Shown: positions 1-64,000 of the stretch, piece after piece
Numbering within the stretch: position 1 is the stretch's first letter
Layout of the letters: each line of letters opens with the position of its first letter
Assembly: GCA_019637585.1 (NCBI GenBank)
Contig: JAHBVL010000002.1
Coordinates: 380,023 to 444,022 of the forward strand
Origin: Thermomicrobiales bacterium
GTDB taxonomy: Bacteria > Chloroflexota > Chloroflexia > Thermomicrobiales > UBA6265
Length of the DNA stretch: 64,000 nucleotides
Direction: 5' to 3'
The notes under the pieces: generated by a model
What the model saw: the letters and a program-made list of their open reading frames with translations, nothing else
Database searches by the model: none
Told to the model about the DNA's origin: nothing
Translations under genes and position numbers: made by a program

Positions 1-696
1 GAGCTCACGCTGGAGATGGTCACCCTCGAAGAGCGGCACTACATGTGGGATGAGTACGCGCCAAATCCCCGCATGCGGAGCAACCTGGGAATCCGGCGCC
101 GGCTCGCTCCACTGCTGGACAACGATCGCGGCCGGATCGAGCTCCTCAACGCGTTGATGCTCTCCCTGCCCGGTTCCCCCTGCATCTACTATGGCGACGA
201 AATCGGCATGGGGGACAACATCTGGCTGCGCGACCGCAATGGCGTCCGCACCCCCATGCAGTGGACATCGGACCGGAATGCCGGCTTCTCCACCGCCGGT
301 CAGCTCTGGGCGCCGGTGATCAACGATCCGCACTTCGGTTTCTTCCACGTCAATGTCTACGACCAGCGGCGTCTGTCGGGCTCGCTGCTCAACTGGACGC
401 GCCGCATTCTGGCGGTGCGAAAGGAGCACCCTGCTTTCGGCCGCGGATCGATGGAGTTCGTGCTGCCCGAGCAGAAAGAGGTGTTGGGATACATCCGCCG
501 CTATCATGAGGATGTCGTCCTGGCCGTCGTCAATCTCTCACCACGGTTCCAGCAGGCGTCGCTCGATCTCTCTCCCTTCCTCGGCGCCACCGTCACCGAT
601 TTGTTCGACCGCTCTCCTTTCCCCGATGTGACTGAATCGGCGTACTCGTTGACTTTGCAGCCCCATGGCTACTACTGGCTTCAGTTGAGCATGTAA
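1..696 (+). CDS. treS: trehalose synthase (TreS), C-terminal part; 5' end is outside the window
   Basis: Frame 1 is open from nt 1 (ELTLEMVTLEERHYMWDEYAP...). GH13/TreS-like motifs 'LPGSPCIYYGDEIGM' and 'RTPMQWT'. Stop TAA at 694-696. Maltokinase starts 4 nt later, as in treS-mak operons. Confidence 0.85.
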   Translation, partial: ELTLEMVTLEERHYMWDEYAPNPRMRSNLGIRRRLAPLLDNDRGRIELLNALMLSLPGSPCIYYGDEIGMGDNIWLRDRNGVRTPMQWTSDRNAGFSTAGQLWAPVINDPHFGFFHVNVYDQRRLSGSLLNWTRRILAVRKEHPAFGRGSMEFVLPEQKEVLGYIRRYHEDVVLAVVNLSPRFQQASLDLSPFLGATVTDLFDRSPFPDVTESAYSLTLQPHGYYWLQLSM

Positions 697-699
697 TCG

Positions 700-2157
700 A
701 TGCGGGACACCGATCTCCGGATTGAAGAGGCAAGCGCCGCGCTCATCGATCGTGTCCGCGTGGAACTGCCGGCAAAGCTCGGTCCGATGATCGAACTACG
801 CCGCTGGTTCGCCGATAAGGATCGGGGTACTCCAACCTTCCGCGTGGCCGACATCGGAGCCGTATCGTTGCCCACCGGCACACTCCTGCCGGTGATCCTG
901 GAGGCGATCTTCGCCACCGGCGAGCCATCCCGCTACTTTCTCCCCCTCCTGACCAGCAAAAAACGTCCCGACGGCGATAGCGGGATAGCGCTTGGCGATG
1001 GCACCTGGCTTGGCGATCCAGTCGGGGAGACCCTCGGCGCCTGGCTCCTGGAGATGATCGCAACGTCGGGCGTCGTGACCCTCGGCGCCGGATCGATCGC
1101 AGCTTCCTCCGCGGCGCAACTGTCGCTTTCGCAGATCAAAGAGCCTGGCAGGCCGGTGGCCGCCGAGCAGAGCAACTCCTCCATCCGCTTCGACTCGATG
1201 ATTGCCAAGGTCTACCGGCGCCTCTCCCCTGGCGTCAATCCCGATGTGGAAGTCGGCGCCTTTTTCACACGCGAGTGTGATGCATCGCCCGTTCCGCGCT
1301 TCCTTGGGTCGCTCTCCTACCGCACTGACGACGCCGAGTACACCCTGGCCATGCTTCAGGAGAAGATCGACTCACCCGAAGACGGATGGTTTCTCCTCGT
1401 CGACGCCTTGCGGACAGGTGACGCCCTCACCGAATCGATCGGTCAAGAACTGGGCGCCCTGACCGCCAGCATGCATCTCGCTCTGAGCAACGAGACGACG
1501 ACGCCCGAGTTCGCCGCAGAGCGAGCAACTCGGGATTCAGTCGAAATGTGGTGCGCCAGCACCACGAGCGCCGCAGAGACGGTCATCGACGCCATCACGT
1601 CGCTTGGCGGCGCCGTCAATGCGTCCGCGGTCGATCTGGCGCGCCGCCTGATCGCCGGTCGGCAGTTTGTGATGGCTTCGATCGACGGCTACCGGATGCT
1701 GGAGGGAGAATCGCTGATTCGCGTCCACGGCGACTATCACCTGGGCCAGGTGTTGCGCGATGGCAATGGCGCCTGGTGGGCTGTCGATTTCGAAGGCGAA
1801 CCACGCCGCCCCATCGCCGAACGGGCGCGCAAGTCATCTCCGCTGAAAGACGTCGCGGGGATGCTCCGCTCATTTTCCTACGCCAGAGCAACGGCTCTGG
1901 GCAATGGCTGGTCGAATCCAGACGCGCTGGCCGCATGGGAGACCCGCACGCGCCAATCGTTCATCGAGAGCTACGTCCGGGCAATCCGCGCGGAACGCCC
2001 GAGCCTTCTCCCCGCATCAGATGCCACGTTGACCGCGGCTCTCACCGCCTGGGAAGTGGATAAAGCCCTCTACGAAGTCCAATACGAACTCTCCAGCCGC
2101 CCCGAATGGTTGTGGGTGCCGTTGCAGTCTATTGTGGAGCGGGTGGAAGGGGGGTGA
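700..2157 (+). CDS. mak: maltokinase (Mak/Pep2; maltose 1-phosphate forming)
   Basis: 485-aa ORF directly after treS. Kinase core 'IRVHGDYHLGQVLRDGNGAWWAVDFEGEPRRP' and C-terminal 'KALYEVQYELSSRPEW' are typical of Pep2-type maltokinases. Confidence 0.8.
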   Translation: MRDTDLRIEEASAALIDRVRVELPAKLGPMIELRRWFADKDRGTPTFRVADIGAVSLPTGTLLPVILEAIFATGEPSRYFLPLLTSKKRPDGDSGIALGDGTWLGDPVGETLGAWLLEMIATSGVVTLGAGSIAASSAAQLSLSQIKEPGRPVAAEQSNSSIRFDSMIAKVYRRLSPGVNPDVEVGAFFTRECDASPVPRFLGSLSYRTDDAEYTLAMLQEKIDSPEDGWFLLVDALRTGDALTESIGQELGALTASMHLALSNETTTPEFAAERATRDSVEMWCASTTSAAETVIDAITSLGGAVNASAVDLARRLIAGRQFVMASIDGYRMLEGESLIRVHGDYHLGQVLRDGNGAWWAVDFEGEPRRPIAERARKSSPLKDVAGMLRSFSYARATALGNGWSNPDALAAWETRTRQSFIESYVRAIRAERPSLLPASDATLTAALTAWEVDKALYEVQYELSSRPEWLWVPLQSIVERVEGG

Positions 2158-2159
2158 AC

Positions 2160-2215
2160 GGTAACTGGTAACTGGTAACTGGTAACTGGCAACTAGTTAC
2201 TGGTGCATGGTGCAT
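2160..2215. repeat. heptanucleotide tandem array: (GGTAACT)x4 perfect plus 4 degenerate units (GGCAACT, AGTTACT, GGTGCAT x2)
   Basis: Read directly: ggtaactggtaactggtaactggtaactggcaactagttactggtgcatggtgcat. Starts 3 nt after the mak stop. The unit AGTTACT is the inverse of GTAACT and gives a fold-back point. Confidence 0.9.
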
Positions 2216-2254
2216 AGAACGGTAACGCTCCGCAGGAAACCCCTTCCCCCAGTC

Positions 2255-2290
2255 GCCCTTTGCCTATCGCCCTTTGCCCTTTGCCTAACT
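2255..2290. repeat. heptanucleotide tandem array (GCCCTTT / CCCTTTG type, 3 perfect + 2 degenerate units)
   Basis: gccctttgcctatcgccctttgccctttgcctaact. Overlaps the stop codon (2285-2287) of the convergent GH57 gene. The same unit recurs at 62701-62754. Confidence 0.9.
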
Positions 2291-3979
2291 CCCCGCCCTC
2301 CCCTGCCGCTCCGCGAAATCAGCTGGATCGATCGCCGGGAAGGGATTGTCCCGTTCGGCGAGGGAGGTGAGCATCTCCTGGGCTTCGACTGAATCGCAGG
2401 CATCCTGCTCGATCAGGGCGGCCAGGCGATTGAATCGCTCCAGGTGTTCGACGAAGCGCTCAGAGGCATATTCCTTGGCCTGACCCGTGGTTACCAGGAA
2501 TGGCCAGTCGCTGCTCTGCAACAACAGAAGCTCTCGCGCGGCCTGATCGATGAATGCATCGAGCCTGCCGGGGTTCGCGGCGCCGGTGGCAGCCAGCCCT
2601 TCCATGCGGCTCTCCGCCCCATGAATGAGCGGCCACATCCACTTGGTGTCGACGTTCATCCAGGTGAAGTGCCCACCGCCGGCTCCCCAGCTCGACTCAG
2701 GCAGGTTGAGCACCCGGTCGGGCGGATGTTGCTCGACGATGCCGCTCGCCGTCGTCAGCTCGATGCGCTGGTTCGCGGCCAGATTGCGCAGCACTTCCTT
2801 CAGCCAGTCGACCCCCTCGAACCACCAGTGGCCGAACAGCTCCGTGTCGTAGGCGGCGCTAATCACTCCAAACTCGCCGCCGGTGCGAGCCGCATAGCCA
2901 GCGAGAAGCTCATCGACCAGACCCGCGAAATGCCGGGCGTGATCGCGCACCCGTTCCTGGGCACGCTGTGGCTCGTAGAAGGGCTTGTAGGCGAGATCGA
3001 GACCCGCGCCGCCGACACGCCAGTACTGGAGCCCCGACACCCCGTCCTTCTTGTGGAACTCCCGGTACCAGAAGTCGCCCGGATAGCCGAAGGTCGCCGA
3101 CCAGACCTGCTGACCAGAGTCGTTGTTCCTGGCAAGAACGGCAACCTGTCCTGGTGCGTCGCCAACCCAGTAGGGTTTGAATGTCGTGGCGGGTTCCGCC
3201 TGTTCGTGCGGTTCCAGCGCGATCGAGTAGCGTCGCTGCACCTCGCCATATGGCCCAATCGCTTCACCCGCCGCTTTGCCGACCGGATTGCCCCCTTCGA
3301 CGGTGTGCGTTTCGCTGAAGAAGACCCGGATTCCCTGAGCGGCGAGGAACGACTCGATACCCGGACGCCGCGTCTCGCCTTCGTAGAACGCGGGACGATA
3401 GGCGCATTCCGGCAGCCAGATCGCTTTCGGCTTGACGCCGAAGTGTCGCTCGTGCGCAGCAACCCCGGTGGCCAGCTGACCATGGATCGACGAGTCGCGC
3501 GACAACAGCGGCAGATATCCGTGCGTCGCTGCAGAGGTCGAGATCTCGACCAGACCGCGCCGCTGCAGTTCAGCCAGAGCGCCAAGAATGTCCCGCTTGA
3601 AACGGTCGTTGAACGAAGTCAGTATCCGGGCATAGAGATGATGGTAGTAGCGGGCCAGGTCGCGAAGCGCTGTTTCCCCCGACTCGCTGAATCGCTGCAC
3701 ATCCTCGGCGGCCCACGCCGACCGCTCGGCCGCGTAGTGGACGAAGTGCTCCACGATCAATGGATCGGCGAGCTGCTCGGCCAGGATCGGCGTGACGCTC
3801 ACCGTCAGCTTGTAGTCGATTCCCTCCTCGGCGAGGTCGTAGAGCGCGTTGAGGAGCGGCAGATAGGTTTCGGCGATGGCTTCATGGATCCACTCCTCGC
3901 CGTGGGGCCACATCCCGGCCTGCCGGGCGTACGGAATGTGCGAGTGGAGGACAAAGGTGAACGCGCCGATACTGGTCAT
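2285..3979 (-). CDS. GH57-family alpha-glucan branching-type enzyme
   Basis: The ORF is open to 4159, but the recognisable protein starts at ATG 3979 (MTSIGAFTFVLHSHIPYARQAGMWPHGEEWIHEAIAETYLPLLNAL), the canonical GH57 N-terminus. About 565 aa. Confidence 0.8.
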   Translation of the reverse strand: MTSIGAFTFVLHSHIPYARQAGMWPHGEEWIHEAIAETYLPLLNALYDLAEEGIDYKLTVSVTPILAEQLADPLIVEHFVHYAAERSAWAAEDVQRFSESGETALRDLARYYHHLYARILTSFNDRFKRDILGALAELQRRGLVEISTSAATHGYLPLLSRDSSIHGQLATGVAAHERHFGVKPKAIWLPECAYRPAFYEGETRRPGIESFLAAQGIRVFFSETHTVEGGNPVGKAAGEAIGPYGEVQRRYSIALEPHEQAEPATTFKPYWVGDAPGQVAVLARNNDSGQQVWSATFGYPGDFWYREFHKKDGVSGLQYWRVGGAGLDLAYKPFYEPQRAQERVRDHARHFAGLVDELLAGYAARTGGEFGVISAAYDTELFGHWWFEGVDWLKEVLRNLAANQRIELTTASGIVEQHPPDRVLNLPESSWGAGGGHFTWMNVDTKWMWPLIHGAESRMEGLAATGAANPGRLDAFIDQAARELLLLQSSDWPFLVTTGQAKEYASERFVEHLERFNRLAALIEQDACDSVEAQEMLTSLAERDNPFPAIDPADFAERQGRAGS

Positions 3980-4061
3980 GGCAACCCCACTTTGGGCGAC
4001 ACGGCCCGCGATGTCGCTGAAGGCAACTGATCGTAGTCTAATCTGCTGATTGCCGGCCCCA

Positions 4062-5633
4062 TCAAGCGCCAGGCTCGTGGAGCGGATGTGCCGCTCCAGG
4101 CACGCTGTAGTCGTATGGGTCGAATCCCTGCGACGGAGGATCCATCGCAGCGCGGCCATAGGTGGCGGTCAGATCGGCGAGTCCGTCGGCCAGTCCGTCG
4201 TGGAGCTGGTGTTCCAGATAGCGCCATCCCCAGTTCCCGGATGGGAGCCCCGGAGTGTTCATGCGGGCTTCGTCGCTGAGACGCATCACATCCTGAAGTG
4301 GGCAGATCGCCAGATCGGCGACCGATGCCAGCGCCTGCCGCATCAGGTCCCAGGCGATGTCGGAGCCGTCCGTACCCAGATACCCCTGCACGAAACGCCG
4401 CTGGTGATCGTTGAGTCCGCTGAACCAGCCGATCGTCGTCTGGTTGTCATGCGTGCCCGGGTAGACTGCGCAGTTCGGTTCGAAATTGTGGGGGAGGTAG
4501 CTGTTGCGGGGATCACCATCAAACGCGAATTGGAGCACTTTCATGCCGGGCATATCCAGATTCCGTCGCAGGGCATGAACATCCGGGGTGATCAATCCAA
4601 GATCTTCCAGGATGAACCGGGCCTCGTGCGCTTGATCGATTGCCGATAAAAGCGCCTCCCCCGGTCCTCGCTCCCAGCGGCCACCCCGCGCTGTATCATC
4701 GCCGGCGGGCACAACCCATCCGGCAGCAAATCCCCGAAAATGATCGATCCGAATGATGTCGACCAGCTCGAACGTCCCTTCGACCCGCTCTCGCCACCAC
4801 CGGAAGCCATCCTGGGCCATTCTCGGCCAGTCGAAGAGCGGGTTGCCCCACAGCTGGCCATCGACGGAGAAGTAATCGGGCGGCACCCCGGTGACCACCG
4901 TCGGCCGGCCCTCGTCATCCAGCCGGAATTCGTCCTGGTTGGCCCAGACATCGACGCTGTCCGCGGCGACGTAGATGGGGATGTCGCCGACGATTCGGAT
5001 ACCGCGGTCATTGGCGTAGCGCTTCAACGCGAGCCACTGATCGCGAAAGACGAACTGGGCGAACTCATGGAACGCGATCTGTTCGGCCAGATCGATGCGC
5101 GCGGCGATCATCGCTTCCGGCGAGCGCTTCCGCAGTTCCTGGGGCCATTCCAGCCAGTGCACATTGCCTTGCGACTCTTTCAGCGCCATGAAGAGCGCAA
5201 AGTCGCTCAGCCACGGACCTTCCTGCTCGCGAAATCGCTCGAACGCCTGCCAGTCGAATGGTGCGCCCGGCTCGCGCGCCCGCCGAAAGGCGTCCCACAG
5301 GAGGGTGGACTTGAAGTGGGCAACGTCGTCGAAACTCACCTCATGGTCGGGAAATGGAACGAGCGGCGTGAGCTGGATATCGGTGAGCAATCCCTGGTCG
5401 CGCAACAGATCGAGCGAGATCAGCAGTGGATTACCGGCAAACGCCGACGGCGATGCGTAGGGCGAATTGCCGTAGCCCGTTGGACCAAGCGGCAGCACTT
5501 GCCAGAGACGTTGACGGCCCCGCTCCAGCCAATCGACGAATCGATATGCCTGGGCGCCGAGATCGCCGACGCCATGAGGACCGGGAAAGGATGTTGGATG
5601 CAGGAGAATGCCGGAGCTTCGGTCAAAACGCAC
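4062..5633 (-). CDS. malQ: 4-alpha-glucanotransferase (amylomaltase)
   Basis: N-terminus MRFDRSSGILLHPTSFPGPHGVGDLG...WQVLPLGPTGYGNSPY is the GH77 MalQ signature. 523 aa. Confidence 0.9.
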   Translation of the reverse strand: MRFDRSSGILLHPTSFPGPHGVGDLGAQAYRFVDWLERGRQRLWQVLPLGPTGYGNSPYASPSAFAGNPLLISLDLLRDQGLLTDIQLTPLVPFPDHEVSFDDVAHFKSTLLWDAFRRAREPGAPFDWQAFERFREQEGPWLSDFALFMALKESQGNVHWLEWPQELRKRSPEAMIAARIDLAEQIAFHEFAQFVFRDQWLALKRYANDRGIRIVGDIPIYVAADSVDVWANQDEFRLDDEGRPTVVTGVPPDYFSVDGQLWGNPLFDWPRMAQDGFRWWRERVEGTFELVDIIRIDHFRGFAAGWVVPAGDDTARGGRWERGPGEALLSAIDQAHEARFILEDLGLITPDVHALRRNLDMPGMKVLQFAFDGDPRNSYLPHNFEPNCAVYPGTHDNQTTIGWFSGLNDHQRRFVQGYLGTDGSDIAWDLMRQALASVADLAICPLQDVMRLSDEARMNTPGLPSGNWGWRYLEHQLHDGLADGLADLTATYGRAAMDPPSQGFDPYDYSVPGAAHPLHEPGA

Positions 5634-5666
5634 GTTCGCTCTCCCAACGGCTCACGACGTCGCCGT

Positions 5667-6671
5667 CTACGGTTCTTCCAGCGAGTCTCGCAGGATATCC
5701 ATGTGTTCCAGCGCAAGACCAGTGCCCACGGCAACACAGGAGAGCGGATCGTCCGCGACATAGCAGGGCACGCCGGTCACCTCGGTGAGGAGATCGGGCA
5801 GATGGCGCAACAACGCACCGCCACCGGTGAGGATCATGCCCTTGTCGATGATGTCCGAGGAGAGTTCCGGCGGCGTCTCTTCGAGCACGCCACGCACCGC
5901 TCCGATGATTGCTTCCAGCGGCTCGGTGATGGCGTCGGTCACCTCATTGGCGTGAATCTGGATGGTGCGAGGCAAACCAGCGACTTCGTCACGGCCCCGC
6001 ACTTCCATGACGGCATCGTCTTCCATCGGCATCGCGCTGCCGATGGCGATCTTCACCTCTTCCGCCGACCGCTCGCCGACCCGGAGGTTGTACTTCCGCT
6101 TGATGTGGTTGGCGATGGCTTCGTCGAACTTGCTGCCGCCGACCCGCAGTGACCGGGCCACGACGATGCCATTCAGCGAGATGACCGCAACCTCGGTCGT
6201 TCCGCCGCCGATGTCGATGATCATGTTGCCGGATGGGTCGGCGACTGGAATTCGGGCGCCGATCGCCGCCGCGAGCGGCTCGCTGATCAGAAACGCCTTG
6301 CGGGCGCCGGCATTGAGCGCGGCATCGCGCACCGCGCGACGCTCCACACCAGTCACGCCTGCTGGTACGCAGATCATCACTTCCGGGCGGACCAGCGAAA
6401 AGCGGCCACAGCTCTTGTTGATGAAGTAGCGGAGCATCTCCTGGGTGACCACATAGTCGGCGATCACGCCATCGCGCATCGGCCGCACGACCTCGATCGT
6501 TTCCCGCGGTTCGCGGCCGAGCATATTGCGGGCTTCGATGCCGACTGCTTTGACCTTGCCGTCCTTGGCCGAAATAGCGACGACCGACGGCTCGTTGATG
6601 ACGATGCCGCGCCCACGAACGAAGACCAGCACGTTGGCCGTGCCCAGGTCAATTCCGATTTGTTTCGCCAC
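5667..6671 (-). CDS. mreB: rod shape-determining protein MreB
   Basis: [33 protein letters not shown]... actin-fold MreB; 334 aa. Confidence 0.95.
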
Positions 6672-6784
6672 TCGCTGGAGCTCCGACGACAGGGTGCTGG
6701 TAGGATTGCGATTGCACGCTCGCGCAGGATCGTTTTGCGTGATGCGAGATCGACCAGCGATTCTACCACGCGGTTTTCAGGTCA

Positions 6785-7135
6785 ATGATGTCAGAACAGC
6801 CCAACGAATCACTCCCGGCCCCTGAATCCTCTCCCTCACACGAGGGTCAGGTGCAAACGTCTGAAGAACGCAAACCATCACAGCGCGGCCAGGGCCGGCA
6901 AAAACGCGGCGGTCGCGGTCGGTCGGCATACACCTTTCCCGACGATCTCGAACGCTCCTTCTGCCGGAACGCTACCCGCGTTCCCCCCGCGTCATTTCCA
7001 GTCGCGGCACGGGGCGGAGCCGCTCGACCGGCGATGGTCGAATTGGCCCGCACGGAGACCAGGGTCCTCTTCTGCGATCTCCTGCACGAGGGTCCGCATA
7101 TGTGGCCCGACGGCGAAGAGTTCTCTCCTTCCTGA
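6785..7135 (+). CDS. hypothetical protein (weak call)
   Basis: Only sizeable ORF in the 765-nt mreB/GGDEF gap. Arg/Gly-rich, with no recognisable domain. May be non-coding. Confidence 0.2.
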   Translation: MMSEQPNESLPAPESSPSHEGQVQTSEERKPSQRGQGRQKRGGRGRSAYTFPDDLERSFCRNATRVPPASFPVAARGGAARPAMVELARTETRVLFCDLLHEGPHMWPDGEEFSPS

Positions 7136-7151
7136 GCCACCGTGCCGGGCT

Positions 7152-7181
7152 CCAGCGCCAGCGCCAGCGCCAGCGCCAGCG
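7152..7181. repeat. hexanucleotide tandem repeat (CCAGCG)x5
   Basis: ccagcgccagcgccagcgccagcgccagcg read directly. Confidence 0.9.
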
Positions 7182-7200
7182 CGCGGCATGAAAAAGCACC

Positions 7201-7304
7201 GTCATCCTGAGCGAAGCGAAGGATCTCCTGCCGCAGCAGTCTTCGGGGAGACGACGGTCGCGGCAGGAGATGACGGCGAGATCCTTCACTTCGTTCAGGA
7301 TGAC
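7201..7304. repeat. ~104-nt palindromic (hairpin-forming) repeat element of the 'HPERSEGS / EILxFxQDD' type
   Basis: Arm gtcatcctgagcgaagcgaaggatctc (7201-7227) is the inverted complement of gagatccttcacttcgttcaggatgac (7278-7304) with 2 changes. An inner stem is ctcctgccgc / gcggcaggag. Spurious translations (HPERSEGS; EILHFVQDD; SFASLRMT) are ones I recognise from many unrelated genomes. Confidence 0.8.
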
Positions 7305-7377
7305 GGTCGTGTTTCTACGGGCACCCATACAGACGTTTTCACTGCAGCAAATCAGGACTTCTGGTTCCTCTTTCCGC

Positions 7378-7407
7378 TTGACGGTTCGCTCTAAGACTCC
7401 CTAGTCT
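7378..7407 (+). promoter_or_regulatory. candidate sigma70-type promoter for the GGDEF gene (TTGACG-18 nt-TAGTCT)
   Basis: Sequence pattern only; lies 30 nt upstream of the ORF start. Confidence 0.3.
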
Positions 7408-7436
7408 CGATCACCGGTCATTCTGCTGGCCGGTCG

Positions 7437-8933
7437 TTGCGGCATGGAATCCAAGTGGACCTGCACTACCCCGATCTGACAAGGCATTCACCCTGGATGA
7501 ACCCGCCAGGGATCGCAGTCGTCGCGACCATCGCCGCCGGAGCCCTCCTGCTCGTCCGGGCGGAAGGATCGACCGGCACTTTGGTGATGCTTGCCGCTGC
7601 TTTGGCGGTCGCCGCCGCGCATCTGGTGATGTCAGTTGCGACCGCTGATCGCACCGCCCCACGCTCGACGCAGGTGGCAGCCATCGGCGCACCGGTTTTC
7701 GGTCTGGCCGGCCTTGCCTGGATTCTGGCGGGAGCTATCACCGGCAGCGATGCCAGTCCACTTCGGGATGGGGCGTTGCTCGTTCTGGCCGGCTGCTTCA
7801 TGCTGGCGCTCTCGTTCGTCGCACACGCGCCGCGTGAATGGCTCGTCGCATTCACCGTCGCAGCCGCGGTACCCGGCGCGTGGCTCATGCTCGCGCCCGA
7901 TGCGCATGACGCCAGCGGGTCGTTTCGAGCGGTCGCGGCGCTCGCCGCCATCGGCGGGCTCTCGATGACGACATTCCCCGCGGTCCAGCTGACGACATCA
8001 CGGACGGTCTCCGGAAACGAGCAGGGTCTCAAAAGCTCGCTCTTCTGGTTCACAAGCGGTCTTTCCCTGGTTCTGCTGTCGAGCGCTCTGATGACCCGAG
8101 ACGACCAATGGCAGGCCTGGCACCTGCCGCTGCTGGCGCTCTCCCAGTTGGTTCTCGGGCTGGACCGATCCGACCGGCGCTCCGCTCGGCCATCCGAACG
8201 ATCCACGGCGTTCCTCGACGCATTTCCGGTCTGGGCCGGGATCATGGGATCGCTCTTCCTGGCGGTTGCCGCAGCAGCCTGGACGATGGCCGCGGAAGAA
8301 TCGCGCGAGCGGTCAGGCGTGGTGGTGCTCGCGGTGGTCGTGGTCGTCGTCTACACAACAACGCTCTCGATCTCTGGATTGATGCGATCGTCGACCATGA
8401 ACCAGCTCTCCGGATACGCCGCGACCCTCCTTCGCCAAAGCCGCACCGATCCGCTCACCGGCCTGGCCAACAGGCGAGCGATCGAGGAGCGCTTCTCGGC
8501 CGAGCTGCAGCGAGCGGCCAGATTCAATCATCCGCTCTCGATTGGCATGATCGACATCGACGACTTCAAGGCGATCAACGATACGTGGGGGCATCAGTCG
8601 GGTGACGACGTCCTCCGGCACGTCGCTCACCGCCTCGAGCTGGAGCTTCGCCAGATCGATGTTGTGGGCCGGTACGGCGGCGAGGAATTCCTGATGCTGC
8701 TGCCGGAAACAGCCGTCGAAGGCGCCTGGATCGCGGCCGACAGAGTGGTCCGCTCCATTCGCGAGATGGCGCCGCAGGGTGCGGGAGAACCGCGCTCGGT
8801 GACGATCAGCATCGGGCTGGCGTCCTTTCCCGACCATGGCCGGTCGGAAGCCGATTTGATCGCCGCCACCGACGCCGCCCTCTATGCGGCCAAACGAGCC
8901 GGGAAGAATCAGGTCGCTGTCGCGGAGCGGTGA
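7437..8933 (+). CDS. membrane-anchored diguanylate cyclase (GGDEF domain; GGEEF active site)
   Basis: Multi-TM N-terminal half. C-terminal 'LTGLANRRAIEERF...IDIDDFKAINDTWGHQSGDDVL...GRYGGEEFLMLLPE'. Start is either TTG 7437 or ATG 7497. Confidence 0.85.
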   Translation: MRHGIQVDLHYPDLTRHSPWMNPPGIAVVATIAAGALLLVRAEGSTGTLVMLAAALAVAAAHLVMSVATADRTAPRSTQVAAIGAPVFGLAGLAWILAGAITGSDASPLRDGALLVLAGCFMLALSFVAHAPREWLVAFTVAAAVPGAWLMLAPDAHDASGSFRAVAALAAIGGLSMTTFPAVQLTTSRTVSGNEQGLKSSLFWFTSGLSLVLLSSALMTRDDQWQAWHLPLLALSQLVLGLDRSDRRSARPSERSTAFLDAFPVWAGIMGSLFLAVAAAAWTMAAEESRERSGVVVLAVVVVVVYTTTLSISGLMRSSTMNQLSGYAATLLRQSRTDPLTGLANRRAIEERFSAELQRAARFNHPLSIGMIDIDDFKAINDTWGHQSGDDVLRHVAHRLELELRQIDVVGRYGGEEFLMLLPETAVEGAWIAADRVVRSIREMAPQGAGEPRSVTISIGLASFPDHGRSEADLIAATDAALYAAKRAGKNQVAVAER

Positions 8934-8934
8934 C

Positions 8935-9693
8935 CTACCGCGGCGCAGCGGCCTCCAGCAGCGCGAGATTCGCCGCCAGCGTCGATTCGCCGACGATCGA
9001 CCGCACCACCGTCTCATCGAGCACACCATCGAATGTGGCCAGTTTCGCCTGAATCGCATCTGCGTCGCCGAACGCGCTCGTGTCGAACGCGGCAACGCCC
9101 ATGCGGTCGAAATGACGACCGTAGGCCGGCACGGCGGTGTACCGGGCTGCTTCTTTTTTCAGCAATGCCCGGCTCTCCGGCAGCGCGGTTCGTACGTAGC
9201 TGATGATCTCCGTGCCACCCGCCGCCCGCAATTCCGCCGCTGCCGATTCGACCCAGGCAGCGGTCATCCAGTTCAACAGCACCGCATCTGAACGCCCGGA
9301 CAGCTCGATCATCTTCGGTCCCAGAGCGCCAACGGCCGTCTTGCAGGCGGTCAATTGCTGGAGTTCCTCCAGCCCGTCGCGAACCAGTTCGAGACTGCCC
9401 GTATGCCTGCCGCCCGATCCGACCCCGAGAATGAGCCGGTCGACCGGCACCCCGTCCGCCTCGACCGCCGCCACGATGTCGGCCGGCGATCGGCGGTCGA
9501 GCGGTATGACACCGACTCCGAGCCGAATTCGCGACGTGACCCTGGCCACCTTGCCGAGCACCGCAAGTCCTTCGGCGCCGGGCGTGTCGTTGGTCCAGAA
9601 TGTCGCGTATCCCGCCGCTTCGGCGGCCATGGCCAGTGGCTCGACGAAATCCGGATCGATCGCCGCGGCAATGCCAAATCCGCGCTGTGTCAT
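8935..9693 (-). CDS. LLM-class (luciferase-like) flavin/F420-dependent oxidoreductase
   Basis: MTQRGFGIAAAIDPDFVEPLAMAAEAAGYATFWTNDTPG...RIRLGVGVIPLDRR. Start chosen at ATG 9693, which overlaps the radC stop (TGATG). The ORF is open further upstream to 9864. Confidence 0.75.
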   Translation of the reverse strand: MTQRGFGIAAAIDPDFVEPLAMAAEAAGYATFWTNDTPGAEGLAVLGKVARVTSRIRLGVGVIPLDRRSPADIVAAVEADGVPVDRLILGVGSGGRHTGSLELVRDGLEELQQLTACKTAVGALGPKMIELSGRSDAVLLNWMTAAWVESAAAELRAAGGTEIISYVRTALPESRALLKKEAARYTAVPAYGRHFDRMGVAAFDTSAFGDADAIQAKLATFDGVLDETVVRSIVGESTLAANLALLEAAAPR

Positions 9694-10418
9694 CACTCCC
9701 GTCCTCGATTCTCTTTTGCTGCTTTGAAACCCAATCGCGCCCGCCGGAGCGACAGGTGACCATGCGCTCCGACGATCACATGGTCCAGCACGTCGATATC
9801 GAGCAGGTCCCCTGCTCGCTCCAGTTCCGCCGTCAGCGCAACGTCGGCGGCGGAAGGGGTGCACTCGCCCGACGGATGATTGTGCACCACAGCGATCGAT
9901 GCGGCATTGACCCGCACGGCTTCCCGAAAGACCTCCCCCACCCGCACCTGCGCCTGACTGACGCTGCCCCGATAGATCGTCGAGGTGCGAATCAGGCGGT
10001 TTCTGGTGTCGAGCAGAATCACCCGGAGTTCTTCCTGGTCGAGTGCGCCCATTTCCGGACCGACCAAGCGAACGATGTCCTCCGGGGTGGTGATGCGGGG
10101 CCGCTCGTCAGGCCCGAGCGCGACGACCCGCTTCGCCAGCTCGAGCGCCGCGGCGAATTTGGCCGCTTTGGCCGGACCAACGCCTTTCACCGCCGCGAGA
10201 TCGTCGACGCTGGCTCGCATCAATCCGCGCAACCCGCCGAATTCATGCAGGATCCGATCGGCCAGCGTCGTAACCGGTTCGCCAACTGATCCGGTGTTGA
10301 GCAGCACGGCGAGCAGCTCGCTCGTCGACAGACTGCCGGGCCCATGGCGAAGCAGTCGTTCGCGCGGTCTGTCGTCCGACGGCATCTCCTTGACGCCAAG
10401 TGCCCGGTGGTCGTCCAT
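9693..10418 (-). CDS. radC: RadC-family JAB/MPN domain protein
   Basis: 'PSDDRPRERLLRHGPGSLSTSELLAVLL', an HhH region, and the JAMM motif 'VHNHPSGECTPSAADVALT'. Start taken at M60 of the ORF (10418); the ORF is open to 10595. Confidence 0.8.
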   Translation of the reverse strand: MDDHRALGVKEMPSDDRPRERLLRHGPGSLSTSELLAVLLNTGSVGEPVTTLADRILHEFGGLRGLMRASVDDLAAVKGVGPAKAAKFAAALELAKRVVALGPDERPRITTPEDIVRLVGPEMGALDQEELRVILLDTRNRLIRTSTIYRGSVSQAQVRVGEVFREAVRVNAASIAVVHNHPSGECTPSAADVALTAELERAGDLLDIDVLDHVIVGAHGHLSLRRARLGFKAAKENRGRE

Positions 10419-10539
10419 TCCCGTCCGATCAGCGTGGTTGCGGCATGTCATCCGTGCCGGGAAGTGTATCGTGCAGGGAAAGCGCAGCGGACATCGTATG
10501 CCTGAAAAACCATGGCCGAATGCTATACTTTCGTGCTGA

Positions 10540-11580
10540 ATGGATCGAGTCACCCGGCGCCACGATGATGCGCCGCCGATCCACACTCCACCCACCTGTC
10601 AGAGGTTTTCACCAGTGGTACTCGATCGTCTCTTTCGCCGCCGGGCAGAGCCCGACGTCCAACTCGAAAAGAGCCTCGAAAAGACGCGGAAAGGCGTCTT
10701 CAGCGAGATCACGCGGCTTTTCGAACGGGACGTGCTCGACGATGATCTTTACGAAGAGTTGGAGATGCTCCTCATCCAGGCGGACGTCGGCTGGGACGTC
10801 AGCCAGCAGCTCGTGCGCGACCTTCGTGCCCGCGTCAACGAGGAGCGCATCGAGAATCCGTCTCTGGCGAGGGAGGTCCTCCGGACGGAGATGATCGAGC
10901 TCCTGGAATCGGCCACCCGCAACCGTCAGGTGAAGGTGTTCCAGCGCGGTGTTCCGTACGTCATCATGGTCGTCGGGGTCAATGGCGTCGGCAAAACGAC
11001 ATCCATCGCCAAACTCGCCGCCTACCATCAGGGATTCGGGCGAAGCGTCATGCTGGCCGCGGGAGACACCTTCCGGGCGGCCGCGATCGACCAACTGAAG
11101 ATCTGGGGAGAACGCCTGGGTGTCCCCGTGGTGGCGCACGAACCGGGCGCCGATCCCGGCGCGGTCGTTTTCGATGCGGTCCAGGCGGCTTACGGTCGCG
11201 GCCGGGATGTCCTGATCGTGGATACCGCCGGCCGCCTGCACACCAAGTTCAACCTCATGGAAGAACTGAGCAAGCTGCGCAAGGTCATGCAGAAGCATGT
11301 GGAAGAAGCGCCGCAGGAAGTGCTGCTGGTCATCGACGCCACTACCGGCCAAAACGGTCTGATCCAGGCCAAGACGTTCGCTGAGTCGGTCGACATCACC
11401 GATATCATGATCGCCAAGCTGGACGGCACATCCAAAGGCGGTATCGCCTTCTCGGTGGCCAAAGAGCTGAGCATTCCCATCTCCTACATCGGCACTGGCG
11501 AGAAAGCCACTGACCTGTCCGAGTTCTATCCGGAAACCTATGTCGACGCTCTCTTCTTCGGCGAAGGCGAGGGACTCTAG
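10540..11580 (+). CDS. ftsY: signal recognition particle receptor FtsY
   Basis: '[15 protein letters not shown]', '[14 protein letters not shown]' and 'DTAGRLH' SRP-GTPase motifs. The true start may be GTG 10615. Confidence 0.9.
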
Positions 11581-11589
11581 AGGCGCCCC

Positions 11590-12930
11590 ATGTTCGAAAC
11601 GCTATCCGATCGCCTCAACGCCTCGTTGGGCAAGCTCAATCGCAAGGGTCGGCTGACCGAAGCCGACGTCGACGAGGCGATGCGCGAAGTCCGCCGGGCA
11701 TTGCTCGAAGCGGATGTCAATTTCAAAGTAGCGAAGGATTTCGTCACGGCGGTGCGGGAGCGCGCCGTGGGTCAGGATGTCCTGAAATCGCTGACACCCG
11801 GTCAGACCGTCATCGGCATCGTCAACGAAGAATTGATCCAGATGCTCGGCGCGGAGCGCGAGCCCCTCAACCAGCCCGACCGGCCTCCCCAGATCATCAT
11901 GCTGGTTGGTTTGCAGGGATCGGGTAAAACGACGCACGCCGCCAAACTGGCGTCACACCTGCGGAAGGAAGGGCGCAACCCGGTGCTCGTCGCGGGAGAC
12001 GTCTACCGCCCCGCCGCGATCAATCAGCTGCAAACCCTGGGCAAGCAGATCAACATCTCAGTCTTCGACGAAGGAACGCAGGCCAACCCTGTCGATATCG
12101 CGCGCAATGGCGTCGCCTGGGCCCGGGAGCGCGGACTCAATCCGGTGATCATCGACACCGCTGGCCGTCTGCAAATCGACGAGCGGATGATGCAGGAGCT
12201 GGTCGACGTCGAGCGTGCGGTCCAGCCCACTGAGGTGTTGCTGGTCGCAGACGCCATGACCGGGCAGGAAGCCGTCAATGTCGCCGAAACGTTCAGTCAG
12301 CGACTCGGCATCACCGGTCTGATCATGACCAAGATGGACGGCGATGCCCGCGGTGGAGCGGCGTTGTCGATTCGAGCCGTTACTGGTGTTCCGATCAAAT
12401 TCATCGGCACCGGCGAGAAGATGGACGCGCTCGAGCCGTTCTATCCTCAGCGGCTGGCCAGCCGGATCCTGGGGATGGGCGATGTTCTCTCGCTGATCGA
12501 GCGCGCCCAGGAACAGACGACCGAAGAGGACGCCATGAAGCTGCAGGACCGCATGGTCCGCGGCAAATTCAACCTGGAAGACTTCCTCGATCAGCTCCAA
12601 AAAGTCAAGAAGATGGGGCCGCTCAACCAGCTACTGGAGCTGATCCCGGGTATGGGAGCCCAGCTGCGCCAGGCCAAAGCGCAGATTTCCGACGACGACT
12701 ACAAGCAGATCGAAGCGATCATCCGCTCCATGACCCCTGCCGAGCGGCGGAATCCGCATATCATTGACGGCAGAAGGCGGCGGCGAATCGCTCGCGGCAG
12801 CGGCACCTCGCGGGAAGAGGTCTCGCAGCTGCTCAAGCAGTTCACCGAGATGCAGAAAATGATGTCGCAGTTCGGCAACATGGCCAAAAAGGGCAAAATG
12901 CCGAAGAACCTTCCATTCGACCTAGACTAA
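11590..12930 (+). CDS. ffh: signal recognition particle protein Ffh
   Basis: MFETLSDRLNASLGKLNRKGRLTEADV...; 'GLQGSGKTT', 'DTAGRLQ'; Met-rich M domain at the C-terminus. Confidence 0.95.
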   Translation: MFETLSDRLNASLGKLNRKGRLTEADVDEAMREVRRALLEADVNFKVAKDFVTAVRERAVGQDVLKSLTPGQTVIGIVNEELIQMLGAEREPLNQPDRPPQIIMLVGLQGSGKTTHAAKLASHLRKEGRNPVLVAGDVYRPAAINQLQTLGKQINISVFDEGTQANPVDIARNGVAWARERGLNPVIIDTAGRLQIDERMMQELVDVERAVQPTEVLLVADAMTGQEAVNVAETFSQRLGITGLIMTKMDGDARGGAALSIRAVTGVPIKFIGTGEKMDALEPFYPQRLASRILGMGDVLSLIERAQEQTTEEDAMKLQDRMVRGKFNLEDFLDQLQKVKKMGPLNQLLELIPGMGAQLRQAKAQISDDDYKQIEAIIRSMTPAERRNPHIIDGRRRRRIARGSGTSREEVSQLLKQFTEMQKMMSQFGNMAKKGKMPKNLPFDLD

Positions 12931-12972
12931 CTCGCGATCGCGTCGCATTCGATACAGGCACAGGAGCCACTC

Positions 12973-13518
12973 ATGACCGCCCCAGTAACCGTCTATTTCA
13001 CCCAGACCTGCCCCTGGTGCGATCGGGTCAAGGACTACCTGCACAAAAACGGCGTGCCGTTCGAGGAAAAAGACGTCGCTCGCGACTACGACGCCGCCAT
13101 GGAGATGATCAAGCGCTCCGGGCAGCAGGGCGTACCGGTGATCGCCACAGAAAACGAGGTGATCGTCGGATTCGATCAGGCTCGCCTGGCCAAGATCGTC
13201 GACGCATTCGGACGGGCGAAGCGCCCACCGCTGGGTCTGCTCGCCGCCGATGCGCAGCAGTACTTCGAGCGGCATCCGGACATTGCCGCCAAGTATCCCG
13301 AAGGAACCAAGGGCATCTTCGTCGGTGACGTGCGGGCCAACAGTGTTGCCGAACGGGCCGGGGTCAAGAATGGCGATGTGATCACCTCAGTGGCGGGCAA
13401 GCGGGTCCGCAACATCGGCCAACTCGATCAGATGATCGATACGCTCGATGCCGGGGACAAGGTGTCGTTCCGCTACATTCGCGACAGCGAGGACGCCACC
13501 TCCGTTTTCCAGTTCTAG
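12973..13518 (+). CDS. glutaredoxin-like (CPWC) protein fused to a C-terminal PDZ domain
   Basis: N-terminus 'VTVYFTQTCPWCDRVKDYLHKNGVPFEEKDV...GVPVI' (Grx/NrdH fold). C-terminus 'GIFVGDVRANSVAERAGVKNGDVITSVAGKRVRNIGQLDQMI' (PDZ). Confidence 0.7.
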   Translation: MTAPVTVYFTQTCPWCDRVKDYLHKNGVPFEEKDVARDYDAAMEMIKRSGQQGVPVIATENEVIVGFDQARLAKIVDAFGRAKRPPLGLLAADAQQYFERHPDIAAKYPEGTKGIFVGDVRANSVAERAGVKNGDVITSVAGKRVRNIGQLDQMIDTLDAGDKVSFRYIRDSEDATSVFQF

Positions 13519-13563
13519 TCGCGGTATCGAGGCAGGTCTCGATTCCCGGACAGGACCAGGGCC

Positions 13564-14019
13564 ATGTTCGACCTCGATGAGCGCGAAATGATCATTCGCC
13601 TGCTGGCAGCGCTCATCGCCGGCAGTCTCATCGGCATCGACAGAGAGGTCCGCAACCGCTCAGCCGGTCTCCGGACGCACGCCCTCGCAGCGGAGGGCGC
13701 CGCGCTTTTCACCATGGCGGCGATTCTGGCGACAGTCGAAGCGGACAAAGCTGGATTTGGACCGGCAGACCCCACCCGCATCATGTCCACCATCGTGCAG
13801 GGTATCGGCTTTCTGGCGGCAGGCGTCATCTTCTCCCATCAGGCAAAAGTACGCGGACTGACAACAGCAGCTGGCCTCTGGGTCACAGCGGCCATTGGCA
13901 TGCTCTGCGGAGCCGGGTTCTACTTTCTGGCGATTGCCGCGACACTCTCGACCATCCTCGTGCTCGCCGTGGTGAAAGTGCTGGAAAAGCGCTTCGCCGT
14001 GGGACCCGAGTCCGACTAG
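13564..14019 (+). CDS. mgtC: MgtC/SapB family membrane protein
   Basis: 'IRLLAALIAGSLIGIDREVRNRSAGLRTHAL' MgtC signature; 151 aa. Confidence 0.8.
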   Translation: MFDLDEREMIIRLLAALIAGSLIGIDREVRNRSAGLRTHALAAEGAALFTMAAILATVEADKAGFGPADPTRIMSTIVQGIGFLAAGVIFSHQAKVRGLTTAAGLWVTAAIGMLCGAGFYFLAIAATLSTILVLAVVKVLEKRFAVGPESD

Positions 14020-14073
14020 CTAACCCTAATCCTGAAATCTCGACCACAGGTCCGGAGGACCTTCGCACTGTGA

Positions 14074-14096
14074 GCCCGGCCCGTTTACGGCCGGGC
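14074..14096. terminator. GC-rich hairpin between convergent mgtC and trmH (candidate bidirectional terminator)
   Basis: gcccggcc-cgtttac-ggccgggc: 8-bp perfect stem, no clear U-tract. Confidence 0.4.
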
Positions 14097-14136
14097 GGGC
14101 GAAGGGGCCACAAACGCCGAAACGTCCCACAGCTCT

Positions 14137-14811
14137 CTATTTCTTCAGCCATTCATCCAGCATCGCGCTCATCGCTTCGTCATCCAGAGCGGGAGCATCG
14201 TAGCAACCAGCGAGCCTTCGCTGGCGCATCAGCTCGTAGAGGGTGACGGCGCACGACACCGAGATATTCAGGCTTTGCACCATGCCAACCATGGGAATGT
14301 AGATCTCGTCGTCGGCCAACGCGATCGCAGACTCGGTGAGACCCCGCATTTCGTTGCCGAAGACGAGCGCGACCGGCTTGGTCAGATCGACGTCATAGAC
14401 CGACTTCGCCGTGTCGCTGAACGCCGTAGCCAGGATCGTCATGCCCTGCGATCTGAGATTCGCGTAGCAGGATTCGACTGAATCCCAGCGCGTCGCCGTC
14501 ACCCATTTGGCGGTGCCCGCCGCCACCCGCCGGGCAAATCGTTCCGGGGGTGGTTCTTCCACCGTGTAGAGCTGGTGAATGCCGGGAATGCCGACCGCAT
14601 CGCAGCTCCGCAGAACTGCGGAAACGTTGTAGATGTCGTGCACATCCTCGAGCACGACCGTCGCGTCAGGCTGACGATGCCGCAACGCCGACTGGAGCCG
14701 CTCCACCCGCCGGTCGGTTCTCGGCCAGGCGCCGCTCGCTTCCGGCGGAGTCTTCGCCAGCTCTTTTCGATCGACCGCCGCCGGCCCGGCCTTCTGTGGT
14801 TCGCTGCTCAC
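14137..14811 (-). CDS. trmH: TrmH/SpoU-family RNA 2'-O-methyltransferase
   Basis: 'VVLEDVHDIYNVSAVLRSCDAVGI', 'ALVFGNEMRGLT', 'IPMVGMVQSLNISVSCAVTLYE'. GTG start at 14811 overlaps the upstream gene stop (GTGA). The ORF is open to 15132. Confidence 0.8.
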   Translation of the reverse strand: MSSEPQKAGPAAVDRKELAKTPPEASGAWPRTDRRVERLQSALRHRQPDATVVLEDVHDIYNVSAVLRSCDAVGIPGIHQLYTVEEPPPERFARRVAAGTAKWVTATRWDSVESCYANLRSQGMTILATAFSDTAKSVYDVDLTKPVALVFGNEMRGLTESAIALADDEIYIPMVGMVQSLNISVSCAVTLYELMRQRRLAGCYDAPALDDEAMSAMLDEWLKK

Positions 14812-15416
14812 GCCGTGCCCTTCTCCATCGACGGCCCGGCAGGACCGAATTCCTCGACGAGCACGAACTGGTGCTTGCGGGAAAAGGTGGGAGAGCATCG
14901 CGAGCAGGACCACACGCCCCGCTTCCGCCTCAAAATGGACGTACGGCAGGTGGGGCACTCGTATCGATACCGGTATGGACGCCTGCCCTGAGGAAGCAAG
15001 GCGCTTCTGACCTCGTCGAGCGTGGAACCGGTCAGCGTGGCCACCTGATGGGCAATGCGGTCGTAGCCATGTTTGGCGTGACGTCGATGATCTCCATCCA
15101 GCCGGTGGCGCATGTGCAGCAGTTCTTCGCAAACCACGAGTTCCACAGCTTTCGGCTGGTTTATGTCAATTCTCGGCAGATTGATCAACACGATATGCGT
15201 TTTCGTGCCGGGAATGAAGGCATAGGCGCCGCCGATACGCGCGTCGACACGCCGTCCCCACCACGACTCGAATCGTCGCCGTGATGTCGTGATCTGGAAA
15301 CGTTCGCCACCAAGGTCGAGACGCTCACTCCAGTGCCGGCAGAGTTCCTGCACAGCGATGTCACAGTCGATGAATTGCACAATCTGCTCGATTTCCGGTA
15401 CGACGGCTCGCGGCAT
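14808..15416 (-). CDS. SprT/DUF45-like protein with a degenerate HExxH ('EELLH') and a C-terminal C4 zinc ribbon
   Basis: 'VVCEELLHMRHRLDGDHRRH' and 'YECPTCRTSILRRKRGVWSCSRCS'. Start taken at M25 (15416). Confidence 0.45.
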   Translation of the reverse strand: MPRAVVPEIEQIVQFIDCDIAVQELCRHWSERLDLGGERFQITTSRRRFESWWGRRVDARIGGAYAFIPGTKTHIVLINLPRIDINQPKAVELVVCEELLHMRHRLDGDHRRHAKHGYDRIAHQVATLTGSTLDEVRSALLPQGRRPYRYRYECPTCRTSILRRKRGVWSCSRCSPTFSRKHQFVLVEEFGPAGPSMEKGTA

Positions 15417-15486
15417 GAGCGCCGGTGCTGGACAATTATGACCCTGGCCGCGCTCCAGCGCAGCAGTCGACCGAACGACGAGGACC

Positions 15487-15900
15487 ATGACCGAACGCCC
15501 TGGCCAAAACGCTTCCGACTACCCCGAGGTGCTCATCGTCTCGTCCGATCTCGGCCTGACCAGGTTTCTCTCGGAGGGATTGCTCCCTGAAGGTTTCTGG
15601 CCGAGCGCGGTCCGGTCCGGGTTGCAGGCGCTGGAGGTCTTTCGGTTGCGCACCTTCGACGCGGTTCTGATCGACGCGGCACTGAGCGATCTTCCAGTCG
15701 ACGCGCTGGTCGAACGGCTCAGGGAAACACATGACGAGTCGGGGGAAGAAGTCCGCCACACCTCGACGACGTCCATGGTCATCATCGCCGGTATTCCGCA
15801 GGAACTGGAACCTTACGACCTGGAGATCATTGCCCCCGACGCCGTTTTCGTCGCGCCGTTCGATTTGGAGGAGCTGGTCGATCGCCTGAAGCAGGTCTAG
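15487..15900 (+). CDS. stand-alone receiver-like (pseudo-receiver) domain protein
   Basis: CheY-like layout 'VLIVSSDLG...FDAVLIDAAL...VIIAG...FVAPFDLEEL'. The N-terminal acidic pair is SSD and the conserved Lys position reads Ala. Confidence 0.55.
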   Translation: MTERPGQNASDYPEVLIVSSDLGLTRFLSEGLLPEGFWPSAVRSGLQALEVFRLRTFDAVLIDAALSDLPVDALVERLRETHDESGEEVRHTSTTSMVIIAGIPQELEPYDLEIIAPDAVFVAPFDLEELVDRLKQV

Positions 15901-16565
15901 TAGTCCGAGACCTCGATATCCTCCAACCGGCCCTCGACCACGTAAACCACCTGCTCGCAGATGTTCGTGGTCCGGTCGCCGATCCGCTCGACGTTGTGCG
16001 ACGCCCACAGCAGATGCGTGGCGCGACTGATGGTCCGCGGGTCGCTCATCATGAATGTCAGCAACTCGCGATAGACCTGATTGTAGAGATTGTCGATCTC
16101 GTCATCGCGCCGGACGATTGCCCGCGCTGCTTCGGCATCGTAGTGAATGAACGCGCTGATCGCGTCGCTGAGCATCTCGCGGGCGATATCGGCCATGCGG
16201 GGAATGTCCACCAGCGGTTTCAGCAACGGCTCGTCCGACGTTTCCAGCAGAATCTTGGCGTTGCCGGCAGCGTGATCGGCCATCCGCTCCAGATCGGTCA
16301 CGATATGCAAACAGGCCGCAATCCAGCGCAGGTCACCGGCCATCGGCGCCTGGGTGGCGATGATGGTCAACGCCTCATCTTCGAGCTTCCACCGGATGGC
16401 ATTGATCTTGGCATCGGCTTCGATCACCGAGCGGGCCAGCGGCAGATCCTGATTCTTGAAGGCGTCCATCGACCGGGCGATCGCCTTGTCGACCATGGAG
16501 CTCATCGTCACGATCCCTTCGCGAAGGGCGGCGAGCTCTCGTTCGTAAGCCAGGCGCATTGTCAT
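15897..16565 (-). CDS. phoU: phosphate signalling complex protein PhoU
   Basis: 'YERELAALREGIVTMSSMVDKAI...DLPLARSVIEADAKIN...ERIGDRTTNICE'; last gene of the pst operon. Confidence 0.9.
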   Translation of the reverse strand: MTMRLAYERELAALREGIVTMSSMVDKAIARSMDAFKNQDLPLARSVIEADAKINAIRWKLEDEALTIIATQAPMAGDLRWIAACLHIVTDLERMADHAAGNAKILLETSDEPLLKPLVDIPRMADIAREMLSDAISAFIHYDAEAARAIVRRDDEIDNLYNQVYRELLTFMMSDPRTISRATHLLWASHNVERIGDRTTNICEQVVYVVEGRLEDIEVSDY

Positions 16566-16594
16566 CGTCGTCAGTCCCGTTCTAGCTGCCGTGT

Positions 16595-17458
16595 CTATCC
16601 GAATCGGCCGGTGATGTAGTCCTCGGTGCGGGAATCGCGGGGATTGGTGAAGAGCTCCCGGGTCGGGCTTGCTTCGATCAACTGCCCCATGCGATTCTCG
16701 CCAAGTGAGAAGAAGACAGTCTGGTCGGAAACGCGTGCCGCTTGCTGCATGTTATGCGTGACGATCACGATCGTCACATCCTGAATCAGCTCACGCATCA
16801 GATCCTCGATTCGCAGCGTCGAAATCGGATCGAGCGCGCTACAGGGTTCGTCCATCAGGATGACGTCGGGGTTGTTGGCCAGCGCCCGGGCGATGCAAAG
16901 ACGCTGTTGCTGACCTCCGGAGAGCGCCAACCCACTCTGTTGCAGCTTGTCGTGCACTTCGTCCCAGAGGGCGGCCCGGCGCAGGCACTGTTCGACGAGG
17001 TCGTCCATATTCGCCCGGATGCCGTTCACCTTGGCGCCCCAGGCCACGTTGTCGTAGATGCTCTTGGGGAACGGGTTCGGTTTCTGGAAAACCATGCCGA
17101 TCCGGCGCCGGACGCCTACCGGGTCGACTCTCGGGTCGTTGATGTTCACCCCGTGATAGTTGATCTCTCCAACCACCCTGGCGGTCGGTACGAGATCGTT
17201 CATCCGGTTGATGCAGCGAAGCACGGTGCTCTTCCCGCAGCCTGACGGACCGATCAGCGCCGTGATCTTGTTCTGGGGCACATCGAACGTCACGCCACCC
17301 ACAGCATGGAACTGGCCGTAGTAGACGCTCAGATCGCGCACTTGAATGACCGCCGGTTCCACGCGGTCCGCATGCTCGGCAGCGCCGCTCACGTGATTCG
17401 CCGGCCGGGTGTCGATCGCTACCGGATTGGGGGGATTGGAGAGCGCGGTCATTACCAC
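16595..17458 (-). CDS. pstB: phosphate ABC transporter ATP-binding protein PstB
   Basis: Walker A 'GPSGCGKST', '[15 protein letters not shown]', PstB-type C-terminus '[10 protein letters not shown]'. Confidence 0.95.
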
Positions 17459-18354
17459 CTCGTCTTCTTACTGTAGTGCTGCCGGAGAATGATCGCAAAC
17501 GAGTTCATCAGAACCAGAAGCCCCATCAGAACGATGATTCCCGCCGCGGCAAGATCCAGAAACTCCTTCTGCGGCCGGGCCATCCAGTTGTAGAGCTGGA
17601 TCGGGATCGTCGTGTAGGAGTCGTCAAAGCTGTCGGGGCGCCTGGTGACGAAACCGGCCGCGCCCGCGACCAGGAGGGGCGCCGTTTCCCCGATCGCCCG
17701 GGAAACCGCCAGGATTGCGCCAGTCAGGATGGCCGGGAAAGCGGCGGGCAGGACATGCGAGGCCGTCACCTGCCATCGTGTGGCCCCGACACCATAGGCA
17801 GACTCCCGCAACGACCAGGGCACCGCTTTCAACGCTTCCTGCGTCGAAATGATGATCACCGGCAGACTCAGCAGCGCCATCGTCAATGCTCCAGCGAGCA
17901 CCACCCGGCCCAGACTCAACCACTCGACGAAAATGCCGAGTCCAAGCAGACCGTAGACGACCGATGGCACGCCGGCCAGGTTCGAGATGTTGATCTGCAA
18001 CATCCGCGTCCACCGGTTCTTCGGCGCATATTCCTCGAGATAGATAGCCGCGGCGACGCCCATGGGAAAGGCGATGAGCACCGTCAGCGAGATGATCCAG
18101 AGGGTGCCGTAAATGGCCAGATTGAGTCCAGCCCGCTCGGGCCGGCGGGAAGGCGGATTGGTCAGCAAACCCCAGCTGAGCGCTCCCCAGCCGCGAGAGA
18201 TGATGTACCAGGCCAGCGCTCCCAGCGCAACGATGGCGAAAGCCGTGGCCAGAATGAAAATCCACCGGCCGATCGCCGCAATCGACTGACGCCGCTTCAG
18301 ATTGGGCGTCGATGTCAAGCCCTCGACCGGGGCGGGAGGAACACCTGCGGTCAT
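17452..18354 (-). CDS. pstA: phosphate ABC transporter permease PstA
   Basis: Polytopic permease with an EAA-type loop '[15 protein letters not shown]'; overlaps pstB and pstC ends. Confidence 0.9.
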
Positions 18355-19313
18355 TCGTAGACCTCCCGGAATCGCCGCACGAACCAGTGGCTGAAGATGT
18401 TCAGTCCCAGGGTCATCAGGAAAAGGAGCAGACCGACAGCATAGAGGGAGTAATAGACATTGGTGCCCCGCACCACATCACCGGAGACGACTTGCACGAT
18501 GTACCCGGTCATGGTCTGGGCGGGTTGGAGCGGGTCAGACGCGATCTGCGCTTTCGAACCGGCGGCCAGGGCCACGATCATCGTTTCACCGACCGCCCGT
18601 GATGCCGCCAGAATGAACGACGCCACGATACCGGAGAGCGCAGCCGGCACGATGACCCTTGTGGAGACCTCGAACTTGGTGGCGCCCATCGCGTAGGCGC
18701 CTTCCCGCATCGCACGAGGCACCGCCCGAATGGCGTCTTCGGAGAGGGACGCAACCAGCGGAATGATCATGATGCCGACCGCAAGTCCCGCTGACAGAAC
18801 ATTGAACACGCTCGCACCCGGGAAAATTCTCTGGATGAGGTTCGGTGTGATGAACGAGAGCGCGAAGTAGCCATAGATGATGGTGGGGATACCCGCCAAA
18901 AGCTCCAGGGTCGGTTTCAGAATCGTTCGAGAGCGCTCGGACGCATACTCGCTGAGATAGATCGCGCTCATCAATCCGGCGGGCATCGCCACCAGCATGG
19001 CGATGAAGGTGATCATCATCGTCGCTGAAACGAGCGCAAGCACGCCAAAGGACTGGTCGAATTCGAAGAGCGCGGTCCAGCGGGTGCCGGTCAGGAACCG
19101 AAAGACCGACTCGGTGCGGAAGAACTGGATCGCTTCGGTGAGCAGGATGATGGCGATGCCCACCGTCGTCAGCACCGAAACGGCCGCGCAGACGAGGAGG
19201 ATGTATCCCGCGGTTTTTTCGATGAATCGCTGTCGTCTCAACAGGGCGTAGTTCACGCCACCTACGGCGGCGACGTTTTCCCGGCGGTCGAGACTCTCTG
19301 TCGTTGCGCTCAT
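18351..19313 (-). CDS. pstC: phosphate ABC transporter permease PstC
   Basis: Polytopic permease with 'MREGAYAMGATKFEV'. Operon position between pstS and pstA. Confidence 0.9.
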   Translation of the reverse strand: MSATTESLDRRENVAAVGGVNYALLRRQRFIEKTAGYILLVCAAVSVLTTVGIAIILLTEAIQFFRTESVFRFLTGTRWTALFEFDQSFGVLALVSATMMITFIAMLVAMPAGLMSAIYLSEYASERSRTILKPTLELLAGIPTIIYGYFALSFITPNLIQRIFPGASVFNVLSAGLAVGIMIIPLVASLSEDAIRAVPRAMREGAYAMGATKFEVSTRVIVPAALSGIVASFILAASRAVGETMIVALAAGSKAQIASDPLQPAQTMTGYIVQVVSGDVVRGTNVYYSLYAVGLLLFLMTLGLNIFSHWFVRRFREVYE

Positions 19314-19353
19314 GCTCAGTCAGATCCTGGATTGCCACTGCAGTTTTCGCAAA

Positions 19354-19390
19354 CGAACCGGCGCGCAAGCATAGCAAGCGCACCGGTTCG
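19354..19390 (-). terminator. 13-bp stem hairpin between pstS and pstC (partial terminator / mRNA stabiliser candidate)
   Basis: cgaaccggcgcgc-aagcatagcaa-gcgcaccggttcg (12/13 complementary). On the gene strand it is followed by TTTGCGAAAA. Confidence 0.5.
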
Positions 19391-19405
19391 CCGCGAAGTC
19401 TCGCT

Positions 19406-20446
19406 TTAGCCCTCGGCTGGGCCGTCGGGCGACGCTGTTCCCGCGATCGCGGCTTCGAGCCGGATCTGATCCTCCAGATAGACGCTGGCTGGCGAGGAAA
19501 CATACCCTACATCAGCGGAGAGGAAGCTGGCGTTGGCCAGGTAGAAGCGCATGAACTCCTGCATTTCCGGCCGGGTCAGGCTCTCGGCGTTCACGTAGAC
19601 GAAGAGCGGGCGAGAGAGCGGCGTGTAGGTGCCGTCACCAACCGTCTCCGGGCTCGGCGCGACGCAGCCGTTGCCGCCATCGATGGCGACCAGCTTCAGC
19701 GCGTCCGCATTGTTCTCGTAGTAGGCCAGACCGAAGTAGCCCAGAGCGTTGGCGTCGCCGGCCACACCCTGCACGAGCTGGTTGTCATCTTCACTCGGCG
19801 AGTAGTTCGTGGTCGAAACGCCCTCTTCACCATTGATCGCGGCGGTGAAGTAATCGAACGTCCCGGAGTCGGTGCCAGGACCATAGAGAACGATCGGCGC
19901 ATCCGGGAAGCTCGAATCGATCTGATTCCAGTTCGTGGCCGGATCCTCGGCTCGCCACATCAGGTTGAGCTGCTCGACCGTGAGGCACTCGACGAAGTCA
20001 TTGCTGGGATTGACCACCACCGCCATGCCGTCGTAGGCCACCTCGAACTCGAAGTAGCTGACCCCGGCTTCGCCGCACGCTGCCAGCTCTTTCTCGCTGA
20101 TCGCCCGGGAGGCGTTCTGCAGATCGGTTTCGCCGGCGCAGAAGCGCTCGAATCCGCCGCCCGTGCCGGAGATGCTGACTTCAACCTGGACGTCTCCGCC
20201 CCCTTCGTCGCCAAGCATGATGGCGAATTCTTCCGCCACCGCTTCGGTCATCGGGCCAACGGTCGAGGAGCCATCGGCCACGATCGTGCCCGAAAGAGCG
20301 CCAAGATCGTTGCCTGGCGTGTAGGGCAGAGGCGTTGCCTCCTGGGCCACCACTGTGCCGGATATGCCGATCGCCGCAGCCATCGACAACGCAAACGCCG
20401 CTCGCACCACGGTGCGGCGTGTCTGGACTGTGAACCGTTCCAACAT
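19406..20446 (-). CDS. pstS: phosphate ABC transporter substrate-binding protein PstS
   Basis: Signal peptide from M46 of the ORF ([27 protein letters not shown]...). 'GSSTVGP', 'ISGTGGG' and 'NASRAIS' PstS motifs. The ORF is open to 20581. Confidence 0.9.
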
Positions 20447-20570
20447 GGATCTCGCTGTCCTTTCCCTACGATGCAGGACTCGTCCGCTCGACGTTCGTGC
20501 CGGCTTTGGCCTGGCGACCGGAGAGGGTCGACAGAGAAACGCGGCCAACGCCATCAATCTACCCAGAGGG

Positions 20571-20598
20571 GGTAAGTCCAAGGTAATCGAAAGGTAAA
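20571..20598 (-). promoter_or_regulatory. Pho-box-like direct repeats: three TTACC units with exact 11-bp periodicity upstream of pstS
   Basis: Gene strand reads cTGTTTACCtttcgaTTACCttggacTTACCccc. On the top strand, GGTAA occurs at 20571, 20582 and 20593. Located 125-152 nt upstream of ATG 20446. Resembles TT(A/T/C)ACA PhoP/PhoB-type boxes. Confidence 0.45.
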
Positions 20599-20633
20599 CA
20601 GCATGTTATGGACGTGCCCAACGCTCGACGCTC

Positions 20634-21935
20634 CTAGCCGGCAGTGGAGGTGAGACCGCGCAGGAACTCGAATGCGGCCATCAGCTGCTCGTCGACGCCA
20701 TCAGGATCGTCGATCGCCTCGACGACCTGGTCGGGGGTCAATCCCTCGCCTTCGATGGTGTTGCCGGCCGGCGTCAACCAGTGAGCGAAGGTCAGCCGCA
20801 GCGATGCGCCATCGTCGAACTCGTGCACCCGCTGTACCGATCCCTTGCCGAACGTCTGCTCGCCGATGATCGTGGCTCGTTCGTAGTCGCTCAGGGCGCC
20901 CGCCACGATTTCCGACGCGCTGGCGGTGCCACGGTTGACCAGCACCACCACCGGGAGTTCGTACTCGGTCACCTCGCCGGTGATGATCGGTTCGGCCTGT
21001 TCATCCCCTTCTGTGGTGGGATCGAAGTCCTCATAGAGAGCCGGACCCGTGGATTCCTCGACGAAGCGCCCGAGCGTTGCCTGGGCCGCTTCGACCCAGC
21101 CGCCCCCGTTGTTGCGCAAGTCGATGACGATGCCGATCGCGCCATCCTCCTTCGCCTGTCGCAATGCGGTATCGAGTTCCTCTACCGTCCGGTCACCAAA
21201 AATCGTGATCTGGATGATCCCAACCGAGTGCTCTTCGTCGAAGGTGTACTTGACGACCGGATAGGCGATGCGCTCCCGGACGATATCGAAACTCAGCGTT
21301 TCCTCCGTGGATGGACGAGCGATCACAAGGTGCACCGACTCACCGGCGGGTCCAACGAGTGCGTCAACAGCCCCCGTTCCGTCCATGCCGTCGGTGCGCA
21401 CGCCATCGATTTCGACGATCAGGTCGCCCGACAGGAGTCCGGCTTTTTCCGCCGGCGAACCCGGAACCGGCGCCACAACCTTCACCTGACCATCCTGCGA
21501 CGAAACCCAGACCCCGATCCCCTCATACGTCCCGCTCAGCGAGTCAGACGCGGCCTCGGTTTGGCTGGGCGGCAGATAGGTCGAGTGACCGTCGAGTCCT
21601 TCAGTCAGCCCCTGAATAGCCCGCTCTTCCAGATCGTGCCAGAACGAGCTGCTCGCGTCGGAGCCATCCGGCATCAGGTAGTACTCGTCCTCGATCAGCT
21701 GCATCACCGATTCGAGGCGCGAAAACGGGGGCGGAGCCGCCGAACCTGACGAATCGGTGTCGAGAGAGCTCACTTCGACCGGATTGTTCGTACTGGTGGG
21801 CTCGAGCACATGCCGGTCGAAGAGCACACCGGCGCCAAAGGCCACCATGCCGAGCACCAGCACCGTGCAGATTCCGAGAGCGATCAGTTGAATGGTGTGA
21901 AGCCGGGAACGCGGGCTTCCTGCGTATTCGTTCAT
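20634..21935 (-). CDS. ctpA: S41-family C-terminal processing peptidase with PDZ domain
   Basis: N-terminal TM from M90 of the ORF (MNEYAGSPRSRLHTIQLIALGICTVLVL). 'GSPAEKAGLLSGDLIVEIDG' (PDZ). 'VVLVNRGTASASEIVAGAL...GEQTFGKGSVQ' (S41 catalytic Ser/Lys). Confidence 0.85.
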   Translation of the reverse strand: MNEYAGSPRSRLHTIQLIALGICTVLVLGMVAFGAGVLFDRHVLEPTSTNNPVEVSSLDTDSSGSAAPPPFSRLESVMQLIEDEYYLMPDGSDASSSFWHDLEERAIQGLTEGLDGHSTYLPPSQTEAASDSLSGTYEGIGVWVSSQDGQVKVVAPVPGSPAEKAGLLSGDLIVEIDGVRTDGMDGTGAVDALVGPAGESVHLVIARPSTEETLSFDIVRERIAYPVVKYTFDEEHSVGIIQITIFGDRTVEELDTALRQAKEDGAIGIVIDLRNNGGGWVEAAQATLGRFVEESTGPALYEDFDPTTEGDEQAEPIITGEVTEYELPVVVLVNRGTASASEIVAGALSDYERATIIGEQTFGKGSVQRVHEFDDGASLRLTFAHWLTPAGNTIEGEGLTPDQVVEAIDDPDGVDEQLMAAFEFLRGLTSTAG

Positions 21936-22037
21936 CGTAAAAGGGGATCCTGCGTGTGCGCGAATCAGATCGGCGACGATATCAGCCTCCGATGATACTC
22001 TCCGGAGCAATCTACGGCCGGAATCGCTTCTGATCCG

Positions 22038-22814
22038 ATGGATACAACCATGCCCGATCTCGTGCTGGCAATCGACATTGGCAATTCGGCGGTCAAGTTC
22101 GGCATCGGTCCCCGAAACTCGGCCTCCTGGCACGACCTGTGGCGACTGCCCACCCAATCCGCAACTGAGTCGGACGAGTGGGCCTCCCTCCTCCTGCCGC
22201 ACCTGCCACCTGATATACGTGTGAAGCTGGCATCCGTGGTCTGTTCGAGCGTCGTCCCGCTCGTCGCCGAAGCGCTCCTCGACGGATTGCGGCAGCTCGT
22301 GCCGGTGGAGCCGGTCGTAGTCACCGCCAGAACGCCGATGGCCATCCGGGTGACAACCGACCTGCCAGAGAGAACCGGATCAGACCGGATCGTCAACGCC
22401 AATACGATGTGGATCACCAGAGGCGGTCCGTCGATCGTGATCGACGCCGGCACCGCAACCAAGATCGATGCGGTGACGGCGACAGGGGAGTTTCCCGGCG
22501 GGATCATCGCTCCCGGCGTTGGCACGATGATGGACGGACTGGCCCGCCGCGCCGCTCAGCTCTCGGAAGTCCCGGTTGCGATGCCGGAACGCGCCATCGG
22601 CAGGAATACCGCAACGGCCATTCAGTCAGGTGTTGTCCTTGGACACACCCGCATGATCGAAGGGCTGATCCAGGACGTCACCGCCGAGCTGGGCCAGGTG
22701 GTCGATGTGGTCATGACGGGCGGCTTCAGCGCATTGCTGGCTCCCCATATTCCCAGCGTCCGCGCGGTCGAACCGACCTTTGTGCTCGACGGCCTGCGAC
22801 ACCTCACCGGTTGA
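22038..22814 (+). CDS. coaX: type III pantothenate kinase
   Basis: 'LVLAIDIGNSAVKFG', 'GSDRIVNA', 'IVIDAGTATKIDAV...FPGGIIAPG'. Confidence 0.9.
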   Translation: MDTTMPDLVLAIDIGNSAVKFGIGPRNSASWHDLWRLPTQSATESDEWASLLLPHLPPDIRVKLASVVCSSVVPLVAEALLDGLRQLVPVEPVVVTARTPMAIRVTTDLPERTGSDRIVNANTMWITRGGPSIVIDAGTATKIDAVTATGEFPGGIIAPGVGTMMDGLARRAAQLSEVPVAMPERAIGRNTATAIQSGVVLGHTRMIEGLIQDVTAELGQVVDVVMTGGFSALLAPHIPSVRAVEPTFVLDGLRHLTG

Positions 22815-22840
22815 CGCCACGGAGTCCCGTTCCGGCTTTT

Positions 22841-23023
22841 GCCGCATATCCAGCCAAATTCGTATACTTCGGCATCACGATCCTTCTGTCCTGGCCTACG
22901 CGCATTGAGCCGGAACCCGTCAGGTCATACCAGGGCGGGAGCCGCGCACTATGCTGCTACCTGGCCGAACCGCCGGACAGAGCGATCGAAGCGTCTCCAG
23001 TGATCTTCACCGGAGATATCGGC
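22841..23023 (+). ncRNA. candidate structured RNA / 5' leader: ~180-nt imperfect rod-like hairpin upstream of the EF-G paralogue
   Basis: Nested helices read by hand. 22841-22851 pairs with 23012-23023 (10 bp, 2 bulges). 22874-22878 pairs with 23000-23004. 22879-22891 pairs with 22975-22987 (12/13, one G-U, one mismatch). The apical stem is 22916-22921 / 22934-22939. No family assigned. Confidence 0.25.
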
Positions 23024-23048
23024 TGATTGTTGGAAGTGGGGTTGCGCC

Positions 23049-25121
23049 GTGAACCAGTACGCCGCCAGTGACATTCGCAATGTTGGGCTTTTCTCTCATG
23101 GTGGCGCGGGAAAGACGTCCCTGGTCGAAGCGATGCTCTACGTCTCCAAAGCGACAACGCGGCAGGGCAAGGTCGAAGACGGCAACACCACCACCGACTT
23201 CGATCCGGACGAGATCAAGCGCCGCATGTCGATCAGTCTCGGGCTGGCGCCGGTCGAATGGAATGGCGTCAAGATCAACCTCATCGATACGCCCGGTTAT
23301 GCCGACTTCCTCGGTGAAGTCGCGTCGGCGATGGCGGTTGTCGACACGGCACTCATCCTCCTCGACGCCTCTGCCGGGGTTGAGGTCGGCTCCGAGAACG
23401 CCTGGCAGCTTGCCGGCAAGCAGAACCTGCAGCGCGTTCTCTTCATCAACAAGATGGACCGGGAGAACGCCGACTACGCCCGGTCTCTCGAAAGCGCCAC
23501 ATCGGTGTTCGGCAATGCGCTGGCCCCGGTTCAGATCCCCATCGGCAAGGAAAAGGACTTCCGCGGCGTCGTCGATCTGCTGTCAAACAAAGCCTTCGTC
23601 TTCGATGGAGCCGACTTCAGTGAAGCCGCTGTTCCAGCCGAGATGGCGGACGAAATCGCGACCTACCGGCAAACCCTCGTCGAGGCTCTCGCCGAAACCG
23701 ACGAAACGCTGATGATGCGCTATCTCGACGATGAGGAGATCACGGCCGACGAGCTTCTGGCGGCACTGAAAGCGAGCGTCAGAACGGGCGAAGTCGTGCC
23801 GGTGTTCTGCGGATCGGGCACCACCGTCAAGGGCGTTCCACAGCTGCTCCAGGGTTTGGGCGATTTTGCGCTGCCGGCGAGCGAGCGAATGGCGACCGGC
23901 ACCGAGAACGACGCAGAGATCGCGCTGACCGAAGACCCCTCGGGGCCGCTCGCCGCGAAAGTCTTCAAGACCTTCGCCGATCCGCATGTCGGCCGGCTCT
24001 CCTATTTCCGCGTTTTCTCGGGCACGCTCAAATCGAATGCAACCGTCAAGAACAGCAGCCAGGGCAAGTCGGAGCGCCTCGGCCAGGTCTTCTACATTCG
24101 CGGCAAGGACCATATCAACACCGACGAGGTTCGCGCCGGTGATATCGCGGCCGTCGGCAAACTCGCCGATACCCATACCGGCGATACCCTCTGCGATGAA
24201 GGTCACGCGATCGATCTGGGACCGATCGACTTCCCACCGACAGCCTATTCCGCGGCCGTCAATCCGAAAACCAAAGCCGATCTGGACAAGCTGGGCCAGG
24301 CGCTCCACCGCATGGTCGAAGAGGACCCCACGCTGCAGCTCGGCCGCGACTCCGTGACAGGCGAAACGCTCCTCTCCGGTCTCGGCGAGCCACACATCCA
24401 GATCGCGCTCGATCGCATGACGCGCCGGTATGGCGTCAATGTCGACGTCGGTTTGCCGCGCGTGCAGTACCGCGAGACGATTTCCAGCAAGACGACATCG
24501 GAGTACAAGCACAAGAAGCAGACCGGTGGCGCCGGCCAGTATGGTCATGTTTTCCTCGATCTCGAACCACTGCCCGAGTCTGAGTTCGAGTTCTCCGAAC
24601 GGGTGGTGGGCGGATCTGTGCCCAGGAACTTCTTCCCTGCGGTGGAAAAGGGCGTACGGGAGGCGCTGGAAGCCGGACCGCTCGCCGGCTACCCCGTGGT
24701 CAATGTCCGGGTCACCCTCTTCGACGGCAGCTATCACGACGTCGACTCGAACGAGATGGCCTTCAAACTGGCGTCGAAAGAGGCATTCAAGAAAGGCATC
24801 CTGCAGGGACGGCCGACCCTCCTCGAACCAGTGCTCAACATTTCCATCACAGTTCCCGACACGTTCACGGGCGATGTGATGGGCGACTTGAACAGCAAGC
24901 GCGCGCACGTCAGCGGCATGAATCCGGGTGAGAATGGATCGACGACGATCGAAGCGACCGTTCCCGCCGCGGAGGTCCAGCGCTACGCCACCGACCTCCG
25001 GTCGATCACGCAGGGTCGTGGCTCGTTTGCGACGACCTTCTCCCACTACCAGCCGGTACCACCGAATCTCTCCGAGTCGATCATGGCCGAAGCGCGCGAG
25101 CGGGAAGCAGTCGCACACTAG
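23049..25121 (+). CDS. elongation factor G family GTPase (EF-G paralogue)
   Basis: GTG start. 'IRNVGLFSHGGAGKTSLVEAML', 'DTPGYADF', 'NKMDRE'. Five-domain length (690 aa). The N-terminus diverges from canonical FusA, which suggests an EF-G2-like paralogue. Confidence 0.85.
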   Translation: MNQYAASDIRNVGLFSHGGAGKTSLVEAMLYVSKATTRQGKVEDGNTTTDFDPDEIKRRMSISLGLAPVEWNGVKINLIDTPGYADFLGEVASAMAVVDTALILLDASAGVEVGSENAWQLAGKQNLQRVLFINKMDRENADYARSLESATSVFGNALAPVQIPIGKEKDFRGVVDLLSNKAFVFDGADFSEAAVPAEMADEIATYRQTLVEALAETDETLMMRYLDDEEITADELLAALKASVRTGEVVPVFCGSGTTVKGVPQLLQGLGDFALPASERMATGTENDAEIALTEDPSGPLAAKVFKTFADPHVGRLSYFRVFSGTLKSNATVKNSSQGKSERLGQVFYIRGKDHINTDEVRAGDIAAVGKLADTHTGDTLCDEGHAIDLGPIDFPPTAYSAAVNPKTKADLDKLGQALHRMVEEDPTLQLGRDSVTGETLLSGLGEPHIQIALDRMTRRYGVNVDVGLPRVQYRETISSKTTSEYKHKKQTGGAGQYGHVFLDLEPLPESEFEFSERVVGGSVPRNFFPAVEKGVREALEAGPLAGYPVVNVRVTLFDGSYHDVDSNEMAFKLASKEAFKKGILQGRPTLLEPVLNISITVPDTFTGDVMGDLNSKRAHVSGMNPGENGSTTIEATVPAAEVQRYATDLRSITQGRGSFATTFSHYQPVPPNLSESIMAEAREREAVAH

Positions 25122-25583
25122 GTGGCCAATCCGGCAGGCACATCAGCGCAAAACGCGCCGCCATTCCATCAGGGAACGGCGGCGCACCCCTACGTCGTCA
25201 TCTTCGACGGCGGATCGCTGGGCAACCCGGGCAAGGGGTACGGGAGCTACCTGCTGGTCAGTCCGACGGGCAGGCAGGTGCACCGCGAGCTCGATTTCTC
25301 CGAGGACAACCCGGTCATGACCAACAATCAGGCCGAGTACCGCACCTTGATCGAGGCATTGCTCAATCTTCGGGAGCTCCTTGCCGATCGTTCGGCGACG
25401 GCGGCGGTGCGCATCGAAGGGGACAGTCAGCTGGTCCTCAACCAGCTGAAAGGCACCTGGAAAGTCAAGAATGAAGGGTTGCGGCTTCTGCACACAGAGG
25501 CCCGGGCGATCCTGCCGTCGTTCGGCTCAGTCGAGTTTCGGTGGCATCCGCGGGAGCGGTCGGTGAAGATTCTGGGGCATTGA
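25122..25583 (+). CDS. rnhA: ribonuclease HI-family protein
   Basis: 'VVIFDGGSLGNPG', 'TNNQAEYRTLIEAL', 'IEGDSQLVLNQLKGTWKVKN'. GTG start immediately after the EF-G stop. Confidence 0.8.
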   Translation: MANPAGTSAQNAPPFHQGTAAHPYVVIFDGGSLGNPGKGYGSYLLVSPTGRQVHRELDFSEDNPVMTNNQAEYRTLIEALLNLRELLADRSATAAVRIEGDSQLVLNQLKGTWKVKNEGLRLLHTEARAILPSFGSVEFRWHPRERSVKILGH

Positions 25584-25720
25584 AGTCGGAGTCCGGAGTC
25601 CGACGATCGTAGGTCGTGGATAGTTGATGGTAGATAGCTGCTGGTACGTGGCAGCGTGGTCCAAGCCGGACGACCGACTACCTGCTATCTACCAATCACC
25701 ATCAACCATCCACCACCGCC
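25584..25720. repeat. composite heptamer-periodic repeat: (AGTCCGG)x~3, then a GTNGATN-type array and its inverted complement (long imperfect hairpin)
   Basis: agtcggagtccggagtccga. Then gtggatagttgatggtagatagc (25614-25636), mirrored by gctatctaccaatcaccatcaaccatccac (25684-25713). Confidence 0.8.
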
Positions 25721-25756
25721 GGATGCCCCTCCCGTGCTATACTCGCTCTCCCTTCG

Positions 25757-25830
<74 letters not shown>

Positions 25831-25915
25831 CCCAACGCACGAGGCTCAAACCTTCGCCTGATCCAACGTTTGGCGGGGTTTGGGCCTCGTTTGCTGTCAG
25901 GCTCTCTCCCCCGGC

Positions 25916-26101
25916 CTACCCGGCGGCGTACTCGCCGTGGTGGGCGTCGATCCGCCGGGTCATCTGGTCCAGCTCGGCGAGGATGCGGTTCTGTTCGCGT
26001 TTGAGCATCGTCAGGGAGATGGCGTCGGCGTAGTGGGCCTGGACGAGTCGACGCGTCAGTCGGGCTTGCACTTGGCGGCGCAAGCGGTCGATCCCGCGCA
26101 C
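25916..26101 (-). pseudogene. remnant of a serine-recombinase C-terminus (about 60 codons only)
   Basis: 'LVQAHYADAISLTMLKREQNRILAELDQMTRRIDA' resembles the C-terminal coiled-coil of large serine recombinases. No catalytic domain upstream (frame closed). Lies 86 nt after tRNA-Val. Confidence 0.45.
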
Positions 26102-26268
26102 CTATCCTAGGCCACGCGGTTAGCGGCGGCAACGCCACGGAGGGTGCTCTGGGTGGAGGGTTCGCTAGTGCGAACGAGCGCAGTAGGTCGGCTTCGACCC
26201 CATGAGCTGGCCCGCCGACGCTGGCTACGGCCTCGGCCGGATGGCAGTGGCAGAGGTACCCTGACCTG

Positions 26269-27459
26269 ATGACGGTGACGGTGACAAGCGGCGAGGTGAC
26301 CGCGTTTCGTCTCCACGCTCACCACCTCACCAACCGGTTAGGTGAGCGTGGGCTACTCGATGCGGCCGGGGGTTGCGGCGTGCAGAACAGCCCGCCTGGG
26401 TCGGCGCTGCTCGCCTTCCACGCCAGGGTGCAGAACCTCACACAGGAACGGGTTGACGAAGCAGTAAGCGAGGACAAGAGCCTGTTGCAGAGCTGGTCCA
26501 TGCGCGGCTCACCCTTCTACTTCCCGACCGCAGACGCACCGGTGTTCACCACCGGCGTCCTCCCGCCCACCGAGGAGGCGATGCGGCAGTTCATCCCTGG
26601 GGTGGGACCGGCGGTGGACAAGCTCGGCCTCACTCTCACCGAGGCCGTTGAGCTGACCGGCGGCGAGATCGGCGACGTGCTGACCGGCCGCCAACTCGCC
26701 ATCGACGACCTCGGAGCAGAACTTGCCGAGCGGATCGCTAAGAAGCTGTCGAAGAAGCGACGCGACACCTGGGACGAAGAAGGTCCCCACGCCGCTGGCC
26801 AGCCGCTCGGCGAGGCCGTCGTGCACTTCTGCATCCGCATCCTGACGTTGCAGGGGGTGGTCTGCCTCGCGCCGCGGGCGGGGAACAAGGCCCCGTTCGT
26901 CTTGGTCGACGAATGGTTGGATGATCCGATCCCGGACATCGAACCGGATCATGCGCGTGCCGAGCTGGTTCGCCGCTACCTGCGCTGCTATGGACCGTCC
27001 ACACGAGCGGACTTCGCCGCATGGTTGGGGGTTCGCGCGGGCGACGCGGGCCCCTGGTGGAGCCTGGTCGAGGACGAGATGACACCGGTCGAGTTCGGTC
27101 GTAAGGCGTGGGTTCTAACCGAGGATCTCGACGCGTTGCGCTCGGCGCCGACACCAACGGAAGTGCGTCTGCTGCCGCCACGCGATCCCTACACGCAGTT
27201 GCGCGACCGCGAGACGATCGTAGACAAGAGGTACCACCAGGACGTGTGGAAGACGGTCGGCGACCCAGGCACGGTCCTCGCGGGAGGCAAGATCACCGGC
27301 ATCTGGCGTCCACACAAGACCGGACGGAAACTGACCATCAGCATCAAGACGTTCGGCGCCTTGCCAGTCCGAGACAAGAAATCGCTGCGGGCCGAGGCTG
27401 AACAGGTCGCACCACTGCGTGGAGCATCTTCCGTGGACGTTGAGTTCGACACCTACTGA
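26269..27459 (+). CDS. winged-helix DNA-binding protein of the AlkZ/YcaQ (DUF1006) DNA-glycosylase-like family
   Basis: 'FRLHAHHLTNRLGE...GVQNSPPGSALLAFHARV...SLLQSWSMRGSPFYF' and a C-terminal 'ITGIWR' pattern typical of this family. 396 aa. Confidence 0.7.
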   Translation: MTVTVTSGEVTAFRLHAHHLTNRLGERGLLDAAGGCGVQNSPPGSALLAFHARVQNLTQERVDEAVSEDKSLLQSWSMRGSPFYFPTADAPVFTTGVLPPTEEAMRQFIPGVGPAVDKLGLTLTEAVELTGGEIGDVLTGRQLAIDDLGAELAERIAKKLSKKRRDTWDEEGPHAAGQPLGEAVVHFCIRILTLQGVVCLAPRAGNKAPFVLVDEWLDDPIPDIEPDHARAELVRRYLRCYGPSTRADFAAWLGVRAGDAGPWWSLVEDEMTPVEFGRKAWVLTEDLDALRSAPTPTEVRLLPPRDPYTQLRDRETIVDKRYHQDVWKTVGDPGTVLAGGKITGIWRPHKTGRKLTISIKTFGALPVRDKKSLRAEAEQVAPLRGASSVDVEFDTY

Positions 27460-27785
27460 CCGCTCCCAAAGCCAGCGCACGCACCGCGCTGCGCGCCAGT
27501 GCACCCAGCAGCGAGACCTGCCACGCCTCCGACTTGAGGCTCCGCCACCCTCTCGGCACTGCCCGCTCGGAGCTGTCACACGTCTTGCAACGACCGGATC
27601 GACCCGCCCTCGGTGGGGCCTGGCGACCTACCTCGCTGGCATGGGATGCCACGACGGATCGGACGCCGAAATGGCGGCACCCCTCACACTCGCCCCTGGC
27701 CCCACCGGCTGATTCCCCACAGAGAACAGCTACTCGACCAGCGCCGGCCCGTTCAGATGCGAACTGCGCCACAGCGACAGCTGCG

Positions 27786-28286
27786 TCATGCATCGTCGGC
27801 GAGTGGTGGCCCCACGACTTCCAGCCCATACCTCGGTCCGACTGCATCCCACTTGGCCACTTCGACATCCATCGGTTGCCCGTCGGCGCCAGGCAAGCGG
27901 CGCTCGACAGCGGGAATGCCGACCTCATCGTAGAGATCGAAGAGACCACCGGGATTGGCAAAACCGATGAATCGGACAGGGGTCGTGCCCGTGACCCGGA
28001 AAGCATGAGGAACACCGGCGGGCAGATAGATGAAGTCGCCGGCGGTGAGCCTGTAAACGTCATCACCCGCCCGATAGGTCATCTGACCCTCGATGATGAA
28101 AAACGCCTCGGACTCATGCGTATGGCGATGGAGCGGCGTCGCGATACCCGGCGGTTGGGTCACCAGAGCTACGTCGAGACCCTGCGTTTCCGAGGGCAAC
28201 GCCAAGCGTTCGAAAAGTGAGCCCATCGCCCAGGTAGCTGGACCAGTTCCACCTGGCCGAAAAACAACGTCGGGCTGGCCGCTCAT
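27786..28286 (-). CDS. cupin-domain protein (quercetin-dioxygenase-like)
   Basis: 'GIATPLHRHTHESEAFFIIEGQMTY...GDFIYLPAGVPHAF'. Start at M21 of the ORF (28286). Confidence 0.75.
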   Translation of the reverse strand: MSGQPDVVFRPGGTGPATWAMGSLFERLALPSETQGLDVALVTQPPGIATPLHRHTHESEAFFIIEGQMTYRAGDDVYRLTAGDFIYLPAGVPHAFRVTGTTPVRFIGFANPGGLFDLYDEVGIPAVERRLPGADGQPMDVEVAKWDAVGPRYGLEVVGPPLADDA

Positions 28287-28423
28287 GTAGCACCTCCTTT
28301 GCGTGCATGCGCATGTCTTTGCACGACTGTAGCGCTGCCATCCCACTGGATGCGGGACGCTGCATGGTATCGTTGGCGGGCATCGCCCACGATGCGATCA
28401 CCGCTGTTACACGACGAAGGCAG

Positions 28424-29605
28424 ATGACAGTAACCCCTCGCAACCGCTCCGGCCTTTTCCTCTTTTCGCTGCTTGCGGCGCTGCTGCTCGTGGCGTCCGC
28501 ATCGGCGCAGAGCGAGAGCCTCGGTGTTTCGTCCAAGCGCTTTATCGTGATCGACGCCAATACCGGTGAGGTGATCGCCGAGCAGAACGCCGACGAGCGG
28601 GTGGCGATTGCGTCGTTGACCAAGGTCTTCACCCTGATCGAAGCGCTGGAGCGGGGCGACCTCGACCAGGTGATCACCACACAATCTGAAGATCTCTACG
28701 ATTCCAGCTCGACCCTGATGGGTTTCGGAGCGGGAGAGACATTCACGCTGAAAGATCTCCTCTACGGCATGATGCTTCCCTCCGGCAACGACGCCGCGCA
28801 TGCCATCGCCAGGGCGCTCGGCGCGGATGAGGGGTTGAGCGCGGACCAGGCATACGACAACTTCATCCGGATGATGAACGAGCGAGCCGTCAACATGGGG
28901 CTCACCAACACCCAGTTCAAGAATCCACATGGCTGGGGCGTGGAAGGTCACTATTCCACGGCTCGCGACATCGCCACCTTCGTCATGTACGCGCTGCAGT
29001 TCCCCGAATTCGAACAGATCACCGGCGCGACGACCTACACCACATCGAACGGCTACTACACGGTGATCAACACCAACCGGCTGCTCTCTGATCGCGACTA
29101 CGCTGGATTGGTGGGCGGAAAAACCGGCTATGACGAAGATGCCGGGTATTGCCTCGTCGAAGTGGCACGGCGTGGCGACACCACACTGATCTCAGTGACA
29201 CTCGATGGCGTCGCTCCCGACGTCTGGTACATGGACAATGAAATTCTGCTCGACTACGGCTTCGCCGACCGGGAGCGCCGCGCGACATCCGCCGAGGGAC
29301 CGATCGCCGAAACACTCTCCTATGTCAACCCTGACCTGACCTGGATCAAAACCTCCAGCGCGTCGGGCGGCAGCCTCAGTGGCGGCGTCGAGGCATCTGA
29401 GCTCTCCAGCGCCGCTCCGGAGGAGGATCAATCGACAGGTGGGGGAGAAGTCGATGCGGTTTCGATCGATTCCCCGGTCGCCGTCAGCTCCAGTAACGAC
29501 GGATTGCTCAACTCCACCCTGCTCGGCGTCATCGCCGCCGGACTCCTCATCGCCGCCGTCGCCGCCCTCAAGGCGTTCCGGCCGAGCGCCGCATCGAGTT
29601 CGTAG
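28424..29605 (+). CDS. D-alanyl-D-alanine carboxypeptidase (S11 PBP) with a C-terminal TM anchor
   Basis: Signal peptide from M40 of the ORF. SxxK 'ASLTKV', 'SGN' in 'LPSGNDAAH', 'KTG' in 'GGKTGYDE'. Ser-rich linker and a hydrophobic tail. Confidence 0.85.
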   Translation: MTVTPRNRSGLFLFSLLAALLLVASASAQSESLGVSSKRFIVIDANTGEVIAEQNADERVAIASLTKVFTLIEALERGDLDQVITTQSEDLYDSSSTLMGFGAGETFTLKDLLYGMMLPSGNDAAHAIARALGADEGLSADQAYDNFIRMMNERAVNMGLTNTQFKNPHGWGVEGHYSTARDIATFVMYALQFPEFEQITGATTYTTSNGYYTVINTNRLLSDRDYAGLVGGKTGYDEDAGYCLVEVARRGDTTLISVTLDGVAPDVWYMDNEILLDYGFADRERRATSAEGPIAETLSYVNPDLTWIKTSSASGGSLSGGVEASELSSAAPEEDQSTGGGEVDAVSIDSPVAVSSSNDGLLNSTLLGVIAAGLLIAAVAALKAFRPSAASSS

Positions 29606-29636
29606 TTCGTAGTCCGGAGTCCGGAGTCCGGAATCC
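29603..29636. repeat. heptanucleotide array (AGTCCGG type, ~5 units)
   Basis: tagttcgtagtccggagtccggagtccggaatccg. Begins on the dac stop codon. The same unit occurs at 25584-25604. Confidence 0.9.
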
Positions 29637-29644
29637 GACCAACC

Positions 29645-29679
29645 ATTTCCCATCTCCCATTTCCTATTTCCCATTTCCC
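29645..29679. repeat. heptanucleotide array (ATTTCCC type, 5 units)
   Basis: atttcccatctcccatttcctatttcccatttccc. Confidence 0.9.
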
Positions 29680-29697
29680 ACATGAATAGGATCAGAT

Positions 29698-30821
29698 ACA
29701 TGTGAGACAGGGGAGGGGATGAAAAAGAGGGGAAGCATCTTTCACACTGATGCGGTGTCGAATCGCGCAGCGGAAAGGAGTTCCCCTCATGAGCAAGCGT
29801 AGCAAGAAGCAGAGAGGTGCTGCATTCCGTGGCCATGGCCACGGAATGCAGCTGGCGCGGCGAATGCCGTGGGTGCCGGACATCCCGACGTTGAGCGAAG
29901 CGGCGAAGCGACGGTTGCAGGTCGTGGAGTTCTCGCTCAAGCGAGGGGTGGCGATGGCCTGTGAGGCGTTTGGGGTGTCCCGGTCGACGGTGTACCGCTG
30001 GCGCAAGCAGTACCAGCCCTACCGGGTGACAAGCCTGGAGCCGCGCTCACGGGCGCCGAAGACGACGCGGCCGGTCCGGTGGACCTGGGAGGATGAGCAA
30101 CGGATTCTGACCGTGCGCCAGCAGTATCCCCGCTGGGGGAAGCGCAAACTGCTGCCCATGCTGCGGGAGCAGGGATGCACGCTCTCGGAAGCGACCGTCG
30201 GACGCATTCTGGCTCGGCTGAAGGCGGCGGGACGGCTGATCGAACCGAAACGCATGCCCGTTCGGCGCCCCCGGCCCCTCCGCCCTCATGCCACGCGCAA
30301 GCCGAAGGACTACCAGCCCCAGCGTCCTGGCGACTTGCTGCAGATCGATACGGTCCATCTCACCACCCGGGAAGGAACCCAGCTCCGGCAGTTCAGCGCC
30401 ATTGATGTCATCTCCCGCGTCGCTGCGGTCACCGTCCGCCGCTCCGCCACCGCGGGCACGGCCCGCGCCTTTCTGGAGGAGTTGCTCGATCGCTACCCCA
30501 TCCGGATCCGGGCTATCCAGGTCGATGGTGGCAGCGAGTTCATGGCCGAGTTCGAGGACGCCTGTGCCGCCAACGACATTCCGGTCTATGTCCTGCCACC
30601 CCGCTCACCCAAACTCAACGGTCGGGTGGAGCGGTTCAATCGGACCAGCCAAGAAGAGTTCTGGCACTGCTACGACGGCGACCTCGACCTGGTCGCCGCC
30701 AACGCCGCGCTGCGGGCGTGGGAGGCGACGTACAATCACGTCCGACCACATCAGGCGCTGCAGATGCAAACCCCGCTGGACTATCTCCGCTCCTTCGCCA
30801 CGCAGCAGCTGTCTCATATGT
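29698..30821 (+). mobile_element. IS481-family insertion sequence (~1.12 kb), apparently intact
   Basis: Terminal inverted repeats acaTGTGAGACAG (29698-29710) and CTGTCTCAtAtgt (30809-30821) match 12/13. The transposase stop lies inside the right IR, as is typical for IS481. No clear target duplication seen. Confidence 0.8.
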
Positions 30822-30823
30822 AG
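29789..30823 (+). CDS. IS481-family DDE transposase (HTH + rve integrase core)
   Basis: RBS aaggag precedes ATG 29789. 'GVSRSTVYRWRKQY' (HTH). 'LLQIDTVHL', 'IQVDGGSEF' and 'PKLNGRVERFNRT' (D-D-E core). Confidence 0.85.
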   Translation: MSKRSKKQRGAAFRGHGHGMQLARRMPWVPDIPTLSEAAKRRLQVVEFSLKRGVAMACEAFGVSRSTVYRWRKQYQPYRVTSLEPRSRAPKTTRPVRWTWEDEQRILTVRQQYPRWGKRKLLPMLREQGCTLSEATVGRILARLKAAGRLIEPKRMPVRRPRPLRPHATRKPKDYQPQRPGDLLQIDTVHLTTREGTQLRQFSAIDVISRVAAVTVRRSATAGTARAFLEELLDRYPIRIRAIQVDGGSEFMAEFEDACAANDIPVYVLPPRSPKLNGRVERFNRTSQEEFWHCYDGDLDLVAANAALRAWEATYNHVRPHQALQMQTPLDYLRSFATQQLSHM

Positions 30824-30989
30824 TGATCCCATACACCACATTGACAGACCCATCCGCCCCCTCCTATCCTCTCGCCAACAACTGAAGACGAGGCAAATCG
30901 ACGCTGACCAGGACGAGTACCGGGCATTCGGCGCCTCAGAAAGACCAGTATTCGATGCGAGCTGGTTCGTCTGAATTCCGGAGAAGACC

Positions 30990-31140
30990 ACCTGCGAGTT
31001 GCGTTCTGAACCTTTCCTCTGGAGAGCAGTAGGCGCGCCGGTTGACACCGTTATCCGTCGGAAGAGCGGTCATTCGTGACCGGAACTAGGGTGGAACCAC
31101 GTGCGCCAGACGTCCCTTTTCGGGTGTCTGGCGATTTTTG
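30990..31140 (+). promoter_or_regulatory. T-box riboswitch leader of thrS (5' boundary approximate)
   Basis: T-box sequence AACTAGGGTGGAACCACGTG at 31084-31103. Overlapping intrinsic terminator cgccagac...gtctggcg + ATTTTTG at 31104-31139. AGAG-containing stem-I-like region at 31021 onward. Candidate Thr ACC codons at 31047-31049 and 31079-31081; the specifier is not resolved. Confidence 0.7.
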
Positions 31141-31159
31141 TGTCTCGAGAACGAGGTGA

Positions 31160-32968
31160 ATGATGGTTCCCGAAAGTATCGACGCACTGACATCGGATAT
31201 CGATCTCGGCGAATCGCGCGGCGATCCGCGTGCCTGGGAGCTGGCGCGCATGCGCCATTCCTGCGCGCACCTGATGGCCGAGGCGATCCAGGAGCTGCGG
31301 CCGGACGTCAAGTTCGCCATCGGCCCGGCCATCGAGGATGGCTTCTACTACGACCTCGATCTGGGAGCGCCGCTGTCAGCCGACGATCTGGCCGAGATCG
31401 AGACCCGGATGTGGGCGCACCAGAAAGCCGATGAGCCATTCGTTCGCCGCAGTGTGAGTCGCGAGGAAGCGCTCGAGATTTTCGGCAACAACCCCTACAA
31501 GGTCGAGTTGATCCAGGGATTTGCCGAGGGAGAAGAGATCACCACCTATCAGCAGGGTGATTTTCTCGATCTCTGCCGCGGTCCGCATGTCGAGTCGACG
31601 GGTCGCATTGGTCCATTCAAGCTGCAATCAGTAGCGGGCGCCTACTGGCGAGGCGACGAAAAGCGGCCAATGCTGCAACGCGTCTATGGAACCGCGTGGC
31701 CGACGCAGGAGGAGCTCGACGCCCACCTGGAGAAACTCGAGGAAGCGCAACGCCGCGATCATCGCAAACTCGGCCGCGAACTCGACATGTACATGGTTTC
31801 AGACGAGATCGGCCCGGGCTTGATCCTGTGGCAACCGAAAGGAGCCACAGTCCGCTACCTGGTCGAACAGTTCGAGCAGCAGGAGCAGCTGGCCCGCGGC
31901 TACAAACTGGTCTACACGCCGCACATCGCGTCTGAAAAGATTTACAAGCAGTCCGGGCACCTGGAAACCTACCACGAGAACATGTACGCCCCAATGTCCA
32001 TCGACGAGGTCGACTACTACCTCAAACCGATGAACTGTCCCGGCCACATCATGATCTTCAAGAACGACGTCCGGTCGTATCGCGATCTGCCGATCCGGTA
32101 CGCCGAGCTGGGCACCGTCTACCGCTACGAGCGATCGGGCACCCTCCACGGCATGCTCCGGGTGCGCGGATTCACGCAGGACGACGCCCACATTTTCTGC
32201 ACACCCGATCAGGTCGAGGATGAAGTCGAGGGGGTGATCGACCTGGCCCAGCACATGGCCGACGTCTTCGGGTATCAGTTCAAGGCCTATCTCGCCACGC
32301 GTCCAGAAAAAGCGATCGGGGACGACGAAGTCTGGCAGCTGGCCATCAACCGGCTGGTCACCGCGCTCGATCGCAAGGGGCTCGCCTACGAGATCGACGA
32401 AGGCGGCGGCGCTTTCTATGGCCCGAAGATCGACATCAAATGGGTCGATGCGCTCGGTCGCGAGTGGACCGGTCCCACGATTCAGGCCGACTTCAACCTG
32501 CCCGAACGGTTCGACGTTTCCTATATCGGGGAGGATGGCGAGCGACATCGCGCCGTGATGATCCATCGCACCCTGCTCGGCTCGATGGAACGGTTCGTTG
32601 GCGGTCTTATCGAGCACTATGCCGGCGCGTTTCCCGTTTGGCTGGCGCCGGTGCAGGCAGTGCTGATCCCCATCACCGACGACCAGGTCGAATATGCGAC
32701 GCAGATCGGCAACGACCTCAAGCAGCGCGGTTTCCGGGTGGAGATCGATACCGGCCGGGACCGCATGCAGGCCAAGATTCGCAACGCGCAGATGCAGAAG
32801 GTGCCCTACATGCTGGTCATCGGCAAACGAGAGGCCGAAGCGGGCACCGTTGCCGTTCGCGCCCGCACCGGAGACGATCTCGGCGCGATGCCGGCCTCGG
32901 ATTTCGCGGATCTGTTGACTGAGCTGGCTGAGTCGAAATCCCTCGCGCTCACTCGCTCGCAGGACTGA
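31160..32968 (+). CDS. thrS: threonine--tRNA ligase (short N-terminus, no obvious TGS domain)
   Basis: 'RHSCAHLMAEAI' editing-domain motif already at residue ~31. Class II motifs 'YRYERSG...GMLRVRGFTQDDAHIF' and 'GGGAFYGPKID'. 602 aa. Confidence 0.95.
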   Translation: MMVPESIDALTSDIDLGESRGDPRAWELARMRHSCAHLMAEAIQELRPDVKFAIGPAIEDGFYYDLDLGAPLSADDLAEIETRMWAHQKADEPFVRRSVSREEALEIFGNNPYKVELIQGFAEGEEITTYQQGDFLDLCRGPHVESTGRIGPFKLQSVAGAYWRGDEKRPMLQRVYGTAWPTQEELDAHLEKLEEAQRRDHRKLGRELDMYMVSDEIGPGLILWQPKGATVRYLVEQFEQQEQLARGYKLVYTPHIASEKIYKQSGHLETYHENMYAPMSIDEVDYYLKPMNCPGHIMIFKNDVRSYRDLPIRYAELGTVYRYERSGTLHGMLRVRGFTQDDAHIFCTPDQVEDEVEGVIDLAQHMADVFGYQFKAYLATRPEKAIGDDEVWQLAINRLVTALDRKGLAYEIDEGGGAFYGPKIDIKWVDALGREWTGPTIQADFNLPERFDVSYIGEDGERHRAVMIHRTLLGSMERFVGGLIEHYAGAFPVWLAPVQAVLIPITDDQVEYATQIGNDLKQRGFRVEIDTGRDRMQAKIRNAQMQKVPYMLVIGKREAEAGTVAVRARTGDDLGAMPASDFADLLTELAESKSLALTRSQD

Positions 32969-32994
32969 GCATCGGCGTCAGCCATATACTGAAG

Positions 32995-33021
32995 GGACCC
33001 GGAAGCGTGCCTTCCGGGTCC
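32995..33021 (+). terminator. hairpin downstream of thrS
   Basis: ggacccggaag-cgtgc-cttccgggtcc: 11-bp perfect stem, weak T-tract. Confidence 0.5.
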
Positions 33022-33049
33022 TGTCATCTGCCCGGCAAAGGAGTGAATC

Positions 33050-33571
33050 ATGAGCAGGCAGAAGCGTGTCGCCGTCGTCATTGCGAAGAATTTCGAAGAC
33101 ATCGAGGCGACAGATCCCATCCGCGTTATCGAAGAAGCGGGCGCCGAAGCCATTCTGATCGGCATTGAACGCGGCAAGGTCGAGGGAAAGAAGGGCGCGG
33201 TGCTTGAGGCGAGACTCACTTTCGATGAGATCGATGCCACTACGGAAGCGTCCTTCGATGCGCTGGTCATTCCGGGCGGCGGCGCTCCCGAGAACCTGCG
33301 TATCCACCAGCCGGCCGTCGACTTCACCACGCGGTTTGTCGCGTCGGGCAAACCGGTCGCATCGATTTGTCATGGCCCGCAGCTGTTGATCTCAGCCAAG
33401 GTGCTGAACGGCCGGACCACCACCTGTGTGAACAAGATTCGTGACGACGTCGTCAACGCGGGCGCCAACTATGTCGACAAGCCGCTGGTTGTCGATGGCA
33501 ATCTGATTTCCTCACGTACACCTGCCGATATGGCCGTCTTCAATCAGGCGATCGTCGACGCGATCAGCTAG
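33050..33571 (+). CDS. DJ-1/PfpI-family protease/deglycase
   Basis: 'ALVIPGGGAPENL', nucleophile elbow 'VASICHGPQLL', 'DGNLISSRTPADM'. Confidence 0.85.
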   Translation: MSRQKRVAVVIAKNFEDIEATDPIRVIEEAGAEAILIGIERGKVEGKKGAVLEARLTFDEIDATTEASFDALVIPGGGAPENLRIHQPAVDFTTRFVASGKPVASICHGPQLLISAKVLNGRTTTCVNKIRDDVVNAGANYVDKPLVVDGNLISSRTPADMAVFNQAIVDAIS

Positions 33572-33574
33572 AAA

Positions 33575-34426
33575 GTGACCCCAGGCCCGATGAGCGCTCT
33601 CTCCGAATCGACAGCCGTCAGCAACCTCCAACGGTTGCGCGAAGCCAAAGCGTTCATCTTCGATATGGACGGGGTGCTCTACCGGGGACACGCCCCCCTG
33701 CCCGGCGTCGCCGAGCTTTTCGCCGCACTCGAACTCCGGGGAATCGCATTTCGGCTGGCGACGAACAATTCCACGCTGACGCCGCACCAGTACGTCGAAA
33801 AGCTGGCCGGCATGAACATCCAGATCACGGCCGATCGCATCGTCACCTCCGGCACCGCCACGCGCGGCTATCTGGAGGAAACTCTTCCCTCCGGAAGCAG
33901 AGTGTTCGTGATCGGAGAACCGGGGCTCTTCGCCCAGATCTTCCACGGCGACTACCTGGAGAAGGCGGACGAAGGCGAGGGGCCGGTCGCCGCCGTCGTG
34001 ATGGGACTCGACCGGGAATTCACCTACGCCAAGCTCTATGCGGCTCATGCCGCGATCAGGAATGGCGCTCGCTTCGTGGCGACCAATCTGGACACCACGT
34101 TGCCAACGGAGGTCGGTTTGGTTCCCGGTTGCGGCAGCATCATCGCCGCCGTCACGGCCGCCACGGGACAACAACCAGAAGTCGTCGGCAAACCAGAGGG
34201 ATTGCTCTACGAGCTCGCCGCGGCCCAGATGCGGGTTCCGGTGACCGAGACGGTGGCGATCGGCGACAGGCTGGACACCGATATCGTGGCCGCTGAGCGG
34301 TCGGGCGCCCTCTCGGTCATGGTTCTGACGGGTGTGACCGCCCGCGAAGAGATCGTGGATTTTCCGGTCAAACCCGATCTCGTGTTCAACGACCTGAACG
34401 CGGTACTCGACGCACTCAGCTCGTAG
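33575..34426 (+). CDS. HAD-superfamily subfamily IIA hydrolase (NagD-like sugar phosphatase)
   Basis: 'FIFDMDGVLYRG', 'LATNNST', 'AIGDRLDTDI'. Start is GTG 33575 or ATG 33590. Confidence 0.8.
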   Translation: MTPGPMSALSESTAVSNLQRLREAKAFIFDMDGVLYRGHAPLPGVAELFAALELRGIAFRLATNNSTLTPHQYVEKLAGMNIQITADRIVTSGTATRGYLEETLPSGSRVFVIGEPGLFAQIFHGDYLEKADEGEGPVAAVVMGLDREFTYAKLYAAHAAIRNGARFVATNLDTTLPTEVGLVPGCGSIIAAVTAATGQQPEVVGKPEGLLYELAAAQMRVPVTETVAIGDRLDTDIVAAERSGALSVMVLTGVTAREEIVDFPVKPDLVFNDLNAVLDALSS

Positions 34427-34544
34427 AACACGTTTGGCCAGCGTCCGGCCCCGCTATGCCGGCCACGTGTGACACCCCAGGACAATCCTCGTTCTTTGTT
34501 AGCCTATAGCAATTGGCGATCGAACCTGAGTGAGGGGCGAAACG

Positions 34545-35294
34545 ATGCGATTGACGAGTGATCTTGCCGTGATCGGCGGCGGCGATACCGGATTCAACAT
34601 CTCAGCTCCGCTCGATAGCCACATGTATCTGATCGACGGAGGAACCGATGCCGCGATTGTCGATGCCGGGATGGGCGGGAAGTACGGTCAAACCGACCGG
34701 ATTCTGGCCACGATCAAAGCCGACGGCGTTTCCCACGATAGAGTCTCGAAGCTCTTCCTCACGCACTATCACGCCGACCACGCCGGCGGGTCAGCTGACT
34801 TCCGCAGTAAGCTCGGTGTGGAAGTGCTGGCCTCACCGCTTTGCGCGAAAACACTGGAGGCCGGGGATGAAGAAACGATCAGTCTGCCATTCGCCAAGAA
34901 GACGGGATTCTATCCGGCAGACTATGTCTTCGAGCCCTGCCCGGCCACACCGGCGCTTGTCGAGGGCGCAACCATCACCGTCGGCAATCTCCAGGTGACC
35001 GCCTTCGAAACCAATGGCCATAGCGCCGGTCACATCTCGTTGTTGGTCGAAGGTGGGGAAAAGACCGCCCTCATCTCCGGCGATCTCGTTTTCTGGGGCG
35101 GCACGATCATCGCCCAGAATATCCACGATTGTTCGATTCAGGAATATGCGGCGAGCACGATCAAGATGAGCGGCGTGCAGTTCGACGCCTACCTGCCCGG
35201 TCATTTCCAGATTTCATTGGAGAACGGCAAGCGTCACATCGATCGCGCCGCGGAACAGTTCAACAAACTTATGATTCCGCGCAACGCACTGTAA
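34545..35294 (+). CDS. MBL-fold metallo-hydrolase
   Basis: 'LFLTHYHADHAGG' (HxHxDH), 'ETNGHSAGH', 'ISGDLVF'. Confidence 0.75.
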   Translation: MRLTSDLAVIGGGDTGFNISAPLDSHMYLIDGGTDAAIVDAGMGGKYGQTDRILATIKADGVSHDRVSKLFLTHYHADHAGGSADFRSKLGVEVLASPLCAKTLEAGDEETISLPFAKKTGFYPADYVFEPCPATPALVEGATITVGNLQVTAFETNGHSAGHISLLVEGGEKTALISGDLVFWGGTIIAQNIHDCSIQEYAASTIKMSGVQFDAYLPGHFQISLENGKRHIDRAAEQFNKLMIPRNAL

Positions 35295-35325
35295 CCGTTC
35301 GGGCGCGATACCCGCTTCGCAGCCT

Positions 35326-35469
35326 CGCCATTTATGGCGCCGCCCCCTCCCGCGTGTCTGGGCGCGGTCCTGGTTCGCATGGAGCCGATCCACCACCAAT
35401 GGCGCATTCGATAGCGGTCGTCTGCGCCATGAATGGCGAGGCTACGCCAGGGGGGCGCGATGAATGGCG
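35326..35469. repeat. cluster of 14-bp palindromes CGCCAT-NN-ATGGCG (2 perfect, 1 with one mismatch, 1 half-site)
   Basis: cgccatTTatggcg at 35326-35339. cgccatGAatggcg at 35425-35438. cgcGatGAatggcg at 35456-35469. Half-site atggcg at 35399-35404. Lies between the convergent MBL and ABC-ATPase gene ends. Confidence 0.8.
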
Positions 35470-35498
35470 CGAGAGATGGAACGACCTGGAGACGCCTC

Positions 35499-36329
35499 CT
35501 ACGACTGCTGGGCGAGCAGCTGGTCGCGACGGGCGAACTCCGCAAGCTCGTGCTCGAGCTCGTCCAGCTCTTCGCCACCCGCCATCATGTTGACCACTTC
35601 TTCCCGGGTGATCTCGGCTTTGGTGTAGGTGCGATCACCCATCACCCCGCCCCGATTGAGTAACGTGAAGCGGTCGCCGATCGGATAGGCATGATGCGGG
35701 TTGTGCGTGATCAGAATGACGGCGATGCCGCGTGCCCGGGCCTGCGCCACATATTTGAGCACGACGCCGGCTTCTTTCACACCCAGTGCCGCGGTCGGCT
35801 CGTCGAGGATCAGCACTTTCGCGCCGTGATAGACCGCACGGGCGATCGCCACTGACTGACGCTCCCCTCCCGACAGCGTACCGACCGCCTGGTTGGTGTC
35901 GCGCAAGTTGATCCCCATCTTGCCCAGCTCTTCGCGGGTGATGCGGGCAGCGGTATCGAAATCCATCCGCCGGAATGGTCCCCACCCCTTGACCGGTTCG
36001 GACCCGAGAAAGAAATTGCGGGTGATGCTCATGAGGGGAATCATCGCCAGATCCTGGTAGACGGTTGCGATGCCGTGTTCCAGCGCGTCTCTGGGGGACG
36101 CGAAATGAACAACCTCGCCATCGACCAGCATCTGCCCTTCGTCGGGACGAAAAACACCGCTGATGATCTTGATCAGGGTCGACTTCCCGGCGCCATTGTC
36201 GCCGAGGAGGCAATGGACTTCGCCGTAATGGGCGGCGATCGACACATTGTGCAGGGCGATGACGCTGCCGAAATACTTCGATGCCTGACGGAGCTCGACG
36301 GCCGGAGCCGCTGTCATCTGATCGCTCAT
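35499..36329 (-). CDS. sugar ABC transporter ATP-binding protein (single NBD, CUT2-like)
   Basis: Walker A 'GDNGAGKST', '[15 protein letters not shown]', 'ILDEPTAAL'. ATG 36329 overlaps the permease stop (ATGA). Confidence 0.85.
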
Positions 36330-37375
36330 CGTGCCGCCACCGCCCGCATTCTCACAAACCGGTTGACAAGCACCGCGCTCAACAGCATCGCCCCCAGGAC
36401 GAAATCGAACCACTGACCATCGACGCCCGCGTAGACGATGCCCTGCTGGACCATGCCGAAGATCAACGCCCCGAGAGCGGCGCCGATGACCGAGCCATAT
36501 CCGCCGGTCAGCAACGTACCGCCGATCACCGCGGCCACGATGGCGTAGAACTCCTTGAACTCGCCTCGCAGCACGTCAGCGCTTCCCGCGCTGATCACCT
36601 GAATCGTGGCCAGGAGCCACGCCGAAACCGCCGTGCCGACGAAAAGGAGGATTTTCACCAGCGACACCGGCACGCCGACATTTCTGGCTGCCTGCAGGTT
36701 GCCACCCACACCGGTGATCCAGTTGCCGAACCGGGTCCGCAGCAGGATCCACCCGCAGATACCGGTCAGCACCAGCCACCAGACGATCGTCCCCGAGAAA
36801 TTCGCGCCGAACAGGCGATAGTCATAGCCGAAGATACTGCTCGCCGTTTCGTAGCCGGGCAGGTTCTTCAGACCACCAACCTGCGTGCGGTTGGTGATTC
36901 TCAGCGTCATTCCCGTCGTCGCGCCGCGAATCATGAAGAGCATGGCCAGCGTGACGATGAACGACGGCAACCCCGTTTTCAGCACCAGCACACCGTTGAC
37001 GATCCCGACGCAGATCGCAAACGCCAGCGCTAGCAGGATGCCCACCCACAAGTTGTAGCCATACTGGGCCGACATCAGCGCAACGATCATGCCGCTGGCG
37101 CCGATGGTCGATCCGAGCGAGAGATCGAACTCCCCGCCGATCATCAGTAGTGCAACGAATGCCGCCAGAATGCCGAGTTCCGCGGCCACCTCCAGATAGC
37201 TCGCCGTACCTCTGGCATTGAGAAAGCCTCGGTCGCCAGCCACGATGGCGAAGAAAACCCAGACGGCGACCGCGCCAGCCAGAGCTCCGATCTCAGGCTT
37301 GAGCACGATGCTTCGCCAGGCAGCTTGCCTGGCTGGCGGTCGAATCGTCGACGACACTGCATTTCCGGCGGACAT
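36326..37375 (-). CDS. sugar ABC transporter permease (RbsC/FrcC-like)
   Basis: About 10 TM segments with Gly-rich helices typical of CUT2 permeases; sits between the SBP and ATPase genes. Confidence 0.85.
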
Positions 37376-37441
37376 GAACCCTCCTGACCGGGCCGGTTGG
37401 CCGGGGCTCCAGAGAAGCCCCGGCCGAAATCACTCTACCGG

Positions 37442-38443
37442 TTAGCGAGTGCCGGCGGCGGCCAGCTCGATAACGCGACCAGCGGTCTCCGCTGTGACAA
37501 AACCAGGTCCGGTCATCAGCACGTCGTTGGCGATGGTGTTGAGATTCACCGCCAGGAGGGTGTGCAGGACGATCGGCAGGTAGCCCTGCAGGTACTGCTG
37601 CTGATCGATGGCGAAGAGCATGTCGCCCGCTTCGATGGCAGTGAGCACATCCGGCGAGAGGTCGAAGGTGGCCAGCTGAATGGTGCCCAGCGCTTCGAGT
37701 TCGGTCAGCGCTGCCAGAGCGGGCGCCGCACCGGTTGGTCCAAGCGTCAGAATGCCGTTGATCTCACCATTGCCCTCGACAGCGGCGGTGATCGTCTGCT
37801 GAGAAGCCGTTGGGTCGGCGAGATCGACCGGGATCGTCTCCACCGTCGCGCCGGCAGCGGTCATGGCGTCGGTAAAACCCTGGCAGCGCAGATCGAGCGC
37901 CACATTCCCGACTTCCTGGTTGACGCAGAGCGCGTTCGTGACGCCGGCTGCGGCCATGCGCTCGCCACCGCCGAAGCCCGCTTCGTATTCGGTCTGCCCG
38001 ACGTGCACGAGAATGCCCAGATCCTTGGCCACATCACTGCCGGAGTTCATCGAGATGACGGGAATCCCGGCTTCGATGGCAGCGGTGATCGACGATCCCA
38101 GGGCATCGGCATCCGGAATCGAAACGACGATGCCGTTGGGCCCGGCGGCGACCGCAGCATCGATCAGCTGGGCCATGGCCACCATATCGAAGGTGCCAGG
38201 AGCCTGGTACTGCACATCGACCCGCATATCGGTGCCGGCCTGATTCACGCCAGCCTGGACAACCGACCAGAAGGGGTCAGACGCCTGACCGTGGGAAACC
38301 ACGATGATGCTGACGTCGCGGCCCTCTTCCTGCGCCATCACGCTGGAGGCGAGTCCGCCGCCGGCCAGCATGGCGCTGGCGAATGCGCTCGACTTCAGCG
38401 CGGTGCGTCGATCGATACGAGTATTGGCAATGCGATCCTTCAT
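37442..38443 (-). CDS. sugar ABC transporter substrate-binding protein (RbsB-like), Tat/Sec signal
   Basis: '[22 protein letters not shown]' signal, followed by a type I periplasmic binding fold pattern. Confidence 0.85.
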
Positions 38444-38796
38444 TGGAATGTTGCTCCTTTTCGGTAAGAGAACAGCAGGCTGGAGACGACTGTGTTTCCA
38501 GCGTCAGAGAAACCGAGATTGGTGCGGTTCTCCACCTCCTCTCCTTGTCCTTCTTCGCCTAAACGTTATCAGAACCGATCAGCTTTCGGCTACTGGCAGA
38601 AGGCATATCCATCTGGCGACCATCAGAAGTGACCGGAACGCGTTTTTTGGCCCATTCTCTGGCGAAGACTGTGGCCAACCTAGCAACATGCACGATTGGT
38701 GTCAACTGATTCTGTCGCCAACGCACGGGGAATCATGCCGCAGAGTACCATTTCCATTGTGAGAGATTGGGCCGCCAACCGCAGGACAACACGAGC

Positions 38797-39690
38797 ATGA
38801 CCACTACCCTATCGATGCCGGCTCCGGGACCACAGGGACTCGATATCGCAACCCTGGAACGATTGAGCGCGCAGGCCCGGCGGCATGTGCTGGAATCGGT
38901 CTTCACCGCCGGGGCGGGACATATCGGTGGCCCGTTGTCAGCTACGGACATCCTGGTCCATCTCTACTTCAACGAACTGAACATCGATCCGGCCAATCCT
39001 CGCTGGGAAGATCGCGACCGTTTCATTCTGAGCAAGGGACATTCGTCGATCGGACTCTACAGCGTGATGGCCATGCGGGGATATTTCCCGGTGAGCCAGC
39101 TGGCCACCTTCGACGCTGTCGATTCCCTGCTGCAGGGTCACCCCTGCATGAAAACATTGCCAGGTATCGATATGTCAACCGGATCACTGGGGCAGGGACT
39201 GTCACCGGGACTCGGTATGGCGCTGGCCGCCCGAAAGCTGGACAAGACGTTTCACACCTGGGTCATGCTTGGAGATGGCGAGATCCAGGAAGGACAAATC
39301 TGGGAAGCCTGCTTTGTGGCCGGGCGTTACGACGTCGACAACCTCACCGCCATTCTCGACTACAACGGTCTCCCCCAGTTCGGCTGGCCCGATCCCAATG
39401 GATACACCCGCGAGGAGAAGTACGACCGTCCGGCCGAGAAGTTCCGGGCGTTCGGCTGGCACACGGTCGAGTGCGACGGCCACGACCATGCGTCGATTGC
39501 CGCGGCGATCGCAGCGGCGAAGTCGACGAAAGGCAGACCGACCTGCATCATCGCCCATACCATCAAGGGGAAAGGTGTGTCGTTCATGGAGGGCGACTTC
39601 AACTGGCATGCCAAATCGCCAACCACAGACGAGCTCGCCGCGGCGATCGATGAGTTGACCGGCGATGACGACGTCGAGAAGGCGGCCTGA
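38797..39690 (+). CDS. transketolase, N-terminal (ThDP pyrophosphate-binding) subunit
   Basis: 'AGAGHIGGPLSATDILVHLYF', 'DRFILSKGHSS', 'GSLGQGLS', 'VMLGDGEIQEGQIWEA'. Confidence 0.85.
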   Translation: MTTTLSMPAPGPQGLDIATLERLSAQARRHVLESVFTAGAGHIGGPLSATDILVHLYFNELNIDPANPRWEDRDRFILSKGHSSIGLYSVMAMRGYFPVSQLATFDAVDSLLQGHPCMKTLPGIDMSTGSLGQGLSPGLGMALAARKLDKTFHTWVMLGDGEIQEGQIWEACFVAGRYDVDNLTAILDYNGLPQFGWPDPNGYTREEKYDRPAEKFRAFGWHTVECDGHDHASIAAAIAAAKSTKGRPTCIIAHTIKGKGVSFMEGDFNWHAKSPTTDELAAAIDELTGDDDVEKAA

Positions 39691-39691
39691 C

Positions 39692-40654
39692 ATGATCGAA
39701 CTCCTCGACTTGACGCTCGCGAATGCGCCAACCGAAGCGCCGCGCGATGCCTGGGGAAACGCGCTCTGCGATCTGGGCGATCGACATACCAACCTCGTCG
39801 TTCTGGACGGCGATCTGGCCAATTCGACCAAAGCAGACACCTTCGCCAAATGCCATCCGGACCGTTTCTATGAAATGGGCATCGCCGAGCAGAACCTGAT
39901 CGGCGTCGCGGCCGGTATGGCCTCCTGCGGATTCGTTCCCTGGGTCAGCACCTTCGCCGCTTTCCTGGCCAAACGAGCGCTCGACCAGATCCGGGTGGTG
40001 GTGGCACAACCCGGTCTGAATGTGAAACTCTGCGGCGGATATACCGGAATCCTCACGGGCAAAACCGGAAAAACGCATCAATCGGTCGAGGACATCGCCG
40101 TGTTTCGGGCCATGCCGGGTGTGGTCACCATCGCTCCTGCCGACGGGAATGAGCTCCGTGCCGCCATGACCGCGATGATGGCGGACGAGCGCCCCACCTA
40201 CCTCCGCCTGACCCGCGATCCGAGTCCAGTGGTCTTTCCCAGCGATTACGCATTCACGATCGGGGAGAGCGTCCTGTTGCGAAACGGCAGCGACATCGGG
40301 TTGATCAGCACCGGAGTGCAGACGATCAGGACACTCGAAGCTGCCGACCTGCTGGCCGCGGAGGGAATCCAGGCAGCGGTCCTCCACGTGCCGACTCTGA
40401 AACCGCTCGATATCGAGGGAATTCTCGCGATCGCCGAGCGAACCAACGCCATCATAACGGCCGAGGACCACTCCATCATCGGTGGTCTGGGCAGCGCTGT
40501 TGCCGAAGTGCTGGCCGAACACCGGCCAACCCGAATGCGTCGGGTCGGCTGGCAGGATACATTCGGCGAATCGGGGCCGAATGACGCGCTGCTGAAGAAA
40601 TATGGACTCACGGCTGGTCACGTTTGTGATGCGGCCCGGGCGATGCTGAATTGA
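39692..40654 (+). CDS. transketolase, C-terminal (pyrimidine-binding) subunit
   Basis: 'RFYEMGIAEQNLIGVAAGMA', 'STFAAFL'. ATG lies 2 nt after the upstream stop. Confidence 0.85.
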   Translation: MIELLDLTLANAPTEAPRDAWGNALCDLGDRHTNLVVLDGDLANSTKADTFAKCHPDRFYEMGIAEQNLIGVAAGMASCGFVPWVSTFAAFLAKRALDQIRVVVAQPGLNVKLCGGYTGILTGKTGKTHQSVEDIAVFRAMPGVVTIAPADGNELRAAMTAMMADERPTYLRLTRDPSPVVFPSDYAFTIGESVLLRNGSDIGLISTGVQTIRTLEAADLLAAEGIQAAVLHVPTLKPLDIEGILAIAERTNAIITAEDHSIIGGLGSAVAEVLAEHRPTRMRRVGWQDTFGESGPNDALLKKYGLTAGHVCDAARAMLN

Positions 40655-40670
40655 CCGCGAGGAGAGCCAC

Positions 40671-41684
40671 GTGACCGTTGATCGTGTTTCCGTTGCCCTC
40701 TTTGGCGCTGGGCGGATTGGCAAACGCCACGGCCGAACCCTGGCGTTCGACATTCCGGCGGCGGAGCTGAGCATCGTCTGCGATGTCGACGAAACCGCGG
40801 CTCGCCAGCTGGCAGCCGATCTTCGTTGCGATCGCTGGACGACCGATCCAGCGGACGTCTTCTCCGACCCGTCCATCGACGCCGTCGTCATCGGCACCTC
40901 GACGAACGCCCACGCGTCGCTGATCGCGGCGGCGGCCAGCGCCGGCAAGCATGCCTTCTGTGAAAAACCGGTGGCGCTCGATCTCGAGTCGACCGACACG
41001 GCGCTCGATGCGGTGACCAAGGCCGGCACGATACTGCAGATCGGGTTTCAGCGCCGTTTCGACAAGGGATTCGCCAAAGCGAAGCAGATGATCGACTCCG
41101 GCGCGATCGGCAAGGTGGAGTCGATTCGCGAATCGATGCGAGATCCCGGCCCGCCCCCTCCCGGCTATCTGCCGACCTCCGGCGGTCTCTACCGGGATAT
41201 GACCATCCACTGCTTCGACTGTCTCCGCTGGCTGGCGGGCGAAGAGGTGGCAGAGGTCTTCGCCATGGGCTCCAATCTGGTCGATCCCATCTTCGGCGAG
41301 CTGGGAGATATCGACACCAGCGTCGTCTCGATGCGGTTCGAGAGCGGCGCTCTGGGCGTGATCGACAATAGCCGCCGGTCCGCGTTCGGTTACGACGTCC
41401 GGGCCGAGGTGTTCGGTTCCGAAGGGGCGATCATGATCGGCTATTCGCGAGACACCCCCTTGTTGCATCTCTCCCCATCCGGTGTCTCCAGCGACCACGT
41501 CTACTGGTTTCTCGAACGGTTCGACGACGCCTTCGTCGCCGAGATGCACGCCTTCATTCGAAGCGTTCAGAGCGGCGCGCCGCCGCTGGTGACCGGGGCG
41601 GATGGACGTGCGGCCATGGCCCTTGCCTACGCCGCTGAAGCGTCGCTGAAGTCGCGCACGCCAATCTCGCCAGCCAACTTCTGA
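40671..41684 (+). CDS. iolG: Gfo/Idh/MocA oxidoreductase, inositol 2-dehydrogenase-like
   Basis: 'VALFGAGRIGKRH' Rossmann motif, 'EKP' motif 'AFCEKPVAL'. Context next to iolB and iolD. Confidence 0.7.
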   Translation: MTVDRVSVALFGAGRIGKRHGRTLAFDIPAAELSIVCDVDETAARQLAADLRCDRWTTDPADVFSDPSIDAVVIGTSTNAHASLIAAAASAGKHAFCEKPVALDLESTDTALDAVTKAGTILQIGFQRRFDKGFAKAKQMIDSGAIGKVESIRESMRDPGPPPPGYLPTSGGLYRDMTIHCFDCLRWLAGEEVAEVFAMGSNLVDPIFGELGDIDTSVVSMRFESGALGVIDNSRRSAFGYDVRAEVFGSEGAIMIGYSRDTPLLHLSPSGVSSDHVYWFLERFDDAFVAEMHAFIRSVQSGAPPLVTGADGRAAMALAYAAEASLKSRTPISPANF

Positions 41685-41696
41685 GGTGAATTGATC

Positions 41697-42596
41697 ATGG
41701 AACATCCCGACAGACTGCTCGTTCACTCGGCTGACGTGGAAGGGAACGGCATCGCGCTCGATATCTCAGTCGAGAGCGCCGGTTGGGAATATTGCGGCCT
41801 GACCGTCTGGACGCTCGAACCGCGAGGTTCGCTCGACGCCCAAACCGGCGCGGACGAAGTCTGCATTGTGCTGCTTGGCGGCGACTGCGTTGTCAGCGCC
41901 GGGGGACAGGAGTTCCGGCTCGACAGCCGGCCATCGATCTTCGCCGGAAAACCGGCTTCGGTGTACGTGCCCATCGATTCCAGCTATCAGGTCGTCGCTA
42001 GCGAAGTGACGCAGGTAGCCGTCTGCAAGTCCCGAGCGACTCGCTCCTTCCCGGTCCGCTACATCGGCCCCGAGGATGTACCGGTCGAGATCCGCGGCGC
42101 CGGGAATGCCGCCCGGCAGATCAACCACATCATCAAACCCGATTTCCCGGCCGATACGCTACTGGTCGTCGAGGTCTTCACCCCGAGCGGCAACTGGTCG
42201 AGCTATCCACCCCACAAGCATGACGTCAGCCGCATGCCGGCCGAAGCCGATCTGGAGGAGATCTACTACTACCGCATCGAACCAGCCGACGGGTTTGCCT
42301 TTCAACGGCTCTACACCGCCGACGGACCGGTCGATCAGCCCTACATCATTCACGACGGCGACGCGCTGATCATGCCCGAGGGGTACCACGCCTATGCCGT
42401 GGCCCATGGGTACACTGGCTACTACCTGAACATTCTGGCCGGGAATGAACCGGTCCGAACCATGCAGCCCTTCGACGACCCAACCTATGGGTGGGTGCGA
42501 GGCACATGGAGCGACAGCATGAACGAGGGACTCTCCAGCTGGCAGGACATCGACAACAGAATCAATGGCGCCGCCGGCAAGAAACCGGTCCAGTAA
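41697..42596 (+). CDS. iolB: 5-deoxy-glucuronate isomerase
   Basis: 'SYPPHKHD...EEIYYYR...MPEGYHAYAVAHGYTGYYLNILAG' IolB/KduI-cupin signature. Confidence 0.85.
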   Translation: MEHPDRLLVHSADVEGNGIALDISVESAGWEYCGLTVWTLEPRGSLDAQTGADEVCIVLLGGDCVVSAGGQEFRLDSRPSIFAGKPASVYVPIDSSYQVVASEVTQVAVCKSRATRSFPVRYIGPEDVPVEIRGAGNAARQINHIIKPDFPADTLLVVEVFTPSGNWSSYPPHKHDVSRMPAEADLEEIYYYRIEPADGFAFQRLYTADGPVDQPYIIHDGDALIMPEGYHAYAVAHGYTGYYLNILAGNEPVRTMQPFDDPTYGWVRGTWSDSMNEGLSSWQDIDNRINGAAGKKPVQ

Positions 42597-42622
42597 ACAC
42601 CCCATCGACGGGAGGACGACTG

Positions 42623-44494
42623 ATGGCAACGCGACGACTAACCATGGCCCAGGCCATCGTGACCTTTCTCCAGAATCAATATGTCGAGCGGGATGGCGTC
42701 GAGCAACGCCTCTTTGCCGGGATGCTCGGCATCTTCGGCCACGGCAACGTCTCTGGTATGGGTCAGGCGCTCGAAGAGCTTGGCGACGATCTGCCATTCG
42801 TCCGGCCCCAGAACGAGCAGGCGATGGTCCACTCGGCGATCGCCTACGCCCGGATGAAAAACCGGCTCCAGATGTATGCCTGCACCTCCTCGGTTGGGCC
42901 TGGTGCCACGAACATGATCACCGGCGCGGCCACTGCGACGGTCAACCGCCTGCCGGTCCTGCTCCTGCCGGGAGACACCTTTGCCAGCCGGCTTCCCCAC
43001 CCGGTGCTCCAGCAGCTGGAATATGTGCTGGGGCAGGATGTCTCGGTCAACGACTGCTTCCGGCCCGTCTCCAAATACTGGGACCGGATCAACCGTCCGG
43101 AACAGCTCCTCTCCGCTCTTCCCGAAGCCGTACGCGTGCTGACCGACCAGGCAGAGACCGGCGCCGTGACCATTGCCATGCCGGAAGACGTGCAAACCGA
43201 GGCCTACGACTACCCGGAATCGTTCGTCGAGAAGCAGGTGCGGCGGATCGTCCGCGGCATCGCTTCGGCCAGTGAAATCCAGCGCCTAGCCGATCTCCTT
43301 GCCGAATCGAAGCGGCCACTCATCGTCGCCGGCGGGGGCGTGATCTATAGCGAAGCATCGGAAACGCTGAGTCTCTTCGCCGAACGCTTCGGCATCCCGG
43401 TGGTGAATAGTCAGGCCGGTTCGGGGGCGATCCCATGGTCACATCAGTGGAACGCTGGTGCGGTTGGATCGAATGGCGCGCTGGCTGCAAATCGCCTGGC
43501 GGCATCAGCCGATCTGGTGCTGGCCATCGGCACCCGGTTTTCCGATTTCACGACCGCTTCGCACGCCGCGTTCCAGAATCCGGATGTGACATTCGCCTCG
43601 ATCAACGTCTGCGCCATGGACGCGCACAAGCTCGGTAGCTTCCCGGTGATCGCCGATGCGCGAGCCGGAATCGAACAGCTCAGCGAGGTCCTCGCGGCGC
43701 GCAACTATGCGTCTGCCGCCGCTTACGGCGACGAAGTGGAGCAGCTGAAAGCCGAATGGGATGCCATCACCACCGAAATCCGCACCCCGGTCGCCGGTGA
43801 AACGCTGAAACAGGGTCAGGCGATCGGCATCGTCAACGAAGCCTCGGAACCGACAGACGTCGTCGTTTGCGCGGCTGGCGGCATGCCGGGTGATCTCCTC
43901 AAACTCTGGCGCCCACTCGATCCCAAGGCGTACCACGTCGAGTATGGCTACTCCTGCATGGGCTACGAGATTGCCGGGGCGTTGGGCGTGAAAATGGCCG
44001 ATCCGAGCCGGGAAGTCTTCGTCATGGTTGGCGATGGCAGCTACCTGATGATGCATACCGAAATCGTCACATCGTTGCAGGAGGACCGGAAACTCATCGT
44101 CGTCGTCGTGGACAACAGCGGGTTCCAGTGCATTCGCGGGTTGCAGGAATCGACCGGCTCTCCGTCGTTCGGCAACGAGCTTCGCTATCGCTCAGACGCG
44201 ACCGGCAGGCTCGACGGCGACTACATCCCCATCGATTTCGCCGCCAATGCCGAGAGCTACGGCGCCATCGCCTATACCGCAGCCAACGCCGAGGAGCTAC
44301 GCGCCGCGCTCCAGTCGGCGCGATCGAACAACCGCACATCGGTCATCCATGTCTATGTCGACAAACGGATCACCGTGCCCGGCTTCGAGAGTTGGTGGGA
44401 CGTTCCCGTGGCGGAAGTCAGCGACCGACCGGGGGTACAAAAAGCGCTCGCCGACTACGAGAAAAACCGGGAGGAACAGCGCTACTTCGGTTGA
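42623..44494 (+). CDS. iolD: 3D-(3,5/4)-trihydroxycyclohexane-1,2-dione acylhydrolase (ThDP enzyme)
   Basis: 'RLTMAQAIVTFLQNQYVERDG...FAGMLGIFGHGNV' and 'GYSCMGYEIAGALG...VMVGDGSYLM'. Start at M45 of the ORF. Confidence 0.9.
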   Translation: MATRRLTMAQAIVTFLQNQYVERDGVEQRLFAGMLGIFGHGNVSGMGQALEELGDDLPFVRPQNEQAMVHSAIAYARMKNRLQMYACTSSVGPGATNMITGAATATVNRLPVLLLPGDTFASRLPHPVLQQLEYVLGQDVSVNDCFRPVSKYWDRINRPEQLLSALPEAVRVLTDQAETGAVTIAMPEDVQTEAYDYPESFVEKQVRRIVRGIASASEIQRLADLLAESKRPLIVAGGGVIYSEASETLSLFAERFGIPVVNSQAGSGAIPWSHQWNAGAVGSNGALAANRLAASADLVLAIGTRFSDFTTASHAAFQNPDVTFASINVCAMDAHKLGSFPVIADARAGIEQLSEVLAARNYASAAAYGDEVEQLKAEWDAITTEIRTPVAGETLKQGQAIGIVNEASEPTDVVVCAAGGMPGDLLKLWRPLDPKAYHVEYGYSCMGYEIAGALGVKMADPSREVFVMVGDGSYLMMHTEIVTSLQEDRKLIVVVVDNSGFQCIRGLQESTGSPSFGNELRYRSDATGRLDGDYIPIDFAANAESYGAIAYTAANAEELRAALQSARSNNRTSVIHVYVDKRITVPGFESWWDVPVAEVSDRPGVQKALADYEKNREEQRYFG

Positions 44495-44531
44495 CACCCA
44501 AGTCGTCGTCGCGCTAAAATGCCAGCCGCTT

Positions 44532-44608
44532 GGAGGCGTGGTGTAGTGGCCTAACATGCAGCCCTGTCAAGGCTGAGATCGCGGGTTCGAATCCCGTCGC
44601 TTCCGCCA
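44532..44608 (+). tRNA. tRNA-Asp (anticodon GTC), CCA encoded
   Basis: Acceptor ggaggcg/cgcttcc, anticodon stem cagcc/ggctg, loop ctGTCaa, T-arm gcgggttcgaatcccgt. Confidence 0.9.
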
Positions 44609-44753
44609 AATCGGCACGAGATTGAGCACACACACTACTCGAATTTGTGAGAATGAGAATATCTCTGGATGTTTCACCGTAGCACGAATGCTGCGGTGAT
44701 TTTCGTTTCGCGAAACCCGGCAAGTGTCGGCGTGATGCGTTCGTTCGCGAGAG

Positions 44754-46394
44754 GTGCGCCCAATGGCCATGGAAAACGAGCCCGCTTTGACCGCGAATGA
44801 TCGCGAGCAGTTGATCAGGCGACTCTTCGAAGTCCAGCTCGGGCGCTGTTTCATATGCGAAGAACCCATCGACCTGGATCTGCATGCCGGAAAACTGGAC
44901 GTGGACCATGTGCAACCCAAGAGTGGCCCGGATGGCAAGGACGATCCAGCCAATTTCGCCCTGACGCATAGCTCGTGCAATCGAAGCAAGCTGGCGAGTG
45001 ATCTGAGAGTTGCCAGAGTGCTGGCAAGATTCGAGCGTATTGGACGAGATGCTCGCAGTCAGGGCCGGGAAGCCCCCAATCTTGGGGACGTACTATCGGC
45101 GTTTGGAGGAGCACGATATGACTTGCCGATTTCGCTCTCAAGCGACGGTCGGGTCAGGTACAGCTTCAAGCATCTTGCAGGCACCGCGGGTATTAAGATT
45201 CAGGAGTCTAATCTCCACCAAGATCAACTTGCGCAAATGGACTACTTCTTCGCTGTCTTGCCACTTGAGTACATCCATCATGACTCAAAAGTGAATCCGC
45301 GTGGAATTGGGAAGAGTCTCCGAGGTTTGGTTGAAGAGTTCTACAAGGGAAACCCTCAGCTGCATGTGGCGCTGGGCTGGGTGCCGATGGAGGCCGATGG
45401 TGACGGGCGAGTCATGCTGTTTGACGGCCAACACAAGGCCGCTGCCCAGATTCTTTTGGGCCAGCGGACGTTGCCTGTGCGTGTGTTCGTCGATCCCGAT
45501 ATTGATCGTCTGATCGAAACAAACACAAATGCCGGCAGTACCCTTCGGCAAGTCGCGTTTGACAAGTCAATTCTGCGGCACCTCGGAAGCGAGCTGTACG
45601 CCGACCGCGTAAGGAAGTACCAACACGCCCACCACTTGTCCTCCGATGACGAGTCCTTCTCCGAAACAGATCTTGTCAAGCACTTCGCCGGAGAGGCCAG
45701 AGCAGTCCGTCGATACGTAGTAGATGCTGTGAGAGACCAGATCACACAGCACCCCGAGAACCGTCTTCGGTCATACATCGAGTTCTCGGGCAAGGGCACG
45801 GAGAAACCGATTTCGTACAGCACGATCGACAAGACATTCTTCTCACTTCTTGTTGGACAGGACATGTTGAGCACCCCGATCGGCCAGGGAACCGAGACAG
45901 GCGAGAATCCACGTGTACTGGAAGTGGAACAGATCGTCAGGCTGATGAACCTGGTTGCAGAGTCAATCTTTGAGGGCCAGTACGATTTTGAGATTGGGAC
46001 GTACCAACTGGAGGCGAAAGTCCAGAAGGGGGAAGATGTGCCAGAGAGCCACCTTCGCGCCTTCAGGATGGGAAAAGAAGAGGTCATGGCCGCTTGGCTG
46101 AAGTACGTTCAGAGAGTGATTGACCAATACTATCTGTTCAACGGTCTCTCCCTCCCATCACGGCGTGTTTTCCAGGTCAATCACCCCGAGCTGCTGTGGG
46201 AAAGACTGCGCGTCTTTCTGCACAATCTGGCGGGCCTGTCTCTCTGGACCAATCGCGAGCTTTCATTGCTGGCATTTGGCGGCAAACAGCCGGCGGGCTT
46301 CTGGGACACAGTGTTCGAAACTGGCAGGAATCCACAGGGTGCCCAGGTACTGCCTGAACCCCTGAACATCAACGCTCTCCTGGCACCCGCATGA
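44754..46394 (+). CDS. HNH endonuclease domain fused to a DGQHR (DndB/ParB-like) domain; orphan
   Basis: N-terminus 'CFICEEPIDLDLHAGKLDVDHVQPKSGPDGKDDPANFALTHSSCNRSK'. Centre 'GRVMLFDGQHKAAAQILLG...IETNTNAGSTLRQVAFDKS'. The likely start is ATG 44763, with RBS-like gagagg about 9 nt upstream. Lower GC than the flanks. Confidence 0.7.
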   Translation: MRPMAMENEPALTANDREQLIRRLFEVQLGRCFICEEPIDLDLHAGKLDVDHVQPKSGPDGKDDPANFALTHSSCNRSKLASDLRVARVLARFERIGRDARSQGREAPNLGDVLSAFGGARYDLPISLSSDGRVRYSFKHLAGTAGIKIQESNLHQDQLAQMDYFFAVLPLEYIHHDSKVNPRGIGKSLRGLVEEFYKGNPQLHVALGWVPMEADGDGRVMLFDGQHKAAAQILLGQRTLPVRVFVDPDIDRLIETNTNAGSTLRQVAFDKSILRHLGSELYADRVRKYQHAHHLSSDDESFSETDLVKHFAGEARAVRRYVVDAVRDQITQHPENRLRSYIEFSGKGTEKPISYSTIDKTFFSLLVGQDMLSTPIGQGTETGENPRVLEVEQIVRLMNLVAESIFEGQYDFEIGTYQLEAKVQKGEDVPESHLRAFRMGKEEVMAAWLKYVQRVIDQYYLFNGLSLPSRRVFQVNHPELLWERLRVFLHNLAGLSLWTNRELSLLAFGGKQPAGFWDTVFETGRNPQGAQVLPEPLNINALLAPA

Positions 46395-46409
46395 CCCATC
46401 GATCGACAT

Positions 46410-47105
46410 TCACTGAAGCGCGAAAAACATCCGCTCGTTGTCGTCAAAACTGAACAGTGGCTCCAAGACCATGACAATGGTGGCGGCTTCGTCTTCGGGA
46501 ATCTGCCAGCAAACGTTGGCGACCACTGTGCCACCGGGATAGAGCTCCGGTGCATTCATGATGCTGTTTGGCAACGATCCACAGCTGACTGTTTGGTCCG
46601 TATCGGCATAGGCAAGCCCCCTGGCGCCGACTACTTTGTAGCTCAAATCCCAGAAGATATTCCCCGTTTCGATTCCCTGATAGGTAAACTCCAGTGACGC
46701 CATGACCATGGTATTGCCCGGGGCAGCAGGATCATTGAATTGATTCTCGGCAAGCACCGCCGCTTCAGCATCAAAGTCAACAGACACTACGCTGATCAGG
46801 TAATCGCCCACTACCCCCGACTCACCTTTGGCGAGTGGGCCGGTCAGCGTCGAGCCGTCGCCGCTCGCCCCACCCGGAGCCGCCCGGGTGGTCATCCCGG
46901 CGGCTGGTGTGACGGCTGCTTCTCCAGATGGCGCCACAAGAGCAGCAACGGTTGCCTCGAGACTCGCGACGCGTTCTTCGAGTTCTGCGACCCGTCCTTC
47001 CAGGTCATCATCCTGGGCGTGGACATGCGGCGAGCCGAGCAGCGCCATCCCGGCGGCAATCGTCAGAAAAATGGAGAGCCGTCTGAGAACGAAAGGCATG
47101 CTCAT
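46410..47105 (-). CDS. secreted protein: signal peptide + coiled coil + DUF4352-like beta domain
   Basis: AGGAGG lies 7 nt before ATG 47105. 'MSMPFVLRRLSIFLTIAAGMALLGSPHVHAQ'. 'LEGRVAELEERVASLEATVAAL'. C-terminal 'VGDYLISVVSVDFDAE...' resembles DUF4352; the assignment is by eye only. Confidence 0.6.
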   Translation of the reverse strand: MSMPFVLRRLSIFLTIAAGMALLGSPHVHAQDDDLEGRVAELEERVASLEATVAALVAPSGEAAVTPAAGMTTRAAPGGASGDGSTLTGPLAKGESGVVGDYLISVVSVDFDAEAAVLAENQFNDPAAPGNTMVMASLEFTYQGIETGNIFWDLSYKVVGARGLAYADTDQTVSCGSLPNSIMNAPELYPGGTVVANVCWQIPEDEAATIVMVLEPLFSFDDNERMFFALQ

Positions 47106-47134
47106 CACCAAGCCTCCTGCGTACGAATTTGATA

Positions 47135-47235
47135 GTGGTCATAGTACCTGCAAGGACGTCACGTCGCGTCTCTCCCAAGATTCAATTCATCCGGCAGTTG
47201 CGGTGGACGCTTGCGCCCGTGCGGCGCGACGCGGC
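47135..47235. repeat. copy A of a ~100-nt conserved non-coding element
   Basis: About 70% identical to 49195-49298. Shares the perfect core TCCGGCAGTTGCGGT (47190-47204) and a small hairpin at 47155-47165. Confidence 0.85.
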
Positions 47236-47334
47236 CTCATTGACGGTCGCGGAAGCCCCACCAACCAGCAAGCATCCCGCTAACGACGAATGCGTTTGCA
47301 GACGCCGTTAGTCATGCAACTCACACCGTCGCCC

Positions 47335-49026
47335 CTACGGCACGATCTGAACGATAAATGCTCCCGGTTCGTTGTCGGAAAAGCACTGGTCTGGCTGGTT
47401 GTTGAACTCCGGCTGCATGTTGAACTGCACGAAAATCGCGACCCACGGATAGTCCACGAGCCAATCGGTCATCTCGAACTGGTAGGAGATCGTGTAGCTG
47501 TCGCTCTTGACCAGGACGTTCTCCGCATGATGGCCGGAAATTGAGTACCCGAAGCTGAAGATGCAGTTGCTGGTCGGCGGAGGGCCCCCGAACTGGATTC
47601 TGGCATTGAGATTTCCGCCTGGCGCGCAGAAAGCGCCGTAGATTGGGCCTCTTGAGGTAGCTTCCACCCATTCCAGAAAGTCGTCCGGAAAGATGAAATC
47701 GCAACCCAGCGCTCCCGGATCGTCGCTGAGCTCGTCTTCTGGCGCCGTCTCCTCCTCGGGCACGCAGACGCCATCCTCGCAGATATGCGTGTCCGCGCAG
47801 CAGATGTCGTTGGCGCAGAGACGGTGCGCCTCGCATCCGCAGGTGCCGGAGCCACCCGGACCACACGCGACCGTGTCGGGACAGCAAATCGAACCGCAGC
47901 TCTGACCACCAAGCGTTTGGCAACATTGGTAGAAGAGCGCATCCGAGTCGGTGCTGCCACAACCTGCTCCATCGATCATCTCGCAGATCGTGGGAATCCC
48001 GGTCAGCTCGTGAAACGCCTCACCTGCCAACTCTGTCGCCAGGTCGAATAGGTCGCCGATTCGTTCCTCGATGCGTGATTCGGGTATCCGGGCGAGAAAC
48101 GGCATCCGCCTCAGGTGAATATCGATGGCCCAACGAATGGTCTCGGCCTTCACCCATGCTTGCCCCGCGTACTGCTTCAGGAGGTTCATAGCCTGGGTGT
48201 CGGCCATCGAGAGCGCCTTACCCATCACGCGGCCGAAGACGATCTCGCAAGACACTAGTCCGACACCCGAACACATCTGGTGATAGAAGCGCGTGCAGCC
48301 GGCAGTGGACAAAGGCGTCGCGCCTGAGGACGTTTGCGCCGCCAGGGCTTTCACCTCTCCGCCGCCGGCGGTTGACTCAGGGGCTTCGTCCATCGCCGCC
48401 CGCAACTCATCGATGGTGATCGATCCCAGTTCCCCGTCGATGACGAAAAGGAGCGTCGCCCGTGCGGTTCCCGGCTCGATCACGGCGGAGACCAATGACC
48501 GGACAGGGTCACGGTCGAAGTCGGTGATGTACGACAGTCTGGCTTCCCTGCCCGCCGCGTCGATATAGGGTTCTCCGGTGAACTCACGAAGCGTGGCGCC
48601 GCTCGTATCGACGAGAAAGAGCGTCGAGAGGGCAGATCGAGGCGCAAACCCGCGATCGGCCAGCTCCGACCTCAATATCTGCACCTGCTCGGTCAGAGGT
48701 CCGTCCGCTGCGCTGCCTCGCTCGATGGCCAGGTCGCGCTGAACCTCGGAGAAGCAGGTCACGGAACAGGTATCCGGCTCGACAATTCCCGCCGCGAGAT
48801 CGATCTGCAGGACGTGGCACTGGCCATCACCCGGGCATGGTGTCGCACTACCCTCCTGGTCCGAACCTCCCCCGCGGAGCTCGCCTTCCTGCAGCGATGC
48901 TGCGGCTTCGCCAGTTCGAAACGTGAATGCGGCGAGCAAACCACCGGCGATTGACCTGAAGAGACTGCGTCGCCCCGTGGTCGCTGCGAATCGCCGGGCG
49001 AAGGAATCGAATCCAGACTCGTTCAA
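47335..49026 (-). CDS. Tat-signal secreted Cys-rich protein, no recognisable domain
   Basis: 'TGRRSLFRSIAGGLLAAF' twin-arginine signal. Cys-rich block 'CCQTLGGQSCGSICCPDTVACGPGGSGTCGCEAHRLCANDICCADTHICEDGVCV'. 563 aa. Confidence 0.6.
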   Translation of the reverse strand: MNESGFDSFARRFAATTGRRSLFRSIAGGLLAAFTFRTGEAAASLQEGELRGGGSDQEGSATPCPGDGQCHVLQIDLAAGIVEPDTCSVTCFSEVQRDLAIERGSAADGPLTEQVQILRSELADRGFAPRSALSTLFLVDTSGATLREFTGEPYIDAAGREARLSYITDFDRDPVRSLVSAVIEPGTARATLLFVIDGELGSITIDELRAAMDEAPESTAGGGEVKALAAQTSSGATPLSTAGCTRFYHQMCSGVGLVSCEIVFGRVMGKALSMADTQAMNLLKQYAGQAWVKAETIRWAIDIHLRRMPFLARIPESRIEERIGDLFDLATELAGEAFHELTGIPTICEMIDGAGCGSTDSDALFYQCCQTLGGQSCGSICCPDTVACGPGGSGTCGCEAHRLCANDICCADTHICEDGVCVPEEETAPEDELSDDPGALGCDFIFPDDFLEWVEATSRGPIYGAFCAPGGNLNARIQFGGPPPTSNCIFSFGYSISGHHAENVLVKSDSYTISYQFEMTDWLVDYPWVAIFVQFNMQPEFNNQPDQCFSDNEPGAFIVQIVP

Positions 49027-49194
49027 GGGACAACTCCGTCGCGCTGGTCACCGGCAGCCGGCTACATGGAGCCCGGCGAACCAGCACGTGACGAGCACGA
49101 ATCACTACAACGGCGCGGCCCGCACGACCACCCTGCATTCGTACCCACATGGATCGACCGATCCTAAATCACCATACATAAGGTCGTCAAGTCG

Positions 49195-49298
49195 TTGGTC
49201 CCGCTACCTGCGAGGGCGAAACGCCCCCTCCCCTTCCCAGAATCACCTCTTCCGGCAGTTGCGGTATACGCTAGTGCTTGATGCGGCGTGACCGCAGC
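49195..49298. repeat. copy B of the ~100-nt conserved non-coding element
   Basis: Core TCCGGCAGTTGCGGT at 49251-49265 and a hairpin at 49214-49226. Ends 26 nt before the iron-permease-family gene start. Confidence 0.85.
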
Positions 49299-49323
49299 AT
49301 CTTTGATTCGGGAGGGGACACCT

Positions 49324-49695
49324 ATGGCCAGCTGGTTCTCGCATTTCTCCGCCCGGATGGCGACGATCGCCGGTCGGTGGGAGACGTTCATCGCCGCCTT
49401 TCTCCTCGTCGTACTGTGGGCGGCCTCGGGGCCGTTCTTCGGCTTCTCCGACGCCTGGCAGCTCGTCATCAACACCGGCACCACAATCAGCACCGGCCTG
49501 ATGGTCTTTCTCATCCAGAACTCCCAGAATCGCGACTCAGCCGCTATCCATCTGAAACTCGACGAGCTGATCCGGGCCACCGAAGCAGCCGACGATGCGA
49601 TCATTGAGGCGGAAGAGGAAACCGATGCCGAGCTGGCATCGCTGAAGCAGATGTATCTCTCGCTGATCGAAGCGCATCACAAAGAGCGATCGTGA
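49324..49695 (+). CDS. low-affinity iron permease family (PF04120-like) small membrane protein
   Basis: 'FSARMATIAGRWETFIAAFLLVVLWAASGPFFGFSDAWQLVINTGTTISTGLMVFLIQNSQNRDSAAIHLKLDELI'. RBS gggagggg precedes ATG 49324. Confidence 0.7.
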   Translation: MASWFSHFSARMATIAGRWETFIAAFLLVVLWAASGPFFGFSDAWQLVINTGTTISTGLMVFLIQNSQNRDSAAIHLKLDELIRATEAADDAIIEAEEETDAELASLKQMYLSLIEAHHKERS

Positions 49696-49818
49696 CCCGC
49701 TCCGGGATCCGGGGAACTCTGGCGCGGCGCGAGCCGTTATTCCGGTATGGTTGGGGTTGATACGCCTCGGCACACCGGCGCTTTCGTGCTGACCCAGCGA
49801 GGTACAGAAAGGACACCA

Positions 49819-51069
49819 ATGAAACGCTTGCCCCTCCTCCTGGTGGCGCTGTTGATCTCACCCCTCGTCGCGGGGGTGTCCAGCGCACAGACCGACCAGC
49901 AGTCGACGCTCGTCGCCGGCAACTCGACCTTCGCCTTCGATCTCTATGCGCAGCTGCGCGACAGCACCGATGGCAATCTGGTCTTCTCCCCGTACAGCGT
50001 CTCACAAGCGCTGGCTATGACCTATGCCGGCGCGCGCGGCGAAACCGCTGAGCAATTGGGGACCGCTCTGGCTTTTGGCGTCGAGCAGGATGCCCTTCCG
50101 GAGATTTTCTCAGCACTGAATGCGAGCCTGCTGGAACGCGGCAGTGCTGAGGCCGACGAATCCAACGGCACAGCGGCGCGCGCGCTGCGCATTGCGAATG
50201 CGCTCTGGGGCGAAGAGACATTTCCGTTCGACCCAGACTTCACCGCACTCCTCGAAGCCGCCTATGGCGCGGGTATCCAGCCAGCCGACTTCATCAACGA
50301 TCCCGAAGGCACTCGCGAGGCGATCAATGCCTGGGTCGCCGAACAAACCGAGAACCGCATTCAGGAGATCATCCCCGAGGGTGTCCTGACTCCCCTGACC
50401 CGCCTGGTTCTGGCCAACGCCATCTACTTCTATGGGGCGTGGCAATTCACCTTCGCAGAGAGCGCGACGGACGAGCAGGATTTCCATCTCCTGGATGGCA
50501 GCGTCATCGGCGTGCCGACGATGCATCAGACCGAAGATTTCCAGTACGGCGCGGCCGACGGATTGCAGATCGTCGAGCTTCCCTATCAGGGGAGCGGTAT
50601 GACATTCACGATTCTCCTTCCGGACGAAGGGGCATTCGGTGATTTCGAAAGTTCTCTTTCGTTGGAGACACTGAACAACGCGCTGGCGATTCCCACCAGC
50701 ACCGAAATCGAGCTCTACTTGCCCAAATTCGAGTTCGAGTACTCGGCCGGATTGACAGACGCCCTGAAAGCGCTGGGCATGACGGCGGCCTTCGACGGCG
50801 GCAGCGCAGATTTCACCGGCATGGTCGATGGAACACCTCCAGATCCTCTGGTCATCAGCGATGTTCTGCACAAGGCATTCATCGCCATCGACGAAGACGG
50901 CACGGAAGCGGCAGCGGTCACGGCAGTCATCGTGGGAGCCGCCGCGGCAGCTCCCGATCCCACCGAGCCACCAGTTGTTCGCATCGACCGGCCGTTTGTT
51001 TTCGTCATTCGCGACGTGGAAACAGGTACCATTCTCTTCCTGGGCCGGGTGCTCGACCCCTCCGCCTGA
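49819..51069 (+). CDS. secreted serpin (inhibitory-type hinge)
   Basis: Signal 'MKRLPLLLVALLISPLVAGVSSAQ'. 'NLVFSPYSVSQALAMTYAGARGET'. Hinge/RCL 'GTEAAAVTAVIVGAAAAAPDPTEPP'. 'DRPFVFVIRD'. Confidence 0.85.
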   Translation: MKRLPLLLVALLISPLVAGVSSAQTDQQSTLVAGNSTFAFDLYAQLRDSTDGNLVFSPYSVSQALAMTYAGARGETAEQLGTALAFGVEQDALPEIFSALNASLLERGSAEADESNGTAARALRIANALWGEETFPFDPDFTALLEAAYGAGIQPADFINDPEGTREAINAWVAEQTENRIQEIIPEGVLTPLTRLVLANAIYFYGAWQFTFAESATDEQDFHLLDGSVIGVPTMHQTEDFQYGAADGLQIVELPYQGSGMTFTILLPDEGAFGDFESSLSLETLNNALAIPTSTEIELYLPKFEFEYSAGLTDALKALGMTAAFDGGSADFTGMVDGTPPDPLVISDVLHKAFIAIDEDGTEAAAVTAVIVGAAAAAPDPTEPPVVRIDRPFVFVIRDVETGTILFLGRVLDPSA

Positions 51070-51091
51070 GCGAGCTGAGCCCCTTGCCGAA

Positions 51092-51119
51092 CCAGAGCAC
51101 GAGCGCTCTCGTGCTCTGG
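51092..51119 (+). terminator. hairpin downstream of the serpin gene
   Basis: ccagagcacgag-cgct-ctcgtgctctgg: 12-bp perfect stem, no strong T-tract. Confidence 0.5.
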
Positions 51120-51177
51120 CAACATCATCGAACGCATCTGGCGATTCCCGCACCGCCATTGGCGCCAGGAGGCATCA

Positions 51178-51963
51178 ATGCCGGCTCGAGCCATGTGGAA
51201 AGCTGAGATCGTCGCCGGCGACTTCACCGTTCCCATCCGTCTTTATTCCGTTCTCGAGAGCAAAACGGTCCGCTTCCGGCTTCTGCATGCCAAAGACCTG
51301 GAGCCGGTTTTTCAGCAGATGGTCGATCCATCGACCGGCCAACCCGTGTCCGCCGAGGAGATTCGGCGCGGAGTGGAGGTCGAACCGGGCGTCTACGTTC
51401 TGATCACCGACGAAGAGCAACAGGAGCTGACCCCTCCCGAGTCCCGCACCATCGCTGTCGAGAGGGTGGTGAACCGGAGTGCCATCGACCAGCGCTGGTT
51501 CGATCATCCCTACTATCTGGGACCGGATGGCAACACCGACAGCTACTTCGCGTTCGCCGAAGCGCTGGCATCGAGCGATCAGGTCGCAGTCGTCCAGTGG
51601 GTCATGCGCAAATCCCGGTACAACGGCGCCATTCATGCCGCCGGCGGCTATCTGATGATCCAGACTTTTCGATCCGCGGAGGAACTGCTCAAGATCGATC
51701 CGGTTCGGGTTCCCCAGAACCGGGCTCCCGACGAGCGGGAGCTGCGCCTGGCCGAACAATTGATCACGGCGCTCAAAGATGACTTCGACCCCGCCGCCTA
51801 TCAGGATGAGTACCGGAAACAGGTGCTGGAACTGATCGAGATGAAGGCATCGGGCAAACTGGTCAAGTTCCCCAAAGCGAAAAAGGAAAAGGAGGAACCC
51901 TCGCTGCTGGAAGCCCTGGAAGCGAGTCTGGGTCAACCGAGAAAGGCGGCGGCCGGTGCCTGA
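51178..51963 (+). CDS. ku: Ku DNA end-binding protein (paralogue 1)
   Basis: 'RAMWKAEIVAGDFTVPIRLYS' Ku core N-terminus; Lys-rich tail; 261 aa. Confidence 0.9.
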   Translation: MPARAMWKAEIVAGDFTVPIRLYSVLESKTVRFRLLHAKDLEPVFQQMVDPSTGQPVSAEEIRRGVEVEPGVYVLITDEEQQELTPPESRTIAVERVVNRSAIDQRWFDHPYYLGPDGNTDSYFAFAEALASSDQVAVVQWVMRKSRYNGAIHAAGGYLMIQTFRSAEELLKIDPVRVPQNRAPDERELRLAEQLITALKDDFDPAAYQDEYRKQVLELIEMKASGKLVKFPKAKKEKEEPSLLEALEASLGQPRKAAAGA

Positions 51964-52993
51964 GAAGTATCACAAGCGCCGCGACTCCGGCGAACCATTC
52001 CCATTCTGGAGTGGCACGATCAGCTTTGGTCTCGTCAGCGTGCCTGTCGATCTCTACTCGTCGGTGCGCACCCATCGCGTGCCGATGCGCATGCTCTCCA
52101 GCAAGGGCGTCCCCCTCAAGCGGAAGTACTTCTGTTCGGCGGAGAACATTCAGCTGACGCCGAAAGAGGTCGTACGAGGGTTCGAGCAGGAAGACGGCTC
52201 GTTCGTCACGGTCACCGACGAAGAACTGGAGAAACTGGCACCCCGAAAATCACGCGATATCGATCTTCGCCTCTTTGTCGATCGCAATGCAATTCCCGTG
52301 GGGCTCTATCAACGCCCCTACGTGCTGGCGCCAGGCGGGGAATCGACCAAGGCATATCATCTCCTGGCGCAAACGATGGAGGAGATGAATCTGGCGGGAA
52401 TCGCCACATTTGTCATGCGCGGAAAAGAGTATCTGGCGGCAATCACCGCGGAAGAGGGGATTCTCCGCGCCACCACCCTGCACTTCAGCGACGAGATCCG
52501 CACCCCTGACGCGATTGGTCTCCCCGACATCCAGAAAGCTCCTGATACCGTCCGAAAGAGCGCGCAAAACGCGCTGTCCTCGCTGGAGAAAGAGGAAATC
52601 GACCCCTTCCTCTTCATCGACCGGACCGCCGCCGACCTGATCGAGCTCGCAACGGCTAAACAGGAGGAATCGCGCGACGTCATCGAGGTCAGCACGGAGG
52701 TTGACACCGCAGAAGCGGATGATGACGGGGACAATGTCATCGACATCATGTCGCTGCTGCGCAAACGGATGGACGGCAAGGGAGGGTCGAGCAGCGAATC
52801 GAAGCAACCGAAGGAACGATCCGCCGAGCCACCGAAAGACCGATCGAAACGCGACGACACGAGCGTTGAAGATGCTGATCTGGAGTCGGCAAGCAAACAG
52901 GAGCTCTACGACAAGGCGTCCGAGATGGAGATCGCCGGCCGGAGCAGCATGTCCAAAGACCAGCTTCTCGCCGCGATCCGCAAAACCAGGTGA
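51956..52993 (+). CDS. ku: Ku DNA end-binding protein (paralogue 2) with an acidic/basic linker and a C-terminal HeH/Rho_N-like motif
   Basis: GTG start overlapping the ku1 end by 8 nt. 'FWSGTISFGLVSVPVDLYS'. C-terminus 'ELYDKASEMEIAGRSSMSKDQLLAAIRK'. Confidence 0.85.
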   Translation: MPEKYHKRRDSGEPFPFWSGTISFGLVSVPVDLYSSVRTHRVPMRMLSSKGVPLKRKYFCSAENIQLTPKEVVRGFEQEDGSFVTVTDEELEKLAPRKSRDIDLRLFVDRNAIPVGLYQRPYVLAPGGESTKAYHLLAQTMEEMNLAGIATFVMRGKEYLAAITAEEGILRATTLHFSDEIRTPDAIGLPDIQKAPDTVRKSAQNALSSLEKEEIDPFLFIDRTAADLIELATAKQEESRDVIEVSTEVDTAEADDDGDNVIDIMSLLRKRMDGKGGSSSESKQPKERSAEPPKDRSKRDDTSVEDADLESASKQELYDKASEMEIAGRSSMSKDQLLAAIRKTR

Positions 52994-55390
52994 TCAGCCG
53001 AGCAGCGATCGGCGCGACGATTCAAACGCCTGCCACGGGTTGCGCTTTCTCGCCTTGATCAGATCGGGCACCTCGCGCAAGCTCACGTTGGGAGGACCGC
53101 TGCCCTCCGGCGCCAGCTGATCCCATTCGATGGGCAGCGCCACAGTTGCTCCTGGTCTCGCTCTGGGTGAATAGGGAGCGATCGCCGTCGCCTGGCGATC
53201 GTTGCGCAGATAGTCCACAAAGACCTTGTCCACCCGTTTCGCTTTGGACATCGACGCGGTGTACCGGTCCGGCTGGGAGGCGGCTAGCTCCTCTGCCAGC
53301 GCACGAGCAAACTTCTTGACCGCCGGCCAGGTGGGACCGGGTTCGACCGGAACGACGACGTGCACCCCTTTGCCGCCGGTCAGCTTGGCGAATGGGACGA
53401 GTCCCAGCGCCTCCACCCTTCCCTTCACCTCTTCTGCCGCCTCGACAACTCTGCGCCAGGGCAGCCCCTCGGCAGGATCGAGATCGAAGGTGATCTGATC
53501 GGGTTGATCGAGATGACCCGCTTTCGAACCCCAGGTGTGAATCTCGATCACACCAATCTGGGTGAGACCGATGAGCGACTGCACGGAGTCGACCATCGCG
53601 TAGGGGTCGCCTTCCTCTTCGACATCGACCCGCGGCACGATGTCGGGAACTCCGGCTCCAGCGTGCTTCTGATAGAAGCATTCTCCGTCGATACCTTCCG
53701 GGCACCGGAGCAACGACAGCGGCCGGTGCTCCATGTAGGGGAGGGCGTCCGGGGCGATGGTTTTCCAGTAGCCGGCCAGATCCTGCTTGCTCACCTGAAC
53801 GTCGGGCCAGAGGATTTTGTCTGGATTCGTCAGCCTGACTCGTTTGGATGCCGCCTTGCTCGATTTCGGTTTCGCGGTCATCTGCTGCTCCTTCACCACC
53901 GTCTCCGCTGGTTTGTCGTCGCGCAACCCCCGGAAACTCGGATGCCGCAACACGCCAGAATCGGTCCAGCCAGTGAATTCGACTTCAGCCACAAGTTCCG
54001 GTTTGACCCAGGTCGCGTCCCGAATGCCGATGCCGGGGACCTCCCCCTCCACCGGCGGCGAGTCGATCTCGATGGCGTCGAGCATCTTCCGCACCGACAG
54101 GAGGGTCTCCTGGTCGTATCCAGTGCCCACCCTTCCGGCGTAGCGCAGCGGTTGCCCGATTTCGTCGCGGGTACCGACAAGCAGCGCACCGAATCCCTGT
54201 CTGCGCCCCTCCGGTTTTGTACAGCCGATGACGACGAACTCCTGCCGCTGCACGCACTTCGCTTTCAGCCAGCTCGACGCCCTGCCCGGTTCGTAGGAGT
54301 CGCCGGCGCGTTTGCAAATGATCCCCTCCAACCCCATCTTGCAGGCTTCATCGAGAAACGCCTGGCCATTCCCGGCGACATGGTCGCCGAAGCGGATCGT
54401 CCCTTTCTGGCTGTCGCCCACGATCGAGCGAGCGACTCGCTTGCGGTCGACGAGGGAAGCGCCCCGCAGATCCCACCCGTCGAAGAAGAGCGCGTCGAAC
54501 ACGACGTAGACAATCGACGCATCGCGAGTGCGAACGGCGTTCTGCAATCGCTGAAAGCTCGAAATGCCCGCCGAATCGAGCACTACGGCTTCGCCATCGA
54601 GAAGCGCGAAGGTGCAGGGCAACCTGGCGGCCGCTTCCGCAACGTGGGGGAAACGGTCGGTCCAGTCATGTCCATTCCGGGTGATCAGCGTGACGTTCCC
54701 ATGATCGACGAGGCAGAAGAGGCGGTATCCGTCGAGCTTCGGTTCGTGGATCCAGTCGTCCCCCTGCGGAACTGTCTCCGTCACCGACGCCAGCTGGAAT
54801 CCGATATCGCCGAACGACGAAGCCTGCGTCACTCCGGCAAGGGATGAGACATCGAGCGCTTCACGCGGCCGGACCGATTCCTTCGCCGCGTACTTGGCAT
54901 CATTGCGCTTAATCAGCAGCCAGTTGTCTTTTCTGGCCGTTTTGAGCTTCTTGTTGCCAATCCGCACCAGCGACCACCGGCCGCTCAGTTTTTCGCCGTG
55001 GAGTGTGAAATCGAGCCGGCCCATGGCGATCGCTCTGGCCGGGTGATCGTCCGACGGTTCCCAGGTTCCCTGATCCCAGATCACCATCGAACCGGCGCCA
55101 TATCCCGGGGCGGGAATCTCTCCTTCGAATGTCAGGTACTCCAGCGGGTGATCCTCGGTCTGAACCGCCAGACGCCTCAACCCGACTTCCATCAGCGGTT
55201 CCTTGGGCACCGCCCAGCTCCTGAGCACGCCTTCGTACTCCAGCCTCAGGTCATAATGCAGCGTCGAGGCATCGTGCTTCTGCACGACAAAACGCCATCC
55301 TTCGCCGGAGGCGGACTCTTCATCACCAGCAGGCTCCGGCGTGGCGGAGAAATCTCGCTTCTGACGATAGTCGCGGAGTTTGCTGCTCAT
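52994..55390 (-). CDS. ligD: multifunctional ATP-dependent DNA ligase D (phosphoesterase-ligase-polymerase order)
   Basis: N-terminus 'LRDYRQKRDFSATPEP...FVVQKHDASTLHYDLRLE' (PE). Central 'EPKLDGYR' (ligase KxDG). C-terminal 'LTNPDKILWP...FYQKH...FDLDP' (LigD polymerase). Its stop abuts the ku2 stop (tgatca). Confidence 0.9.
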   Translation of the reverse strand: MSSKLRDYRQKRDFSATPEPAGDEESASGEGWRFVVQKHDASTLHYDLRLEYEGVLRSWAVPKEPLMEVGLRRLAVQTEDHPLEYLTFEGEIPAPGYGAGSMVIWDQGTWEPSDDHPARAIAMGRLDFTLHGEKLSGRWSLVRIGNKKLKTARKDNWLLIKRNDAKYAAKESVRPREALDVSSLAGVTQASSFGDIGFQLASVTETVPQGDDWIHEPKLDGYRLFCLVDHGNVTLITRNGHDWTDRFPHVAEAAARLPCTFALLDGEAVVLDSAGISSFQRLQNAVRTRDASIVYVVFDALFFDGWDLRGASLVDRKRVARSIVGDSQKGTIRFGDHVAGNGQAFLDEACKMGLEGIICKRAGDSYEPGRASSWLKAKCVQRQEFVVIGCTKPEGRRQGFGALLVGTRDEIGQPLRYAGRVGTGYDQETLLSVRKMLDAIEIDSPPVEGEVPGIGIRDATWVKPELVAEVEFTGWTDSGVLRHPSFRGLRDDKPAETVVKEQQMTAKPKSSKAASKRVRLTNPDKILWPDVQVSKQDLAGYWKTIAPDALPYMEHRPLSLLRCPEGIDGECFYQKHAGAGVPDIVPRVDVEEEGDPYAMVDSVQSLIGLTQIGVIEIHTWGSKAGHLDQPDQITFDLDPAEGLPWRRVVEAAEEVKGRVEALGLVPFAKLTGGKGVHVVVPVEPGPTWPAVKKFARALAEELAASQPDRYTASMSKAKRVDKVFVDYLRNDRQATAIAPYSPRARPGATVALPIEWDQLAPEGSGPPNVSLREVPDLIKARKRNPWQAFESSRRSLLG

Positions 55391-55420
55391 TGCTGATGCG
55401 CCTCGCCGTCCGGCATGGGC

Positions 55421-56554
55421 TCAGAGCCGCCCGGCATCCCTGAGAATCCTGACCACGTTGTCGACCGGGATCGCCTCGCGGACATGGCCATCCCGGCCCA
55501 CGACTGTCGTCGCCTTGAACAGTGCGTTGAGGATCGCTTCTTCGGTCGCTTCCACCGTAGCGGCAAAAAGCGCATCGATGGCGTCGCTGGCGCCTCTGAT
55601 CCCATGTTCCGCGACGATTTCCTGCCGCAACGTCCACCCATCGGCTTCGAGCGGCATGCGAACGAGGGGTGATGCCGAAAACGCGACGACCACGTCACCA
55701 CTGCCATGCCCGCCCATCGAACCGGTGCGGGCCATGCCCAGCACGGCCCGGCGAGCGATGCGGCCGAGAATCCGGTCGGTACAGGGAGCATCGGTGCCGA
55801 CGATCATCATGATCGAGCCGCGTTCCGGTTCGATGTCCCGCTCTTCGTCCAGCAACCGGCCGACCGGCACGCCATCGATCCGAAGATCGCGGGGACGGCC
55901 GAAGTTGGCCAGAACGAGAACGCCGACCGTCCAGCCCCCCAGATCGGGGGAGATCACCCGCGAGCTGGTGCCGATGCCGCCTTTGAACCCATAGGCCGAC
56001 ATCCCGGTACCTGCCCCGACCGACCCTTCGTCGACTGCTCCCTGAGTCGCACCATCGATGGCCCGCATCACCTCTGTTTCCCCAACATGCCTGCCCTGAA
56101 TGTCGTTGAGCCAGGCATCGGAGCATTCGCCTACGAACGGATTGACGGTTGGAAGGGAAATGCCGATTTCGGCATTCTCCCGGATGGCGTGGCTCACCAG
56201 CGCGTCGGCAACCCTGCCGACGCACAACGTGGAGGTGAGTCCAATCGGCGTTTCGAGCTGACCAAGCTCCGCAACCTGCTCGAGACCCATGCATTTGCCG
56301 AAGCCGTTGAAGACATGAACCGCCGCCGGTACCCGCTCCCGAAAGAGATTGCCCTGATGAGGCAGGATCACTGTCACACCGGTTCGCGCCGGCCCTTCGC
56401 CTGCTCTCAACTGACCGTGACCGGAACTGACCGTCACCTGCCCCACCGACACGCCGGGGACATCGGTGATGGCGTTCAGGTTTCCCGGAGAGAGGACGCC
56501 GATCCCCATGCCGATATCGCGAAAACGAGGGCGATGGTCTGGTGTCACGCGCAT
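55421..56554 (-). CDS. P1/S58 (DmpA/BapA-type) aminopeptidase family protein
   Basis: 'GNLNAITDVPGVSVGQVTV...GVTVILP' and 'GTGMSAYGFKGGIGTSS'. Start at M59 of the ORF. Confidence 0.75.
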   Translation of the reverse strand: MRVTPDHRPRFRDIGMGIGVLSPGNLNAITDVPGVSVGQVTVSSGHGQLRAGEGPARTGVTVILPHQGNLFRERVPAAVHVFNGFGKCMGLEQVAELGQLETPIGLTSTLCVGRVADALVSHAIRENAEIGISLPTVNPFVGECSDAWLNDIQGRHVGETEVMRAIDGATQGAVDEGSVGAGTGMSAYGFKGGIGTSSRVISPDLGGWTVGVLVLANFGRPRDLRIDGVPVGRLLDEERDIEPERGSIMMIVGTDAPCTDRILGRIARRAVLGMARTGSMGGHGSGDVVVAFSASPLVRMPLEADGWTLRQEIVAEHGIRGASDAIDALFAATVEATEEAILNALFKATTVVGRDGHVREAIPVDNVVRILRDAGRL

Positions 56555-56713
56555 TCCTTCTGTCCAGTCAGCGGTGCAATGCCGTACGACAATCGTACAG
56601 TCTCTGCGCTTCTGGCCGGGACCGGCATTCGGCGACACGTCCGCTGAATTTGTACACTGCACGCAACGACAAGAGCATCGTTCCTCGCCAACCCGAACGG
56701 TCGCACGCCGAAC

Positions 56714-58468
56714 ATGGAAAACTCGCACCTCATCGCCGATCTGGTGGCGGTCATCGCCATCGCGCTGCTCGGTGGACTCATTGCCAGGCGTCTCAAACAG
56801 CCTGCGGTACTGGGCTATATCGTGGCCGGTGTTCTGCTGGGCCCGAACACGCCGGGCCTCACCGTCGATCCCGAACAGGTCGATCTCCTGGCCAATGTCG
56901 GCGTGGCGTTCCTCATGTTCGCCATCGGTGTGGAGTTCTCCATCTCCGAGATCCTCCGCGTCCGCCGGATCGCCCTGATCGGCGGCGCGCTCCAGATCCC
57001 GCTAACGATGTTGCTCGGCGCTTCGATCGGATTGGCCGTCGGCTGGAGCTGGCAATCAAGCGTGGTGCTCGGCGCCGCCTTTGCTCTGTCCAGCTCGGTC
57101 TTTGCGCTGACCTTTCTCGTCCGGCGCGGTGAAATGGAAACACCCCAGGGCAAGATCACTCTCGCCCTGATGGTCGTCCAGGACCTGGCCATGATCCCGC
57201 TGATCGCGCTGCTGCCGGTGCTGGAGGGCGAAAACGACCATCTCATCGAATCGCTGATTCGTTCCTTTGGCGTCGCCGCGATCGCGCTGGCAGTCGTTGT
57301 CGTTCTCGGCGCCAAGCTGGTGCCGCGCCTTCTGTTCGTCGTGGCCCGCACTGAGTCTCGCGAGCTCTTTCTGCTGATGGTGGTGCTGATCGCTCTGGGA
57401 ACAGCCATCGCCTCGGAACGCGCGGGGCTCTCCATTGCACTCGGCGCCTTTCTGGCTGGACTGGTCGTGTCGGAATCGGAGTTCGACCGCCACGTGCTCG
57501 GCGAAATCGGGCCATTGCGAGACCTCTTCAGCACCCTCTTTTTCGTGGCAATCGGGATGTTGCTGGTTCCTGAGGAGATCGCCAAAGACTGGCATGTCTT
57601 CGTCGTTCTCCTGCTGGCCCTTCTGGCCGGCAAAGCGCTCATCACCGGCGGTTCGTTGCTGGCCGGAGGCGCCGATCATCGCGCTGCGGCGCTTTGCGCG
57701 ACCATCGTGGCCCAGATGGGTGAGTTCAGCTTCGTCCTGGCTGGTGAAAGTCACTCCGACCATATCATCACCAGCCACCAGTACAGTCTCATCCTGGCCG
57801 TGGCCGTCGCGTCGATCGTGGCCACGCCCTTCATGGCCCGATTCGGGCAACCCCTTTCGGAGATTGCGGAATCCTTGCCTGGGGTCGAGGCGCGAGAATC
57901 CGAAGTCTGGATCGAGAACTCGCCGCCAGTCAAAATGGCGCAACACGCCATCATTTGCGGTTACGGGCGAGTCGGCGCCGTGCTGGGGGATGCGCTGCAA
58001 CGTCGCGGTTTTCGCTATGCCGTGATCGACCTCAATCCGGCGATCGTCCGGCGGTTGAGAGAACAGAATGTGCCGGCCTACTACGGCGATGCCAGCTCCG
58101 CCGACATCCTGATCCACGCCGGGGTGGCGCAAGCGAAGGTGCTGGTCGTCGCGACAGCGGATCTCGTCTCCGCGCCGGCGGCGATCCGGCATGCCAAGCG
58201 GCTTAATCCGCAGATCGCGGTCATCAGCCGGGCGCCAGGCAGCGGCAATATCGACGTTCTCCGCGCCGCCGGAGCAGACGAGATCATCCAGCCCGAATTC
58301 GAAGCGGGTATGGAGAGCATCCGGTACGTGTTGCGGGAATTCGGCGTGTCGATGCGCGAAACGACGGCCATCATCAGCAAACGGCGGGCGATTCACTATC
58401 AGGACGGCCCCGACGCCGGTTTCGAAGACCCCGAAGGAACCTTCAACGACGAGCTAACCTTTCGCTGA
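56714..58468 (+). CDS. CPA2 cation:proton antiporter with a C-terminal RCK/TrkA-N domain (Kef-type)
   Basis: 'LLGGLIARRLKQPAVLGYIVAGVLLGP', 12-13 TM segments, then 'AIICGYGRVGAVLGDAL' Rossmann motif. Confidence 0.85.
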   Translation: MENSHLIADLVAVIAIALLGGLIARRLKQPAVLGYIVAGVLLGPNTPGLTVDPEQVDLLANVGVAFLMFAIGVEFSISEILRVRRIALIGGALQIPLTMLLGASIGLAVGWSWQSSVVLGAAFALSSSVFALTFLVRRGEMETPQGKITLALMVVQDLAMIPLIALLPVLEGENDHLIESLIRSFGVAAIALAVVVVLGAKLVPRLLFVVARTESRELFLLMVVLIALGTAIASERAGLSIALGAFLAGLVVSESEFDRHVLGEIGPLRDLFSTLFFVAIGMLLVPEEIAKDWHVFVVLLLALLAGKALITGGSLLAGGADHRAAALCATIVAQMGEFSFVLAGESHSDHIITSHQYSLILAVAVASIVATPFMARFGQPLSEIAESLPGVEARESEVWIENSPPVKMAQHAIICGYGRVGAVLGDALQRRGFRYAVIDLNPAIVRRLREQNVPAYYGDASSADILIHAGVAQAKVLVVATADLVSAPAAIRHAKRLNPQIAVISRAPGSGNIDVLRAAGADEIIQPEFEAGMESIRYVLREFGVSMRETTAIISKRRAIHYQDGPDAGFEDPEGTFNDELTFR

Positions 58469-58513
58469 TCCGGCCCGTCCCCTCCCGCTCCAACAACCAA
58501 ATCCCGTCGGCGG

Positions 58514-58562
58514 TTCTCCTCTCCGCCTTCCCGCCTGTTCGCCTCTCCGCCTCGTCCCCGCC
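58514..58562. repeat. degenerate ~8-nt tandem units ending in CGCC (TYTCCGCC-like, ~5 units)
   Basis: ttctcctctccgcc ttcccgcc tgttcgcc tctccgcc tcgtccccgcc. Confidence 0.6.
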
Positions 58563-58593
58563 GCATCATCTATACTTCACCGGCTGTGTGCTC

Positions 58594-58676
58594 GGAGAGG
58601 TGGCCGAGTGGTTGAAGGCGGCTGTCTTGAAAACAGTTAGGCGAAAGCCTCGCAGGTTCGAATCCTGTCCTCTCCG
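58594..58676 (+). tRNA. tRNA-Ser (anticodon TGA)
   Basis: Acceptor ggagagg/cctctcc, loop ctTGAaa, long variable arm, T-arm gcaggttcgaatcctgt. Confidence 0.85.
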
Positions 58677-58707
58677 CCGGCAACCGAGCACGACAGCTCG
58701 CGCACCA

Positions 58708-58797
58708 GGGAAGGTGCCAGAGAGGTCGAATGGGGCCGCCTGCTAAGCGGTTGATGGGTTTAGAGCTCATCCGAGGGTTCGAATCCCTCCCTTCCCG
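58708..58797 (+). tRNA. tRNA-Ser (anticodon GCT)
   Basis: Acceptor gggaagg/ccttccc, loop ctGCTaa, long variable arm, T-arm gagggttcgaatccctc. Confidence 0.85.
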
Positions 58798-58847
58798 CCG
58801 GCGAGGTAATCCGATCGGCAGTCATGTCGGGATATACTTCGCGAATT

Positions 58848-58923
58848 GCGCCCGTAGCTCAGGGGATAGAGCGTTGGGTTGCGGACCCAAAGGCCGCAGG
58901 TTCGAATCCTGCCGGGCGTACCA
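58848..58923 (+). tRNA. tRNA-Arg (anticodon reads GCG), CCA encoded
   Basis: Acceptor gcgcccg/cgggcgt, anticodon stem ttggg/cccaa, loop ttGCGga, T-arm gcaggttcgaatcctgc. Confidence 0.8.
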
Positions 58924-58980
58924 AGGTATTGTTACTCAAACATGCTCCCTGTAAATCAGGGGCAGCGTTCAGAGAATCAG

Positions 58981-59006
58981 AGGCACCGAGCCAATGCTCG
59001 GTGCCT
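58981..59006. terminator. 11-bp perfect hairpin after the tRNA cluster (candidate bidirectional terminator)
   Basis: aggcaccgagc-caat-gctcggtgcct, followed by tgttcgttc. On the other strand it is followed by tctgattctct. Confidence 0.5.
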
Positions 59007-59312
59007 TGTTCGTTCACAGCGCCTCTCCGTGCGGATTCCGCGATTTGGGCCACCAGTACCTGCTGCTCTGTCTGAGGGTCGATCTCTTGACCATCATCTT
59101 CAACCCAGATCTATAGGTAATACGAAGCGAAGAGCTTGCCGAGCCGTTTGCGTACCTTCTCAATGCTCATCGATCCGTCGGCAAAGAGATCAAGGGCACC
59201 GCTTGGTTTGCATGATGTGGCCCGCGGGCCGCGGTCGGGAACGGCGCACCAGCCCTATGAGTGCCTGCGATGCAACGAGGTACCGACCCATGAGGGTGGC
59301 GTGGGCATAAGG

Positions 59313-60908
59313 CTAGAAGCGGAAGACGCCATAGTCGGTGGAAGGGATCGGGGCGTTGAGAGTCGTTTCGAGGGCGAGGCCGACAATCTGGCGGGTTCGA
59401 CGAGGGTCGATGATGCCGTCGTCCCAGAGGCGGGCGGTGGCGAAGTAGGGACTCGCCTCCGATTCGTATCGCGCCACGATCTCCTCCCGATAGACCTCCA
59501 GCGCCGTCTCGTCGACGGCGTCGCCGCGTGCCGCGGCGCTCTGGCGGCGGACGTCGGTGAGGACGCCGGCGGCTTGCCGGCCACCCATGACGCCGATCCG
59601 ATGGCTCGGCCAGGAGAAGATGAAGCGCGGATCGTAGGCGCGGCCGCACATCGCGTAATTACCCGCGCCATAGCTGGCGCCGATCATAACCGTGATCTTC
59701 GGCACCTCCGCCACCGCGACGGCGGCGACGAGCTTCGCACCGTCGCGGGCGATGCCGTTGTGCTCGGCATGCTTCCCGACGTTGAAGCCGGTGATGTTCT
59801 GAAGGAAGAGGAGGGGGATGCGCTGCTGGGCGCAGAGCATGACGAAGTGCGCTCCCTTACGCGCCGATTCCGAGACGAGCACGCCGTTGTTGGCCAGGAC
59901 CCCGACGGGAATTCCGTGAAGATGTCCGAAGCCGCAGACGAGGGTCTGACCGTACTCGGCCTTGAACTCGCGGAAACGGCTGCCGTCAAGGACGCGGTTC
60001 AGGACCTGACGGACATCGTAGGGCCGGCGCGTGTCAGCTGGTATGAGATCGAGGAGACCATCAGGGTCTTCCAGTGGCTCACTGGCCGGCTCGCGCTCCC
60101 ACGGGAGGGACGGAGCGCTCGAACGCGGGGAACTCATCAGGTCGCGGGCGAGCGCGAGAGCGCTCAACTCGTCGTCTGCGATGTAGTCGACTACGCCGCT
60201 AATGCGGCCATGGGTGTCGGCGCCGCCCAGCTCCTGCGCGGTGACCTCTTCGCCCGTCGCGGCGCGAACGAGGGGCGGGCCAGCCAGGAAGATCGTGCCG
60301 GCTCCCCGGACGATGACTGCCTCGTCGCACATGGCGGGCACATAGGCGCCGCCGGCGGTGCAGGAGCCGAGGACAATCGCGACCTGGCGAATGCCACGGG
60401 CCGACATCAGGGCCTGGTTGCGGAAAATCCGCCCGAAGTGGTCGCGATCGGCGAAAATGTCGCTCTGCAGGGGGAGGAACGCGCCACCGGAGTCGACGAG
60501 GTAGAGGCACGGGAGATGGTTCGCGAGCGCGATCTCCTGCGCGCGGAGGTGCTTCTTGACCGTCATCGGGAAGTATGTGCCGCCCTTCGCGGTCGGGTCG
60601 TTGGCGACGATCACGACCGGGCGGCCGGCGACTTGGCCAATGCCGGTCACGATGCCGGCGCTGGGGCTCGCGCCGTCGTACATGTCCCAGGCGGCGAGGG
60701 GCGAGAGCTCGAGCAGCTCCGTGCCAGGGTCGATCACCCGGGCGACTCGCTCGCGGACCGGAAGCTTGCCCTTTTCGGCCAATCGCGCTCGCGCACCCGC
60801 GCCGCCGTCGGCGACGCGAGCGAGGCGCTCATCGAGCTCGGCGACCGCGGCCAGGTTCCTGTCGCGGTTGGTGGGCCGAGCGGCCTGATGGGTTGGAGAG
60901 CTGTTCAT
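59313..60908 (-). CDS. acyl-CoA carboxylase carboxyltransferase (beta) subunit, methylcrotonyl-/propionyl-CoA type
   Basis: '[16 protein letters not shown]', '[28 protein letters not shown]', '[15 protein letters not shown]', 'GGADTH'. ATG 60908 overlaps the upstream stop (ATGA). Confidence 0.85.
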
Positions 60909-62503
60909 CGGCGGTCGATCCTGTATCCGGCGGCTTCGCGGTCCCATGCCGCGCCGGCGCCCGCTTGCTTGAGCTTGTATTTTTCGACCCGTTCGGTCGG
61001 GGTCTTGGGGAGAGCGTCGTGGAATTCGACGTACCGCGGGACCATGAAGTAGGCCATCCGCGCTTCGCACCACTGGACGATCTCGAGCGGATCGATCGTT
61101 TCGCCGGCGCGGGCCACGATACAGATCTTGACCTCCTCCTCACCGACGTCCGATGGCACGCCGACAGCGGCCGATTCGAGGACGAGCGGGTGGGCATTGA
61201 CGATCGTCTCCACCTCCCAGGAAGAGATATTCTCTCCGCGTCGCCGGATGCTCTGTTTCACCCGGTCAACGAAAGAGAGATAGCCATCGGCATCGGCATA
61301 CCCAGTATCGCCGGTGTGGAACCAGCCGCCCCGCATTGCCGCGGCAGTCTGATCGGGCTGTTTGAAGTAGCCATCCATGAAGGCGTTCGACGGATCGGCT
61401 CGCAGCAGAATCTCGCCCCGTTCGCCGGCCGGCAACGGATCGCCGTCGGCATTGGCAATTCGGGCCTCGACAAAATCCATCGGCAAACCGATCGTCCCGA
61501 CCCGGACGGCGTCACGCGGATTGTTGACGCAAAAGCCAGCCGTCTCGGTCAGGCCGTAGCCCTCAATGATCCGCACACCGAAGCGCTCCTCGAACTCCAG
61601 CCAGACATCCCTCGGGGTCGCCGCACAGGCGGTCAGGCGCGCGCCATGGGCGCGGTCGAGGGGGGACTCGGGCTGTTTGCAGAGGATGGGGATCATCGCG
61701 GCGAGTGAGTTGAAGATCGTCGCGCCATGATCGTGAATCTCCTGCCAGAAGCCGGAGGCGCTGAAACGGTCGCCGATGGCCATAGTCGCGTTGAGATCGA
61801 TGGCGGGGAGGACGGTGTGCGCCTGAGCGTTGACGTGGTAGAGGGGAAGACTGGTGTAGAGGATATCGTCCGCCGTCGCGCCGGCAAACTGCCGGGAGAA
61901 CGCCCTTGTGGAGTTGAGATAGGCGTGGTGGCTCAGCATGACACCCTTTGGCGATCCGGTCGTGCCGGAGGTGTAGAGAATGGCGTGGAGCGCTTCTGGC
62001 GCGAAGTTGGTAGTCGCTGGCAACAGCCGGTTGGCGGACTCCGCGAGGAGATCGTCCCACCGCTGACAGCGGTCTGGGAGCGCGTCGCGCTCTCCAACGA
62101 CGATGACGCGCTCCAGCGCCGCCATGGCGCCGGACAGCTCCAGCACGCGGTCGAGCAGATCGGCGGTGATGACCAGCACGTTCGCTTCGGAGTGCTCGAT
62201 GATGTAGGCCAGACCATCGCCTTTGAGATGAACGTTGATCGGAACCTTGACCGCGCCGAGCCGGGCGATGCCGAACCAGAGAGAGAGGTAGTCCGGGCCG
62301 TTCGGGAGCATGAGGCAGACGGTATCGCCCGCGCGAACGCCGACCTGGTAGAGCGCCCGCGCGGCGGCGAGGGCGTCGTCGTGAAACGCGGCATAGCTCT
62401 GACGCGTCTCCCGATAGCTGAGGAGCGTCTTGTCGGGCGTCCGTGCGACGCGCCGCTCCAAAAAGCGCCAGAGATCCAGGTTAGCCGGCGCGGTGTCGTT
62501 CAT
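60905..62503 (-). CDS. AMP-dependent acyl-CoA synthetase/ligase
   Basis: '[14 protein letters not shown]', 'GYGLTET', 'WFHTGDTG' adenylate-forming motifs. Confidence 0.8.
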
Positions 62504-62700
62504 CGCTCAGGAGTTCCATCTTTGTCGGCGCGTGTCCTGTGCGGACCTGCACAGTATCTCCAGGCTGGCCGGGACTCGCAAGACGCACACAATTGCTGTG
62601 ACATCACTCCTGCAACTTCGCCCTGATCATTGCAGGTGATACCTATCCATCCTTTACCGGTCGTGCCCTTCGCGAGTTGAGCTCTCCTCTTTCGCTACCT

Positions 62701-62754
62701 TCCATTGCCCTTTGCCCTTTGCCCTTTGCCCATCACCCTTCGTGCCCTTTGCCC
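62701..62754. repeat. heptanucleotide array (CCCTTTG x3 perfect plus degenerate units)
   Basis: tccattgccctttgccctttgccctttgcccatcacccttcgtgccctttgccc. Same unit as 2255-2290. Confidence 0.9.
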
Positions 62755-62774
62755 AAAAATGCTAGACTTCACCC

Positions 62775-62860
62775 GGAGAGGTGTCCGAGCGGTTTAAGGT
62801 GCCAATCTCGAAAATTGGTGTGGTGTTGAGCCACCGCGGGTTCGAATCCCGCCCTCTCCG
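62775..62860 (+). tRNA. tRNA-Ser (anticodon CGA)
   Basis: Acceptor ggagagg/cctctcc, stem ccaat/attgg, loop ctCGAaa, long variable arm. Confidence 0.85.
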
Positions 62861-62896
62861 CCGCGCTCCCTCCCTCCGAATGGAGGATCTCCCCTC

Positions 62897-63361
62897 ATGG
62901 CTACCGCCAAATCCAGTCTTAAGCGTATGGACAACGTCCTCATCGTCGTCGACGATCTCGATGCCGCCATCGCGTTTTTCACCGAGCTCGGCATGGAGCT
63001 GGAAGGTCAGATGACGGTCGAGGGTCCGTGGGCGGACAAGGTTGTTGGGCTTACGGGCGTGCGTTCCGACATTGCGATGCTGCGGACACCGGACGGCCAC
63101 GGAAAGGTCGAGCTGTCGAAATTCCACGCACCGGCATCTGTCAGATTCGGACCGGAAATCACGCCGTCGAACACGCTGGGAATGCGCCGCATCATGTTCG
63201 CGGTCGACAACCTCGATGAGCTGGTGGACCGCATGACCCGGCACGGCGCTGAGCTCGTCGGCGAAATCGCCCAGTACGAGAACTCCTACCGTCTCTGCTT
63301 CATGCGAGGCCCCGAAGGGATCATCGTCGGGCTGGCCGAGGAGCTTGCAGGCAGTCAGTAG
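62897..63361 (+). CDS. VOC-family (glyoxalase/bleomycin-resistance fold) protein
   Basis: 'MDNVLIVVDDLDAAIAFFTELGMEL' and 'RIMFAVDNLDELVDRMTRHGAELV' paired beta-alpha-beta-beta-beta modules. RBS ggagga lies 10 nt upstream. Confidence 0.8.
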   Translation: MATAKSSLKRMDNVLIVVDDLDAAIAFFTELGMELEGQMTVEGPWADKVVGLTGVRSDIAMLRTPDGHGKVELSKFHAPASVRFGPEITPSNTLGMRRIMFAVDNLDELVDRMTRHGAELVGEIAQYENSYRLCFMRGPEGIIVGLAEELAGSQ

Positions 63362-63387
63362 CAGACAACGACGCGAGTTCGTCTGCT
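63360..63387 (+). terminator. hairpin overlapping the VOC stop codon
   Basis: agcagacaac-gacgcga-gttcgtctgct (10 bp with a 1-nt bulge); no T-tract. Confidence 0.35.
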
Positions 63388-63491
63388 CACCGCCCGCGAG
63401 CGACGCGTGTTTGACCGGACGGCTGAAGAACGTCCCTCGATAGCGACCTCTGGTCAACCGGGAGTTGTATACTCTGCCATTGGCGCAAGCT

Positions 63492-63584
63492 GGAAGGGTC
63501 GCATAGTTTGGCCTAGTGCGCGCGACTGGAAATCGCGTAGACGGTGATGCCGTCTCGTGGGTTCGAATCCCACCCCTTCCGCCA
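63492..63584 (+). tRNA. tRNA-Ser (anticodon GGA), CCA encoded
   Basis: Acceptor ggaaggg/cccttcc, stem cgcga/tcgcg, loop ctGGAaa, long variable arm, T-arm gtgggttcgaatcccac. Confidence 0.85.
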
Positions 63585-63596
63585 AATCGACTCCCA

Positions 63597-64000
63597 CTAG
63601 TCGGCGCGAAGTTTCGCGTCGATTTCGCGTTTCAGCGGCATCGATGGTTGCGCGCCCCGCCGCGTGACCGAGATCGATCCAGCGATCACGCCTACTCTCG
63701 TTGCGTCCAGCGGAGATCGGCCGCGCCCGACCTCCGCGGCAAACGCACCGCAGAAGGCATCGCCCGCTCCCGTCGTATCGACCGCATCGACCTGAGGCGC
63801 CGGAACCACGTCAGTTCCGTCCCCAGAAGCGACGACTGCCCCCTGACTCCCCGTCGTGATGACCACCACTGCCGGACCCAGATCGCGCAGTGCTCGGGCG
63901 GCATCCGGCCAGGCGCCAGACGCCAGGTCTCTGCCCAGCAACGCGGCGGCCTCGACCTCGTTGACTACCAGCATCGAAGCGGCCAATGCCAGCGCCCTGC
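63597..64000 (-). CDS. PfkB-family carbohydrate kinase (ribokinase-like), C-terminal part; 5' end is outside the window
   Basis: 'VDAVDTTGAGDAFCGAFAAEV' PfkB signature 2. The frame stays open past the listed start to nt 64000. Confidence 0.75.
   Translation of the reverse strand, partial: RALALAASMLVVNEVEAAALLGRDLASGAWPDAARALRDLGPAVVVITTGSQGAVVASGDGTDVVPAPQVDAVDTTGAGDAFCGAFAAEVGRGRSPLDATRVGVIAGSISVTRRGAQPSMPLKREIDAKLRAD

Follow-up and report, generated by a model that had tools for sequence, protein, structure and literature searches.

Spacers in a 64-kb stretch of an uncultured Thermomicrobiales genome carry arrays of tandem heptanucleotides that differ in copy number, and in places in unit, between close relatives. 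We conclude that these arrays are STRR-like (short tandemly repeated repetitive) heptanucleotide long simple-sequence repeats (LSSRs) of an already known type, now found in Thermomicrobiales, and that they give no evidence for a new mechanism or regulatory system. The explanation that we favor, and consider probable, is that the arrays are driven by slippage and are largely neutral, filling unconstrained spacer DNA. The stretch analyzed (hereafter the window; 64 kb, 62% G+C, proteins MBX3069891 to MBX3069935) lies on a 704,812-bp contig of a metagenome-assembled genome. Its genes were annotated by Pfam; it contains seven tRNA genes and a T-box leader ahead of thrS, and ~9% of it (9.3%) is intergenic.

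Arrays were detected with Tandem Repeats Finder (TRF) and with a separate self-match scan, and the raw sequence was inspected too. Both procedures recovered period 7 at each of the heptamer arrays listed in a preliminary description of this DNA, and a looser ~8-nt array that it had placed at 58514–58562 was resolved by TRF as a period-8 array of 4.5 copies. TRF returned the following features:

2160–2204, + strand, GGTAACT, 6.4 copies
2201–2215, + strand, TGGTGCA, 2.1 copies, second part of the compound array 2160–2215
2255–2285, + strand, GCCCTTT, 4.4 copies, imperfect
7152–7182, + strand, hexamer array (CCAGCG), 5.2 copies, 17 nt past the stop of the open reading frame 6785–7135
25587–25602, + strand, CGGAGTC, 2.3 copies (the AGTCCGG array, 25584–25604)
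25619–25646, + strand, period-14 trace, 2 copies, inside the inverted array 25612–25717
29596–29637, + strand, GAGTCCG (GTAGTYC/GGAGTCC), 6.0 copies
29643–29680, + strand, CCATTTC, 5.4 copies
58518–58553, + strand, period-8 unit (CCTCTCCG), 4.5 copies, imperfect
62705–62754, + strand, TTGCCCT, 6.9 copies

The tally for the 64 kb is thus seven heptamer arrays, or eight arrays when the period-8 array is included, with two units re-used. The period-7 arrays are real and statistically solid. In the self-match scan, the window held four strong period-7 arrays and the 100 dinucleotide-preserving shuffles held none; no shuffle gave a strong array at any period from 4 to 12, and over these periods the window held just one further strong array, the hexamer at 7152–7182. 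Head-to-tail units therefore run longer than chance allows, by TRF and by the shuffles, and, as in LSSRs, units of a length not divisible by 3 are restricted to non-coding DNA. All arrays are intergenic and together take up ~6% of the window's intergenic DNA; the period-7 TRF rows within genes reach only 2.9 copies or fewer and have the lowest scores. The arrays are not artefacts of assembly, since the same ones appear in assemblies made independently. Two features of the preliminary description call for qualification. The array at 25584–25604 has period 7, yet, at just 2.3 copies, it can equally well be called a palindrome, and the segment described as GTNGATN and its complement at 25614–25713 is a decayed heptamer/14-mer array (GATNGNT) followed by its inverted copy, which together make a hairpin of ~105 nt (25612–25717).

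The arrays had been assigned to gene 3′ flanks, and this fits half of them: four lie at stop codons (2160–2215, 2255–2285, 25584–25604, and 29596–29637), whereas the other four lie at promoters, those of tRNA-Val, tRNA-Ser(UGA), tRNA-Ser(CGA), and the T-box gene thrS. The compound array 2160–2215 begins 3 nt past the TGA stop of a maltokinase-like gene (700–2157), and 2255–2285, which is G-rich (AAAGGGC) when read in the sense of the GH57 branching-enzyme gene, runs up to the TAG stop of that gene (2285–2287, minus strand). These two arrays occupy most of the 127-nt spacer between the convergent genes (2158–2284), and arrays also make up the majority of the spacer 29606–29683. The RNase HI gene ends in a TGA stop that is followed at once by 25584–25604, and 25612–25717 stops ~15 nt short of the extended –10 of tRNA-Val (TGcTATACT). 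The TAG stop (29603–29605) of the S11 D-Ala-D-Ala carboxypeptidase gene is enclosed by 29596–29637. At the two tRNA-Ser genes, 58518–58553 lies between the stop codon of an antiporter gene and the tRNA-Ser(UGA) promoter, where it precedes TATACT, and 62705–62754 ends 5 nt upstream of the TG in the extended –10 of tRNA-Ser(CGA) (TGcTAGACT), in a divergent promoter region. In the window, 29643–29680 is now cut off from the thrS promoter by an IS element; in one relative (L129, below), (CCATCTC)x3.7 ends 4 nt upstream of the –35 of that promoter (TTGACA-18-TATCCT). We rejected the possibility that the arrays serve as –35 elements: no TTGACA-like hexamer is found 16 to 18 nt from the –10 boxes, and the –35 region is unconserved between relatives.

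Under the favored explanation, strand slippage and template switching at replication or repair would make 7-nt repeats, alter their length, and exchange them for others, and the sites would be the few constraint-free stretches of a compact genome. Because only unconstrained DNA would tolerate arrays, each array would expand up to a constrained element, halted at one end by a stop codon and at the other by a promoter core (the extended –10 for tRNA genes and the –35 for thrS). Perfect arrays would slip much faster than bases substitute, so that copy number would differ in every pair of relatives, units would drift, and whole arrays would be replaced.

To follow the arrays between genomes, we compared orthologous sites in three relatives with ~91 to 95% nucleotide identity to the window, JGI 3300061720 (sequences L081 and L084), GCA_020853875.1 (L129 and L131), and JGI 3300048837 (L196), which were obtained by looking up clusters and retrieving contigs. 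A metagenome scan with the S11 peptidase yielded no relatives and only homologues of ~36% identity, which came mainly from gut samples; the best relative of the maltokinase-like protein in the protein database had at most 49% identity, and no orthologue of the 2160–2290 spacer was obtained that way. The flanking genes and most other spacers align without a break to the relatives at ~93%. At the S11 stop site, the window has 6 units, L081 has 8, and L129 has 5, all of them GTAGTCC/GGAGTCC, and the last codons of the S11 protein vary between the lineages. The thrS site has CCATTTC at 5.4 copies in the window and CCATCTC at 3.7 copies in L129. At the tRNA-Ser(CGA) site, (TTGCCCT)x7 in the window corresponds to (TTCCCAG) in the relatives, a perfect x7 in L084 and a perfect x8 in L131; ~165 nt are non-homologous here, and identity returns exactly at AAATGCTAGACT. 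The spacer between RNase HI and tRNA-Val is wholly different in the relatives and not homologous to that of the window, and homology returns 3 nt before the TGcTATA of tRNA-Val. The boundaries thus coincide with constrained elements, homology resuming at AAATGCTAGACT in one case and just before TGcTATA in the other.

Copy number is therefore polymorphic among close relatives (6/8/5 and 7/8 units), as in LSSRs, and the differences at orthologous sites in three relatives support the earlier suggestion that the arrays are slippage hot-spots. The relatives' arrays are 100% perfect, which implies recent expansion. The imperfect 8-mer array 58518–58553, unlike the heptamer arrays, is kept in L084 and L196 with one substitution, as would be expected if slippage needs perfect repeats. 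In these alignments, perfect heptamer arrays change faster than point substitutions build up, and imperfect ones are stable. The RNase HI/tRNA-Val spacer of the three relatives lacks both the AGTCCGG array and the long hairpin 25612–25717.

Several arrays contain an inverted or self-complementary unit and had been proposed to fold back. For the inverted array this holds: the 146-nt segment 25580–25725, which contains 25612–25717, has a folding energy of –63 kcal/mol (z = –3.9), matched by none of 200 shuffles. It does not hold for the energies of the other arrays, in that five of the six array regions fold no better than shuffles, among them 2150–2290 (z = –1.4, not significant) and 29590–29700 (z = –0.8), and the C-rich arrays are essentially unstructured (z > 0; 29643–29680 is G-free). 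Local hairpins are a 12-bp hairpin at ~2178–2204 formed through an inverted unit (AGTTACT), a 9-bp hairpin from the TCCGGA palindromes at 29612–29637, and a perfect 6-bp hairpin (GTCGGA..TCCGAC) within 25584–25604 (25585–25604). Slippage could yield such features if occasional fold-back or template-switch events gave rise to inverted copies, as at 25612–25717 and for the inverted unit in 2160–2204.

Hairpin-plus-U scans of the window found 15, 12, and 18 candidates, compared to 12.4, 12.5, and 13.2 expected, and so no excess. Such terminators are present where expected, at the T-box attenuator (31104–31133) and downstream of tRNA-Asp (44674–44699), but the scans gave no hairpin with a U-tract at the arrays, and no T-run follows any of them. 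With no excess of terminators and none at arrays, and with energies like those of shuffles except at 25612–25717, classical Rho-independent termination, one of the roles suggested earlier, is therefore unsupported. A related idea is that the hairpin-capable arrays (GGTAACT with its inverted unit, AGTCCGG/TCCGGA, and 25612–25717) are terminators that lack a U-tract ("I-shaped") or 3′-end stabilizers, whose function outlasts turnover of their sequence. The argument for it is that canonical terminators are unenriched in the window and that another mode of termination is therefore needed; four arrays lie 0 to 3 nt from a stop codon, the local hairpins and the very stable 25612–25717 would supply the structure, and the relatives' unrelated RNase HI/tRNA-Val spacer has a hairpin of its own (CCCTCTC...GAGAGGG, then TTCT), which suggests that a hairpin is retained at that position. 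We nevertheless regard this idea as unlikely, since a U-tract follows no array, 2150–2290 and 29590–29700 fold like shuffles, canonical terminators exist where they are expected, the majority of window genes have no array, and copy number varies freely. Under the slippage explanation, effects on transcription, such as a block to read-through or a 3′-end hairpin, would be a by-product independent of the sequence of the unit.

Quadruplex motifs point to another possible role. On the minus strand, 62705–62754 contains the canonical G3N1-7 x4 motif (in G3N4 form), one of only three in the window, and the relatives' arrays (L084, L131, and L129) fit the canonical pattern, whereas the other window arrays do not. 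Units of G3N4 type are GGGCAAA and GGGAAAT here and GGGAACT in the relatives. The C- and G-rich arrays (GCCCTTT, CCATTTC, TTGCCCT, and the relatives' TTCCCAG) might be selected as G-quadruplex/i-motif or Rho-loading (rut-like) tracts that insulate the downstream promoter. Consistent with this, both alternative units at tRNA-Ser(CGA) keep the G3N4 register and an array of ~49 nt, which could indicate that a structural feature is under selection; no structure is predicted for the C-rich arrays, 29643–29680 and 58518–58553 lie downstream of co-directional genes, and the pattern of strand and position resembles that of the GGGAATC and GGGGAYT repeats (PMC4692102). However, GGG or CCC would occur in roughly a third of random heptamers at 62% G+C (a rough estimate), and four such units of ~10 are therefore not significant. 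Moreover, 2255–2285 and 29643–29680 fail the canonical quadruplex pattern, 62705–62754 has no co-directional upstream gene to terminate, 2160–2215 and the AGTCCGG arrays are not C-rich and contain no G3, and Rehm et al. saw no regulatory role for their repeats (PMC4692102). We consider selected insulators of this kind quite unlikely. Within the slippage explanation, hairpin-capable (TCCGGA) or G3N4/C3N4 units may be favored because their structures stabilize slipped intermediates, leaving a restricted set of units; such structure-biased choice is a plausible reason that the repertoire may be biased, and we infer it, as we do slippage and near-neutrality, from the pattern of the arrays.

Two units each appear in two arrays as exact matches in the same orientation: GCCCTTT (2255 and 62705) and AGTCCGG (25587 and 29611). 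Among 7 arrays, ~0.027 unit coincidences are expected by chance (P for two or more ~3.5e-4), and the earlier argument that re-use speaks against independent local slippage alone is thereby upheld. In 1.8 Mb of sequence, neither unit occurs elsewhere as two or more tandem copies, save for AGTCCGG in the orthologous array of L129. The single-copy abundance of the units is ordinary (12th to 75th percentile); they are not over-represented as singletons, and we rejected seeding of arrays from over-represented heptamers. We also dropped special sharing of units across genomes: as 3-copy arrays, window units match 5, 1, 15, and 8 IMG/VR stretches, and four composition-matched permuted units match 12, 5, 7, and 10, that is, just as often. 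As a separate observation, some of the matched IMG/VR contigs are packed with heptamer arrays that have a common ACTGG core, and one such array contig (L134) encodes an FG-GAP protein without usable taxonomic signal.

Identical units at separate loci would be natural if the arrays were multimeric sites, in DNA or in single-stranded RNA, at which every 7-nt unit bound one protein (such as a cold-shock-domain, nucleoid, or regulatory protein), with re-used units as the specific sites of a regulon. Arrays adjoin promoters of tRNA and aminoacyl-tRNA-synthetase genes, and published speculation deals with the cyanobacterial and Beggiatoaceae heptamers and with binding of heptamer repeats by CspB. 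The protein-binding tracts put forward in the preliminary description nonetheless seem to us very unlikely. A common binding protein is improbable because at least seven unrelated units occur within 64 kb and the unit is swappable at one site, tRNA-Ser(CGA), where it is replaced in the orthologues; in addition, the array is wholly lost from one spacer of the relatives, and the neighboring genes have no common function.

Unit re-use, being non-random, could also be accounted for if arrays spread as or with mobile DNA (MITE-like, IS-associated, or by ectopic gene conversion). An IS lies directly beside 29643–29680, in L081 the array is followed by an IS-like end, and TCCGAC closes the AGTCCGG array at 25584 as well as the one at 29611. 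Yet the loci that share units have no common flanks, terminal inverted repeats, or target duplications, both arrays are present in L129 without an IS, and a search of the window for the 15-nt left-arm core of 25612–25717 (GATGGTAGATAGCTG) that tolerated 3 mismatches or fewer gave no further match besides the inverted arm of the same hairpin. We give spread with mobile DNA hardly any credence.

The arrays are a trait of this lineage and not of the whole order. At a TRF threshold common to both sets, the count of period-7 arrays is 5 for the 64-kb window (78 per Mb), compared to 7 for 1.22 Mb (5.7 per Mb) from 80 other Thermomicrobiales and Chloroflexota genomes, a density ratio of ~14-fold (binomial P = 1.8e-4). 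A few of the comparison genomes (L038, L077, and L062) do contain good arrays, which makes the trait an occasional one in the order and a frequent one in this lineage. One of them, L062, has heptamer and octamer arrays of its own directly past the GH57 stop, independent of those in the window. The GH57 branching enzyme matched only Thermomicrobiales and other Chloroflexota among GTDB genomes, at no more than 82% amino-acid identity, and the GH57-adjacent spacers in 80 other Thermomicrobiales are unrelated to the window spacer. Slippage leaves the cause of the ~14-fold excess unaccounted for, and it explains neither why two units are re-used, nor why the arrays are specific to the lineage, nor why 7 nt is preferred.

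Each of the alternatives fits part of the data only. The stop-adjacent arrays are hairpin-capable and the promoter-adjacent arrays are C-rich and unstructured, which hints at two functional classes (n = 8). Joined together, these features could mean that the arrays are selected structural modules independent of sequence, a hairpin type after stops and a C-rich/G3N4 type before promoters, which replace canonical terminators, insulate packed transcription units, and are renewed by a lineage-specific repeat-generating activity. We judge this combination to be decidedly improbable; if true, the repeat-generating activity would account for the 7-nt register and for the restricted, re-used set of units.

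Slippage-driven repeats have counterparts in several known systems. In many SSR-rich, phylogenetically scattered bacteria, heptanucleotides are the most abundant class of LSSR, and slippage over the ~7 nt contacting the polymerase has been proposed as the cause (Mrázek 2007, as summarized in PMC4679880). To the extent given in that summary, the LSSRs of Mrázek, Guo & Shah (2007) resemble the present arrays in their tandem 7-nt units above chance, mostly intergenic location, patchy distribution among lineages, and proposed slippage origin; the statistic there is genome-wide, whereas ours covers 64 kb and orthologous sites in three relatives. The closest namesakes are the STRRs of heterocystous cyanobacteria (Calothrix, Anabaena/Nostoc). 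The present arrays are STRR-like in being strictly heptameric and intergenic, as the preliminary description had it, and the two systems share several unit families per genome and re-use of units at dispersed intergenic loci; the host here is a member of the Chloroflexota, not a heterocystous cyanobacterium, and our counts come from 64 kb. The consensus sequences of STRR1–3 are reportedly CCCCAGT, TTGGTCA, and CAACAGT, said to go back to Mazel and colleagues in 1990. None is matched by the units found here (GGTAACT, TGGTGCA, GCCCTTT, AGTCCGG, CCATTTC, and TTGCCCT). To our knowledge, the 2007 survey of LSSRs is older than any Thermomicrobiales genome.

In contingency loci of host-adapted pathogens, phase variation arises from units of mostly 1 to 5 nt within open reading frames or between –35 and –10, where slippage toggles the gene. 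Those loci and the present arrays have in common slippage-prone tandem repeats with strain-variable copy number. They differ in that the arrays here lie outside open reading frames, after stops or upstream of –10, and in that the neighbors are housekeeping genes (tRNAs, thrS, RNase HI, and glucan branching enzyme).

According to Rehm et al. 2015 (PMC4692102), the G-rich heptamers GGGAATC (Xanthomonas) and GGGGA(C/T)T (Nostoc), for which no function was found, show an intergenic bias, proximity to ORF ends, inverted pairs, and, when close relatives are compared, "extensive length and sequence variation." The present arrays are alike in their G3N4-type units, non-coding bias, ORF-end proximity, inverted array pairs, and variation at the same intergenic sites, but only about half of the units are G3N4, one window array is a canonical quadruplex motif, and the preference for four units is absent. 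Modest promoter effects of heptamer repeats, with no mechanism, are given in a Nostoc preprint (10.1101/2022.06.06.494920). In marine Beggiatoaceae and some cyanobacteria, a single unit, TAACTGA, dominates, with 169 sets mostly just upstream of start codons (MacGregor 2015, PMC4679880). These too are intergenic heptamer direct repeats whose unit is not over-represented as a singleton, and TAACTGG at 2160–2204 is one base off; here, in contrast, units are many and lie at stop codons or promoter cores. We found no literature linking Chloroflexi or Thermomicrobia to such repeats, and to that extent the earlier remark that they are undescribed for a genome of this type stands; intergenic heptanucleotide LSSRs as such are documented in several phyla (PMC4679880, PMC4692102).

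Together, these results extend STRR-like heptanucleotide repeats to the Chloroflexota (Thermomicrobiales). The three-way comparison shows how such arrays evolve, with copy number shifting at each node, one fixed junction at which the unit was exchanged, and exact bounds at stop codons and promoter cores. The arrays may be useful as strain-typing markers in metagenomes, and they caution against taking intergenic repeats for regulatory motifs. Finally, they offer material on which to test a long-standing question, why long simple-sequence repeats in bacteria favor a period of 7 nt.

One of the heptamer arrays, the CCATTTC array near the threonyl-tRNA synthetase gene thrS (29643–29680), borders an IS element at 29684–30835, which encodes an rve-type transposase (29750–30823). 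The element has imperfect terminal inverted repeats of about 27 bp and a 6-bp target duplication (CCACAT), and it has inserted into the interval that separates the array from the thrS promoter's −35 box. The element is lacking in L129, a contig of the close relative GCA_020853875.1; in L081, from the relative JGI 3300061720, the array is followed by an IS-like end (CCTGTCTCA...), at which point the contig ends. The features beyond the thrS promoter are as follows.

30895–31120, T-box leader (97 bits), upstream of threonyl-tRNA synthetase (31160–32968)
31104–31133, terminator hairpin of the T-box leader

The tRNA promoters at 25740–25756, 58575–58590, and 62758–62770 look like the extended −10 type (TGcTATACT, TGcTAGACT), and their −35 region shows no conservation among relatives at about 93% identity; by contrast, thrS and tRNA-Asp carry good TTGACA −35 boxes. 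Upstream of the acyl-CoA ligase gene lies a nonrepeat segment of about 120 nt (62584–62705) containing an inverted repeat (ATCACTCCTGCAA...TTGCAGGTGAT), and in the relatives unrelated sequence stands in place of the whole segment.

Immediately 3′ of tRNA-Val, the window has a segment of about 2.5 kb (25833–28347) that none of the three relatives shares; about 98 nt stand there in each of them instead. The segment resembles a small island that integrated at the tRNA-Val gene. Its features are as follows.

26269–27459, AlkZ-like DNA glycosylase
27534–28220, second ORF

A nonhomologous end-joining cluster, in which two Ku genes adjoin LigD, occupies 51193–55390; one of the two Ku genes has a Rho_N-like tail.

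Within 51193–55390, LigD, 798 aa, with ligase and Prim-Pol domains

Arrays were also found in other genomes. On L062, a contig of a distant Thermomicrobiales MAG (about 64% GH57 identity), (GGACGGA)x4.7 and then an 8-mer array (GGGTGATA) span 7625–7715, starting immediately 3′ of the stop codon of the GH57 branching-enzyme gene, an independent occurrence. Four IMG/VR “viral” contigs (L134, L139, L141, and L142) are dense with heptamer arrays: L134 carries (TTTGCCC)x14 opposite an inverted G-rich array at 8328–8520, immediately 3′ of a 1168-aa FG-GAP gene, and an ACTGG core is common to many heptamer units in the other three. These four contigs are probably cellular or proviral DNA of other heptamer-rich organisms.

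Finally, a MITE-like inverted repeat at 7197–7308, preceded by a (CCAGCG)x5 array, consists of the arm CCGTCATCCTGAGCGAAGCGAAGGATCTC and its near-perfect complement. L129 holds a copy (5821–5947) that is 86% identical and occupies a nonorthologous site, so that the MITE-like element appears to be mobile.

Follow-up and report, generated by a model that had tools for sequence, protein, structure and literature searches.

Divergent (bidirectional) promoter regions occur between back-to-back bacterial genes, and duplication-degeneration-complementation is a concept of subfunctionalization for duplicated regulatory DNA. Among models of gene-order change, duplication-random-loss is best documented in animal mitochondrial genomes, in which duplicated non-coding sequences that persist mark the event (PMC5745709; PMC3283314). 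A pair of non-coding sequences in the DNA analyzed here, a 64-kb stretch of a Thermomicrobiales genome (the window), has features of all of these; at about 100 nt, upstream of genes and with small hairpins, it also resembles the leader and riboswitch families of Rfam and REP/MITE elements. The initial annotation had noted that the two copies bracket a gene for a Cys-rich protein with a Tat signal, and had taken them for a shared regulatory element, either an operator/promoter module or a leader RNA, or else for a scar left when a cassette was duplicated or inserted. Comparison with a relative supports the scar. From the aligned sequences, we consider it highly probable that A and B are paralogs representing overlapping portions of a single ordinary spacer, the one between a DUF4352-like gene and an iron permease gene, which a local rearrangement duplicated.

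The repeat itself is real. BLASTN of copy A (47136 to ~47229) against the window aligned it with copy B (49196 to ~49292) at 72% identity over 111 columns (E = 3.5e-13), compared with roughly 70% as first described, and the coordinates reported at that stage were all recovered in the sequence. They include a perfect 15-nt core, TCCGGCAGTTGCGGT, at 47190–47204 in A and 49251–49265 in B, and a small hairpin (hairpin 1), gacg-tca-cgtc at 47155–47165 and gggcg-aaa-cgccc at 49214–49226. The claim that the window holds only two copies stands as well: an nhmmer profile of A and B found no third copy in the 64 kb, the next-best match having an E value of 1.7.

Copy A lies upstream of a minus-strand gene for a DUF4352-like/DUF7310-like secreted protein (46410–47105, ATG at 47105; hereafter the DUF gene), the start of which agrees with the 231-aa protein model at NCBI. 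Homologs of this protein carry PF11611, and its own match to PF23991 is weak. The leader and ribosome-binding site (RBS) of the DUF gene (47106–47135, minus strand; AGGAGG at 47113–47118) are joined to A and absent from B. Copy B is followed by a gene of the low-affinity iron permease family (PF04120; 49324–49695, plus strand; Pfam E = 8e-46) and extends as far as the RBS and ATG of this gene at 49324. In this full extent (49196–49323, plus strand) B is the permease-proximal copy; the part from 49196 to ~49292 is duplicated in A, and 49293–49323, the permease RBS region, is not. The Cys-rich gene lies between the copies, at 47335–49026. The distances given initially were correct: 17 nt separate the AGGAGG of the DUF gene from the left end of A, and 169 nt lie between B and the start of the Cys-rich gene.

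A single close relative was found, JGI contig Ga0498930_0000104 (L001), whose proteins are 84–98% identical to those of the window (87% for the DUF protein and 96% for the permease); the DUF leader is conserved as well. In L001 the element is present in a single copy, as the 125-nt spacer between the divergent DUF and permease genes, and the gene order is tRNA-Asp, Cys-rich, DUF, spacer, permease. The order in the window is tRNA-Asp, HNH insert, DUF, A, Cys-rich, B, permease, and tRNA-Asp adjoins the site in both genomes. BLAST related the two loci through three blocks. Window 46410–47230, comprising the DUF gene and copy A, corresponds to L001 10729–9909; window 47230–49192, the Cys-rich block, corresponds to L001 12801–10840 at 88% nucleotide identity; and window 49217–58000, comprising copy B and the permease gene, corresponds to L001 9986–1205. 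Copy A and the DUF gene thus form one unbroken stretch, as do copy B and the permease gene; by the same block map, both copies fall on L001 9909 to ~10005. From ~47230 rightward, what had been counted as copy A has its ortholog in the relative downstream of the Cys-rich gene and not in the element. Therefore, the true copy A is 47136 to ~47229, the DUF-proximal copy of the divergent spacer (no strand assigned), with its permease-facing side cut short.

Adjacency of the permease and DUF genes across one spacer was found on contigs of three separate JGI samples. A and B each align to the single 125-nt DUF/permease spacer of L001, L002 and L006, and the nhmmer profile matched exactly these spacers. 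Given the single spacer and the different position of the Cys-rich gene in the relative, we conclude that the window differs from it by a local rearrangement; the comparison of gene order is one of two lineages, with one outgroup sequence for the ~100 nt. A further contig, L007 (839 bp), encodes a permease of 79% identity with a serpin gene downstream. The 193 nt upstream of its permease gene contained no DUF start, no Cys-rich start and no alignable element, and L007 was dropped as an outgroup because this region could not be aligned. More generally, nothing alignable or detectable with the profile was present upstream of permease homologs at 62–79% protein identity, namely L007 and the homologs of other Thermomicrobiales MAGs (L009–L013), the neighborhoods of which differ. 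The Cys-rich homolog of L001 (92% identical) was recovered through synteny only: a word-index homolog search with the Cys-rich protein returned the query itself as the sole match, and a search of metagenome contigs for loci related by this protein gave no confirmed relative.

The ends of the two copies coincide with the gene-order breakpoints at ~47230 and ~49193–49197, where the relocated Cys-rich block begins and ends. This block (47230–49192, minus strand) consists of the Cys-rich Tat-signal gene, a hairpin downstream of it at about 47281–47312, and its own promoter and leader. At junction 1 (47225–47232, unstranded) the element on the left meets the Cys-rich downstream region on the right, with CGC.GC microhomology; one BLAST block ends and the other starts at 47230, and the switch is seen in pairwise alignments to L001 9876–9970 and L001 12690–12830. 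At junction 2 (49193–49197, likewise unstranded), defined by pairwise alignments and the BLAST blocks, the Cys-rich promoter region abuts copy B at its left end, without the DUF gene, the DUF leader and the ~110 nt of DUF-downstream sequence that are all present at this place in the relative. Both junctions could be located to within a few bases, each with short microhomology. At the left edge of B, the 9-nt sequence CGTTGGTCC (49194–49202) is identical to L001 10756–10764, 27–35 nt beyond the DUF stop codon, and is the only possible remnant of lost gene copies; no remnants of the L001 segment 10730–10839 were found elsewhere in the window. The position that the Cys-rich block has in the relative is taken in the window by a 1.8-kb window-only insert (44613–46409, plus strand) directly after tRNA-Asp. 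It contains one HNH-domain gene (Pfam), has no match in L001, and has a GC content of 0.55 compared with 0.62 for the window.

We suggest that a rearrangement placed the Cys-rich block between the DUF and permease genes, swapping the order of the DUF and Cys-rich genes, and that the same rearrangement would have doubled ~95 nt of the DUF/permease spacer. It may have been a tandem duplication after which the redundant copies of the genes were lost, a template switch or other replicative relocation, or the import of a DUF-plus-spacer fragment from a related strain. The locus resembles duplication-random-loss in that two adjacent genes are swapped between close relatives, with a non-coding duplicate at the new boundaries, and in that redundant parts are predicted to be decaying while each gene retains one functional upstream region. 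Unlike the mitochondrial cases, it lies on a bacterial chromosome and has no pseudogene remnants of the lost copies, and a separate foreign gene, the HNH gene, fills the vacated site. A cut-and-paste event, a template switch or a fragment imported from another strain would account for the locus equally well.

Direct repeats that bracket one gene, placed differently in the relative, close to a tRNA gene and to an HNH gene of horizontal origin, could also be the scar of a mobile element or of site-specific recombination, the copies being attL/attR-like or terminal direct repeats, or members of a MITE/REP-like family. The repeats, however, are ~95 nt long and 72% identical, unlike short identical att cores, and in the relative the repeat unit is the native spacer between the DUF and permease genes. 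No gene within the bracketed segment or adjacent to it encodes an integrase, transposase or recombinase, the tRNA-Asp 3′ end is not repeated in the window, and, unlike REP/MITE elements, the copies have no terminal inverted repeats and number only two in the 64-kb window. Nor were copies detected in collections of phage, plasmid, viral, genome or metagenome sequences. BLASTN with a distant setting gave no match of A to plasmids or of B to phages. The pattern TCCGGCAGTTGCGGTNNACGCT had no match in viral contigs and one in genome contigs (a collection without the source genome), in a Burkholderiales MAG; this match was judged to be due to chance and not a copy of the element, since the similarity ends after ~35 nt. 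A pattern common to B and the relative, TACGCTAGTN{3,4}GATGCGGCNTGACCGC, had no match in metagenome contigs. We therefore regard a mobile or recombinational origin of this kind as very unlikely.

Similarity along the element is mosaic, in line with a duplicated spacer. In the left part, A is 67% and B 47% identical to the spacer of the relative; in the right part, B is 79–82% and A 62–69% identical to it. Each copy thus resembles the relative most in the part next to its own gene. The A–B identity of 72% is about that of neutral divergence between the two genomes, in which four-fold-site identity is 79% overall (range 64–87%). The pattern is like subfunctionalization in that each copy best keeps the half that serves its adjacent gene while the other half degenerates; it is unlike it in that the shared spacer alone, and not the genes, was duplicated, and it covers ~100 nt with a single outgroup sequence.

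The center of the element departs from this pattern. Over 20–30 nt, A and B are 84–90% identical in 20-column windows, as compared with 58–75% for either copy against the relative. This excess, which counts against the scar, could reflect selection or gene conversion acting on a shared site, and could also have arisen from lineage-specific indels in the relative. It argues, too, for a shared operator, in which the central core TCCGGCAGTTGCGGT and its flanks would be the site of one regulator that co-regulates the DUF, Cys-rich and permease genes; a loose CCG-N7-CGG symmetry of the core, and the location of both copies upstream of genes on the minus strand, are in line with such a site. In the closest relative, by contrast, the core is disrupted by indels (TTCCATCCGGTGCGAT; the L001 alignment row for the 15 nt reads CCATCCGG----TGCGAT). 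Furthermore, a perfect 15-nt run is not unusual and is expected by chance at 72% identity: when columns were shuffled, a run of 15 identical positions in 95–111 columns had P = 0.11–0.15. The window contains a single further near-match to the core, with two mismatches, at 63862–63876 inside a coding region, and no other intergenic core-like site.

The Cys-rich gene, moreover, has a promoter of its own, TTGACG-N18-TAGGAT at 49190–49161, the only sigma70-like site in 46900–49500. Its hexamers are kept in L001 (10842–10871), where the element is not upstream of the Cys-rich gene; the promoter is thus conserved in both genomes, with or without the element upstream, which argues against the proposal that the element ties this gene to its neighbors. 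An operator common to the three genes is therefore very unlikely. That the central ~30 nt (47185–47215 and 49246–49276) have been held by selection or gene conversion as a candidate regulator site is an idea drawn from the identity profile, and one that we find quite unlikely too.

Several observations could be taken to indicate a structured cis-acting RNA, namely a leader, a riboswitch-like element or an sRNA that occurs twice and is transcribed from a single strand. The small hairpins of A and B occupy the same alignment columns, one of their pairs differs between the copies in both bases, and the plus strand of B folds better than its shuffles (z = −2.28). In front of the permease gene, a second hairpin, TGCGG-CGTGA-CCGCA (49282–49296, plus strand), forms an inverted repeat ~28 nt upstream of the ATG and, together with a T-rich tail, appears terminator-like in a simple scan, also in L001. 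This hairpin 2 is the only sub-motif fully retained in B and the relative, with 5 of 5 pairs intact in both. The remaining evidence points the other way. The compensatory pair reported for hairpin 1 is indeed seen between A and B, but these are only two sequences, and three of the four pairs are disrupted in the relative. Hairpin 2, also described initially as conserved, is kept in B and the relative as invariant sequence and so provides no covariation; in A it has four pairs, including one G–U, plus a gap, and its 3′ arm lies on the rearrangement junction. For A, B and the relative together, the covariation score was equaled or exceeded in 387 of 500 shuffles.

Folding of copy A was no better than that of its shuffles (z = +1.13 on the plus and −0.08 on the minus strand), the minus strand of B gave z = −0.62, and the consensus of A and B, from two sequences, folded into differing, low-information structures on the two strands. 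The left half of B, at 47% identity to the orthologous spacer, and the lack of anything similar upstream of other Thermomicrobiales permease homologs also speak against an RNA. Rfam gave no match at either copy when the whole window was searched at gathering thresholds, and none overlapping the copies at E <= 10 in 46900–49500. Unlike Rfam leaders and riboswitches, then, the element has no covariance-model match, no covariation and no conservation past the nearest relative, and we give a structured RNA only the slimmest chance. With the core not conserved and hairpin 1 lost in the relative, the initial proposal that the copies are a shared leader RNA or operator/promoter module lacks support.

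We return to the duplicated spacer. As in divergent promoter regions, the element is the 125-nt spacer of divergent genes in the relative, and each window copy abuts one of these genes; unlike them, it is present twice, partly truncated and without a recognizable consensus sigma70 promoter. The DUF gene would have its native promoter and leader in copy A, and the permease gene would have its own in copy B. Since no sigma70-like promoter was found inside the element on either strand, these roles are assigned from position. In each copy, the half distal to the adjoining gene would be a redundant remnant in approximately neutral drift, and the Cys-rich gene is probably driven by the promoter that moved along with it and not by B. 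The regulatory idea would then be true only trivially, each copy being the upstream sequence native to the gene next to it, and the locus offers no support for a novel regulatory RNA, repeat family or mobile element.

If the central site were nevertheless a regulator's target, the duplication would have wired the DUF4352-like and permease genes, and possibly the orphan gene for the Cys-rich secreted protein, into one regulon in this lineage. The locus also calls for caution, as two ~100-nt non-coding sequences that share a perfect core and whose hairpins match can be nothing but a single promoter spacer duplicated by a local rearrangement. It is a small example of adjacent accessory genes swapping order in Thermomicrobiales (Chloroflexota), with junctions mapped to a few bases.

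Two similar non-coding stretches of about 100 nt, copy A (47136 to about 47229) and copy B (49196 to about 49292), bracket the gene for a Cys-rich protein, and the sequence proved to be as the initial annotation had described it, including the small hairpins. Queried with copy A, BLASTN picked out copy B from the full window in a 111-column alignment (72% identity, E 3.5e-13), and a repeat search of the window recovered the central 45 nt of the element as a two-copy direct repeat. A scan of the 64 kb with an nhmmer profile of both copies yielded no further one (the next hit had E 1.7), as had been claimed. The 15-nt core, TCCGGCAGTTGCGGT, is exact at 47190–47204 and 49251–49265; the one near-match, with two mismatches, lies within a coding region (63862–63876). 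Although the perfect core is real, a run this long is not unusual at 72% identity over 95–111 columns (P = 0.11–0.15 by column shuffling).

In this Thermomicrobiales (Chloroflexota) MAG, the plus strand carries a gene for a TPP-dependent enzyme (42491–44494), tRNA-Asp (44532–44608) and an HNH-domain gene (44754–46394). These are followed by a DUF4352-like/DUF7310-like secreted protein gene (DUF gene; 46410–47105, minus strand; ATG at 47105, RBS AGGAGG at 47113–47118), copy A, the Cys-rich Tat-signal gene (47335–49026, minus strand), copy B and a low-affinity iron permease gene (49324–49695, plus strand; PF04120), with a serpin gene, two Ku genes and LigD downstream of the permease. The window also contains a T-box leader at 30895–31120 (Rfam RF00230), which at 97.3 bits clears the gathering score and is unrelated to the pair.

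Searching for homologues of the DUF protein turned up a single close relative at 88% identity. It lies on a JGI contig of 263,713 bp (Ga0498930_0000104, L001), whose proteins are 84–98% identical to their window counterparts. In the orientation of the window, the order there is tRNA-Asp, Cys-rich gene, DUF gene, a 125-nt spacer, permease, serpin, two Ku genes and LigD. The Cys-rich orthologue, a 564-aa product 92% identical to the window protein, was missed by a word-index protein search; it lies on the other side of the DUF gene, and therefore the DUF and Cys-rich genes have swapped order between the genomes. The relative has only one copy of the element, namely the spacer separating its divergent DUF and permease genes, and this permease/spacer/DUF adjacency also occurs on contigs of two further JGI samples (L002/L005 and L006).

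We then mapped the window onto L001 in BLAST blocks. Window 40000–44612 (TPP enzyme, tRNA-Asp) corresponds to L001 17436–12824 (93%), 46410–47230 (DUF gene, copy A) to 10729–9909 (81%), 47230–49192 (Cys-rich gene, its downstream region and its promoter) to 12801–10840 (88%), and 49217–58000 (copy B, permease onward) to 9986–1205 (91%). Thus, copies A and B are overlapping copies of L001 about 9909–10005. Pairwise alignments placed junction 1 at about 47225–47232, with CGC.GC microhomology, and junction 2 at about 49193–49197. Past junction 1 the window is closer to the relative's Cys-rich downstream region than to copy B; the extent of copy A in the initial annotation therefore stands up to about 47229, but from about 47230 on there is no homology by descent to the element. 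The left edge of copy B (49194–49202) carries the 9-mer CGTTGGTCC, identical to L001 10756–10764, which lies 27–35 nt beyond the stop codon of the DUF gene. Lost DUF-downstream sequence may have left it behind, or it may be microhomology used in a deletion; with a chance probability roughly estimated at about 0.01, the match is a hint only.

Block 44613–46409, directly past tRNA-Asp, is absent from L001 and lower in GC (0.55 versus 0.62 for the window). Its one gene encodes a 546-aa protein with an HNH nuclease domain at the N terminus, which matches HNH regions in Cas9 and PtuB models only weakly, and a mid-protein DGQHK motif; no family matches the remainder. The block resembles a single-gene islet acquired horizontally, at the site that the Cys-rich gene occupies in the relative.

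We compared A, B and L001 pairwise by alignment column. Over the whole element, identity was 68.6% for A–B, 62.4% for A–L001 and 69.2% for B–L001. In the same order, it was 61%, 67% and 47% in the DUF-facing part (columns 45–80), 76%, 69% and 82% in the permease-facing part (columns 126–160), and 46%, 46% and 82% beyond junction 1 (columns 161–190). The best-preserved side of each copy is the side joined to its own gene; the gene-distal side looks like drifting, redundant DNA. Across eight flanking orthologous genes, identity at four-fold degenerate sites is 79% overall (range 64–87%). Copies A and B, which differ by about 28%, have therefore diverged about as far as neutral sites have between the two lineages, which dates the duplication to roughly the time of their split. 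At such sites the DUF and serpin (49819–51069) genes are much more diverged, at 64% identity against 77–87% for their neighbours, which points to recombination in patches with other strains or to separate histories of these two secreted-protein genes.

We consider it probable that A and B go back to one ordinary spacer that a rearrangement duplicated. The initial annotation had offered a duplication scar as its alternative, and this is backed by what was directly observed: the single copy in the relative, the block map with its two junctions, the unbroken link between each copy and one of the flanking genes, and the mosaic divergence. A local rearrangement exchanging the DUF and Cys-rich positions would have duplicated one native divergent intergenic region. 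Either gene order may be the ancestral one. The route might have been tandem duplication of Cys-rich/DUF/spacer followed by loss of one Cys-rich and one DUF copy, as in the duplication-random-loss model described for mitochondrial genomes (PMC5745709), or replicative relocation or a template switch. A DUF+spacer fragment imported from a related strain would also fit the higher DUF divergence (64% at four-fold sites).

A mobile-element or att scar is very improbable, given that we found no terminal inverted repeats at the element, no recombinase or transposase domains in neighbouring genes, and no repeat of the tRNA-Asp 3′ end elsewhere in the window. Plasmid and phage collections gave no element match, viral contigs none to a pattern of 20 specified bases, and a metagenome collection none to a pattern that B and the relative have in common. 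The 20-base pattern had a single match in 185,579 species genomes (a collection without the source genome), in a Burkholderiales MAG; similarity ends beyond about 35 nt, and we judged it chance.

A selected operator shared by the copies is unlikely. The core is broken in the relative (TTCCATCCGGTGCGAT) and, as noted, its length is unremarkable. Upstream regions of permease homologues (62–79% protein identity), including a syntenic permease–serpin contig (L007) and several Thermomicrobiales MAGs, have no detectable likeness to the element. A–B identity peaks at 84–90% in the centre (20-column windows within columns 99–128; A–L001 58–65%, B–L001 74–75%), but that the central ~30 nt are a regulator site kept in both copies is decidedly unlikely, and even a correct reading of this kind would be only modestly interesting.

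A structured RNA is the most improbable reading. Hairpin 2 (TGCGG-N5-CCGCA) is unchanged in B and the relative. It is weakened in A, where its 3′ arm sits on junction 1, and hairpin 1 has lost three of its four pairs in the relative. The covariation proposed initially did not rise above chance on an alignment of A, B, L001 and L002 (the latter two spacers being identical), on which the pairs were counted: 387 of 500 shuffles reached at least the observed score. Single-copy folds gave no consistent gain over shuffled sequence (z = +1.13 plus and −0.08 minus for A; −2.28 and −0.62 for B). No Rfam family matches the element at gathering thresholds, and no match at E ≤ 10 over 46900–49500 overlaps either copy. 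A 17-nt inverted repeat (82% complementary; 48896–48912 and 49285–49301, 372 nt apart), pairing the hairpin-2 region of B with the 5′ part of the Cys-rich coding sequence, is probably chance.

The one promoter-like site in 46900–49500, TTGACG-N18-TAGGAT (49190–49161, minus strand), is located in the gap that separates copy B from the Cys-rich gene. L001 has the same two hexamers (10842–10871), with a different N18 spacer. Because the relative retains this promoter with no element upstream, copy B is not needed to explain Cys-rich expression. The sigma70-like candidate promoter implies a leader of about 130 nt ahead of the TTG start at 49026. The Cys-rich protein (563 aa, twin-arginine signal) is without Pfam or NCBIfam family, and its sole detectable relative is the L001 protein (92%), so the family seems to be an orphan confined to this small clade. 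Just past its stop, a 9–10-bp hairpin (47281–47312, minus strand) is kept at L001 12718–12749; CUAACGGCG.../...CGUCGUUAG versus CUGGCGGCGU.../...GCGUUGCCAG suggests two A-U to G-C changes on both sides. Lacking a T-run, it may be a terminator or 3′ stabiliser.

The pair is a new instance of a known thing, an intergenic duplication scar, which will not surprise a specialist and opens no long-standing question. Functionally, copy A would serve the DUF gene as its upstream region, and copy B would do so for the permease gene.
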